From Mobula hypostoma (lineage: Eukaryota): 64,000 nucleotides of DNA. The notes beneath the pieces were generated by a model. It had not been told where the DNA came from. It did no database searches and saw nothing but the letters and a program-made list of their open reading frames with translations. The position numbers were made by a program, and so were the translations under genes. Below are positions 1 through 64,000 of the stretch, piece after piece (positions within the stretch are counted from its first letter, which is position 1; each line of letters starts with the position of its first letter). The stretch is taken from assembly GCF_963921235.1 (NCBI RefSeq), contig NC_086108.1:53074001-53138000 (forward strand), read 5' to 3'.

Positions 1-330
1 CACAAAACTAATGTGCTGTGCCAATGGCTTTTGGGACCACCTGGTGAAGGAAGCCATTGAAATAAAACTAGGGGAAAAGAATTTTAACAAAGATGAAAGT
101 CTCACTCTAAGTAAGAACTGGAATTCAATTGTAAACAAGTGGGACAGCAGAAACCTGACTGGATGAGGATTAACCAATCTGGAAAGATGAATGATGGGAT
201 ATAAATACCACTGGAACAGACATGCCCTGGCATTGTCCCTGATGAAGATGGCAGAGTTAATTATCAAAACGGCAGTTAAAATCAATACCTGTACATGAAT
301 GAAAGCCCAAGAAGAGTTTATCTGCATCAT
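1..330 (+). mobile_element. Penelope-like element 3' end (GIY-YIG C-terminus plus pLTR remnant), truncated by window edge
   Basis: Frame from nt 2 reads TKLMCCANGFWDHLVKEAIEIKLGEKNFNKDESLTLSKNW, matching the KEAIEI..N.N.D.G..L...W end of PLE endonucleases; downstream ATAAATA and CCTGATGAAGATGGC...ATCAAAACG hammerhead-like motif at ~238-273. Confidence 0.8.
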
Positions 331-411
331 CTTAACCGCAAATCTTGGAATTTAGCACTTTTCTTATATTATACTGAAATTTCATTTCTGTATTCTAACC
401 ACAAGTAATAG

Positions 412-530
412 TACAGAGAGATGTGGGCCAAACACAAGAAAATGTGATTATTTTGGTTGACACCTGGGTTGGGATAGGTATTTTGGGCAAAAGGCCCTGT
501 ATCTGTGTTGTATAACTCTATAATTCTGTG
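412..530 (+). mobile_element. CR1 LINE 3' UTR remnant
   Basis: GGGCCAAA...TGGGCAAAAGGCCCTGTATCTGTGTTGTATAACTCTAT resembles the CR1 3' ends seen elsewhere in the window. Confidence 0.6.
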
Positions 531-687
531 ATTGACACTGCCCACTTTTGTTAGGTTAGTTTCTAGGTGCCTAAAATTTAGTAGGTAATTACTACATGGC
601 TTAAGCTACATAATTTCTTTCCATTGGCTGAGTTACCATCAGGTGAATCAATGGAAAAGTACTGTCATGATATTTAATTTCTTCAGT

Positions 688-1414
688 CGGGGGTGGCAAA
701 CCATTTTGAGAGCATATGCTCAAATTGGCAGTAATCTTCTCAAAAAAATTCTCTTGCATGCCATGGTAATTCTGAGCAGCGATGATCATTGATTAATGAA
801 TTAGTAACAATAATTAAGGACTTTTTTTAAGCAAGAAGGATGAGTTCTATTGCTTACTTGTGTTGTATTCATTGTTGGACAATTAACAAAGGTATAAGAG
901 AGACAGACTGAAATAAATAAAGTACTTTAGAAAACCTGTCCAAAAAAATTAATGTTAATCCTTCACAAAGGCAATTGAAAAATAAGTATTCATGGAGATA
1001 TTAAAGGAAATACAGTATTCATCGTTGTCATCCAGTGTTCACTCGCAAATGACAAAACAAAATATAAACAGAGTAAAGCCAATTCCAGCTGGCCCAACAG
1101 TTTACTATCCAAATGCTGATGTGTACACCAGGTCTGCAAAGAGTTCAAAATATATCAGTCAACATCACGTGTTCTTGCAACCATTTACCTGGCATCAAAC
1201 TGATGTGACGCATTTCCTGTAAAAACGTTTCGCCACACATGGGATGTAAAAAATAACTTGCTGCTTCATTTGGCAGTACATGAAATCATTATGTATCTTT
1301 TTTTTTATTATGGATGGGGTTTAAAGAATCAAGGGGTGGCACATCAAGCTGCATGCAAACAAAATGATTTTTTGTGCCACCTTGGGCATAGGTTTCATAA
1401 GTTCATCATCCCTG
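688..1414. mobile_element. Non-autonomous hAT (Charlie/OC1-like) DNA transposon, decayed
   Basis: Imperfect TIRs CGGGGGTGGCAAACC (688) and GTTCATCATCCCTG (1414), subterminal GTGCCACCTTGGGCATAGG; TSD not clearly preserved. Confidence 0.55.
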
Positions 1415-1449
1415 CCTTAGGATAAGGAATGTTTAAGATTAGAAACTAA

Positions 1450-2000
1450 GACACAAGTGACTGCAGATGCTAGAAGAACTCAGCAGCAGGAGCTTCATCT
1501 GAAGAAGCAAAGGATGGTTGTTTGTTTTATGGGCATGGCAGAAGGCAGAGTGGTAGGGAGAGTTTTAATACAAAGGCTGGTGGGCGATAGATGGAAACAT
1601 AAGAAAAAATGGCAGATGGAGGACAGATGGGTAAAGGTAAAGACTGAGGCTGGTATCTGATAGGTGGAACCAGATAGTGGAGGGATGATAGAGATATTAA
1701 CTCATGGGGGAAGGTTAGGAATGGTGAACCAAGGGAGAAGAAACCCAGATGGGTAGGTCTGTGAGTGATGGGCAGATGGAAACTAGTGGACAGGGATGAA
1801 TCGAGGTAAGAAGTTGTGGGCAGCGTGGGGTGGGGGGAGGTGATGATGCAGTGGCTTGGGATGGAAAAACTGGACAAAGGATGAGGGAAACTGGGTGAAC
1901 TGTTGGCAGTGGAAAGGGACCTCAAGGAGCTTTGTTACATCAACATGGAAAATTCAGTTTTCATATCATTGGCCACTTGGCTACCCAAGAGTGGAGAAGG
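1450..2000 (-). mobile_element. Penelope-like element 3' fragment (GIY-YIG tail and pyrimidine-rich UTR)
   Basis: Reverse complement of ~1925-1995 resembles LG.....MK.EFS..; mirror image of 2040-2815; ends in the CTGCAGATGC..AACTCAGCAG arm. Confidence 0.6.
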
Positions 2001-2039
2001 CTAAGGACAGAGAGGGAATGAAAGGGAAGGTCCATTCTT

Positions 2040-2815
2040 CAATTTGCATTTAATTTTAACTCCATTTCCCATTCCCACACTGATCTATCTATCCTTTGCC
2101 TTCTCTAAAGCCATGGGCGAGGCCAAAGGCAAACAAGAAGAACAGCACATTTCCACTTGGGTAGCCTGTATTTCAATAGCATGAATATTGAATTTACCAA
2201 TGTCAGGTAAACCACTTCTTACCACCCCCACCAGTCCACCAAGCGTCTCTCTCCTTTGTCCACTCGGCCCACCCCCAGCCTCTTACCTCCACTGATCCAC
2301 CTCCACCAGGATTTATCCGCCTATCACCTACATACCCACAGTATGTTACCTGAGCTTCTTCTCATTTGGTTCACGTTCCCTAACCTTCTCCCCTCTGGGC
2401 CTATCTTCTTTGACATATCACCTACCAGTCTACCCTGTCTCTACCCTTCCAGCCCCGCCTTCCTTTATCTGGCCCCACCTGCTCATTGTTTTCTTCTTTT
2501 CCTAGCTTGCCACCTATTACCAAACAGCCTCTATCTCAACACTCCCCCTCCCGCTCCCTTCTCCAATATGGCTCCAACCTCCCACCAAAGCCACCTGTCC
2601 CCACCATCTGCTTCCACTTATCACCTACCAGTCTTGGTCTCACCCCTCCCTCTTCCTCAAAAGTACTAAAATATTAGCTGTCTGTTTTCTGCACTCTCAG
2701 TCCTGTTGCAAAGTCTTGACTTGAAACACTGACTGTCCCTTTGTCTTCGCTGATGCCATTTAACCCACTGAGTTCTTTCAATAGTTTTTATTGCTTCATA
2801 TTCCAGCGTCTATTT
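2040..2815 (+). mobile_element. Penelope-like element 3' fragment
   Basis: FNSISHSHTDLSIL...EAKGKQEEQH..HLGSLYFNSMNIEFTNVR* (GIY-YIG C-terminus, frameshifted), C/T-rich UTR, degenerate hammerhead CAGTCCTGTTGC...GAAACACTGACTG at ~2698-2735. Confidence 0.75.
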
Positions 2816-3100
2816 TTATCCTAGCCTTTCCTTAGCTTAAGAAAATGAAATATCATAATAGCACTTTCACATTGTCTCACCTGATAACAACTAAACCAAT
2901 GGAAAGTGAAGGTATAACTCAAGATCCTTTTAACCTTTTAAGATCCTTGTACTTGCCCACTAAATTGTAGAGTAACAACGAGCAAACAAAGTTACAATAA
3001 CATTTACAATAATCAAAGAAAAGTGCCCAGTGTGATTCACTGAGTTGTACAGCGTGAACTCTGGCCCTTCAGCCCTACTGATCCATCCCAACCAAGTTCT

Positions 3101-3225
3101 GCCAAAGAGTTTCAGCCCGAAACATCAACTGCACTTTTTCCATAGATGCCGCCTGGCCTGCTGAGTTCCTCCAGCATTGTGTGTGTGTTGCTTGGATTTG
3201 CAACATCTGCAGGAATTCTTTTGTT
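3101..3225 (+). mobile_element. Penelope-derived terminal arm
   Basis: CCCGAAACATCAACTG...GATGCCGCCTGGCCTGCTGAGTTCCTCCAGCATT, same arm as in 57232-57421. Confidence 0.7.
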
Positions 3226-3640
3226 TGTGGCCCATATACCTCCAAACTTTTCCTTGTGATTAGGATACAGAAATACAATTTCAAATTAATGTAAAAAAAA
3301 CTGAATCCTAAGGTTTAAAATTATAATGATATGGATTATTAAGGGATAGATTTTTCTAGTTTATTCCTTTGTCTTTCAAACAGATATAATTGTAGGCATT
3401 AATTTGCCCATCATTTCCCCCCTTATCAGATTGCAACCTGAAACACTTACTATTCCTTTGCCTCTCCAGATGATCCTCAACGAGTTGATTACAATAAAAG
3501 AAGGGTTTATCTTTGCCATTATTCAATAAGATCTTCCTGGAATGTGTGCATGTGTGCTGTGCTGCCTCTCACAGTCATCTGACTTCCTGATGTTCGTTGC
3601 TAGAACTTTTTTATGATGAATGGTCACTTGGGCTGTGGCC

Positions 3641-6600
3641 ATGAAGGAGCTGGGAAACACACACAAAATGCTGGAGGGACTCAACGAGTCAGGCAGCATC
3701 TTTGGAGGGGAACAGACAGTCAACATTTCGGGCCGAGGCCCTTCACTGGGATTGGAAAGGGAGGGGCAGAAGCCAGAATAAGAAGATGGGGACAGGGTAA
3801 GGAGTACAAGCTGGTGGTTGATAGGTGAAACCAGGTGAGCAGGAAGGTGGGTGGGCGGAGGAGGGGGAATGAATTAAGAAACTGTGAGGGGATAGGTGGA
3901 AAAAGGGAAGGGCTGAAGAAGGTGCAATCTAATAGGAGAGGACAGGAGACCATAGAAGAAAGGAAAGGAGTGGAACCAAAAGGAGGTGATGGCAGGTGAG
4001 GAGAACAGAAGGGGTAAGAGGATAACCAAAATGGAGAATGAGAGAAGGGCGGAAGGGGGAGTATTTACCGGAATTAGAAAAATCGATGTTCATGCCGTGA
4101 GATCGGAGGCTACCCCAGACGGAACATGAGGTATCGGACAAAACATTTTTGTGCTGATTTCTTTCCTGGGCCCTACATTGGGCACTAAATAAGGAGGAGT
4201 TTGCAAAATGTCCTGACTTGGTGTGATTTCAAGGTGCGTCAGAAGAGGCAGAAGGCACATAAAGATTGATCGGTCAGTGTCCTCAGTGCCAGCTGAGCAG
4301 CTGTGCAAGGAGCCCTCTGCAGGCATCGCTCAGAGGTCATTGAGCAAACTCAGCATAAATAGGAAAAGGTACTCAAGGGAACTTTGTACACTGCAACTGT
4401 TCCTAGTTGAAGGAATTGTTCCAGGGCAGACCGACTTCTGCAGCTGCTCAGGGAATTCATCACAGGCAGGTGAAGGAAACTCAATGGATCCGTTTTTTAC
4501 AGAAAACACTAACGTGGATAATTGTAACTTTTTATCATTCCCCAGCATCTGGTTGGATTTGTCATAAATTAAAAGGAAAATTTGGGTAAAAGAGTTATAG
4601 ATGTATAAAAATTCTTCTACTTAAGAGGGTTAATTTTTGGAACTCTTATGATAACTGATGTTGTATAATTTCAACAGATTTTATGCAGTAAGAATTGTTG
4701 AATTTATAAATTTATTAAGTGATTCAACTTTAATTTCTCTGTTTTTCTAGTCTTAATGAAATGCTTTGTTTAACACAGGACAAAGAAAGCATTGACATTC
4801 CAGAAGCGGACTTCTTGCACAGAACACCAACTGAGGTCTCAAATCGCAAGCATCCTGAACGGAGAGCAACGATAGGCTATTAACTACATGAGACATCACA
4901 GCTACCATCAACCATACAAATCATTTAGTTACTTTATGGTCCTATTCAAAGATAAGTAACAAGATCCCATTCTTGCACTGACCAAAGCTTCCCTCTCAAA
5001 GCAATGCCTAAAACAAATAATCTGGTTATCAATTTCTTGCTGTTTGCAAGACCAAGCTATGCTCAAGTTGGCTTATGTACTGTGCATATACTGTCAGTTC
5101 AAGGGGCTCTAAAGCTTTTTGCATTGCCTGGGGTTGCAAAATATATTTTTTTTAAAGATGAATTCATTCTTTTTTCCCCTTATTCATAGTTTCTGAAATT
5201 TCTTTCTTGCTCTTTTTTTTTGTTTTCTGGCTTTATTGTTTTCTTTCCTTTTGCTCTGATAGCCTGGCTTGCTTTTCTTCCTTTCTCATTGTCACTCTTT
5301 CACTTTTAGTCAATCACTGCCGATGAAGGATACACAGTGAGAGTGTCACGAGCCTTTCATTTCTCTTTATGGATATATATTCCCGATTTTTTTTTGTTTT
5401 GATTCAGTTTAAAAGCACTGTATTCATTTTTGTTGGAAAATCTCTTTTTCTTTGATAGATTTATCTTGTTCTAAAAACATGATGCTACAATCTATCACTG
5501 CATCAATTACATGTCACACCATTGTGAGGAAAATGACACAAGGTTTATAGAGATAGAATACACATCTCGGATACCGGTGAAGTTATGACTGAAATTATAT
5601 GTTCAAAACTGGATACTGAAGAATAATTACAAACTGTAATCTAATCGAGAGGTTGGGTGGTTCATAACAATTATAAATAGTTGGCTGAGAATAGTGATAT
5701 TGGACAATCAACAGTGGTGTGATACTCTATTCAAAATTTTAGGTAGTTTATCTCTATATACTACCATATGAATTTGTTTGAAATAAAATCTCTCTGTGCA
5801 ATTAAATATTTATTTCAAACAAATTGAAATAGCAAGTTTTTAATTTATGATTGATAAGAAGTGAGCTATTCCTCAGTTTGAATTCAGAAGGATGCTCTTT
5901 CTGCATTTGTGTCACATTTCCATTCTCTACAAGTAATCCTTGTATCCTGTCTGAAGCAGGCTGTCTTATAAATGTCAAATCACTGGGCCTCTGTGATGCT
6001 TGTACATTGTGACAACAGATTGGGGCAACTCTGATCACTGCAAGCCGCAGGAAGATCACCCTACATGTCCTCCTGGTTGCTCACTAATTGATTATCTAGA
6101 TGGGGTGGTATTTATTAGGTACCACTCCCCCATCCCTATTTTCTCTGAATGACTTGTAAGGCCATTTAAGAATGATTTTAGTTCCCTGAAAGACAAGACT
6201 TTATTTCCAGAATTTTCTGGTTCAGATCCTCAAGACAACTTTAGTGGGATGAGAACTGATATTCTCTCAAATATTACTCCTCATCCCTAGAATACTCGAC
6301 ATTCTATAAACTCCCACTCTAATGATATCCCAGAAATTCAAGAAGAAGATAATCCTTCATCCAAAAAAATAATGTGAATTTTCAAAGTTAATCTTATATT
6401 CATTTGTCTTATTTTTTAAACAGGAACCAAGTTCGGTGGAACAGCATCCATCAGTTTCACTTTAGCATTTATAAAATAACGTTATTCCATGTGTATTCAG
6501 TTGCTAATGAATCAGGCTAAGTAACTTTACTTTGGTTTTATGACCAGGGCTGCACTGAGAAGAGAGTGATGATTTCAAACTGCTTAGAATTTATCCTTGA

Positions 6601-7990
6601 TGTGAACAGGATGTATAATGAGAAGTGTCAGCACCTTAACTCTTTCATATAATTTTTGTTTCTCATTTTTTCCCCTGCACTTCTAAATGTGTTCACATTT
6701 ATTGGAATCCAGATGTCAGAACCAAGTGTGAATAATTATTTTCTGATTTGAGTTTGTATAGTGAGTTTAGCAGGTTGCTTCACTGTGTACTGCATTAACA
6801 CAAAGGCTGATACTGTTGTAACCAGGAATTTGTGCATAGATGTACACACACTCACACATATAAAAGCCATACTCCAGTCAACAATGGGACAGTGAATGGC
6901 AATGAAAACTTGGGATAATTTCATTTTCTCTAGGACAGTAATGGAGTGTAGGCATCCATTCTTGGGGCAGCAAAGGCAGCAGTGAACTTATAGAAAACAG
7001 TTTTTAACCTATGTCATTAGCTGAACTAACCCATGCTGAAGCTGACTTTCCCCAGAAAATTAGCAGTGATTATTGATGACCGATATTTGTACCTGGCTAC
7101 TATTAGTAATAGTAGTGCTGGCTGCTACACTGCTGCAATAAGGCTATTATTAAAGGTTAAAAAAGGTAAGTGGAATGAAGATTAAGTGACAAAGCAATTA
7201 GGTATTAAGTGGGGTAGTTATGATCTTGTCATGGAGGTGTGGGCATTTAGTATCATTCCCATAGTATTTAGCCATCAAAGGGGCAGAAGGAAAAATTACA
7301 AAGGGATGAATAAATGTTTATAATTGTTTGTGTTGTCTGAAATATTCCATTTGACAAAATTTTCAGTGCAGAACAAAGACATTTTATATCTACGAGTAAA
7401 CCATAAAGTTTTACAAGCACGAATGATCCATGATTACTAATGAACGCTTCAACTCCGTGCTGCATCTAAATATGTCAAGACTAATGGAGCTGTTGATCTT
7501 GATATGTGGTAAGTATTTGAAGATCTATAAACAAATTAGTTAATGGGTAAGCAACATTACATCTCGGTGCTCGATGTTTTTGTGCTGAGTCTCAGATGCA
7601 TTTCAAAGAGATTTCATCATCTGTAATGTTGTTGTCATTAAGGGTTTGGTGCTCTCCACAGGAACAAGCAATAGGCAGTACCCAGAGCCATGCATGCTGT
7701 GTAAAGGAATGATTAGAAAACAGGTTTGTTACTGGTAATAAGAGAATTAGATTATGTAAACTGTAATTAGTCTCACGCTAAATAGCTCAGCTTTCACAGT
7801 ACCTGACAGTAGTTTTTAATATAGTGCAGTTATCTTTTCATTCAGCATTTAAGAGTTTTAATTGCTCATTTTCTCAAGCAGGAAGTTCAAATGGGTTCAA
7901 AATTATGAGATTTCATTGCACAGGTGGGGGAAAGTACTTGGGGTGTCTACTGAATCTTACCATCACCTGTATGTTTTGCTATTCTGGTTA
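3641..7990 (+). pseudogene. Candidate decayed multi-exon gene for a single-pass membrane receptor (signal peptide, FN3-like repeats, TM, possible kinase start); identity unknown
   Basis: Exon-like segments: 3641-3655+4139-4585, 4779-4951, 5459-5576, ~5960-6075, 6211-6373, 6424-6515, 6934-7165, 7662-7723, 7882-~7985, mostly with polypyrimidine-AG acceptors and GT(-like) donors; several junctions phase-compatible; multiple in-frame stops and at least one frameshift. Confidence 0.42.
3656..4132 (-). mobile_element. Penelope-like element 3' fragment
   Basis: Minus strand reads LMFRLG/SLRSHGMNIDFSNFR* (frameshifted GIY-YIG end), then UTR and terminal arm with degenerate hammerhead GTGAAGGGCCTCGGCCCGAAATGTTGACTG. 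Confidence 0.85.
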
Positions 7991-10309
7991 TAATAAAAAC
8001 TGACACAGCCTTTTCCAATATGGTTTGTAAATGTTGAATCTTTTATTTCCATTAAACCAGTAGCACTTCAAGCAGATTATTTATGTATTCTGTGTAAATC
8101 AGTGAAATTGATTGCATGTATTGCATCCTATTAAATTAGCCTACACAGTTTATATGAAAAGGTCAACATATTTTCAACAACCTCTTGGAAATGCTTTTAT
8201 TTTTAATTTCTATGGTAGCTGAGGTTCTTTGACTACCACACGAGTTGGAACATTCAATTCTTACACATCAGTGAAGCTGTAGAGAATTGTGTGATGTGTT
8301 ACCTGGAGAAATAAATCTCCATTAAAGGGTTAAAGACCAAGCACAGTGCAAATGACAAGACGTGCACTTGATAGACACAAGCTCATATATCCCTGATGTC
8401 TCAAAATATTAGGTTTCTCTTCCAATAATGTTGAAAATATTGCTTACTGTCATGATTAATTTTCACAGTGGTGTGGGTTGATTGTAGGTGACGCGGTCAC
8501 AGCACAGTGCCTGTGTTAGTTTCCACACACCGTCAAGTCTACTACACATGCTGGTGAAGGGAAAAAGAACAGTAATACCACATTTTGCAGTTGCTAATAG
8601 ATTGTGACAAGAAAGAGGGAAACCTTTGTTTTAATTTGAAAAACAAGAAAAACCAAATAGCAAAACTTCAGTACGTGCTTAACTTTGTGGAGTCAAGTGA
8701 AAAACATCAAGCTTTTTTCCCTTTTGCCAGTTCTTGGCTGGGATCAAGGGAAAGAGAAGATATTTGCAGATGTGGAGGAAGACATGAAAAACATTTTTTG
8801 AATAGAAGGCCTGAATTATTTCTCTTGAGTTCACTAAGTTTCACAGGCATTTATACATGCCCATTGTCCAGCCACAGAAACAAGTCACTCTTTCTTCACG
8901 GGATGATAAACAAGCAAGCATTTCTCATAATCAAATCTATACATTTTGCCCAGTCTATTTATGACTGGGAGATTCTTTTGTGCTGGGTATCCAACAATGG
9001 TAACATTGATTTTAGAATTGAAGAATTTTGGTGTGTTGAACAAACTGGGGGGGGTTGATGGGAGAACAAGGAAAATTGTCTGTGCTACAGGGACAACAGT
9101 GTGCTTATACAAACTTCTCTTTTCTCACCACTTTTTGCAGAGTGACAGAGTGACTTGACTCATTCAAACAACGTTATTAAATGCAATCCATCAACTAGTA
9201 CTTTATAGAATGCTCATTGCTGACAAAAGTTATGTCATCTTCCGTTCAGTAAAGTCTGGCGGAGATAATTCCCTCTGTTGTGCCTCCACAATCAAGGCCT
9301 TGTTTATGAAGTTGCATTTATGAAGTGAAAGTATTTTTTTGAGACTGATAGGACATTGATGTTCGACTTGCCAAAGGCAGTGATCAGCCTGAAAAGTCAC
9401 GACCTCCCCCATTTTGCCACATAGCAACTAATTGAAACGATACAAATTACTGCAATTCTTTGTATGCCAATTTAGCTGCTGGTTGTGGTCAAAGGTCAAA
9501 TGGTTCCTATTCATGAGATACTGTTTGAAGTGGCTGGTGCCACAGCGAGTAGCTCAGAGTGGACCCTCTGACTCCTCTGGACACTACCCCATGCAGGGGA
9601 AAGGAGTACAGTAAATGACAGTATCACAATGGACTAGCAGACAACCTCTTATCATGCACATCAAAAGCCCCCTTCTTGTCAGTTTGCGCTTGTCGCCAGT
9701 GCAGGACATGGTTTTCCAGATGGAGGATAAATGTTTAATTCAGCGGAACTCTTTAGGGAGTAAAAAGTCAGCAGTCTGACTCTTCTCGAATGCTGTACCA
9801 ACTAGATGTTTGTAAGGAACACACAATATGATAAAATCAACAGACTGCTTTTCACTTACACTATTTGGATTTAGCTTCTTATTAGCTATCCAAAATTTCC
9901 TTTTATTCCTGCAGTCACTCACTTGCTGTTCGCATCTGGTTCAATGGACGTAAATTGTATATTTCTGTACCTTGCCCAAACAGCTATTCTTTACCAGGGA
10001 ATTTAAATGTTGAGTGGAACGAGTACACGCAGCATTCCCTACCTATCCGTTCATGATGATACACAGTAGAAATGACCAAATAGCAATTGAAAAGAGGAAG
10101 GGTCCGCTGGATATGTTTCCTTCCTAGTTTAAGACACTGAATCCAACTGCAGCACTTCCTTGTCCATGTCCAAGATCAGCCACATTGATAACTGAAACTT
10201 GTTCACATGGTTCAGCACAATATCAAGCAGTGCTTTCTCCATCAAGGCATCAGCTAATGTTTCTATAGCTTACCAATACCAGAGGGGGTTTTGACTTTGC
10301 CATAAAATA

Positions 10310-10775
10310 TAAAATGACGGAGGTGCTCAGCAGATCAGGTATTATCTATGAAAGTAACGTAGTTACCATTTCAGATCAATAACTTTCATCAGGATTAGAA
10401 ACAGGTGGAAATCAAATGTACTTTAAGTAGCAGAGAAGGTGAAGAGGTGGAGAGAAACAAAAGGAATTCTTGTGACAAGGTGGAGCTGAAGAGAGATTGA
10501 ATGAGATAAATGGTGGTTCTGCCAATTGAGAAAAAGTAGTGAAGATTTGTTAATCGCAACTGGTCTATCAGGAGAAGATGGAAATAGAAAGAGAAGAATG
10601 GGAATATTGGAGAGAGGAAACAATGAAAGACAATACATGATTGTTGCTAGAAATCTAAAATAAAGGAAAATACTGGAAAATACTCAGGTCAGAGAGCTCC
10701 TCTGAAAAGAAAAAAAACTGAGTTAATGTTGCAGATTTATTACTTTTTATCAGAACTGGGCAATTCTGATGTAAA
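10310..10775 (-). mobile_element. Old Penelope-derived arms/UTR
   Basis: Degenerate CTCAGCAGATCAGG and TACTCAGGTCAG arms plus purine-rich spacer like other copies. Confidence 0.45.
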
Positions 10776-10823
10776 CTTAAATTGTTGAATTTGATATTGT
10801 ATCCTGAGGGAAGTAAGTGACTA

Positions 10824-11040
10824 TACAGGTTGATAAGGTGGTAAAGAAGGCATATGGCATACTTGCCTTTATTAGTTGAGGCATTGAGTTCAAGAGCTGG
10901 GAAGTTATGCTGCAGCTTTATAAAACGTCAGTTCATCACATCTGGAATATTGCATTCAGTTCTGGTCACGCCATTATAAGAGGGATGTGGAGGATTTGGA
11001 GATGGTTCATCAGAGGTTTACCAGGACACTGCCTGGATTA
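10824..11040 (+). mobile_element. CR1 LINE RT C-terminal fragment
   Basis: QVDKVVKKAYGILAFIS*GIEFKSWEVMLQLYK...HLEYCIQFWS. Confidence 0.85.
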
Positions 11041-12250
11041 TAAGCCATAAAACCATAAGATATAGGAGCAGGATCAGGCCATTTGGACCATCAAGTCTGC
11101 TCCACCATTTCATCATGGCTGATCCATTTTCCCTCTCACGCCTTCTCACAATATCTCTTCATGCCCTGACCAATCAAGAATCTATCAACCTCTGCCTTAA
11201 ATATGAATAAAGACTAAGCCTCCACAGCAGCCTGTGCCAAAGAATTTCACAGATTCACCACTCTCGGGCTGAAGAAATTCCTCCTCTTCTCCATTCTGAA
11301 AGGCTACCCCTCCATTCTGAGGCTGTGTCCTCTGCTCTTAGACTCTCCCACCATAGGAAACATTCTGTCCACATCCACTCTATCAAGGCCTTTCACCATT
11401 TGATACTTTTCAATGAGGTCATCCCTCATTCTTCTGAATTCTAGTGAATACAGGCCCAAAACCATCAAACAATTTTCATATGACGAGCCATTCAATCCTG
11501 GAATCATTTTCGTGAACCTCCTTTGAACCCTCTCCAGTTTCAGCACAGCCTTTCTAAGATAAGGGGCCCAAAACTGCTCACAATACTCAAGTGAGGCTTC
11601 ACCAGTGCTTTATAAGGCCTCAACGTTACATCCTTGCTTTTATATTCTGGGCCTCTTGAAATGAATGATAACGTTACATTTGCCTTCTTCACCACAGACT
11701 CAACCTGCAAAATAACCTTTAGGAAATCCTTTAAAAGGACTCTCAAATCCCTTTGCACCTCAGTTTTTTGTATTTCTCTCTATTTGGAAAATAGTCAACC
11801 CTTCATTTCTTCTACCAAAGTGCATGACCATACACTTCCCGACACTGCATTTCTTTGCCCATTCCTGTCTAAGTCCTTCTGTAGCCTCTCTACTTCTTCA
11901 AAACCACCTGCCCCTCCACTATCTCATATCTTCTGAAAGTTTGCAACAATGCCATCAATTCCATCATCTGAATCATTGACATACAACATAAAAAGAATCG
12001 GTCCCAACACAGACTCTTGTCACCAGCAGCCAACCAGAAAAGGCTCCCTTTATTCCCACTCCTTGCCTCTTGCTAATCAGCCCTTGCTTTATCCATGCTA
12101 GTATCTTTCCTGTAATTCCACGGGCTCGTAGCTTGTTAAGCAGCCTCATGTGCAGCGCCTTGTCAAAGGCCTTCTGAAAATCCAAGTGCACAACATCAAC
12201 CGATTCTCCTTTGTCTATCCTGCTTGTTATTTCTTCAACAAATTCCAACA
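11041..12250 (-). mobile_element. CR1 LINE, 5'-truncated, RT to 3' tail
   Basis: ORFs 11973-12251 (LDFQKAFDK), 11540-11758 and 11304-11546 (LERVQRRFTKMIPG..LGLYSLE); (CCATAA)n-type tail at 11041-11062. Confidence 0.92.
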
Positions 12251-12299
12251 TTATCCCACATTAAACATATAAGTCATTAGTATACAGCATATACCAAAC

Positions 12300-12600
12300 A
12301 AAAAAAATTTGCAACAGTGGTGCACCACAAGCCACAGCCATCCAATCACAAAAATAACTTTCCACCATCAACTTCTGCCTCTTATTACCAAGTCAATTTT
12401 GGATCAAGTTTACCAATTCACCTGGATCCCATGGTTCTCCAACCATTTGGAAGAGCTTTGCATGTGGGATCTTGTCAGATTCCTTAAAGCAGATCATGTA
12501 GTAGACTTACAAATGCACTGCCCTCATCTATATTCTACTTAAAATCTTCAAACAATTCAACGCACTCATGCCGATGCTACTTGATCAATCCCTGCCAGGT
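12300..12600 (-). mobile_element. Old CR1 RT fragment
   Basis: CTTGTCAGATTCCTTAAAGCAGATCATGTAG is the reverse complement of a degenerate YMD..KAFDK motif. Confidence 0.55.
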
Positions 12601-12758
12601 GTTGATTGATACTCGGCTGTTCCACTGTATAAGACCCCTCCACATACAATGATGACAAGTGAATATGGACAATCCTCTATATGTTTAGTTAAGGACAACT
12701 CTCCTTAAAACTCAGTAACACAGATGTAGTCAGTGAAATTGAACCATTAACATTACAG

Positions 12759-14135
12759 TGTCACAATGATGGGGCATTGGGAGCAAGGGTGGACCCAAAT
12801 GCAAGACACATCTTGTGAGGTTACTTAGATTTAGTTTATTGTTCGATACCAGGAGAGCAAGGCAGGAGCAGGAATAGCGAATTGGACAAGGACTCAGAAC
12901 TACGACTAGGCTGGGACCAAGGGTCTGGGCTTGGACTCGGAATCGGATCCCAGAACTAGAGGAGACATGAAGAGGCTAGGGTATGGACTCCGAGCCTGAG
13001 ACTGGGCAAGGACCCAGTGCCTGGGTCTTGCCTCGGGCTCAGACCCCAGAACCAGGCATGGACATGACATGGGCTAGGGAGAGGAGGAACATGGAAAACA
13101 GAGCCTCGGTCTTGGGAGAGCAGGTACATGGAACCATGGACACATACACAGAACACAGAGCCGGGACCCGTCCTTGGGTACAGGACATAGGGCCGGGACT
13201 CATGACCCTCCGCGGGACAACGGCAAGATGGCCTGACTTACCCCACGGAGGTGAGGACAAGACAAGACAAGATATGACCCCCCGCGGGGCAACAGCAAGA
13301 CGGCCAGACTTACCCCACGGAGGTGAGGACAAGACAAGACAAGACATGACCCCCTGCGGGGCAACGACAAGATGGCCAGACTTACCCCCACAGAGGCGAG
13401 GACAAGACAAGACAAGACCAGCACGAATGAACACCAGACAGTACCTATCTAGCTCCGGCGATAGAACCAGACCGAAGTGCAGGCAAGGGCTGCAGACGAG
13501 GGCTAGAGGTGAGAGGGGCAGAGAAGGGATTCAGACAGGGGGGTAGGACAGGAAACACAGGGCCAGGACTTGACTCGGAGCTAGGATGCCGCCAGGGCCC
13601 GGACTCGACTCGGAACTTGGAAGCCGCCAGGGCCAGGACTCGACTTGGAACTTGGAAGCCGCCAGGACCAGGACTCGACTCAGAACTTGGAAGCCGCTGG
13701 GGCCAGGACTTGACTTGGAGCCTTCGGGTAGTGGCGATCTCTCGACTTGGCCCGGGAACAGTAGACAGCGGTTCTTGATTCCCTCTGGCAGGTTAACTGA
13801 CGGACCCACCTCGGTGAGGAAACTTTGCAGGCTCGCTTTGGTGAGAAAACTGGACTGGGTTGCTCCAGTGAGGAAAGGCGAATTACCGGCACTCGCTTCG
13901 GGCGGAGACAAGGCTTGCTCCGGCCAGATGACATCAGCACACCGTACCTTTGATGACTTTGCAGACGCTCCCGCGCCAAACAGCTGAAAGCCAGAGACTA
14001 TAAACTACCGGTTCAGCCGAGCATTAATTGCCTCTAATCACCAAAGCCGAGGGACACGGGAAAACAGGGAATCAATGGTCCGGATCGTAACATAAACAAG
14101 GTAAATTTAAAGGGATCCCGATCCGGACCATGACA
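12759..14135 (-). mobile_element. Solo LTR (Gypsy-type), 1377 bp, copy A
   Basis: TGTCA...TGACA termini, perfect 5-bp TSD TACAG (12754-12758/14136-14140), minus-strand AATAAA and TGCATTTGGGTCC near its 3' end; reverse complement of 35260-36665; internal 72-bp and 35-bp tandem arrays. Confidence 0.9.
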
Positions 14136-14224
14136 TACAGTAGTACACATTGTAGGGATAAAACAGATGTTTATGTCTGGTTTGCTTTAGAGACTCCCTA
14201 CAATAAATTTCCAACTTCATAATA

Positions 14225-14808
14225 ACACACACAAAATGCTTAAGGGACTCAGCAAGTCAGGCAGCATGTATGGAGGGGGAGCAGTTGACATCTCAGGCTG
14301 AGACCCATCATCAAGACTGAATAGGAAGGGGGTAGATTCCAGTATAAGAAAGTGGGGAAGGGGGATAGGTGGGGAGGGGATGGTTGAGATAGCTGTAAGA
14401 GTTCAGGGGCTGAAAAAGAAAGAATTGAATAGAAGAAGAAAGGAGGAGGAGAAATGTAGGGAGGTCTTTCATTGATTCTATCATGGTTATTGGATTTTCT
14501 GAGCATACCCTCAAGGAAATGAATCTCAGGGTTATATGTGGTGATATATATGTAATTTGATAATAAATTTACTTTGAACTCTGGGCAGATGAGAAGAGGT
14601 GAGAGGGTAACTAGAATGAGGAATGGAAAAAGAGAGATGGAGGGAGGGGAGAGGAATTACCAGGTTAGAGAAAATGATGGAATGGAGAAATAGAATATCT
14701 AACCTCCTGTAATTTCTCTCCCTCCCTCCTTCTCTCTACTTGCTGAGTTCCTCCAGCATTTTATGTGTGTTGATCAAGATATCCAGCATCTGCAAAGTCT
14801 CTTGTGTC
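14225..14808. mobile_element. Penelope-derived element with inverted arms, carrying a short Rex1-type 3' tail insert (~14480-14582)
   Basis: ACACACACAAAATGC..ACTCAGCAAGT vs ACTTGCTGAGTTCCTCCAGCATTTTATGTGTGT; degenerate minus-strand hammerhead 14282-14319; insert ends AATAAATTTACTTTGAACT. Confidence 0.7.
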
Positions 14809-15114
14809 CAGCATCACAGTGGGTAATGCACTTTGCTCTATGTTGCCTTTACAAGTGTATTGGGAGAAGTAAGATATACAAAGATAGGTTATTACACAGT
14901 AGTTTGAGTGAACTGCTCTGAAACGATACAGAAATTCCATCAGCATTGACAGTTCTTGTTATATCCTTCACTACTTCTTTAATCCTGGACTAAAGAACAT
15001 TACAACTATTCTGCCAACTTCTTTATTAATGATATTATGACAATGTTGATCTAGAATGTGCTAATAAACCAGAATTCAAACCAAAGTGCCAAAAATAATT
15101 CAAGTGATGTATTT

Positions 15115-16420
15115 TGAACATAGAACAGTACAACACAGGAACAGGCCCTTTTGCCCACAAGGTGTGTGCATTTGCAAAATAAACTGATTTTCTTCCCCCT
15201 GTACTGATCCATATCTCTTCATTCCCCACATAGTTGGACGCCTATCCACCTGCACCTTAAAAGTCTCTGTAGTATCTGCGTCTACTTCTCCACCCATCTG
15301 CCAGTTCCAGACACCTACCATTCTCTGTGTGGTCAAACAAAATTGCACCCTTCATCTCTTAAACTTTCCTCTGTCATCTTAAATGCATGTTCTCAAGTAG
15401 TTGACATTTTTACCCTTGGATAAATATTCTAACTCTGCTCAATCTATAAATCTCATAATCTTATTAATTTCTATCAGGTCTCCCCCCATTGCCAGAGAAA
15501 ACAACTCAAGCATGGCCAGCCATTACTTGTAGCACATGCCTCCAATGAAGGAAGCGCCGTGATAAACTCCTTCTGCATCCTTTCCAAAGCTTCCACATCC
15601 TTCCTGTAATAAGGTGACCAGAATTGCTCCAAGTGTGGCCTAACCAAACCTTTATATGGCTGTGACAGGATTTTTCTGGCTCTTATACTGAGTACCACAA
15701 CAAATGAAGGGAAGCATGTCAAAACCTTCTTTAGCATCCTAGTTGTGCAGCCACTTTCAGTGAGCTACGGATTTTGACCCTAAGATCCTTCTGTACATCA
15801 GTACCATTAAGAGACCTGAAATTAACTGCATACTTTCTCCTTACATTTGACGTCCCAGAGTTAATATAACGCACTTGACCAGATTTAACGCTATTTACCG
15901 TTTCTCAGCACATATCTGTAACTGATCTATATTCTGCTCTATGTTTTGATAACCCTCCACCAATCTCAATCTCATCTGCAATTTTACAAATTCACCCATC
16001 TACATTTTCACCCATTTTCATCTAGGTTATTTACAGTATATATATCACAAACAACTGAAGCTCCAACACAGATCCCAAGGAGCACCACTGGTCACTGACC
16101 TCCACTAGTATAATATCCTTCCACCTCTACTCTCTGTTTCTATGGGCAAACCAATTGTGAATCCACACTACCAAGTCACTGTGGATCCTATATTATCCTT
16201 CTGGATTAACCAACCAAGAGGGACCTTGTCAAATGGCTTACTAAAATTTATGCAGAGAACATCTACTGTCCTAAGCTCATCAATCACTTTCATCACTTCC
16301 TCAAAAAATACCAATCAAGTACTACATACAGAACATGACTTGCCCTGAAGAAAGCCATGTTTTTTTTCAAATTTGTATGAATCCTATCTCTGAGAATCCT
16401 CTCCAATTGCTTTTCTGGCA
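15115..16420 (-). mobile_element. CR1 LINE, decayed
   Basis: ORF 15474-15737 LVRPHLEQFWSPYYRKDVEALERMQ; GAACATAGAACA tail; CTTGTCAAATGGCTTACTAAA (KAFDK-like). Confidence 0.85.
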
Positions 16421-17424
16421 AGTATTTAAAGCCCAGTGCATTAATTTAAAGTGAAACCATTAAAAGTCAAGTGGACTAATTGGCTTGTATTCATTTCTCA
16501 TCTAAGTGTTACAGAATGTGCATCATGGAATGAGGATGAAGAAGTGAAACTACATGTTTGAAATGTGAAGATGTACTGGAAGGAGTTGGTGGCTATGCAA
16601 GTGCTTCAAGACCACAAGGTATGTTGTCGTATTTGCAATGAAGAGAGCAAAGAAAGAGGTGATTATCTCTGGAATGGAAACAAAATATGTGGAAGTATGA
16701 TGTTTCAGTTGTATCTGGAAGGATATAATGGATGGAAGAAAAATATTGAGAATAATTGTGGTAAAACTATCTTTAAAAGCTATTGGAAAAAACACCTTTG
16801 ATGAAGAGCTATATTCATCCTTCCAGTTCCTCTGAGCTTGCTTTTTCCCCATTGAATCAGAATCTCACTGGTAGTGTCCACATTGAGCATTTCAGCCAAT
16901 TCTGCCCAGAATGGTTCATCACCCTCAGGATATTTAATATCTTTGCAAAATATATTTTAAAATGATATATTTCTAATTTACGATTATGTGATTTATATCT
17001 AAGGTAAAGGTAAAGATTTCAGAGACTTTGCCTACAACAGGAACACTACAACTGTTCCCCAATTTTCCACTTTCGGCGTAAGGTCTATGGTTACTGAGTA
17101 TTATTTACAAACTGGCAGCTTATCATCTGAACCAATTAGCTGTTTTTCATAAAAGCAGAAATTCTGGAAATACTCAGAGGTTCAGGTAGCACTGTGGAGA
17201 GAAAAACTGAAGTAGTGTTTCCAATAAATGACCTTTCTTTAGGCCCTACATCCACATTCAACAAATCTTTCATTGGCCACTTTTCATGTTTTGTTGGCCG
17301 TTGTTTCATGTGAATGCAATAAGTCATTTAGGTTCTAAACTCTCAGGTTTTCTTGTCGGCACTATTGATTAATGCATTCTTTTAAAACCTCCCTGCACTG
17401 AGAACAAAACATATCTTAAAATTA

Positions 17425-17611
17425 AAACAACAGGAATTCTGCAGATGCTGGAAATTCAAGCAACACACATAAAAGTTGCTGGTGAACACAGCAGGCCAGG
17501 CAGCATCTCTAGGAAGAGACCCGAAGGGTCTCGGCCTGAAACGTCGACTGCACCTCTTCCTAGAGATGCTGCCTGGCCTGCTGCGTTCACCAGCAACTTT
17601 TATGTGTGTTG
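17425..17611. mobile_element. 187-bp Penelope-derived fold-back element with 15-bp TSD
   Basis: ~58-bp near-perfect inverted arms 17460-17517/17555-17612; direct repeat CATATCTTAAAATTA at 17410-17424 and 17612-17626; loop contains GAAGGGTCTCGGCCTGAAACGTCGACTG. Confidence 0.9.
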
Positions 17612-18673
17612 CATATCTTAAAATTATCCTGCCTGCTATCAGCAGGTGTATTGTTCTATTGAACAAATGTTGTGAGCCTGTTCAGCAGTGACACCTAGGT
17701 TCTTAAGGGCAACTTGGAGTTCCTAATGTCCTTCTGAAAATGTGAGGAGCAAAAGTAATTAATCAGTCAACTGAATTGGAACTTACTTCATCAAAGATAT
17801 CATTATGAAACTACATTTATAGAGTTTGTTTCTGATTGACCATGATGAAGCTGTGAAACTGTTTTGTTTCATCAGTTTTGAAGGAAGCTCTTTGGAGATC
17901 GAAAGATGAGCATTTCAGATTTTTCCAAAAAGCAGTAATCTAAATGACAATATGAAATAAGAACCCCTCTTGATTCTTTCCCTTCCTTTTCTTGGGGTGC
18001 TAAACTGATAGCGCAAAACAGTGCAAATTAGCCAAATCTGTTCTCTTTAAACATAAATCCGTCTCCCATTTATCATTTGGAAAATACACCACAAAAATTT
18101 CGATCTAATTTTTTTTGGCTTACTCGGTTTCTGCTGTGTTGAATTTATAACAGTCGATACTGACCAGTGTGTTTCACTCAGTTGACCCTGTGACTGACTG
18201 TTGCAAAAGTTTGACACTGCAGTCCATAGACACCAAAGTGTTTCAAATGCACTTGGGATGGGTTCTATCTCTCAAAGAAAGACGGATATTTAATCAGCAA
18301 TGACAATGATGGATTGGTCCTTATTTTGTGAAAGTACTTCTGTTAGAGTCTCATGAGCCATTCTTGCATTGTTTTGAGTCTACGGATTTTGTGAAGCTAG
18401 ATTAGGCAAATAAAGCACAGGAAATGATATGCTGTCTTTATTGCTTAGTTCTGGATTGTTTGTAGCCTGCTAATCATTGTTGACTCAGTATTGTCGGCTT
18501 GAATAACTAACCAAGTTCCAGGATTGAACACATGTAAAATTCTTATATTGCAGGGAATGTCCAAGGGGCTAATCAGTTATTTTCCAGAGAACACGCATAA
18601 TTAGACAAGATGTTTTAGGCAGACTGTGTCCAAACCTTATTCCTCTGGATAGTTATTCTTTGGATTTTTTTTT

Positions 18674-18979
18674 TGTCAGGCAGACACCTCCCAGTCTCCA
18701 CTCAGCTAACAGGAGTCACCTGCCATTGGTTTCCAACTAATCACCTGCAGCCTATTTAAACCCATCTCTCATCCATAGTCCTTTGTTCACCCAATGAATT
18801 AGCCATCGTCACCATTTGCAACTAGCCTTCAGATACCATGTTGTATTAAGTATCCATTTTTTCTTGTTTTGTGGCCCCTCCTGGCTTGTTATTTTCCAGT
18901 TTATTTGTAAAATTTGTAAACATTTGTAAAATTTCTGCTGCTTTGCTTTTGGGTCAAGCCTCCACGACTTTCCCTGACA
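18674..18979 (+). repeat. 5' LTR of Gypsy element (start may lie ~60 bp upstream)
   Basis: TGT...GACA, CTATTTAAA box; direct repeat of 23099-23422. Confidence 0.85.
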
Positions 18980-20432
18980 GGACGGGTGATCCTTCTAGCA
19001 GAGTATGCTTGCCTTTAGGAAGTCATCTGCCAACATGAACACATGATCCCAAAAGCAGCAGGAAACCCTTGGCCACCAGCTCACCACTCTCAGCCAACTC
19101 TCCATCTCGATACAGCTACCCTCGCCAGTCAACCTCCTCCCTTGGAGCCCCAGATTCTGGTGCCTAAACACTTCAATGGATCTGCAACTTCCTGTCCCAG
19201 TACATCGTACACCTAAGTTCCATAATGAGTTCCAGCAAGTTCTGTGTTCTGTGGACCAGCCAAAATTGCCTTTGTCATCTCTCTCCTGACTGGGTGAGCT
19301 CTGACCTGGGCTGTTGCTAACTGGGACAACAAAATTATCGCTTGCAATAAATATGAGAAAGTCACTGCTGAGACGCACCGGGTTTTCAACCATCCAGGAA
19401 GTGGAAGGTCACCTGCATCTTACCTGGTGCTGGATTACACCGTAGAATTCCCAACCCTCGTGGCAGAGAGTGACTGGAATGTGGATACGCTGCTGGCCCG
19501 TTACCATCATAGTCTCTCGGAGCACTTGAAAGATGAGCTGTCTGCCTGGGAGAGAGATGTGTGCAGCTTGGTCTCCCTATGAAGCCTATTTCTCACCCCT
19601 TCTGCATCACAGCCAGTGATGGACATCCCTTGGGGTCTGGGATAGTCAGTCAGAGTGCACACACAGTCTGTGCACATGAGAACCACAAGTCCATCCAAGG
19701 CCTCCTTATCGACTCACCCTACACTCCTCCCATGGCTCTCCATTAACAACCCTCTCTTTGCCCGGTCACACACCTGCTGGACCACCTGCTTGCTACCTCA
19801 GCTGACTTAACCCCGTAAATCCGTGGAGATGGAGGAATCTCTTGTCCTCACCAAACTCCCACAGGAATACCACAACTAGGTCATTGCCTTCAGAAAAAGG
19901 GAGGCCAGCATCCTATCACCTCACAGACCACACAACTGTACAATCAACCTCCTCCTAAGCAATACCATTCCCTGAGGTGGTCTGGTCTCCCTCTCCCAGA
20001 CTGAGATCCAGTGAATGACTACATCGCTGAAGTGCTACAGCACGACTTCATTCACCCATCCCAGACAACAGCTGGTGCAGGATTCTTCTTTGCTAAAAAG
20101 AAAGATGGGGCTCTTCATCTTTGCATTGACTACCGTGGACTAAAAAAAAAATCACCATTAAGAACTGCTACCTTCTCTCCTTGATGGACAGCATGTTCAA
20201 AACACTTTATGAGGCCCAGATCTTCACCAGATTGGATCTACAGAGTGCATACAACCTGATCTGCATCTGTCAGAGGGATGAGTGGAAGACAACATTCACA
20301 ACACCCACATGCAAACTACAAGTATTTGGTGATGCCTTTCAGAGTTTCCAATAGTCCAGCCGTTTTCCAAGCCTTCATCAACAAGAGCCTTCAAGTCATG
20401 CTGCACAGCTATGTGTTCATCTACCTCAACAA

Positions 20433-21077
20433 AAGGAGGAGGGAGGAGAAGATGGCGGCGTGATGCAGCGTGCGCGGCCGTTCCGAATGAATATCGATAT
20501 GTGTAACTAGGGGTGCCGTGCACAATCCGGATTTGATGGGGACAGCCGTGAAGTGCAGAGGAACATCTGGAGCAATTTCTGAAATGCCCACTTCGCTGCT
20601 GCTGCTACTGTGCGATCGAGAATCTCCGGAGACGAAGGCCCCAAATCCTCGGCTTTGCCTATCGCCTGTTGCTGGGGCCGGGGTCGAAACGCTCGGCAGA
20701 GATGGTGCTTGGTGCATCGGTGTTAGGAGGTGGTCAGAGGCTCTGAGTTTTTCGGACGGACTCGGAGTCGGACTGTGGTTGGATGCTTCCAGGATGCTGC
20801 ATCGGCAAGTTGGCGGCGCTGGAGGTTTACCGTCTGCGTGAGATATTGGGATTTTGAGAGAGTCTGAGACTTTTACTGTGCCATGGTCTGTTCTTATCAA
20901 ATTACGGTATTGCTTTGCACTGTTGTAACTATATGTTATAATTACGTGGTTTTTGTTAGTTTTTAAGTTAGTTTGTCATGTGTTTTCGTGATATCATTCT
21001 GGAAAAACATTTTATCATTTCTTTATGCATGCATTATTACATGACAATAAAAGGGGACTGCATGTCCTCATAATCAT
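20433..21077 (+). mobile_element. Non-autonomous non-LTR retroposon (~645 bp, CpG-rich, no tRNA head seen) inserted in Gypsy RT
   Basis: Starts GGAGAAGATGGCGGCG, ends TGACAATAAA...CATAATCAT; flanked by AACAA repeat; RT resumes as NNILIFS. Confidence 0.75.
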
Positions 21078-23098
21078 AACAATATCCTAATTTTCTCAAA
21101 GGACCCCAAGACCATGTCCGTCATGTCCATTTAGTCCTTCAGCTTCTCCTCAAGCTCCAACCCTACTGCAAGTTAGAGAAATGCCAGTTCCACACCCCAT
21201 TAATTTCCTTTATGGGTTACATCTTTTCAACCCAAGTCATAACCATGGAGCCAGAGAAATTACGTGCCATTGTCGAATAGCCCTGACCGCACTACCTCAA
21301 ACAGCTTCTCCTACTTCTACCATTGGTTCATCGGAGCTACAGCTAAATCGCTGGTTCCATCACCTACCTCACAGATAACCTGGTCTTCTGCCATGGACCA
21401 CACTTTAGAGGAACTCATCCAAATGCCTCTGGACCTTTTGTGGTAGAGGTGGACACATCTGACATAGGTGCTGGGGCCATCTCCTCCCACTGAGGACTGG
21501 ACAAGAAGACACATCTTTGTGCCTTCTTCTCAAGCAAGTTCAACTTCACACAGTGCCATTGTGGATTAGGAGACAGAAACCCACCAACTAAACCCACAGT
21601 AGGTTCGCTGGGCCCTTGTCTTTGAGCAATTCAACTTCACTGTCTCCTTCCAACCTGACTCCATGAACACTAAGGCAGAAGCCCTGTCATGACTTGTCGA
21701 CCCAGCTTAAGCAGAGATTGATCCTCAGCCCATCATTCCAAACTCCTAGATCCTCATCCCAATCTTCTGGGATCTTGAGAAACATAGAGCATGAGCCTGC
21801 TCTGGCAGACACAGCTGACAACCGCACAACTGGTGGCTGTGTGCTCTGAGGCACTCCAGTGGGCCCGCTCTTCACCCCTCTACAGCTATCCAGGTGCACG
21901 ATGGACTCTGGATTTTCTGCGAAGCCGGTTTTGGTGGCCCACCATGACTGCAGATGTATGTCGCTGCCTGCTCTCAATGTGCCCAGCCCAATTTTCTCCA
22001 ACAGTGGCCCTGTGGGCTCCTGTGATCTCAGCCGGTCCTCTGTCATTGATGATCCCACGTCGCCATGAGTTTCATCATGGGTTTGCCACCCTTTGATGGG
22101 GCCACAGCGATTATGACAGCAACGGACCGGATCTCCAAGGCCACCACTTCATTGCTGCCCCTAAGCTTCCATGAGCTGCTGGGATGGCAGATTTGGTTTT
22201 CCAATACATAGTTATCCTCCACAGCTTCCCCCAGAACATTGTATTGACTGGGGCCCACAATTCGTTTCCTGCTTCTGGCAAGCCTTCTGCTCTCTCCTCT
22301 GCACCCTAGTGAGCTTGTCCTCTGGCTATCATCCGCAGACCCAATGGTCAGTCGGAAAAAGCCAATCAGCAAGTGGAGGAGTTTCTGTGATGCTTCACCA
22401 CTCTAACACTTCTACGTGGAGGAGGTATCCACTCTGGGCCGAACTGTCCCACAATTTACACATCTCCTCTGCCACATGTACATCAACCTATGAAGTGCTT
22501 CATGACTACCTCCCCCTATTGTTTCCTATGGAGGAGCCAATGGTGGCGGTCTTGTCCACTAGGACCCAGTTTGTCCGTTGCTGCAATGCTTGGAAGAGAG
22601 CACAGAGGACGATCCTAGCTGTCAATGCCCAGCCAGACTACTCTGGCCTGGGGACCGTGCCTGGCTGTCCAACCCAAGATATGCCTCTTCACATCAACTC
22701 CTGAAAGCTCTCACCCTTGTTCGTTGGTCCCTTCAGGATTACCCGTCGGGTCAATTCAGTCACTTACCGTCTGCAGCTGCCACCATCCCTCAGGATCACA
22801 CCTACCTTCCATGTGTCCTGCCTGAAGCCCGCTGTTCATGGGCTTCTCAACCCAGCTGAGCCTGCGCCTCTGGAACCAAGGATGGTGGAAGGTTGGTCAC
22901 TGTACACTGTGTGCTGGTGAATACATTCATGTCAACATGGATGGTGTGTTTACTACCTGGCCATCTGGGAATGGTATGAAAGAGAGGTCTTGGATGCTGT
23001 CCAGTTTCATCTTGGATCCATCACTCATTGAGGAGTTCCACTGGACCTACCTGGATCATCCAGGACCATAAGGTGTCAGTTGTAGGAGGGCAGAGTCC

Positions 23099-23422
23099 TG
23101 TAAGGCCTACACAGACAGGCACCTCCCAGTCTCCACCCAGCTAACAGGAGTCAACTGCCATTCGTTTCCAACTCATCTCCTGCAGCCTATTTAAACCTGG
23201 CTCTCATCCACAGTCATTTGTTCACCATCAAACAAGCCAGCCTCAACCAGTTGCTCCTAGCTTTCAATTAATCTTGTTGTCTTGCATATTAAGTATCTGT
23301 TCTCTCTTGTTTTGTGGCTCCTTGTGGCTTGTTATTTTGCAGTTTATTAGTGAAATATCACTTACTTCTAAATCGCCTCACTGCTCTGCTTTTGGGTCAA
23401 GTCTCCTCGATATTTCATGTCA
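23099..23422 (+). repeat. 3' LTR of Gypsy element
   Basis: TGTAAGG...TGTCA, preceded by AGGAGGGCAGAG; shares CACCTCCCAGTCTCCAC..CAGCTAACAGGAGTCA and TTTTGGGTCAAG with 5' LTR. Confidence 0.88.
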
Positions 23423-25689
23423 AGTTTTGATAGGAGATCGATTTTTACAGCATTCTCCTTTTACTTCCTGATTTTGAGGAATAGCAAATGTTGATTGGAA
23501 GTGAAAGAACTGCATGAGCAACTGATGCTCTGAGATTAGATCACTCAGCATAGAAATGGGAAGTTGAAACAATAGATGTAGCAAGAGAGCTTTCAGGGAA
23601 GAGGGGCAAAAATAAAACAATTGGTTATTTAATAACACCAGCTCACTGATCCAAAAATGAAATAGGAAAATCTACAAATCACATTGACCACAGAATTCTA
23701 CATTGCAAAGTATATAATACCTTGTGTAGATAAAAATGTAAGTAATATTGTTGGCATTTTAATACTTTGGATGAACTCTTTAGCAGCAAATGACTGACAG
23801 AACAAAAATTATTTTCTTGTTGATGAGATAGAAGAAAATGATATCTTCTTGTAACTTGTACAGGAAGGATCAATATAATTTTAATAAAGTTATTCTTAAT
23901 CTAAATCTGCTAGTCTCATTAACACAAGATGCTGGAAATCCAAAGCAACATACACAATAAATGTGTTGCTGCTAATTAGTCTGCTTTGTATTGCTAACAC
24001 TTTTATTGCATCTGATTTATAGCAATTGAAGTTGGTTTGTTTTATAAAAATGAGGAAAGAAGTGTTTTGTTTGTAATTCCTTCCATCATCTCTTGAAAAT
24101 GAAACCATTTTTCTTGGAAGTATCATTTCCACAATCATTGTGACATTTTTTTTAACACTCTTTAGACCGCACACCTCAATTGCTTTCTTTATTTGTGAGC
24201 TTAAACGCCAAATAGAAGCAAACTGTTCAAACTTATAGGGCATCACAAGCAAACTTGAATCTATTCTTGCTTACCTCACAGAGTTGACACTGACATTCCA
24301 ACAGATATTAGTGGAAGGGTAAAAAGAATCAATGCAGATTACCTCTGGTTCTTCCTAGACTACAGGGACTCAAATCAGTTTTGAGGTGCTATCAGTGACT
24401 GAAATAGCCCAGTAAGTACTCTCTTCTTATCAATACAAATGGTGTCTTTACCCCTCGAGGAAAACTTTTGGGGCAGCAGATAGATATCGATTATTAGCAG
24501 ACACACAAAAAGATTCAGGGATTTTAAAATTTAACTCACTTAAGTAGTTTTTTCTCACCTCATGCAAGATAGATGATGATAATACCTAATGGGAACAGCA
24601 TCTATATTAATTAGGATTATTCTTTCTGTGTCTGCTCAAATGCTCCATGTGGCAAAATTTTGATGAAATTATCATTTTCTTTTGGTCCTTACAAGCTCAT
24701 AAATTAGTTCTGAAAGTAGTCAATTAATGGATTATTATTTCATTATGTACTAAAAATGGAGACTAAAAAGTAATTATTCAAAAAGATCAGTTTGAATACA
24801 TTTTAAATAATCCTTTCTTGGTTGAGAACGGTGGGAAATAATGAACTTTAAATAGACATTTTAATTACTGAAAAAGCACGGACGTCTTTTTTTTTGAAAA
24901 TGTTATGGCATTTTGAAACAGATTAATGGTTCAGTGTGAGCACAGTCGCCCTGCAGTGTAGTGACTGGAGTATTCAGGTAATCTCAGGCTCTGGGGCTCA
25001 GCAATGGCTGTAAAATATAATTATTCCATTGATCCTTCCTGTACTCGCAATAAGATATCTCTTGAAAGCAGGTGAATGTGTTTTTGTACTCAGTTGCATT
25101 CTTGTCAAGATGTGTTTGATCACTCTACTATTACAATGCTTGGCCCACACCAATAAACGTTTTATTCATCTAGTCCTAGTGAGATGCAATTTGGCAATTG
25201 CTTATGGACCATTACTTCTACTTAATTTTGAAATTTTCAGTACATCAAAGATTTGGATTAGTACATTGTTCCTTTTCTCCATTTGTTCAGGCCAAGACTT
25301 TTCTTCCCTGCCATTAAAACAATCACTCCTTCCTCTGTTCCTCCTCTCTTCATGTTGCTGTTCCTCCATTCCCTCGGTTGTGATTTGCCAGAGGAATGAA
25401 ACACGGTACTAATGTGAATAATAACTCCCGTGATATTTTTACTTTATTCTGAATCCTTAAATACTGCTGTTGAGAGAAATTGCGAAAAAAAAGTTGAAGA
25501 ATATGGATTGTAATTGGTCAGTGACAGGTCAGCCATTATATATTCCCAGGTCATCTGTGTATTTAATCTCTACCTAATCTGCAACTTTTGAATAAATGTT
25601 GTAAGGTGCTACGGTGCCAGTGCACAGGGAGAATTGATTCAAGAATCAATCGCATTGGTTATTGTGTTCAATCCATACTCTTGTTACAG

Positions 25690-28545
25690 AACAAAAACAG
25701 AAAATGCTAGAAAGTTCAGCAGATCAGGCTGCGTCTGTGGAAGAAGAAATGTTTCAGGTCTGGGATCCTTCCAGGAAATTGAAAAAAGCAAGAAAGCAGT
25801 TAGTCTGAGTAGCAGAGGAGTTGGAGAAGGGCAATGGAGAGCAAAGGGACTTTCACTGACAGGGTGAAATAGTGTGGTTATCCAGGTCAGTTAAACTGCA
25901 TGGTCAGCAGGACTATACAAATGAAAGAATAAGGTAAGAAAAAGTAAATATGCCCTATTCTAATACAAACAGTAAGAAAGAGCAAGTTATCTAAAGTTGG
26001 AGAATTGCGCCTTGTAACATGTTAAGCAGGAGGCGAGATGTTCCTTGAATTTGTGTTGGGCCTCATTGTAACAGCGAAGAGAGGTACAGATGGAGTGGCC
26101 AAAGTGGGACTGGGATGGTGAATTTAAGTAGTAGGCGACTGGAAGCTTACGGTCACTCCTGCAGGTTGTACACAGGTATTATGCAAACTATCACCCAATT
26201 CTTGTTTGGTTTCTCCTTTGTTGAGGAAGCCCCAGTGTGAATACCAAATGTAGTACACTAGATTAGAATAAGTGCAAGTGCAAGTTTCTCCTTGCCTGGA
26301 AGACACTGTTTGGGCCCCTGAATGCTGGGAAATGAAGAGGTGAAAGGGCAAGTATTGAAATATCTGCAGTTTATTTGTATAAGGACCAGAGGACAAGGAA
26401 GGGAAGCAAACCAAGGAGTCATGAAGGGGGCGATCCCTTTGAAATGCTGGAAGTGACGGGGAGGGGACTACGTGTCTAGTGGTGGAACTTTGCTGGACCT
26501 GACAGAAATAGCAAAGAATGATTATGGATGCTGGTTGGATGGAAGGTAAGGTCCACTTGAAGTCAGAGTCATAGAGCAATACAGCATAGAAACAGGCCCT
26601 TCTGACCAAATGGTCCAAGCCCTTCACAGCATCCTCCCTGCTAGTCCAAGAGGCCTGCATTTGGCCCATAACCTGCCGCCCCCAAGCCTCTTCCCTTCCA
26701 TATACCTATCCCAACACCTCTGAGATGTTGCAATTGTACCCACCTCAGTCACTTCCTCATTTCAGATACTCACTCGGCCCTGTGTAAAGAAATTGTGTCT
26801 CAGGTCTCTTTTAAATTTCTCCCCTCTTGACTTGTCTGTGCCCTCTAGTTTTCAACTCCACAGCCAGGGGGAAAAGACTATGACCATCTACTACCTTATC
26901 TGTGCCCCTTTTCATTTTATAAATTTCTGTGAGGTTACCCCTCATCCTCTTGCACTCCAGGAATAAAGACCCATTGTGGCCAAACTCTCCTTACAACTCA
27001 GGCCCTCAAGTCCAACCACACTCTCATAAATCCCTTCTGCACTCTCTCCACATTGACAATGTCTTTCCTATAACAGGATGAATAATACTATACACAATAC
27101 TCCAGGTGAGGCCTCACCAATAACTGCAACGTAATATCCTCCAAATAATGCCTTGATGCCTTGACTGACAGAAGCCACCATGCTAAATACCTTCTTCACC
27201 ACCCTGTCTGCATGCACAGCCAATTGCGCTCTCTTACTCCCAGGTCACTCTGTCCCACGACACCCGTCAGTGCCCTGCCATTCACTGTATGAGCTCTACC
27301 CTGGTTTGACTATCCAAAATGCAACACCTCACACTATCGAAATTGAAAGCCGTTTGCCATTCCTCAGCCCATCTCCCTAACCAGTCAAGATCTCTTTGCA
27401 ATTTATTGCAACCTGCTCCTCCATCAACAAGACCCTCTAATTTAGTAACATCAGCAAACTTGCTGTAGTACCATGTACATTCATATGCAAAACCTCTGTT
27501 TTTCATTACTTATGTAAATAGAGTACTCAACACTGACCCCTGTGGCACCCTAATAGTCACAGGCCTCCAGAGAATCAGCTTTGAACCACCAACTCTGTTT
27601 CCTATTTGAGCCAATTCTGAATCCACCTTGCAAGCTCCCACAAATCCCATGTGACCTATTCGTCCCGATCAGCTTGCCATCCATTACCTTGTCAAAGGAC
27701 TTACTAAGGTCCATGTAGATAACATCTATTGCCTTATCTTTCACCTATCCCCTTAGTATCTCTTCGAAAACCTCCAATGGATTTATCAGACATGGCCTCC
27801 CACACACAGCATGCTATTTCTGACCAGCCTCCTCTTGTACTGTCCAGGAGGACAGGACTAAGGGCAGAGGAACAGGAAATAAGAGAGATGCAGTTAAGGA
27901 CTCTGTTCCCTATGGTATAAGGGAAGCCACGGTTAAAAAAGATAGAAAGAAAGAAAAGGTTCGGCAGCACTTGTCTCAACATTAAAACAAATGTAAAATG
28001 AAACAGAGAAATTAAGATAATGGAAGGGTTGGAGGAAGTATAATCAAGGGAACCATGAATTCTGTGGACTTGTAGGATGTTGGTTTTTCCTCTCTTAATA
28101 GAGATGGAGAGATCCATAAAGGCAAAAGTCACCGACAGTCCAAATTAAAGTGAGAGAAGGTTGCAAGTTTGCTCAAAGGTGATTTTGTTTGTTCTGCACG
28201 AATGCGGAAAGCAGCACAAATATGGTCATTATGTACCAGAGAAAGAGTTGGGGAGTGCACCCTGAGCAGGATTGAGACAAAGATTTTTCAGATATGGGTG
28301 GAAGTGTAGGAGGAATGTATGTCTATGGTGAATATGAACTAGTTAGGGCCAGAAAATTATAAACTATTAGTGGTGGAGGATGTCTGAAGTATGAGTGGGA
28401 AGGGACAGAACCAGAGAGAAAGAATGAAACCAAAGTCAAAAGATACTAGTTCAGTGGGGCAATAACAGGACAAAGCTCTGCCTGGACAGTTCTCCTTGTG
28501 GATCTTGGACACGTGTTAGAAACAGACTATGTGGTGCAGGATCCT
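25690..28545 (-). mobile_element. Decayed Penelope-like element (RT C-terminus, GIY-YIG, arm) interrupted by a CR1
   Basis: TCTYSNLVYYIWYSHWGFLNKGETKQELGD (GIY-YIG) in ORF 26124-26669; FMDLSISI...GSLDYTSSNP (RT thumb) in ORF 27734-28132; terminal arm at ~25695-25770. Confidence 0.75.
26563..27810 (-). mobile_element. CR1 LINE fragment nested in Penelope
   Basis: IDVIYMDLSKSFDKV; SKFADVTKLEG..LQRDLD; CAGAGTCATAGAG tail. Confidence 0.88.
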
Positions 28546-30294
28546 TCATAAATATTCTTATGGTCTCTCCAAGTGAGATTGTTGTTCTTTCGTAACTTCA
28601 GTGAACTTAGTATGTTAGCTGTGTTTGGCATCGAAACTCATTTTGCATTGGAATCCATTTAGCTACCACATTGAGAAGACTTGTGTCCCGGCAGCTTGAT
28701 GTTCCACAGGCTTGCTTTCCTTGACAACCTTTGGTGCAGTGCGATCAAAAGCCGAGAAATAAGTTATTTAAGGTAGTATTTTAGTCTCACATTTGAGGAT
28801 ACCCTTCCAGCATGCCTCGTACACCTCACAAGCAATCGCTGTCCCATTTCAGCTCTCTAAATGTTGAATGTTGTACCATTTTTGCAGCTTCTTGATCTCA
28901 ATGGTCTCAAAGTAATGAAAATGCCTATTCCTAATCGTCTGTTCTTTCCACAATTTACATGCTTTGAAATCGGAAGTTTGGCATCACTTAACCAGTTCTG
29001 CTTCATTCAATTCACCTTTTCTTTTATTGCATTCATCCTTAGTAGTATACTTCATACGAAGTCATAACAGCCCTCCTTAATAATTAAAACAATATCAGTA
29101 ACTTGTCCTCCAAGCCAGTTACAGTAATTATGCCAGGTGTGGATATTACATGAAGTACTTTCAAATATCAAAATCCTGTCAGAGGCTTGATTTTTGCTGA
29201 AGTACTGTTAATAACAAACCTGTATTGCTAAAAGCTAGATCATAGTAAATAAAAGAATAATGCTGATTCAGACATAAATCACATTAATGGGATTTATACC
29301 ATCAAGTGGAAGAAGTGTGGTGTTAGTAATGTCCTTGTAAAATATTTAACAAATCACCTCTGTTCTCCTGATTGTTTTCCTGATCCCCATTTCATTCCCA
29401 AAACGACACACCTTCATTATAGATTTTCATTTTCAGTTCTATTAGTAACCCATTGGTGAATATATTAGTCCCGTGCTTTGTGTATTTTGCCTGACAGAAC
29501 TGTAAGCCCGAAATGGACAGCATCAGAGACTAAAGGTACTTGCATCACTCCAATAATTTGTCATAAAACCTTTAGGCACATTTTATAACCTGGGGATACA
29601 AGTTATAATACAATTTATGCAGTTTTATCACAGGTGGCAAAAAATATGATTTATTCATCTTTTATTTTTGTGGTCATCACAGGTGTAAAATAAAGCTTCT
29701 CCAATTCTAAACCTCATTGTTCTCAAACCATTGTGTTTGTTTTAAACTAGGAGAGAATTTTAGACAGGCAGAGTGGGTAAGAGGGGTTCAGGCACCATGA
29801 AGGAGAAAATTTTAGGCACTGTCCTTGGTTAATTTTTCGGGTGTTTTTTAAAAATATTTATGTGAGGCATGACTCTGAGAGATAAATAAGACTAGATCAT
29901 TCTTGTCCTTGGAATCGGGATCATGGGAAAAGGTATGGTATGTTTTCACTGAATATAGATAAAGTAAATACTGTAGCCTCTTCTGTGTTGAAGCTGGAGA
30001 AATTTCCACCATCTTGCAATTGACAATCCAGTCTTTTGTAAGGCTGAAGCTCCCTATTCAGAGAGAGTTAACTACATTTCATTCTCCTTTGCCAGAGACC
30101 AGCACGCAATGAGAACATATGGTTTTCTAGTATTAGGAACTTTCCCACTGTGCCAAGTATCATTGATAGCATGTCTATGGCTCTGTGGCAGCCATATTTT
30201 GACTATGCTCTACATGTGAATTGAAGGGATTTCCACCACTTTAACATGTTTGTGTGTGACCACAGGTCACAGCTCATACAAAGTACGTCTGTAC

Positions 30295-30525
30295 GTTGAG
30301 GATGAACCCTTGTCCTCAAAATCTACCTCGTCATTGCCCTTGCACCGTATTGTCTATCTGCACTGCACTTTCTCTGTTAATGTAACTCTGTATGCTGCAT
30401 TCAGTTGTTGTTTTTCCCTTGTACTGCTTCAATATACTTGTGTTTTGAAATGATCTGTTTGAATTTCATGCAAAGCCAAGTTTTTCACTGCATCTCAGTG
30501 TATGTGACACTAATAAACAGATTAT
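30295..30525 (+). mobile_element. Rex1/L2-type 3' UTR fragment
   Basis: TGCACTGCACTTTCTCTG...TTTTCACTG..GTGACACTAATAAAC, similar to reverse complement of 45040-45185. Confidence 0.5.
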
Positions 30526-30896
30526 TAGTATAGGCCAAATGAATTTCCCAGTAGCAGTCATGAGTCCTTCAACCTGCAATAGTCTGTAGTACCACCTCCA
30601 TTTGATCCACCATGTCCAACCAAAAGGTATCTACTGACCAACAAGTCTAGGCACTGAGCAGTAGCAGGTATATAAAGCCTAAACATAAACCCACAATGCT
30701 TACAATGATTGCCATGCTGCCACCTACAATGTGATTGAGCAAAAGGTTGGCTGAAAAACTTGTCTGGAAGAGCCTGCAATATCTGATGGTGTGTATCAGG
30801 ATTGGTCACTGCTGCCACTTGCTACACACCTTTTTTAGATGAGGAGTAGCAGGGTCTTTGAATTGTCTGTGAAGAGCATGTCATCCATTTGGCCAC

Positions 30897-33267
30897 AATG
30901 AAAATTTATTCAAAGCAGAAGAGGGTGGCTAAAGTCAATGTAGGTCCCTTGGAAGACGAGAAGAGGAAATTGATATTGGGTGATAAGGAAGTGGCTGAGG
31001 CATTGAAGGACTATTTTGTGTCGGTCTTCACAGTGGAGGACACGTCTCATATGCCAAAGAATGATGTTATGGATGAAATGGGAGGTGAGGACCTCGATAA
31101 AATCACTGTCACTAAAGAGATAGTGATGAGCAAACTAGAGGGCCTGAATGTAGATAAGTCCCTGGTCTTGATGGGATGCATCCCAGGGTGCTGAGGGAAT
31201 TGGTGGAGGTTATGGTAGACGCGTTGGTAATCATTTACCAAAACTCTCTAGACTTTGGGCAGGTCCCGGCGGAATGGAAGACAGCAAATGTCACGCCACT
31301 TTTTAAAAAAGGATGTAGACTAAAGACAGGCAACTATAGGCCAGTTAGCTTAACATCTGTTGTCAGGAAAATGCTTGAAGCTGTCACTAAGGAAGAAATA
31401 GCAAAACATTTAGAAAGGCGTGGTTCCATTAGACAGATGCAGCATGGATTCAGAAAGGGCAGGTCCTGTTTGACAAACTTACTGGAGTTCTTTGAGGACA
31501 TAATGAGTGCAGTGGATAGAGGGGAACAGGTGGATGTCGTATTCTTGGATTTCTAGAAGGCGTTCGATAAGGTGCCGCACAAGAGGCTTATAAATAAGAT
31601 ATGGATGCATGGAGTCGGAGGAAGTGTATTAGCATGGGTGGTGGATTGGTTAACCAATAGAAGGCAGAGAGTTGGTATAATGGGTGTTTCTCTGGTTGGC
31701 AGTCAGTGGTGAGTGGGGTGCCGCAGGGGTCGGTGCTGGGCCTGCAGCTGTTTACCATTTACATTGATGATTTGGAAGAGGGGACTGAGTGTGGCGTACC
31801 AAAATTTGCTGATGACACTAAACTGAGTGGAAATGCAAATTGTACAGGGGATGTGGAGAGTCTGCAGAGGGATATAGATAGGTTAAGTGAGTGGGCCAAG
31901 GTCTGGCAGATGGAATACAATTTTGGTAAATGTGAGATCATCCACCTTGGAAGGAATAATAGAAGAACAGATTATTATTTAAACAGACAATAGGTGTGGA
32001 AGTAGGCCATGCAGCCCTTCAAGCCAGCGCCACTGTTCACTGTGATTATAGCTGATCATTCACAATCAGTACCCTGTTCCTGCCTTCTCCCCATACCCCT
32101 TGACTCAGCTATCTTTAAGAGCTCTATCTAATTCTTTCTTGAAAGAATCCAGAGAATTGGCCTCCACTGCCTTCTGAGACAGAGCATTCCACAGATCCAC
32201 AACCCTCTGTGTGAAAAAGTTTTTCCTCAACTCCGTTCTAAATGGTCTACTCCTTATTCTTAAACTGTGGCCTCTGGTTCTGGACTCCCCCAACATCGGG
32301 AACATGTTTCCTGCCTCTAGCGTGTCCAATCCCTTAATAATCTTATATGTTTCAATCAGATCCCCTCTCATCCTTCTAAATTCCAGTGTATACAAGCCTG
32401 GTCACTCCAATCTTTCAACATATGACATTCCCGCCATCCCTGGAATTAACCCAGTGAACCTACGCTGCACTCCTTCCATAGCAAGAATGTCCTTCCTCGA
32501 ATTTGGAGACCAAAACTGCACACAATATGGTGAAAGATTGCAGCATGCTGTTGTGCAGAAGGACTTGGGAGTGCTTGTTCATGAATCGCAAAAAGTTGGC
32601 TTGCAGGTACAACAGGTTATTAAGAAGGCAAATAGAATGTTGGCTTTCATTGCTAGAGGGATTGAATTCAAGACCAGGGAGGTCATGCTGCAACTGTAGA
32701 GGGTACTGGTGAGGCCGCACCTGGAGTACTGTGTGCATTTCTGGTCGCCATACTTGAGGAAGGATATATTGGCTTTGGAGGCAGTGCAGAGGAGATTCAC
32801 CAGGTTGATTCCAGAAATGAAGGGAAGATGAGGAGAGATTGAGTTGCCCGGGACTATACTCTCTGGAATTCAGAATAATGAGAAGGGATCTTATAGAAAC
32901 ATACAAAATTTTGAAAGGGATAGATAAGATAGAAGTAGGAAAGTTGTTTGCATTGGTAGGTGAGACTAGAACTCGGGGACATTGCCTCAAGATTCAGAGG
33001 AGAAGATTTAGGATGGAGATGAGGAGAAATTGTTTTTCCCAGGGAGTGGTGAATCTGTGGCATTCTCTGTCCAGGGAAGCAGTTGAGGCTTCTTCACTAA
33101 ATATATTTAAGATACATTTAGATAGATTTTTACATTAAGGGTTATGGGGAAAAGGCAGGTAGATGGAGCTGAGTTTACGGACAGATCAGCCATAATCTTA
33201 TTGAATGGTGGGGCAGGCTCGATGGGCCAGATGGCCTACTCCTGCTCCTATTTCTTATGTTCTTATG
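30897..33267 (+). mobile_element. CR1 LINE, 5'-truncated ORF2 to 3' tail, interrupted at 31984-32527
   Basis: [55 protein letters not shown]; tail TTCTTATGTTCTTATG. Confidence 0.95.
31984..32527 (-). mobile_element. CR1 3' fragment nested antisense in another CR1
   Basis: ORF 32105-32395 LEFRRMRGDLIETYKI..RKNFFTQRVV; host reads DYYLN|GERLQ across it. Confidence 0.92.
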
Positions 33268-34589
33268 CTATGTAGAGTAAAAAGAGCAAACCACTATATT
33301 ATATTATATATTAAATCATTTAATACTGTACACAGAAGTCCACTTATAACGCATTAAAATGAACTAAAGGTTCTTGATACAGGGTCCAGACCCAAACATT
33401 GACCACCCTTTTGCCTTCATAGATGTTACTTGGCTCTCTGAGCTCTTCCAACAGTTTGTTTCTGTTGCGATATGCACCCAACTGCCCGCGCTGACATCTG
33501 GGGTTTAGACGCCCTAACCCTCCAGAATATGGGTAACTAGCTTTAAGGATTCAGGACCTTCCTGCTAATTGGCAGCCATGTTTTGGTGCCAGGATTTCAA
33601 TATTTATGGAGCACCTGAATGGAGGTTCAGTGCTCAATTGTCAGCTCTACTTGGACTATTGCCTAGCGTCTAGTATTCTTTTTCTCGTTTCAGTCTCACA
33701 TCATGTCTCGATTCCAGCCTCAAATACTCCAGGACTTGAGTCCAACTATCCTAGCCTGGGTCTCTCATCACGGTTTCTTTCTGCCCAGGTTGCAGGATCT
33801 GCAGTCCCTGTTTCTGTGTGGTCCCTTATAGCTTGTCTCCCTTGAGCCTGCCCAACTCTTCTGGACGAAATTTCTCCAATGACTGTGGAAAGCTACTGGT
33901 CTAGTCTGGAGGAGATGAAACTAAGTTTACACAGCTGTGGCTCCCAGAGGCCAGTCTATGGATCATACCATCTGAGACTGGCTGGCAGGCAGCAAAAAGA
34001 GCGGCAAAGTTCGGAGGCTGATAGCTACCATTCTGAGGAAGGACAATAGGTTTCCCTTCCATAAAGCATTTTCATTCCTATGGACAGTTTTTGAGGAGCA
34101 CCTTTAGCGCTCAGTTTTCTAGTTATCCACATTTGGAAAATTCCTTTGCAAACTGTAATCCACAGTTTTGATAGCAGAGATATGAAGTTACATGGCAGTA
34201 ACATAGCTTCTCCTAACAGCAGTCTGAGCATCTGCTACACAAATCAGATCATGGAGGCTATGCTATCAATCACCACTGATCGCATTATGGTAGGATCCAA
34301 AAAGGTGCAAATGGAGTTGGTCACCACTTCGGTCCAGGAAAAGGTGGGGCTCAAGGTCCTGCACAAGGCTGTGTGGCCAAGGTGGTACTACTTCCACCAT
34401 TTTGCTTAACACTCTTTTGCACTGAACTCAGGCTTTCAGACAATCTCCTCCATACACCCACCTTCTTCAGTGGTTTTATGCCAGTAGGTTCCTTAACTGA
34501 GTTAATGGAATATAAACCATGCAACACAGTACAGACTCTTTGGCCCATGATGTTGTGCAGACTTTTTAACCTCCAAGATCAATCAAAAC

Positions 34590-34653
34590 CAGGGATCCCC
34601 AACCTTTTTTATGCCATGGACCAATAACATCAAGCAGGGGTTGTGAACCCCCG
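34590..34653. mobile_element. 64-bp hAT-Charlie-type MITE
   Basis: TIRs CAGGGATCCCCAACC / GGTTGTGAACCCCCG; 8-bp TSD ATCAAAAC / ATCTAAAC. Confidence 0.8.
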
Positions 34654-35259
34654 ATCTAAACCTTTCCTCCTACATATCCCTCCGTGTGCCTCTCTAAGAG
34701 TTTCCTAAATTTTCCTAATGTATCTGCTTCTACCAGCACCCCCGCAGTGCTTTCCATGCACTTACCACTCTCTGTGTAAAAAAACTATCTCTGACTTCCC
34801 CCCAGACTTCCCTCCAATCACCCTAAAATGTCTGTCCTCTCGTATTAGCCATTGCTACCCTGAAAACAAAGCATTAGCTATTCATTCTGTCCATGCCTCT
34901 CGTCATCTTATAAAACTCTGTGAAGTCACCTCTCATCTTCCTTCCCACCAAAGAGAAAAGACTAGTTTGCTCAACGTATTCTCATAAGTGATGCCCTCTA
35001 ATCCAGGCAGCATCATGGCAAATCTCCCCTGCACTGCCTCTAAAGCTTCCATATCCTCCCTATAATGAGGTGATCAAAACTGAACACAATATTCTAAGTG
35101 TGGTCTAAGCAGAATTTTATAGAGTTCAACATTATCTTGTGGTTCTTGAACTCAATCCCCTGACTAATGAAGGTCAACGCCCAATACACCTGCAACCACC
35201 CTATCAACTTGCATTGGAACTTTGAGGGATCTATAGACTTAAGACTTCAAGATCCTTCC

Positions 35260-36665
35260 TGTCATGGACCGGATCGGGGTCCCTTTAAATTTAGCTTGTT
35301 TATGTTACGGTCTGGACCGTTGATTCCCTGTTTTCCCGTGTCCCTCGACTTTGGTGATTAGAGGCAATTAACACTCGGCTGAACCGGTAGTTTATAGTCT
35401 CCGGCTTTCAGCCGTTCGGGTCGGGAGCGTCTGCAAAGTCACGGCGTGCCAATGTCATCTGGCCGGAGCAAGCCTTGTCTCCGCCCGAAGCGAGTGTCGG
35501 TAATTCGCCTTTCCTCAACGGAGCAACCCGTTCAGTTACCTCGCCGAAGCGAGCCTGCAAAGTTTCCTCATCAAGGTGGGTCCGTCGGTTAACCCGCCGG
35601 AGAGAATCAAGAGCCACTGTCTACTGTTCCCGGGCCGAGTCGAGAGCTCGGCACTACCCGGAGGTTCCAAGCACCACGTCCTGGCTCCAGCGGCATCCAA
35701 GTACCACGTCCACGTCCTGGCTTCGGCAGCATCCAAGTACCACGTCCACGTCCTGGCTCCAGTGGCGTCCAAGTACCACGTCACGTCCTAGCCCTGCGGG
35801 CGTTCAAGTACCATGTCAAGTCCTGGCCCTGGCGGCGTTCAAGTACCATGTCAAGTCCTGTCCCTGGAGGCGTTCAAGTACCACGTCAAGTCCTGGCCCT
35901 GGCAGCTTCCCAGTTCTGAGTCTAGTCCTGGCCCTGGCGGTCTGTGATTCCTGTTCTTCCCCCTTGTCTGAATCCCTTCCCTGCCCCTCTCGCCTCTAGC
36001 CCTCATCTGCAACCCCCGCCTGCACTTCGGTCTAGTTCCATCACCGGAGCTAGATAGGTACTGTCTGGTGTTCATTCGTGTTGGTCTTGTCTTGTCTGGT
36101 CCTCGCCTCCATGGGGGTGAGTCTGGCCGTCTTGCCATTGCCCCGCGGGGAGTCGTGTCTTGTCTTGTCTTCTCCTTGCCTCCGTGGGGTAAGTCAGGCC
36201 ATCTTGCCGTTGCCCCGCGGCGGGTCATGAGTCCTGGCCCTATGTCCTGTACCCAAGGAGGGGTCCCGGCTCTGTGTATGTGTCCATGGTTCCATGTACC
36301 TGCTCTCCCAAGACCAAGGCTCTGTGTTCCCATGTTCCTCCTCTCCCTAGCCCATGTCATGTCCTTGCCTGGTTCTGGGGTCCGAGCCCGAGGCAAGACC
36401 CAGATACTGGGTCCTTGCCCAGTCTCTGGCTCAGAGTCCATACCCTAGCCTCTTCATGTCTCCTCTAGTTCTGGGAGCCGATTCCGAGTCCAAGCCCAGA
36501 CCCTTGGTCCCAGCCTAGTCGTGGTCCTGAGTCCTTGTCCAATTCGCTACTCCTGCTCCTGCCTTGCTCTGCTGGTATCGAACAATAAACTAAATCTAAG
36601 TAACCTCACAAGATGTGTCTTGCATTTGGGTCCACCCTTGCTCCCTAGGCCCCGCCATTGTGACA
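35260..36665 (+). mobile_element. Solo LTR (Gypsy-type), 1406 bp, copy B
   Basis: TGTCA...TGACA, perfect TSD CTTCC (35255-35259/36666-36670), TTTATA near 35391, AATAAA near 36584, TGCATTTGGGTCC. Confidence 0.9.
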
Positions 36666-37305
36666 CTTCCACACTGCTAAGAAAGCTGCCATATACCTTG
36701 TACCCTGCCCTTAAGTTCAACCTTCCAAATTGTATTACTTCACATTTTTCTGGATTAAACTGCATTTGCTACTTCTTAGCACAGCTCTGCATCCTTGTCA
36801 ATGTCTCACTGTAAAGTGCAACAAACTTCTACACTATCCACAACATCAACAACCCTCATCTGCAAACTTACTAACTCACCCTCTTCCTCATCTAAGTTAC
36901 TTATTTAAAAAATCTCAGAACAGGTGTCCCAGAACAGATCCCTGTGGAACACTACTGGCTACTGACCTCCAGGCAGAATATGCTCCATCTACTATCACCC
37001 TCTGCCTTCTGTGGGTAAGCCAATTTCAAATCCATGCACTTAGTGCCACAGCTGATGAAGGCTAGTGTGTCACATGCCTTCTCCCCGCCCTGGACACTAG
37101 AATACTACAGCATAGTACAGGCCCTTCTCACCACCCGGTCTGCCTTTGTTGCAACTTTCAGGAAACTCTGCACCCATACCCCAAGAAAACAAGTCTCTGT
37201 CATTCTATGTATGTCCTTCCCTAGTTAACTTCCCAAAATGCATCACTTTGTACCTGTTCCGTCTGCCATCCCCTTGCTCTCTTTCCCTGTGGATCTAAGA
37301 GGAGT

Positions 37306-38645
37306 GGTGTGAGCTGCCTTAATGGCTATCACCCAGTGGCACTCACATCTACAGTGATGAAGTGCTTTGAGAGGTTGGTTATGGCTAGAATAAACTCCTG
37401 CCTCAGCGAGGAGCTGGACCCACTGCAATTTGCCTATCACCACACTAGGTTTCGGCAGACGCAATCTCAAAGGCTCTTCATGCGGTGTTAGATCGCCTGG
37501 ATAATACAAACACCTACGTCAGGATGCTGTTCATCGACTATAGCTCAGCATTTAACACCATCATTCCCATAATCCTGATTGATAAATTACAGAATCTGGC
37601 CCTCTGTACTTCCCACTGCAATTGGATTCTCAACGTTCCAACCGGAAGACCACAATCTGTGGGATTGCTGATGATATCTCCTCTTTGCGAAGATCAACAC
37701 TGGCGCACCTCTGGGATGTGTGCTTTGCCCACTGCTCTTCTCTCTCTATACCCTTGACTGTGTGGCTAAATATAGCTCAAATGCCATCTATAAATTTGCT
37801 GATGATACAACCATTGTTGGTAGAATCTCAGATGGTCATGAGAGGACATACAGAAGAGATATACCAGCTAGTTGAGTGGTGTTGCAACAACAACCTGGCA
37901 CTCAATATCAGTAAGATGAAAGAATTGATTGTGGACTTCAGGAAGGGTAAGACAAGGGAAGTGGAGAGAGTGAGCAATTTCAATTTCCTGGGTGTCAAGA
38001 TTTCTGAGGATCTGATCTGGTCCCAACACATCAATGCTGCTATAAGGAAGACAAGACAATGGCTATATTTCATTGAGAGTTTGAAGAGATTTGGTTTATG
38101 AACTGAAACTCTCAAAAACCTCCATAGATGTGTCATGGAGAACATTCTGGAAGGCTGCATTACTTTCTGGTACAGGCAGGCTACTGCACAGGACCAAAAG
38201 AATCTGCAGAAAGTCATAAAGTTAGTCAGCTTCATCTTGGGTACTTGCCTCCGCAGTACCCGAGACATCTTCAAAGAACGGTGCCACAAGAAGATGATGT
38301 CCATGCCCCTATCACTCAAGGCATGCCCTCCTCTCACTGTTACCATCAGGTAGGAGGTACAGAAGCCTGAAGGCACACACTCAGCAATTCAGGAACAGCT
38401 TCTTCCCCTCTGCCATCTGATTCCTAAATGGACATTGACCCCAACAACACTACCTCAATTTTTAAAATATGTATTATTTCTGTTTTTGCACTAGTTTTAA
38501 TCTATTCAGTATACATATTACTTACTGTAATTGATTGATTTTTCTTCTTTCTATATTATAATGTATTGCATTGAACTGCTGTTGCTAAATTAACAAATTT
38601 CACGACACATGCCGGTGATAATAAAACTGATTCTGATTCTGATTG
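37306..38645 (+). mobile_element. Rex1/Babar LINE, 5'-truncated RT to tail
   Basis: [69 protein letters not shown] then (CTGATT)n tail. Confidence 0.92.
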
Positions 38646-38649
38646 TGTT

Positions 38650-39930
38650 TTACTGTTACAACCTTCGACAATCTTCTCCACTGTTCACTATACCCACAAC
38701 TTTAGTGTTACCTGCGAACCCACTAATCATGCCATATCCTCATGCAAATCATTAATAAATATGACCAAGAACAGAGGACCCAGCGCCAATCTCTGCAACA
38801 CAATGTTGGTCACAAGTTTCTCGTCTAAAAAGCAACTCTCCACTGAAGTCCGTTTAGACAGCGACTACTGTCCTTATTTGTCAATCCTCTTGCTCACCTC
38901 CTTAAGAAACTCAATCAAATTTGTGAGACATGATTTCCCACAGACAAAACTATGCTGACGATTCCCTATTTAACCCTTGTCTTTCCAAATGCAAGCAAAT
39001 TCTGTCCATCAGAATCCTTGCCAATAACTTTCCCACTACCAATGGAGAGCTCAGCAGCCTGCATTATACTGGTTTATCCACGCTGCCTTTCGTAAGTAAA
39101 GACACAACATTACCCAACCTCCACTCTTCTGACACGGCAACAGTAGCTAATGAAGATACAAAACTTTCTGCCGGTGTCTCAGCAACTCCTCTCTTGCTTC
39201 TGATAACATTCTGGAATACACCTGGTCATGCCCCAAAGATGTATCCACCTTTATACATTCCAAAACCTCCAACACCTCTCCCTTTGTAATGTTGATATGC
39301 TCCAGACTATTGCTGTTCCCTCCACACCACCACCACCCCAACCCCCAACCGAGCTCACTGCCTTCCATGTCCTTCTCCATGGTAAATGCAGGTAATACAG
39401 AATAGTACAACACAGGAAAAGACACTTCAGCCCACAATGTAGTGCCAAACTAATTAAACTGATCAAACCTAATTCCTTTTCCTTCTCCCTGCAGAGCATC
39501 CATATCCCTTCATTCTCTGCATATTCATGTTTCTGTCTAAGTACTTCTTAAATCCTTCTATTATATCTGCCACCACCATCACCCCTGACAAAAAAAACTT
39601 CCCCTCCTCTCCTTAAAAGCATGCTCTCTAGTATTAGACATTTCAACCTGGGGATAAAAAGGATACCAGTTGTCTACTCTGTCCATGTCTTTCATGATTT
39701 TATAAACCTCAACCAGGTCTCCTGCAGATCCCACTGCTCCAGAGAAAACAGCCCAAAGTTTATTCAGCCTCTCTTTATAGCACAGACAGATGAGAAATAT
39801 TCATTTAAGAACCATTCCATTACCATTACCACTTTGATCCTTAAGGAAACCTACTCTCTCCCTAGCTACCTTTTACTCTTAATATAGGAACTTTCAGAAA
39901 TCTCCTTCACTTTATCTGCTAGGGATAACT
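38650..39930 (-). mobile_element. Composite of decayed CR1 fragments (second CR1 3' end nested at ~39390-39790)
   Basis: EVLEVLECIKVDTSLGHDQVYSRML; AATACAGAATAGTACAACACAGG tail. Confidence 0.75.
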
Positions 39931-42900
39931 CATGAATATCATGCTTCACTGTAATCCCAAATATTCTCTGTGTTCTCATACCAGCCAGTCCTTCACAGAA
40001 CTGGATTATTATGTTTTACAAGTAAATAGTGCCTGCTCAGTCAAAGCATTCAGAGGACAGGCATCATTTGTGGGATCTGGGATCTTAACAAAATGACACA
40101 TATTTCCTAAGCATAAAGATAGAAAAGGGAAAGAAAACATCAGAAAAGAAATTAATAAATGGTTGTTTCATTGAATAATACTATTGTTGTTTGGAGGGCC
40201 CTAGTTATTGATGTCTAAATTGATATTACTATTTTATGGTTTAAAGTAATATTTTTCTATGCCTTAGCTCCAAAGCAAAAATATAGCATTATGCTTGCAT
40301 GTTGATAAATACACATCTGAAATGTGGTTTTCTAATAGATTAAAATTCAGTCCCAGTATAGAGCTCAGCTGGCCCTTTCTTATTTTTCCCCCATTCACTG
40401 TTTTGTGCATAATATATGTCTTCTATTTGTGTTCCGTGGGGCTTTGGGTGTTCTGTCATCCTCCCTCCTAACCTTGTCGGTGTCAACTGGGTACAAAAGA
40501 CTCCAATGCTCTGGGCCTTGTGAGGCTGATTACTGTGAGTGACAAACTGGAGCAGTGAGTCCACTCAGCCTTCATAATAAATCTATCAAAAGGAAATAGA
40601 ATTCCATCAATCCAGCACCGTCCCCCAGGGTCACTGTGCTGGGATGAAGAGCGAGTTCCGTTGGGATTGTACAACTGTTATTATTCAATTACGATCTTTC
40701 CTTCTTGTTAAAGACCGTGATATCATTATCACTTAATGAATACATATAATTGGATCTGGACTATCCGTTCAGCTGATGAATGCCATTCACTATTCATTCA
40801 GGCTCAGCTCATCTTCATGTCATTTATTATACACATTTAGTGGAAATCATGATGATGACGGGGGAATTCTGAATTAGCCTTGCATTCATTCAATGCTCAG
40901 TTAAACACAAAGGCTAATAGAAGGTAAAAAAAAAATTTGTTGCTGCTGAAAAGCAGACTGCTGACCTCTTCCAGTCTGTGAGTTGTATCTGACAATTGGC
41001 ACCCAAAATCAAACCAGTACCTCTTTCTTGCATTGTTGCTAGTAAACACACCGTACCACCTTGTGATCACTGGTGAACAGATCGCCTCATTAATCCTACT
41101 TAGGATCTGTTGTTGGGTACAGAGAGAAGGACCCAGTCCAGCTGCTGCCCCTTAGTTCTCCTCTGAGCAGAAGGGAGCACATACTACCACCCGAAGCCAT
41201 TTCATACATCACTTCAAATTAAATTTACATCAAACACTACTCCATCACAGATACAAATCTTGACATTTTTCTTCCAAAACCCAGCTGATAATCTATTAAA
41301 CCCTACTATATACATGTCCCCTAATCTTACCTGAGCCTATGCATACCAAATAGAAAGTTTATGTTAAAAATTAAAGACCATTTTACAAGAACAAAGAACT
41401 TTATGATATGTTGACTTTGGGTAGGTTTTGTGACAGTATTGCCTCAGTCCATCAAACCAGACACTGAACTGTTGTCCCTGTCCAGTGGGTAGTTAATAAT
41501 TTATCTGGCAGACCATCCTTTTGTTTCTCCTAATGGTATGTCTATTTTATTTCAAATTCTTGGTAGTCTCTAGGAGCCTTACACCAGTCTTCGTTTTAAT
41601 CTAATGTTATGAAAGGAACAGTAGGGCACATATTGTCTCTTTAGCAATTAAGAAAATATTTGCAGGAAGAATCTAGAAGCAGTAACACTAAAGATGTGTT
41701 GTAAAATCATTACAATGAAAGAACTCAGGATTTAATTACCTCATTACCACATATGTTAATCCTTTTACATTTTCACAGTCCTCACATACAGTGAGACTTA
41801 ATTTGCTCAGCTCCTGGTTTGTCTTTAGGATTTATTCACCTCTCTCCCCCTTTCACTCTGAGGTACTTGTTGAACTTTTCTTCCTTTTACTGATTGTAAT
41901 ATGAAATATTTGAATTTTTAATATAACAATATATTTGCATGAATCTTTTTAACCAGTTGGTAATTGAAAATTCTTTCCTAGTGAGTAAAATACCAATGTT
42001 TTATTATTTCACATATCCCTTACCTTTGCTCCTTGTATTGAATGAGATAGACTTTGGGCATTCTGAGAGGACTGGTAAAATGCTATAAACCTTAATCTGA
42101 TCACTCCAAAAGCACAAGAATGTTGTTCTGTCCATTGATGGCATTGTAGATAGTACACCAACTTCATGCTGTCTGTCCTTTTTAATGACTTCAGCAGCTA
42201 GCCAGTGCTAACAGAGCTATTGATTGAATAAATCAGCAGGGAGTCAGAATCATGAATGGCCTGTAACAGTTAAGGCTAACTAGCATTATTTAAAGCTACC
42301 CTGTATATCTTTAAGGAGAAGTCGTTGTGACTGGGGCAAGTCCTGCCAGTAGTGTACTTGGGAAACAAAGAACCACAGAACATAGCAGACAGATTTCTCG
42401 ACCTACGAATTCTGCTCTGGAGGGCATGGTAAAAATAGAACAAAGGAAGAGGATGCCCTGTAAACACCAGGACATCCTGTGGACACATATCCAAAGGGGA
42501 GTTAATGTTTCTGAGGTCAATGCCAAGAATCATGCCCCAAGTACCCTGGTGAAAATCAGCAAATCACTGTTTGTTCAGATATTACCAAATGCTACCGAAT
42601 GAACTACTGGAGGCAGACATTCTCGTATCACCTACCTACCAATGATTTCTATTAAAAAAACAAGGCTCATATTTAACATCAACACCCTCCAACCCATCAT
42701 TGTACTTTTTCCAAACCTTGTAGCCCCATCTCACAGTTTAAACACCCACTGCTAGCTCCAACCTATGACAACCATTTCACTTTATCAAACTAAATGATGC
42801 TGAACTCCTCTCTCTCATAAGGGAAAGTCTCTCTCACAAGAAGATACATCAGCTGGAGTAAAGGTGTTGTGGAGAATGTCAACATTTTCTAGCCCAATAA

Positions 42901-43044
42901 TCTTTGGAGTAGCTATTTTGTTGCCCTAACAAGCAATGAGGCTGGAACCACTGATGTTGGTTATACTATCATACTTTATCTTTCTTTTCTCATTTCGTCC
43001 CATACCTTATTCGAATTTACCAGCTGATGATGCTATGAGCATGA

Positions 43045-43157
43045 ACCTCATATTTGCTACAATTTGTGGGCTGCCCTCTGTACATCCTTGGGTGTGCTGG
43101 TTGTTAACACAAACAACAAATTTCGAAGTGCAAGTGATAAATAGATCTGAAATCTGA
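43045..43157 (+). mobile_element. SINE 3' fragment
   Basis: GGGCTGCCC..CATCCTTGGGTGTGCTGGTTGTTAAC...GTGATAAATAGATCTGAAATCTGAA repeat-like tail. Confidence 0.45.
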
Positions 43158-44249
43158 ACATGTTGGTATCCCCATGCCAATCTTAATAATCATATGCCCT
43201 TCAATCTTACTATTGTTTCTATCCTCATTCAGATCCATAACTTGTTCAGCCAAGAGGACAGTAATGATGAAAACACGCCATCACTTACTTTCACATCCAC
43301 AGCCAGCTCATTATAACCAGTGCAGAATTTACAGATAGGGCAGGTGTTGTGCCATTGGGCAAGAGTAGCTTACAGCCAGGATGTAGTTTAAGGATGGAGG
43401 TGTTCACTTAGCAAACTTGTGCTGCAGTGGATTCAAATGAGGTTTTTCACAAAACATGTTATAGAAAAAGGATTATGGGGATGCACAATTAACTTGGGCG
43501 CCAGTCAAGCCTTGTCGTTCCTAGAATGTTATTGGAACTATGCTCATGCTGCCAAGTGGAGAAAATTCTAACAACTTAGCCACTGCTTTATGAAAGAGAT
43601 GATGGAAAGACGGTGAGGGGTTAATGGTATCATTCACTACTGAATATCCAGCCTCAGGCCTGCACTTTCAGCCACATTATTCTATAGAAATTTTCTGATC
43701 GCCAGTGACCTCACTAATGCTGATGATTGATCATGAGTGATTCAATAGTATTATGAATACCAATGAGAGGTTGTAGATATCTCTTGCAGATTTTTATCGA
43801 GTGGCATTTGCATGCATTGATTGTTATTTGCTATGTATCAGCCCACGTCTGAATGTTGTCCAAACTCAATGACATTGGATTGCAATGCATGCAAGCTTAA
43901 TCCTGTCCTCAGCTGACGTCCACAAAGGTACTTTCATCAGAGATCACTAGTTATTAATCAGAAGAGGAAGTTCTGATGGCTTGCCCTTTGACCTAGCCAC
44001 TGGGCTACTGAAATCAATTGTAAACCGTCCAAACCTGATAGCAGTTGAACCCGTCAGAACCAAGTGTACCAAGAGTTTCTATCACTCACAGCTGTTTTGA
44101 GAACAGGTCACAGTTATGAAGGACAAACGTACTAATAGAATATGTTACCCTATTCACCATTTCTAATTTAAACTATTCTTCATTTGTTATCACTCTGGAA
44201 TTTCTCAGACTCTTTCATAGAGTTCCACTTAACATTGGATACTTCTAAT

Positions 44250-45022
44250 TGTTTTTTGAACTGTATGCAAATGCAAGAATGCAGTTTACCATCTTCACTA
44301 CCCTATCTATCTGTGGTGTCATCTTCAGAGATCTTTGGGCATGAGGTCCCTTTCTGGCTCAGTATCCCTTGGGATCTAATGTTTATCGTGTATGTTTTCC
44401 ATTTATAAATATCCCCAAAGATAATCACCTCACACTTAGCAGGGTTAAATTATATCTACCATTTCCCTGCCCAATTTACCAACATCGGACTGCACTTGGA
44501 ATACTGTGTGCAGTTCTGATCAGACCATTATAGGAAGGATGTAGAGACTATAGAAAGGGTACAGAAGAGGTTTATCAGGATGTTGACTAGATTAGAGGGT
44601 ATAGAGTCTTAGAAAAGATTGGACAACCTTTGTGCTGTCTTTATACAGCCTCAGAGGCTGAGGGGAGACTAACTAGAGGATTTTAAGATTATGATAGGCG
44701 TACACAGGGTGGAAGTCAGAATATTTTTCTGGGGTAGAAATGTCAAACATCAGAGATCATGCTTTTAAGGTCAGAGGGGGAAGTTTAAAGGTGAAATGAG
44801 GGACAAGTTTTTTTCACGCAGAGAGTGGTTGCTGCCTAGAATTGGTTACCAGGGGTAGAAGTGACGTCAGGCAGTTTGGTGGAGCTTATGACATATTTAT
44901 ATGGACACGTGAATATGAAGCAAATGGAGGAATATGCACAGGAAGGGAAACAATTTACTGTAAACTGGCATAAAGGTCATCACAATATTGTTGGCCAAAT
45001 AGCCTGTTCAGTACTGTTCTAT
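44250..45022 (+). mobile_element. CR1 3' fragment with inverted 5' segment (44250-44483 minus, 44484-45022 plus)
   Basis: Minus part encodes W..KW...FNPAKCEV; plus part HLEYCVQF...IERVQKRFIRML to 3' UTR. Confidence 0.75.
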
Positions 45023-45034
45023 GGAAGCTGGTAA

Positions 45035-45370
45035 ATTGGTTTAGTATTGGCACATGTTCCAAGGTATGGTGAAAAACTTATCTTGCATACTGTTCATACA
45101 GATCAATTCATACAGCAGTGCATTGAGGTAGTGCAAACTAAAGCGAAACAGAATGCAGAATAGAGTGTTACAGAGAGAGTGCAGTAGCAGCATCAGTAAA
45201 CTTGGAGCTGGAGTTTGAGCAGAATCTGACAACACAGTCATGAGTGTAGAGGGAGTAGAGTAGGGGTTGACGACACAGCTTTATGGAGCACCAGTGTTGA
45301 GAATGACTGTGTCAGAGATGTTGCTGCCTAACCTTACTGACTGCAACCTGTTGGTCAGGAAGTTGTTAAG
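45035..45370 (-). mobile_element. Rex1/Babar fragment with internal deletion
   Basis: NFLTNRLQSVRLGSNISDTVILNTGAP joined to a 3' UTR. Confidence 0.75.
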
Positions 45371-45659
45371 AGTCACAGCTGAATCATATGAACAACAGTA
45401 GGAAGGGAAACAACTAGTTATCAGGCATTCAGGCTTCAGAAAATCTGGTAATATGGAACTAGGCGATGTTGTACTGACAGTCATATGCTGGTTCATCCCG
45501 CTGACTACTCTGCCATTGAATTTACCTCTAGGTGCAGCAGTAGAGCTATGACTATCAATACTTAGATACACTTCACATTTGCCTCAGTTTTACACCTGTG
45601 AGGAGTGGCATTGGGATAGTGACCAAGGAGGGTTGGAAGTAGGATATCATAGTGATGGA

Positions 45660-46020
45660 GATTTCATGAGATCTAATTCCATGTTGGTTTGGGTACCGAA
45701 TTATGAATAGTCTGATTCAACCAATGACAGACTAGGGAGGGAAATGTAGTCAGTAGTGGATGTGAAAAATTGAAATGAGTGGCAAATACATTAGTTTTAT
45801 TCTTCCTAGTGTTTAACAAAAGAAACATTAAATGCTGGGACATGACTGGACAAGGACTGGACAAAAATAGAGGATAAGTCTTGTTGGTTCCATTTGTCAA
45901 AATGCATGTGAAACTCCTTTCACATCTGTGGATGACTTTGTCAACATACTGAAAGTAGGTGAAGGGTAGGTGAGAATCAAGCATAGATCCTTTGGGGCCT
46001 TTCTCAGGCTCTAGGTAACA
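45660..46020 (-). mobile_element. Old Penelope GIY-YIG fragment
   Basis: RSFTC..TN, THFNF and RLFIIR.PNQHG-like motifs. Confidence 0.5.
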
Positions 46021-46029
46021 ACTCATCCA

Positions 46030-49000
46030 TATCTTAATGACCTTATCCACACCACCATGGTTTTATAAATTCTGTGAGGTCACCCCTCATTCTCCTGCAT
46101 TCCAGGAAATAAAGATCCAAACTGGCCAACCTCTCACTATAACACAGACTCTCTAGTCCAGGAAGCATCCTCATAAATCTCGTCTGCTAGCACTCCAGCC
46201 TGACAATGTCTTTCCTATGCCAGGGTGACCAAAACTGTACACAATTCTCCCTATGTGTCCTCACCAACTGCAACACAATGCCTCTTCTCCTGAACTGACT
46301 TTGACGAATGAAGGTTAGCATGCTAAGTACTTCCTTCACCACCCTGTCTACTCGTACGGCCACTTTCAGCAAACTGTGCACTTGTACTCCCAGATCCCTC
46401 TGTCTACGACACTCATCAGTGCCCTGTCATTCACTGCATAAGGCCTACCTTGATTTGACTGTCCAAAATGCATCACCTCACACTTACCTAAATTGTAATC
46501 CATTTGGTATTCCTCAGCCCATCTCCCTAACTTATCAAGATATCTTTGTAATTCATTGTAACTAGCTTTGCTATTACCATGAACTCCTCATTTAGTATCA
46601 TCAGAAAACCTGCTGATTGTGCCATGTGCATTCATATCCAAAGCATTTGCATAATTGATGAATAACAGAGTACCCAACATTGACCCTGGGGCACCCCACT
46701 GGTCACAGAACTCAAGCTGAGAATCGACCTTCAACCATTATCCTTTGATTCCTATCATTGAGCCAATTCTGAATCCATCTTGCTGGCCTCCCCTGAATCC
46801 CATGCAACCTGACCTTCAAGATTTGCCTATACTGTAGAACCTTGTGAAAGTCCATATAGACAGCATCTACTGCCCTACCTTCTTCTATGTCCTTAGTTAC
46901 CTCTCCTAAATAGGTTTGTTAGATATAAATTCCGATATGCAAATCCATGCTGACTATTCCTGATCAGACCTTGACTATCCAAGTGATGGTAGATCCCATC
47001 TCTCAAAATTCCCTCCAGTAACTTCCCTACAACGGAGTCAAGCTCACTGGCTTGTAGTTTCCTGGCCCATTCTTGCTACCCTCTTTGAACATTAATCACC
47101 TTCTAGTCTCCTAGAACTTCATCAGTGGTTAACAACGAGGCAAATATCTGTATAAGATCCTTTGGAATTTCTTCCTTGAACTACAATAAGGCATACGGAT
47201 ACACTTGGTCAAGTCCTAGAGATTTGTCCATCTTAATGTGTTGCAAGGCTGCTATTTCCTCCTTCCTCGGAATATGCACATAAATCAAGACTTCACTACT
47301 TAGTACCGTTATTTCTTTGGCATTCAAGATATTTTTCTGTGTACACACTGAAGAGAAACAGACATTAAAAATTTCAGCCATTTCTTGTGGCTCTGGTGGT
47401 CTTTAAGAGGTCCTGTCTCTCCCTAATCACCTTTTATTGTTAATATAACTGAACAACCCCTTGAAATTATCTTTAACCCTGTCTACTGAATTTATGTAGT
47501 ATCGTCTTGATGTCCTCCTGATTTCCCTCTTATGTCTATATTAAATGTTTTATACTTATCAAAGGATTCATCTGTACCCAGCTGCCTAAACACGAGATAT
47601 GCTTCCTGCTTTTTCCTTACCAGAGCATGAATGTCTCTCATCAGCCAGGGTTCCCTGAAATTGGTATGACTACCTGTCACTCACCATAACAGGAACATGC
47701 TGCCTTTGGGCTCTTGATATGATCTTTCTGAAAACCCCCCATTTGCCAACTGTTTCTTCGGCTTTAAGTGGAGTCGCCCAGTCAAGTCTAGCTAAGTCCT
47801 GCCTAATAGGCCCTGCTCCAGTTCAGGAGTTTAACTTGTGGATCTGTTCTATCTTTTTTCCACAACAGTTTTAAATAACTGGTTGAAATGTGGTCACTGG
47901 ACCCAAAGTGCTCCCCAACTGCCACTTCACTTCACTTGGCCTGCCTCGTTCCCTAAGAGAAGGTCCAGTATTGCTCCTGAATGAATGGGTTTCCTATTGC
48001 ATTAGGAAACTGTCTTGGATGCGCCACACAAATTCCACCACGTCCATGCCTTCGCAATTCAGGTGGCCCAGTCAATTCTAGGAAATTGAAATCTCCCACC
48101 AGCACTATCCTGCTAATCTCATAACCACATGAAATTTCTCAGCACCTCTGCTCCTCTGGCATCTGCTGACTTTTGGAGGGTGTGTAATATAGCCCTATCA
48201 AAGTGACTATCTCCTTCTTATTTTAAGTTCTAACCAAATGGCAGTGTTAGTGAAAGGAGGTGTTAGTGGAGCAGCCACTAGTTGGAGTAGGGCAGCCATT
48301 TGGTTAGACGTGGTCCAGTTTGGCTCAAAAGGCTTGGGCAAGCACAGGTGGACTAACTAAGTAAGTTTCTAGTAAGTTTTTTTTTGTTAGCACATAACCA
48401 GTGCCCTGAGAATGGGTCCTGAGGTAGTAGTATGTTCTTTGTGGAGGATATGGGAACCCTAGGAGATCTCCAGTCTCCATGATAACTATATCTGCACAAA
48501 GTGCATAGAGCTGCAGCTCCTTAGATCATGTTAAGGAACTGGAGCTGCAGTTTGATAACCTTCTACTCATATAAATGAGGAGGTGTAGATAGAAGCTACA
48601 GGAGGGTAGTCATCCCTAAATTCCAGGAGGCATGTACCTGGGTGACTGTCAGGAGAGGGAAAGGGAATAGGCAGCCAGTGCAGAGTACCCCTGTGGCCAT
48701 TCCCCTCAATATGCCACTTTGGATACTTTTGCAGGGTATGACCTACCGGGGAAGCTGCAGTGACCGTGTCTCTCACACTGAGTCTGTCTCTGTGACTCAG
48801 AAGAGAAGGGGGAGCAGAGGAGTGCAGAAGTGAGAGGCAATCCCATAATTAGAGGAGCAGAAAGCAGATTCTGCAGATGTGAAATAGACACCTGGATGGT
48901 ATGTTGTCTCCCAGGTGCCAGGGCCAGGGTTGTCTTGGATTGGGTGCACAGCACTTTAAAGGTAGAGGATGAACAGCCAGGTATGGTGGTACATATTGGT

Positions 49001-51915
49001 ACTAATGATAGGAAAAGGGAGGAGGTCCTGAAGGGAGAATATAGGGAATTAGATAGAAAGCTGAAAAGCAGAACCTCCAGGGTAGTAATCTTTGGATTGC
49101 TGCCTGTGCCAGGCGCCAGTGAGGGTAAGAATAGGATGATTTGGCAGATGAATGCATAGTTGAAGAATGGGTGCAAGGGACAGAGTTTCAGACTTCTGGA
49201 TCATTGAGATCTCTTCCAGGAAAAAAGGGACAGCTTACACCTGAACCCAAGGGAAACCAATACCCTTGCAGATAGGTTTGCCAGAGAATTGGGGAGTGTT
49301 TAAACTAACTTGGCAGGTGGATGGGAACTGTGATAGAGCTGAGGTTGGTATACAAGTAGATGCAGTGTGTAGTGAGACTGTGAGAAAGGACAAGCAGATG
49401 ATAGGGCATACTTGCAGTCAGTGGGATGAGTTGCAGTTTAATGGGGGACAAAATCAAAAAGGGTGATGAAATCAGGTCTGAAACTGATACTTTTGAATGC
49501 ACAGAATAAGGTAGATGATCTTGTAGAGCAGTTAGAGGTTAGATGTTGTGGGCGTCTCTGAGTTGTGGCTGAAAGAAGTTTATAGTTGGGAGCTTAACAT
49601 CCAAGGATCCACATTGTATCGAAAGGATAGGCAGGTAAGTAAAGGGGGTTGGTGTGGCTCTGTTGGTAAAAAAATAAAATCAAATTCTTAGAAAGAGATG
49701 ACATAGGATCATAAGATGTAGAAATTTTGTGGGAAGAGTTAAGAGACTGCAAGAGTAAAATGTTCATGTTGGGAGTTATATACAGGCTTCGTAACAGTGG
49801 CTAGGACGTGTGCTGCTAATTACATCGGGAAATAGAAAACACATGTCAAAAGGGCAATGTTGCGATAATCATGGGGAATTTCAATATGCAGGTAGATTGG
49901 GAAAACCAGGTTGGCGCTGGATTCCAAGAGAGGGAATTTGTAGAATTCCTACGAGGTGTTTTTTAGAGCAGCTTGTGGTTGAACCCACTAGGGGAACATC
50001 AATTCTGGATTGGGTGTTGTGTAATGAAGCAGATTCAATTAGGGAGCTTAAGGTAAAGGAACCCTAAGGAGAGAGTGATCATAATATGATAGAATTCACC
50101 CTGTAGTCTAGGAAGGAGAAGCTAAAATCGTATACATCAGTATTACAGTGGAGTAAAGGGAATTAAAGAGACATTAAAGAGGAACTGGCCAAAGTTGATT
50201 AGAAGAGGTCATTAGCAGGGAAGATGGCAGAGCAGCAATGGCTGGTATTTCATGGAGAAATTCAGAAGGTGCAGGAAAAATGAAGAAAAATGCTAAAAGC
50301 AGGATGATACAACTGTGGTTGACAATGGAAGTCAAAGCCAACATAAAAGCAAAAGAGTGAGCATATAATAGACCAAAAATTAAAGGGGAGTTAGAGGATC
50401 AGGAAACTTTTAAAAGCTAACAGAAGGCAACTAAAAAAGCTATAAAGAGAGAAAAGATGAAATATGAAGGTAAGCTAGCCGATAATAATAGACGATACCA
50501 AACATTTTTTCAGATATATAAAGAGTGAAAGAGAGACAAGAGTGTATGTCAGAATGCTCTGAAAATGACACTGGAGAGATAGTAATCGGGGGGGCAAAGA
50601 AATGGGGGAACAACTGAATAAGTATTTTGTGTAAATCTTCCTTGTAGAAGACACTAGCAGAATGATGGAAGTTTGAGAGTATCAGGGTGCAGAACCGAGT
50701 GTCATTGCTTTTACTAAGGAGAAGGTGCTTGGGAAGGTGAAAAGTCTGAAGGTAGATAAGTCACCTGGACCAGATGGATTACAACCCAGGGTTCTGAAGG
50801 AGGTAGCTGAAGAAATTGTGGAGGCATTAATAATGATCTTTCAAGAATCACTAAGTTCTGGAATGGTTCCTGAGGGCTAGAAAATTGCAAATATCGCTCC
50901 ACTTTTTAAGAAGAGAAAGAGGCAGAAGAAAGAAAAGTACAGTCAGTTAGCCTGACTTCAGCGTTTGGAAAAATGCTGGAGTCCATTATTAAGGATGAGG
51001 TTTCGGAGTACTTGAAGCCACATGATAAAACAGGCCAAAGTCATCATAGTTTTCTAAAGGGGAAACCTTATCTGAAAAATCTGTTGGAATTCTTCGAGGA
51101 AATAAAAGGTGAGATGGAGAAAGGAGAGTTAGTGGGTGTTGTATCTGTAGAGTTTCATAAGGTCTTTGACAAGGTACAGCACGTGAGGCTGCTTAACAAG
51201 ATGTATGTATTACTGGAAAGGTACAAGCATGGGTAGAAGGTTTGTTGACTGGCAGGAGTGGGAATAAAGGGGGCCTTTCTGGTTGGCTGCCAATGACTAG
51301 TGGTGTGCTGTAGGGTTCGGTGTTGGGACTGCTTCTTTTCACATTATGTGTCAATGATTTGGATCAAGGAATTGGTGGTGTCATGGCAAACTTGGCCATG
51401 ATGCCACCAATAAGGATGAATTCCTTTAGCCAGAAGGTGGTGAAGCTGTGGAATCCATTTCCATACTCAACTATGCAGGCTAAGTCATAAGCCATACTTA
51501 AGGCGGAGATTGATAGGTTCTTGATTAATCAGGATGTCAAAGGTTATGGGAAAAGGCAGGAGAATGGGATTGAGAGGGATAATAAATCAGCCATGGAGCA
51601 GACTCGATGGGCTGAATAGCCTAATTCCACTCCAACGTTTTATGGCCTTATTCTCTTAAAAGATCTCATTAGATGGTCCCTCAGGAAAACCCTCTCTAAG
51701 TACTGCTGCTATTAGTATTCTCACTTATCAAAAAGGTACACTCTTTCCTGTTCCTCTGCCATCCCTAAATCATTTGTATCCCAGAACATTGAACTGCCAG
51801 TCCTACTATCTTCTCAATGATGTTTCTGGTATGGCAACAATATCCCAGTCCCTAAAGGCAATCCATACCCTTAGTTCATCTGCTTTACCAGTAAAGTTAC
51901 ATGCATTGAAATAGC
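46030..51915 (-). mobile_element. Decayed CR1 ORF2 (APE endonuclease and RT) split by the plus-strand CR1 at 48255-51650
   Basis: YFNACNFTGKADEL..WDIVAIPET at ~51820-51915; VGDFNF near 48085; KMDKSLGLDQVYP; VDRVVKE...CVQFWSP. Confidence 0.85.
48255..51650 (+). mobile_element. Near-full-length decayed CR1: ORF1 (Cys motif plus SGNH/GDSL esterase) and ORF2 with internal RT deletion
   Basis: ICTKCIELQLL; VCCLPGAR..VVHIGTND..SRVVIFGLLPVP; APE motifs EPTRG.SILDWVLCN and SDHN; KVDKSPGPDG; LLEFFEE; CR1 3' UTR. Confidence 0.92.
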
Positions 51916-52029
51916 TGCAATTGACAGCAGTATTCCTCTCTGCCCTTGTACTGTAAACATGGTCATCCTGTTTGCGTGACTAATACTCTGGTTTCTGCAC
52001 ATTTCCCTGTCTTCTTACTGACTTCACTT

Positions 52030-52490
52030 TCTCGATTTCTAGTTTCTTTGAGAAACTGCCAGGAGGTTGAGATGAATATGTGAGGAAAAATGCCCATGGC
52101 CACAGTCACAGTGAGTAGAATTGATGCTAATCAGTTTTCTAGCAGGAACAGACACTTGAATGGAGAGAATCAAACTTGAAAGATGTAAACTTGGGAGAAC
52201 ACAATATATTAAAGGAGCGGAGAGGAGAGAATTATGGAGAAGAATGATCATTTTCAGGGAAAAAGGGATTGAGTGTGGACTTTTTTGAGAGGAGAGATGT
52301 TTAATGGTACATTTTCAGAAGATGTGGAGAGTGATTATGCGATGACAGATCTGGAAACATGGTGAACAGTCAAATGGGAATGAGTTTAGGGAAGTGAAAG
52401 ATGAGTGTGATAGGCTGGATAATATTGAAGAGTGAGGCGAGACTGAAAAAATACAGGGAATCACAGTTAGGTCAGAGGATGCATGATGGA
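52030..52490 (-). mobile_element. Very old L2/CR1-group RT fragment
   Basis: Purine-rich plus strand whose complement weakly resembles the KK..LDP..ENYRPISL region. Confidence 0.35.
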
Positions 52491-53189
52491 TTGCTTGTAT
52501 TGGCAAGTGTAGCATGTTACTATTTAAATTGCGCACAATGCTTTCCTTATCCATCAATTACTAAATTGAAATTATTCATTAAATTAAATACATAAAATAA
52601 AATTCCAGTGCTTTGTTTATTTAACTTCCTCAGAAATAAGTGATGAGCTAGTTGACACAAATCAGAAGGGTGGGCAATGATACGATTACAACTCGAAACC
52701 CGAACAGAGACACATAATGCAAAAGGACAACTGTTAACTTGGCATAGTGTAGTTCAGTGGCCTCACAATCAAAGCACACTCCATCGGCTTGTCTTAAGCT
52801 TGAAACAAAACTTCTTTCACAAAATTGTTGGAGCCCATTAAATATTCCCTTGCTGCTTCTAAGTAATTAGATTTTAACAGGATTTGCAACAGATCAGAAC
52901 AATCTCTGTGGGGGCAAGTGTGAGGCTCTCCCTTTGGCTTTATCAGCAAAGCAGCATTTAAAAAGGTTCCAAACCAGAAGTTAATAGAACCATTACAGAG
53001 TTCCCTCAAATAATTACATTAATGCATAACCCCTAAACAATTCTGGATAGATCAAAATAGAGCAGCTAAAGAAGAGCAAAATTAGAAAATGACACATCAA
53101 CTGAAGTATTTCCTTCCTCTAGTTTTCTTTTTAACTTTATACAGGCAATTTCAATTCCATGGGCCAATCTTTAGTATCGTTATCCATTA

Positions 53190-53585
53190 TTTAGAGTCAT
53201 AGAGTTGTATTGCACAAAAATACATCATGTTGACCTTCTTGCCATCTACAGTAATCCATTTGCCCATGTTAGTCCCTATCCTTCTATACTGTGTCTGTCT
53301 AAATACTTCTTTAAAATAGTGATTGCATCTGATTCCATCACCTCCCCTGACAGCATGTTCCTGATATTAACCACTTCCTGCTTAAAATAATTTCCCCTTC
53401 AAATCCCCTTTTAAACTACCTCCTCTCAGGTTAAACCTATATTGCATTGTTGTTGGTATGCCTACCATGGGTGAAAGACTATCTACTCCTCTTATAACTT
53501 TATATATCTCAGTCAGGTCCAGGAAAACCAATTCCAGCATATTTAATCACTTCCCATAAGTCTGTCAATCCAGGCAAAATCACTT
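53190..53585 (-). mobile_element. CR1 3' fragment, old
   Basis: AGAGTCATAGAG tail, CATTTGCCCATGTTAGTCCCTATCC UTR motif. Confidence 0.7.
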
Positions 53586-54624
53586 CAAGCGCTTCACATG
53601 GACTCTGGGATCTATGGTAGGTTCTGAATGAGGAATGTTTCAATTAAATGGATTGAATCCTCTGTGGATGGGATGCATCTTCTGTGAAGCGCCCCATCCA
53701 CAGAAGATGCACTATTTCATTATGACTTCATAAATGATAAAAGTTCTCAAAAACATGCCAAGTGCAACTGTCTGGGACACATAGCAATCATAGTTTTGGC
53801 ACACAGGAAAATATTTTGTACAGTTTCTAAAAAGTACAAGCTATTGTATGATGTGAAGCAAATCATGAGAGTGCTTTATGAGATATGGATGTCAGGTTGT
53901 TTATGTTGACTGAGTGAAACGGATCAAAAATCTGGACTAGTTTCTTTCTTTCTGGTGCACATGATCTCAGAAGAGTGGACCAAGTAAGCTCTACGTGTAG
54001 GAAAAAAAAACTGCAGAAAACTCACTCATTTCTCTTGTTTGTTTTATTTCCACATGTTGAAGGTAAGAAAAATGCTGCAGAGGGGGGAAGAGAAGGGGGA
54101 ACCATTTGCAGAATATTCCATACTTATCAATATTACCAGCGATTGATTGATTTATTGTGTAATCCGCACTGTAAAGTGTATTTACCAACTCAGATAGGTT
54201 AACTTTTTCCAGTTTAAGTGACAAATCCTGATGACATTATTATTAGTCATGACTTAGAAAGGTTACTATGCCTAATAGTGCAAAGGGTCAAAATTAACAT
54301 ACAGAAATGATGTTGCATCTTCCTTGGGTTAATCACTATATAACCACTAGTGTTAATTCAATATCCCTCCAATTCTTAGCTCATTCTAGTCGTTATCCTC
54401 AATATGATCCTCTTCAACATCTTTTAGATTAAACATAACAAGAAGGACCTTAATATTTAATTACAATGGTTTAATTTTTATTTTAATTTCTTAATGATGA
54501 CTCTGTCATGAAAGAGGATGGGGAGCAGTACTCATGGTGAGCAAGGTGATGGTTTTTAATAGGGAAGCCGAAGATACAAAGCTCTTTTAAAATTAATTTA
54601 GCTGATGGTACCTTCATATTGGAA

Positions 54625-55320
54625 GATAGAACATAGAGCAGTACAGCACAGGAGCAGGCCTTCCAGCCCACATTGTTGTGCAAAACCAAATAAATAAGTA
54701 ATAATACGGCAAATTAAGTTAATCCCTTTTGCCTATACAATGTCTATAACCTTCCATTTTCCTCACATTCATGTGCCTACTTAAAGATCTCTTAGAAGTC
54801 CCTAATGTACCTGCCTCTACCACCACTCCAGGCAGCAACTTCCAGGCACCCTCCTCTCTCTGTGTAACAGATTTGCCTCTAACATCACCTTTAACACTAC
54901 TCTCTTTCACCTTAAATCCATGCCCTCTGGTATTAGACATTTCAAACCTGAGAAAAAGAGACTGTCTGTCTACTCTATACCTCTTATGATCTCCACTCCC
55001 TCCGACGGTCCAGATAAAAACAGCTTAGGTTTGTCCAAGCTCTCGTACAGCTCATACCCTCTGATCCCGGCAGCATCCTGGAAAACCTCTTCGGCACCCT
55101 CTCCAAAGCCTCAACGTCCTTCCTATAATGGGGTGACCAGAACTGTGTGCGATACTCCAGATGTGGCCTAATTAGAGTTTTATAAAGCTGCAACTTTACT
55201 TCCTAACTTTTAAAATGTATGCTTATAAAAGCAAGTGTGTATCAGACTGTGTGGCCATTTTCAGGGTGCTATGAACTTGGATCCCAAGATCCCTCTTCTC
55301 ATCAGCACTGTTATTCCTGC
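54625..55320 (-). mobile_element. CR1 3' fragment
   Basis: QLYKTLIRPHLEYRTQFWSPHYRKDVEALERV; TRGHGFKV; ATAGAACATAGA tail. Confidence 0.9.
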
Positions 55321-57231
55321 ACAATATGCTTTAATATTCCTTGTAACTCCACTCGAATCACAGCCACTAATCACATACTCTATGATAACTGGTTGTCTTC
55401 CTTTACTTGAATTTTAAACAGGAGGCATTAGGTTATCCTCATTTAATGTCCACACGCATTTAAGCACGCAAAATAACAGACGTACAGAATCAGGTTTACA
55501 TATGTACAACACAGGGAATTTAAAATCAATGTATGTGTGAGCATACACATATGCAAAAAGTACATATTCACTTGGTGCACATGTATATCTGAGCATAAAT
55601 ATGAACAGGCTTATGTAAGTACATTGCACTCAATATCTTTGGGGATAGAATAACTAATGGATGTTTACTGTCTACACTCATAATGATAGAAGAAAAATAA
55701 ACTTGAATATATCAGAGACAATAAGTACACCACTGAAGGAAGCGCAGCAATCAATTCAGCACAAATAACAAAGAGATAAATGGCCTGTTAATCTGTTTAT
55801 TTCAATGTTGTCGTTGATGGATGAAAGAAGTATTGTCCTCTAGGTAATGTACCAGAGGGAAGTGAGTTTAAATATGTCCAATCATTTCAAATACCTCTAG
55901 TAATCCAAGGGCTATAGATAACTGAAACAACCTGGATACTTATGAACCAGCATTACTTATCAAACACTACTTTTTTTAACAGAAAGCTGACACATGAGCC
56001 ATTAAATATGCAAACATTTTGCAGTAAGTCAAAAAATGAATTAGCTGATCTCAATAATGTTAGCATTCTTTAAATCATCTGACTGGGTCCAAATGCTTTC
56101 TAATTGCTAAACAGGCTGTTTTCTGTACGTTTTCTTGATTTCTTTTCAAGTCATTATTGAATTAAATGTTTTCCTGTCATTTTGCAAAGGCAGTCTATTT
56201 TTATAAAGAAAATATCAAAACAGAAGTTAGAATATTCTAACTAAAGTACCCCTTGTTCCATTGGTGATTGAGAAAAGATTGAGTCTTGTCTCATTACCTC
56301 CATAATCTCTCAATTCCTTGTTTTTGAGCTGTAAAATGTTGATGTATAAATAACTCTCAGCTGGATTCTCTGACCACAGACTGGAACGTATTTGCATCTT
56401 ATCCATTTTCTTAGGTGAACAAGATACCTTAATAATGAATTGTAAAAACTCCTACAGGTCTTATGGAAACCTATTCATCACATGAAATTTAGGAGCAGAA
56501 AATTACTGCACTGGGTGTTGCTCTTCTTGCCATTTTACTAAAAACCTTACAGAGGACTATAGTTTGTCACTGTTGTGGTTAGAATGAATGGCTTTCTTTG
56601 TTATTTTTCATATATACGTTTATTTCTTCCGGTTTGAATTTTCCTTCAAGTTTAATCTTCAGATCAAATTTCCATCCCATTCGCTCCTTCAACCACCCCT
56701 TGATGAAGGCCTTTGCCTGAATGGAGCTTCAAGGTTGTTCACAGTCTCAGTATCGACATAATGTGAATGTGCTGGATGACTGCAGGAGCACCATGGCTTA
56801 ACATAATTGTCTCTTCGCCCAACGTCCCGAAACATTTTAGAGGATACAAACAGAAAATATGGCAATATTCAGCAGCTCAGGCCACATCTGTGGAAGAGAA
56901 ACAGAATTAATACTTCAGGTCAAAGACCATGGTCAGAACCAGGAAGAGACAAAAAGTTCATTAACCTGCAGGGTAGGTGGGGAAGTGGAGTGGAGAGCAG
57001 ATGTCTCTGATAGGGCCTCTAACAATTCTTACAAATGGTCTGCAATATTAAATGTTTTTTTTCCCACAGACATCTGACCTAATGAATACTTACAGCATTT
57101 TCTGTTTTTATTTTAGATTTTTAAACATCCGTAGTTTTTATATAGGCATTCTTCGAGGGATCATTGCATAATAATAAATTGAGGGAACGCTAATTAATGT
57201 TTTCTTTGACAGCTCAGCAATGTTTAAGCTT

Positions 57232-57421
57232 CACACACAAAGTGCTGGAGGAACTCAGCAGGCCAGGCAGCACCTTTGGAAAAGGTCCTGATGAAGGGTC
57301 TCAGGCCAAAACGTCAACTGTTTACTCTTCTCCATAGATGCTGCCTGGCCTGCTGAATTCCTCCAGCATTTTATGTGTGTTACTTTGGATTTCCAGCATC
57401 TGCAGATCTTCTCATGTTTGG
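57232..57421 (+). mobile_element. 190-bp Penelope-derived fold-back element with 13-bp TSD
   Basis: Inverted arms 57233-57272/57339-57380; AATGTTTAAGCTT (57219-57231) / AATGTTCAAGCTT (57422-57434). Confidence 0.88.
57285..57320 (+). ncRNA. Degenerate minimal type I hammerhead ribozyme motif
   Basis: GTC-CTGATGA-AGGGTCTCAGGCC-AAAA-CGTC-AACTG; CUGAUGA box intact, GAAA box mutated, so probably inactive. Confidence 0.6.
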
Positions 57422-58779
57422 AATGTTCAAGCTTGTTGTTGTGCCACTGGAGTCTGACCTGGTTAAGAATTTACCACAGGTAAGAATTGTATCTCATGCT
57501 TGCTTGAGTACTGTGGTTCAATGTAACTCCTGATATTTGCTTAAATATAGATTAATGTTGTTTGTTTCATTTTGGAATTGAAAGATCTGAAATCCATTAC
57601 TCTATAAACCAAACCTGATGAGAGAGAAATCATTACAATTGTTTTTATCCAGGAAATGTAAATTGGCAGTCTATTCCAGAGACACATGGTGGGAAAGCTA
57701 CTATAGAACTGTGCCTGAAATGAGTAATAATCTAGTTGGTGATGTGGCAAAAGGGCAGAAGTGTGCTAGAGGTTTGTATGGGGAGAGTCAGCAGGATTGG
57801 GAAGGACTCAAAAATGCTTTTTTTTGGTCCTGAGGTAATGCATAGCATAACAATCCATGTTATTGACTTCTTTGCTGAGACAATATTTGTCAGAGGTTCA
57901 AAAAGTCATTGCTCAACCAGGTCTGAACTTAGATAAAACCACTGACATAATGAAAGATGGAACTGAACTGAGAGTATGTGAATAAGCAAAAAGAACTTAT
58001 TTATTGAACAAAACATATTACATAGAAGTACAGAAGTACAATATTTTTACAAAAGGACAGGTATTATTATACATTAATACATCAGAGAATTACTTACGTT
58101 TAACAATATTTGAATGACTTGTTTTCATATTAATTTGCAACTAAACTTTCCATTTTCACTATTATTTCTGGATTGTCAACAGTGCTTCAATAATTTCTTC
58201 TTTGATTTTCCTCCCCTTCCCAAACCCAAAGATTTATATTCCATTCAAAATATATTATTGAAAGTAAGACCTTCATGCCATCTATAATCTCTGTCTTTAG
58301 ATAACTTGATTTAATGGCACTCAACATCTTCCTGCTCATTTCAATTTCTATTAAAGATCAAATATTTATTTGTTTGTGAAAGGGCATACCCTTAGCTCTT
58401 TCCCTGGGTTGACCACACAAATTGATTTACATATGGGACAGTGTGAAAGTAATCTGGCAATGGTAGATTCTATAGTGACCATGGCCACTCATTGCAGAGC
58501 TCCAGTTAGTGAAGTGAGCCAAATGCTCAGATTGTGGCTGAATCAGTAAGAATCTGATGAGGTAATGGAGAACTATAGAGTTCTCCAGTTAGTCTGAGGA
58601 CCCCATACACTTCTGGTCACTGAAGCAGAAGGAGAGCATCAAGGCCCAGAAAGGATGTAGGGAAGAATCGCAAGTTTGAAGCTCAGTACGATATGGAATG
58701 TTTTAGAGCTACCTGTGATAGTAAGAAGCTTAGAAAAGTTAAACCTCGTCAGTGCTGCATGAAAAATAAACAAGAAGGA

Positions 58780-59092
58780 GAACTTGCAGTGATATAGTGT
58801 TTTTCATTTCCCTTTCAGTACTCTTTGGCCGGAGAAGTACATTGAATATATATTCCCCGTTGTAGTCCAGAAAATGTGTCGGTTAATTTATGTATTCCAA
58901 GCTCCCCTAAATAGCTATGTAACATCAGTCAGATATTAATGTTTGGTACTATTAAGTGAGGGGTAAATATGGGCCAGGACACCAGGGAAATGTACCTTGT
59001 TCGGTTTTTTAACAGAGTACCAAAGACTTTTTTTATATTCATCTGAGAAAGCAAATGGAACATCGTTTTGACATACCATCTGAATACTGCAA
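58780..59092 (-). mobile_element. Ancient Deu-domain SINE (SacSINE1/AmnSINE1-like)
   Basis: GAGGGGTAAATATGGGCCAGGACACCAGGGAA...CATCTGAGAAAGCAAATGG..CGTTTTGACATACCATCTGAA resembles the Deu domain as I recall it; tail AACTTGCAGTGATATAG. Confidence 0.7.
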
Positions 59093-60729
59093 AATAGTAA
59101 AAGTTCAAGACTGATGACAGGAAGCACTGTTTCATACAAAGGATGATCAGTATTTGGAATGTAGATAGAGCAGTGGTAATAAAAACTCCAGACAGATAAA
59201 TTGGAGATTAATACATGGGAAACTGTAAGGACATGAAGATGTGAAGAAAGGTGTCATTTCTGCATAACTTGTGATTTATGGTATTTATTTTAAGTATAAA
59301 CTTCTTGAATTCCTTGATTAGATTTAATATTCAATTTCAATCCTGAGGATCAATTATTCTATGTGCATTCCACCACCATTCACAACCTTCAGTTAGATAC
59401 AAATTTTTAATTCACTGCTGGGTTTCATTGAAGCCAATATAAATCATAAGAACACAGTGATTTCCAATATCTGCCCTCTATTGTATCAAAGCAACCATCA
59501 ACTTTGGTGAACATAACACAGTATAGGTCAAGGCAGATTTTCTTGTTCTTGCTTTTAGACGTAAAGGATCACCTTGTATGGCATATGAAGAAAAATCAGG
59601 CAAATTCATTTATCAGATCTCCTTTTCTACTAAATGATTTTCATACAAGGCTTAAGTAATATGTAATCTCCAGGCACAAGAACAAGTGTGTACCTGAAAA
59701 TGCTCAAACTACTCAACTAATCAACTAGCATGTGTGAGGGGAGAAAAAGGAAAACCATGTGCTCCATGTAACCATTAACAAGTAACTCTGGGTTGCTGGT
59801 AATACAAAAATTATTGAAGTTTTAAAGCTGAAGTAATTTAGATTTTCAGCTTGTGGAAGCTAGGAGTTGGCAGGATAGAGGGAGGGAGTGGGTGTTGGAC
59901 ATGACCAACCTCCTCTCAGGAGACAATTTTTAAAAATTTAAATGTTTATTGCACTCCACATCTCATGTTTCATCCCCCCACCCCCCCCGCCCCCAATCAA
60001 GTTTCCTGAGCTGGCTATGATTCCCAGCGTTTAACTACATAGAGGAAGTAAGTGCCTGTTCGAACAAGACATTATTACAAGTGGACAAAGAGAATCAAGG
60101 CATTATTCCATGATTACCCAGTGTAAGTATTTTCAGTGAACATCCTTAACAGTGGACACATCCCCCCCGATTAGACTACAGTAATTCCATTGAGCTCTCC
60201 AGTGACTCAACAGACCCTTTCCACCCCATGATATCACTGTCTGCTTTCCCCCATCTTCTAATGATCAGCAGTGCCTATCTCTTACCGCATTTGCACAGAC
60301 TCCTGCTGCACATCCTGCTTAATAGGAGACAGCGTTTGTGACTCAAGGTGGCTTCTAGGTGGAGATTATGTTCAGAAGTAAATACCATGAAGTGAAATCT
60401 CTGAATATCTGGAGTAACTTCTTTCTGGACTCCTTCTCTTGCACCTCACAGGCCCTTCTTAACCTCTTCTGGAAATCCTGGCCTAATATTGGACCCAGTA
60501 CTTCAAGTTGAAGCGCAGTTCCCATGGAAGGCTGTTGACCTGAAACATTGGTCCTGTTTTCTCTCCCCTATTGCTGCCTGAAAAATGATAAAACACTGGT
60601 GATAACGACCCCCAAATTACTGTCCTTGGTGGGTGGGGAGAAAAAAGGTCTCAAGTCACCAGAGTCCTGGAAATCCTCCAAGTACATGGTGAAATGGCAG
60701 TGGGAGGAGGCAGCAAGTGAGATAAATGC

Positions 60730-60905
60730 TAGATGCTAAACACCCATAAATATAGATGCAATGTTCACTTATAGACAGGAGGGATTTAGAAGGATATGGA
60801 CCAAGTGCAGACAAACGGATCCAGCTTGGTGGGCACTGTGGTCGGCATGGATCAATTGGGCAGAATGGCCTGTTTCCTTGCTGCATTTTTCTACGGCTCT
60901 ATGAT
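60730..60905 (+). mobile_element. CR1 3' end
   Basis: GGATATGGACCAAGTGCAG...GGGCAGAATGGCCTGTTTCC..GCTCTATGA. Confidence 0.75.
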
Positions 60906-61303
60906 TGCTGAGTAATTCTAGCACTTACTTGTTATATTTCAGAATTCCAACACCTACAAGATTTTGGCCTGTAAAAGTCCAGGACACACTGGCCCTGTGA
61001 ATTTTCAGTCTAACTTTTACATATTTGTCTTTCTTTAAATACAGGGATATTATTGAATTATAAATTGAATGCAACAGAAGACATCCAGAGTATACATGTC
61101 AGCAAGTACGTGATTAAACAATTAATGCTTTTAGTGAAATGATACTAATAAAATGATTCTCCCTGAAAAATAAAGGTTACATTTTCCTCTTAGATCTTGA
61201 TGGAGCGCTGTTGCCCAATTTTGAGTTAAATTTCCAGCTGTTAATATTTTTCCATTATTTTTAATCAAACAATTTGTGGTAGTTCTGACAGGTTTCTAGT
61301 AGA

Positions 61304-64000
61304 AAGGTGTATATATTTCAATGCTAGGAGTATTGCGGGGAAGGCGGATGAGTTGAGGGCATGGATTGACACGTGGAATTATGATGTTGTAGCAATTAGT
61401 GAAACTTGGCTACAGGAGGGGCAGGACTGGCAGCTTAATATTCCAGGGTTCCGATGTTTCAGATGTAATCGAGGCAGAGGAATGAAAGGTGGGGGAGTAG
61501 CATTGCTTGTTAGGGAAAATATTACAGCAGTGCTCAGGCAGGACAGATTAGAGGGCTTGTCTACTGAGTCCTTATGGGTGGAGCTGAGAAACAGGAAAGG
61601 TATGGCCACATTAGTGGGATTGTATTACAGACCACCCAATAGTCAACAAGACTTGGAAGAGCAAATCTGCAGAGAGATAGCAGGCAACTGCAGGAAACAT
61701 AAAGTTGTGGTGGTAGGGGATTTTAATTTTCCATACATTGATTGGGACTCTCATACTGTTAGGGGTCTAGATGGTTTAGAGTTTGTAAAATGTGTTCAGG
61801 AAAGTTTTCTAAATCAATATATAGAGGGACCAACTAGAGGGGATGCAATATTGGATCTCCTGTTAGGAAGCGAATTAGGGCAAGTGACGGAAGTGTGTGT
61901 AGGGGAGCACTTTGGTTCCAGTGATCATAACACCATTAGTTTCAACTTGATCATGGACAAGGATAGATCTGGTCCTAGGGTTGAGGTTCTGAACTGGAAG
62001 AAGGCCAAATTTGAAGAAATGAGAAAGGATCTAAAAAGTGTGGATTGGGACAGGTTGTTCTCTGGCAAAGATGTGATTGGTAGGTGGGAAGCCTTCAAAG
62101 GGGAAATTTTGAGAGTGCAGAGTTTGTATGTTCCTGTCAGGATTAAAGGCAAATTGAATAGGAATAAGGAACCTTGGTTCTCAAGGGATATTGCAACTCT
62201 GATAAAGAAGAAGAGGGAATTGTATGAAATGTATAGGAAAAAGGGGGTAAATCAGGTGCTTGAGGAGTATAAGAAGTGCAAGAAAATACTTAAGAAAGAA
62301 ATCAGGAGGGCTAAAAGAAGACATGAGGTTGCCTTGGCAGTCAAAGTGAAGGAGAATCCAAAGAGCTTTTACAAGTATATTAAGAGCAAAAGGATTGTAA
62401 GGGATAAAATTGGTCCTCTTGAAGATCAGAGTGGTCGGCTTTGTGCGGAACCAAAGGAAATGGGGGAGATCTTAAATAGGTTTTTTGCGTCTGTATTTAC
62501 TAAGGAAGCTGGCATGAAATCTATGGAATTGAGGGAATCAAGTAGTGAGACCATGGAAACTGTACAGATTGAAAAGGAGGAGGTGCTTGCTGTCTTGAGG
62601 AAAATTAAAGTGGATAAATCCCCGGGACCTGACAGAGTGTTCCCTCGGACCTTGAAGGAGACTAGTGTTGAAATTGCGGGGGCGCTGGCAGAAATATTTT
62701 AAATGTCGCTGTCTACGGGTGAAGTGCCGGAGGATTGGAGAGTGGCTCATGTTGTTCCGTTGTTTAAAAAAGGATCGAAAAGTAATCCGGGAAATTATAG
62801 GCCGGTGAGTTTAACGTCAGTAGTAGGTAAGTTATTGGAGGGAGTACTAAGAGACAGAATCTACAAGCATTTGGATAGACAGGGGCTTATTAGGGAGAGT
62901 CAACATGGCTTTGTGCATGGTAGGTCATGTTTGACCAATCTGTTGGAGTTTTTCGAGGAGGTTACCAGGAAAGTGGATGAAGGGAAGGCAGTGGATATTG
63001 TCTACATGGACTTCAGTAAGGCCTTTGACAAGGTCCCGCATGAGAGGTTAGTTAGGAAAATTCAGTCGCTAGGTACACATGGAAAGGTGGTAAATTGGAT
63101 TAGACATTGGCTCGTTGGAAGAAGCCAGAGAGTGGTGGTAGAGAATTGCTTCTCTGAGTGGAGGCCTGTGACTAGTGGTGTGCCACAGGGATCAGTGCTG
63201 GGTCCATTGTTATTTGTCATCTATATCAATGATCTGGATGATAATGTGGTAAATTGGATCAGCAAGTTTGCTGATGATACAAAGATTGGAGGTTTTGTAG
63301 ACAGTGAGGAAGGTTTACAGAGCCTGCAGAGGGACTTGGACCAGCTGGAAAAATGGGCTGAAAAATGGCAGATGGAGTTTAATACTGACAAGTGTGAGGT
63401 ATTGCACGTTGGAAGGACAAACCAACGTAGAACATACAGGGTTAATGGTAAGGCACTGAGGAGTGCAGTGGAACAGAGGGATCTGGGAATACAGATACAA
63501 AATTCCCTAAAAGTGTCGTCACAGGTAGATAGGGTCGTAAAGAGAGCTTTTGGTACATTGGCCTTTATTAATCGAAGTATTGAGTATAAGAGCTGGAATG
63601 TTATGATGAGGTTGTATAAGGCATTGGTGAGGCCGAATCTGGAGTATTGTGTTCAGTTTTGGTCACCAAATTACAGGAAGGATATCAATAAGGTTGAAAG
63701 AGTGCAGAGAAGGTTTACAAGGATGTTGCCGGGACTTGAGAAACTCAGTTACAGAGAAAGGTTGAATAGGTTAGGACTTTATTCCCTAGAGTGTAGAAGA
63801 ATGAGGGGAGATTTGATAGAGGTATATAAAATTATGATGGGTATAGATAGAGTGAATGCAAGCAGGCTCTTTCCACTGAGGCAAGGGGAGAAAAAAACCA
63901 GAGGACATGGGTTAAGGGTGAGGGGGGAAAAGTTTAAAGGGAACATTAGGGGGGGCTTCTTCACACAGAGAGTGGTGGGAGTATGGAATGAGCTGCCAGA
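61304..64000 (+). mobile_element. Young CR1 LINE ORF2 (APE endonuclease plus reverse transcriptase), one nonsense codon, runs off window
   Basis: YFNARSI, AISETWL, YYRPPNS, VGDFNFP, SDHN; TAA at 62700-62702; same frame then open to 64000 with NYRPVSLTS, DFSKAFD, GVPQGSVLGP, FADDTK. Confidence 0.97.

Follow-up and report, generated by a model that had tools for sequence, protein, structure and literature searches.

Does the fold-back at positions 57219-57434 of the window (the whole stretch of 64,000 nucleotides analysed here) carry the relic of a hammerhead ribozyme, which mobile element left it there, and did that ribozyme ever cut the RNA copied into the genome? The insert is 216 bases long, hairpin-shaped and flanked at both ends by a direct repeat, and the 13-bp target-site duplication (TSD) with one mismatch, noted in a sequence-only reading of this DNA, was located at 57219-57231 and 57422-57434. 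The insert consists of two head-to-head, 5'-truncated copies of a 3' pLTR, enclosed by one TSD and with a tail at one end (Table 1). Its two arms (53 nt each, both below 140 nt) are complementary at 47 of 53 positions, and each lies ~6% off the family consensus. The insert strand has a computed folding energy of -96.6 kcal/mol (z -9.7), with none of 200 shuffles being equally stable, and the pair probabilities of the ribozyme helices in the folded RNA of this fold-back do not exceed 0.02. Each arm has acquired three private changes in 53 nt, none of them compensatory; as none restores pairing, no selection on ribozyme or hairpin is visible here. An ATG inside the hammerhead core runs into a stop within about 25 codons.

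Table 1 Parts of the insert at 57219-57434 and other family copies in the 64-kb window
Feature	Position	Strand	Remarks
Left TSD	57219..57231		13 bp, one mismatch to the right copy
Inverted second copy of the element 3' end	57232..57284	-	5'-truncated short arm; carries neither tail nor ribozyme core
Stem I 5' strand remnant	57285..57287	+	first two letters removed by the inversion junction 57284/57285
CUGAUGA core box and unpaired extra A typical of PLE min-HHRs	57288..57295	+	CTGATGA itself at 57288-57294
Stem II, of 4 bp in the consensus, with its 4-nt loop	57296..57307	+
Second core box, loop-less palindromic helix III (ACGU), GUC triplet	57308..57315	+	predicted cut after 57315
Stem I 3' strand	57316..57320	+	position 1.1 is A (CpG decay), closing pair broken
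Sense arm, consisting of pLTR sequence 3' of the ribozyme	57327..57379	+
One-sided tail, about 38-42 nt	57380..57421	+	tail concept from PMC8557442, PMC11167929
Right TSD	57422..57434		13 bp
Older fold-back of the same family	56834..57117		100 bp upstream of the insert; 8-bp candidate TSD
Younger fold-back, sister subfamily	17410..17626		exact 15-bp TSD; 59-nt arms, 98% complementary; tail left
Probable longer head-to-head insertion	14224..14810		core and 3' UTR on the minus arm; tail on the plus arm (14738-14810)
Decayed PLE	25688..28575	-	RT, linker/endonuclease, 3' UTR, decayed ribozyme unit
3' fragment	3653..4145	-	last PLE ORF codons, pyrimidine-rich 3' UTR, decayed ribozyme, arm
Solo 3' unit	3093..3226	+	decayed core, tail
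Old head-to-head pair	1451..2800		ORF C-terminus 2025-2210 (+), 3' UTR, decayed core at 2698

The sequence-only reading had combined this copy, with its CTGATGA, and five other places into a 38-nt hammerhead consensus. The heptamer is indeed present in the insert, and the five places (17523, 3101 and 2698 on the plus strand, 3716 and 14282 on the minus strand) are all copies of the family. A six-copy majority reproduced the 38-nt consensus letter for letter when a CpG rule was applied, by which CG was restored where CG, TG and CA alternate among the copies; the plain majority departs from it at two CpG-decay positions. Stem I, CAGTC/GACTG, forms 5 bp in the recomputed consensus, and the loop-less palindromic stem III was confirmed as A-C-G-U at 57311-57314, before GUC. 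For stem II, the proposed GGG/CCC pairing stood, and its length had to be corrected to 4 bp, with a U.G pair closing the 4-nt loop; this pair, next to three G-C pairs, is U-A in two of the nine aligned copies. As a second small correction, the A directly after CUGAUGA is unpaired. All 11 core letters (CUGANGA ... GAAA ... UH) and the GUC triplet are present, as are the G10.1-C11.1 pair and one additional base following position 9. In raw contigs the letters preceding 57285 read ...CCTTTCCA, which places CAGTC at the start of stem I, and C occupies 57305 in 92% of the family depth, as seen among the 40 positions listed, which do not include 57303, 57308 and 57316. With the 11 core letters held fixed, the same helix set (stem I of 5 bp, stem II of 4 bp, the 15.2/16.2 palindrome and a non-G at 17) arose in 9 of 200,000 shuffles. 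Searches against Rfam returned no hammerhead family at E values up to 5 for the window or up to 10 locally, yielding 21 and 7 weak matches, respectively.

The statement that no single copy is intact was borne out, as the whole 11-letter core is found in 0 of 9 aligned copies. The copy at 57219-57434 keeps 10 of the 11 core letters, the exception being G12>A at 57308, and it carries a private G at 57305. G12 is the general base of the hammerhead (PMC6155905). Judging from its letters, with G12 replaced and stem I broken, this copy is dead and cannot cut. CpG positions are off consensus more often than other positions (17/48 versus 23/167), a comparison that is partly circular given that the CpG sites were defined from those same copies; the motif has four CpGs, three of which fall at core or closing-pair positions. 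Conservation of the core letters and covariation of the stems had been proposed as checks on the consensus. The consensus keeps the core letters, and covariation gave no signal above shuffles in the nine related, decayed copies of the window, with 76.9% of cells paired versus 77.5% in shuffled alignments and a score of 0.296 versus 0.304. Flat covariation of this kind is expected from neutrally decaying copies of one family. The true stem register is paired at 77%, compared with 14-46% for slid registers, in this small set of nine closely related copies.

The connection to a Penelope-like element (PLE) is provided by longer relics in the window. In the decayed element on the minus strand, the best tblastn match of the RT remnants (28575-27854) is a Chiloscyllium protein (E 7e-8), whereas proteins of Hypanus sabinus (E 2e-12) and Rhincodon (E 2e-13) matched a linker/endonuclease remnant (26546-26148); about 1.3 kb of other sequence separates RT and linker. 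A decayed ribozyme unit (25779-25688) lies downstream of RT, endonuclease and 3' UTR, in that order, and the units at 2698 and 3754 likewise follow on the final codons of the PLE ORF. Neither a full-length element nor a tandem pair of units was found in the 64-kb window, so that the ORF link depends on copies that are old and decayed. A phmmer search with the endonuclease remnant returned five proteins, of which three are shark or ray PLE pieces and two are unrelated repeat proteins. Both RVT_1 and GIY-YIG are present in one relative, P0038, and the nearest proteins, P0126 and P0127, contain a Cys-rich linker (CX2-5CxxC) between RT and endonuclease, to which the window remnant at 26398-26309 aligns with the loss of one Cys. 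This linker has been assigned to Neptune/Nematis (Craig et al., PMC8557442). The endonuclease remnant was not named by a Pfam search, matched none of 75 candidates in a word-based protein search and gave no usable match in an Atlas search; a profile built from 36 distant PLE proteins recovered the RT remnants only. Beyond this genome, in an unrelated metagenome contig (L004), a PLE RT ORF is closely preceded by the same core. A hammerhead pattern scan of viral and prokaryote genome contigs gave no matches, and a looser pattern yielded five loci in metagenome contigs, three of which are one sequence and none of which shows blastn likeness to the window. The earlier assignment to PLE hammerheads is thus supported by the match to published minimal hammerheads (min-HHRs) and by the Penelope ORF link within the window. 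We consider it highly probable that the insert is a dead insertion of an endonuclease-bearing PLE of a cartilaginous fish, likely a ray; the PLE is putatively Neptune-type, as classified by its linker motif, not by a tree.

The family is well represented around the insert. At least six relics had been counted by the sequence-only reading, and a profile search of the 64 kb exceeded this, with 19 of 23 rows below E 1e-3; 12 of these matches extend to the start of the core. The profile was trained on 13 window copies, with four further places and two inverted arms lying outside the training set, and the best E value among 20 shuffled control windows was 0.053. In the younger fold-back at 17410-17626 the core is truncated at G8 and the junction forms a 7-bp hairpin (17512-17534); no TSD was found at 14224-14810. 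The tail occupies exactly one end in all three younger head-to-head pairs, the right end at 57219-57434 and 14224-14810 and the left end at 17410-17626.

The very high genomic load of ribozyme-derived sequence proposed earlier was likewise confirmed, both by the window matches and by contig counts. At a threshold of 80% likeness, 125,202 of 27,606,599 contigs in a run of the same organism (A) fitted a 1.2-kb stretch, as did 118,575 of 22,155,592 and 96,432 of 20,913,867 contigs in two related organisms. Summed contig depth rises from about 7-20 over unique flanks to 5.9e5 in the core and 4-5e6 in the arms, which we read as several orders of magnitude above single copy and not as a copy number. 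The family contigs show many different joints (>1,100 rows). A run guessed to be RNA gave 14,314 family contigs among 1,736,423, a whole-family count that is uninformative on the copy at 57219-57434. The flanks of this copy differ by ~3% between organisms A and B (27 of 930 letters), and contigs that break alike (57091-57258 and 57395-57950) suggest that the insertion is common to the related organism B, at a level below the 31-letter bridging rule. No protein match was found for a possible exon-like context around the insert. A mediocre acceptor score was observed around the insertion, and organism C has a 7-nt insertion at the exon-like context nearby.

Combined with published PLE work, these structures suggest a route by which the insert may have formed. 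An RT-endonuclease protein would nick AT-rich DNA with a 13-nt stagger, and both target ends could then prime reverse transcription at two start sites bounding the tail. Both cDNAs would stop early and be joined to give the head-to-head fold-back, for which self-priming is an alternative, published route. As the long cDNA crosses the scissile bond, its template was either uncleaved or religated. The motif has no loop III, meaning that cutting would occur only when two copies share the 4-bp ACGU helix, and an active ancestor may have cut as such a pair, probably weakly and with help from a protein. Neutral decay would have followed insertion, fastest at CpGs. The two arms of one fold-back cannot themselves form a hammerhead pair, given that they stem from opposite strands and that the short arm is devoid of a core. 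Computed energies were -19.9 kcal/mol for the active double hammerhead, -21.0 for two monomers (stems I and II) and -33.7 for an inactive duplex, from a model that omits tertiary contacts of the core. On these figures the active dimer is not favoured, so that tertiary contacts or a protein would be required to reach it. The dimer cleavage attributed to the consensus is best described as a literature model that folding energies alone do not favour.

Whether the ancestor was active is the sole difference between our preferred reading and the possible, though rather unlikely, case of a PLE hammerhead-shaped motif that no longer cleaves even in the master element, persisting as a protein-binding or folding signal or as a pLTR hitch-hiker. 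Such a case would agree with the observation that all 12 copies reaching the core start continue through the predicted cut site, and with the computed energy, which does not favour the active dimer. It is also in line with the anole element, in which ribozyme mutants left in vitro insertion unaffected and no RNA-seq reads end at the site (PMC11167929), and with Naiads, which spread without HHRs (PMC8557442). It is at odds, however, with a consensus that keeps 11 core letters and GUC despite four CpGs, and with related min-HHRs that cleave weakly as dimers or with protein (PMC4209133, PMC11167929, PMC6765202). Alternatively, the fold-backs might be two-template chimeras, the long arm being copied from uncleaved RNA and the short arm from the 3' cleavage product of the ribozyme, trimmed by a few bases at joining. 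We regard this as improbable. The three short arms of the window begin 11, 8 and about 35 nt past the predicted cut; none of them crosses it, but none begins exactly there either.

Three further explanations concern the nature of the insert itself. Long terminal inverted arms within a TSD, and five such structures in 64 kb, could point to an independently mobile miniature element (a MITE or non-autonomous fold-back family) instead of a by-product of PLE insertion. This seems very improbable to us, as the copies differ in their junctions, in arm length, in the side that carries the tail and in TSD length (13, 15 and 8), solo arms and arms running into the ORF exist, and contigs display many different joints. 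Hardly more credit can be given to a non-LTR retrozyme, in which tandem ribozyme repeats of 150-1000 nt move via circular RNA. The motif is a type I hammerhead, the copy at 57219-57434 has no coding capacity, and retrozymes, whose origin has been traced to PLE pLTRs, are reported to occur in one chondrichthyan (bioRxiv 10.64898/2026.07.22.740005). Yet the ribozyme unit occurs in 0 of 7 tandem arrays of the window and in no head-to-tail tandem, none of the nine aligned cores is intact, and the copies are dispersed or head-to-head, several running into PLE 3' UTR and ORF. A domesticated host RNA, such as a miRNA-like precursor or a regulatory duplex, is scarcely credible: the hairpin is very stable, Rfam miRNA precursors match it weakly and the insertion is apparently common to a related organism, but these Rfam matches stay far under their gathering scores (40 versus 120 bits), the six arm mismatches are uncompensated, and any long inverted repeat scores likewise. 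The identification as an Rfam miRNA hairpin was accordingly rejected, its scores being those of a generic inverted repeat. A tRNA SINE was also rejected, as no tRNA-derived head is present in the window.

The preferred reading, a dead PLE insertion, gives this single locus little weight, as it offers a dead copy, a described motif and a described insertion pattern. As a whole, the family appears to rank with the commonest ribozyme motifs of any vertebrate genome, the searchable hammerhead literature has little on cartilaginous fishes, and the very many insertion ends would permit a statistical test of whether the RNA copied into the genome has been cut by PLE hammerheads. If the chimera model were true, tens of thousands of copies would preserve in the genome the traces of cuts made in vivo by a loop-less hammerhead and would decide the question of whether PLE ribozymes are active in retrotransposition. 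The motif, the dimer model, the fold-back layout and the massive genomic spread have all been published already. A description of this PLE family was not found in the elasmobranch, chondrichthyan and shark Penelope-ribozyme literature, subscription journals and repeat libraries lying outside the scope of that search, and a 2026 retrozyme preprint (bioRxiv 10.64898/2026.07.22.740005) may cover a relative of it. The non-LTR retrozymes described in that preprint (Li et al.) are also type I, derived from PLE pLTRs and represented in one chondrichthyan; they are defined by tandem units with intact motifs, neither of which is present in the window.

The layout of the insert resembles that of other PLEs, for which an inverted 5'-truncated copy, a one-sided tail of 30-40 bp and a TSD are typical, with junction palindromes at some insertions (PMC3846280, PMC8557442). 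Similar to published head-to-head insertions (Arkhipova et al. 2013; Craig et al. 2021), a palindrome marks the junction at 17512-17534, and the arms here, at <140 nt, represent the shortest form of such insertions. TSDs of 13-15 bp were observed here, compared with 8-10 bp for rotifer elements (PMC3846280, PMC8557442). A biochemical parallel is the anole Poseidon element PAc, whose protein nicks and extends both strands at AT-rich DNA in vitro (Frangieh et al. 2024, PMC11167929). Two RT start sites bound the tail of PAc and its template is mainly uncleaved RNA (PMC11167929); its ribozyme cuts only in the presence of the protein and is dispensable for insertion in vitro (PMC11167929). The window family shares with it the position of the ribozyme shortly before two RT start sites, which are putative in the window, an AT-rich target and the probable use of uncleaved RNA as template (PMC11167929). 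Unlike PAc, which belongs to the Penelope/Poseidon clade and whose ORF starts inside the ribozyme, the proteins nearest to the window family contain the Neptune/Nematis Cys linker.

The motif itself is closest to the minimal type I hammerheads in PLE pLTRs, thousands of which Cervera and De la Pena found dispersed through fish, coelacanth and frog genomes (PMC4209133). These are marked by an extra base, G10.1-C11.1 and the palindromic 15.2/16.2 pair (PMC4209133). They mostly occur singly, from truncated elements, with some pairs on opposite strands 100-700 bp apart (PMC4209133), and their dimers have low activity in vitro (PMC4209133; reviewed in PMC6765202). Like them, the window motif displays a type I layout, CUGANGA followed by an extra base, a stem II opened by G-C and a U-rich 5' flank, then GAAA directly followed by the palindromic C-G and UH, and it is located in the 3' repeat of a PLE. 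Many rows of the published Fig. S3 likewise end in GAAA-C-G-U-C, such as those of Acropora Neptune, Takifugu Xena and Xenopus (PMC4209133), and no cartilaginous fish appears among the rows examined of Table S1 and Fig. S3 of that paper. Compared with published PLE min-HHRs, stem II in the window is at the short end of the range, with 4 bp including U.G. About 4,000 motifs have been reported from Latimeria and 9,000 from Xenopus (PMC4209133); by a rough measure, the load of the present family appears to exceed that of the published min-HHR genomes at least tenfold.

The flanks of the focal fold-back (57219-57434), an insertion of two head-to-head, 5'-truncated 3' ends of a Penelope-like element (PLE), display exon-like surroundings (57190-57212 and 57435-57485). 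At 57212, a pyrimidine tract upstream of the insertion closes with CAG. To the right lies a strong donor (57479/57480), which a crude matrix ranks within the top 7 of the two strands taken together. Removal of the insertion to restore the empty site would leave a 64-nt exon with an ATG lying within the TSD, and the one TSD mismatch falls at a third position of this would-be exon, where it is synonymous. A live coding exon at this site is nevertheless disfavoured, given that a search for a protein match to the would-be exon found none, that its acceptor scored as mediocre, and that organism C, a related organism whose sequencing contigs were compared at this site, carries a 7-nt insertion in the same context.

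Further PLE-derived sequences and other repeats were located in the window, as listed in the table. The older fold-back lies just 100 bp upstream of the focal one. In the younger fold-back (17410-17626), which belongs to a sister subfamily, the junction (17512-17534) is a local 7-bp hairpin built of stem II sequence, such as would be expected from a short self-primed step preceding a template jump. The decayed PLE is interrupted by ~1.3 kb of sequence, which we take to resemble CR1 LINE sequence. The 485-codon open frame belongs to a fairly young LINE, and the inverted arms are probably a 5' inversion. The GC-rich repeat contains tandem units of 72 bp and 35 bp and has open frames on both strands.

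PLE-derived sequences and other repeats in the window
Feature	Position	Strand	Remarks
Decayed PLE	25688-28575	-	near half-length; RT, linker, endonuclease, 3' UTR, ribozyme relic
Older fold-back	56834-57117		same family as focal one; 8-bp candidate TSD
485-codon open frame	61245-62702	+	apurinic endonuclease domain (PF03372, E 1e-18)
LINE piece	63221-63652		inverted, after the open frame
Inverted arms	32428-32826		100 nt, 76%; within LINE RT sequence
GC-rich repeat	12900-14004 and 35391-36550	opposite	two copies

Minimal hammerheads were also observed in metagenome contigs. In L003 (549-575, minus strand), stem II comprises 4 bp and the triplet is GUU; a nearby ORF presumably resembles a PLE N-terminus. 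L001 (400-620), and likewise L002 and L005, contains a minimal hammerhead core in sequence unrelated to the window, and a partial inverted copy lies ~50 nt upstream of the core. Compared with the fold-backs of the window, this sequence presents a like style of fold-back in a different organism.
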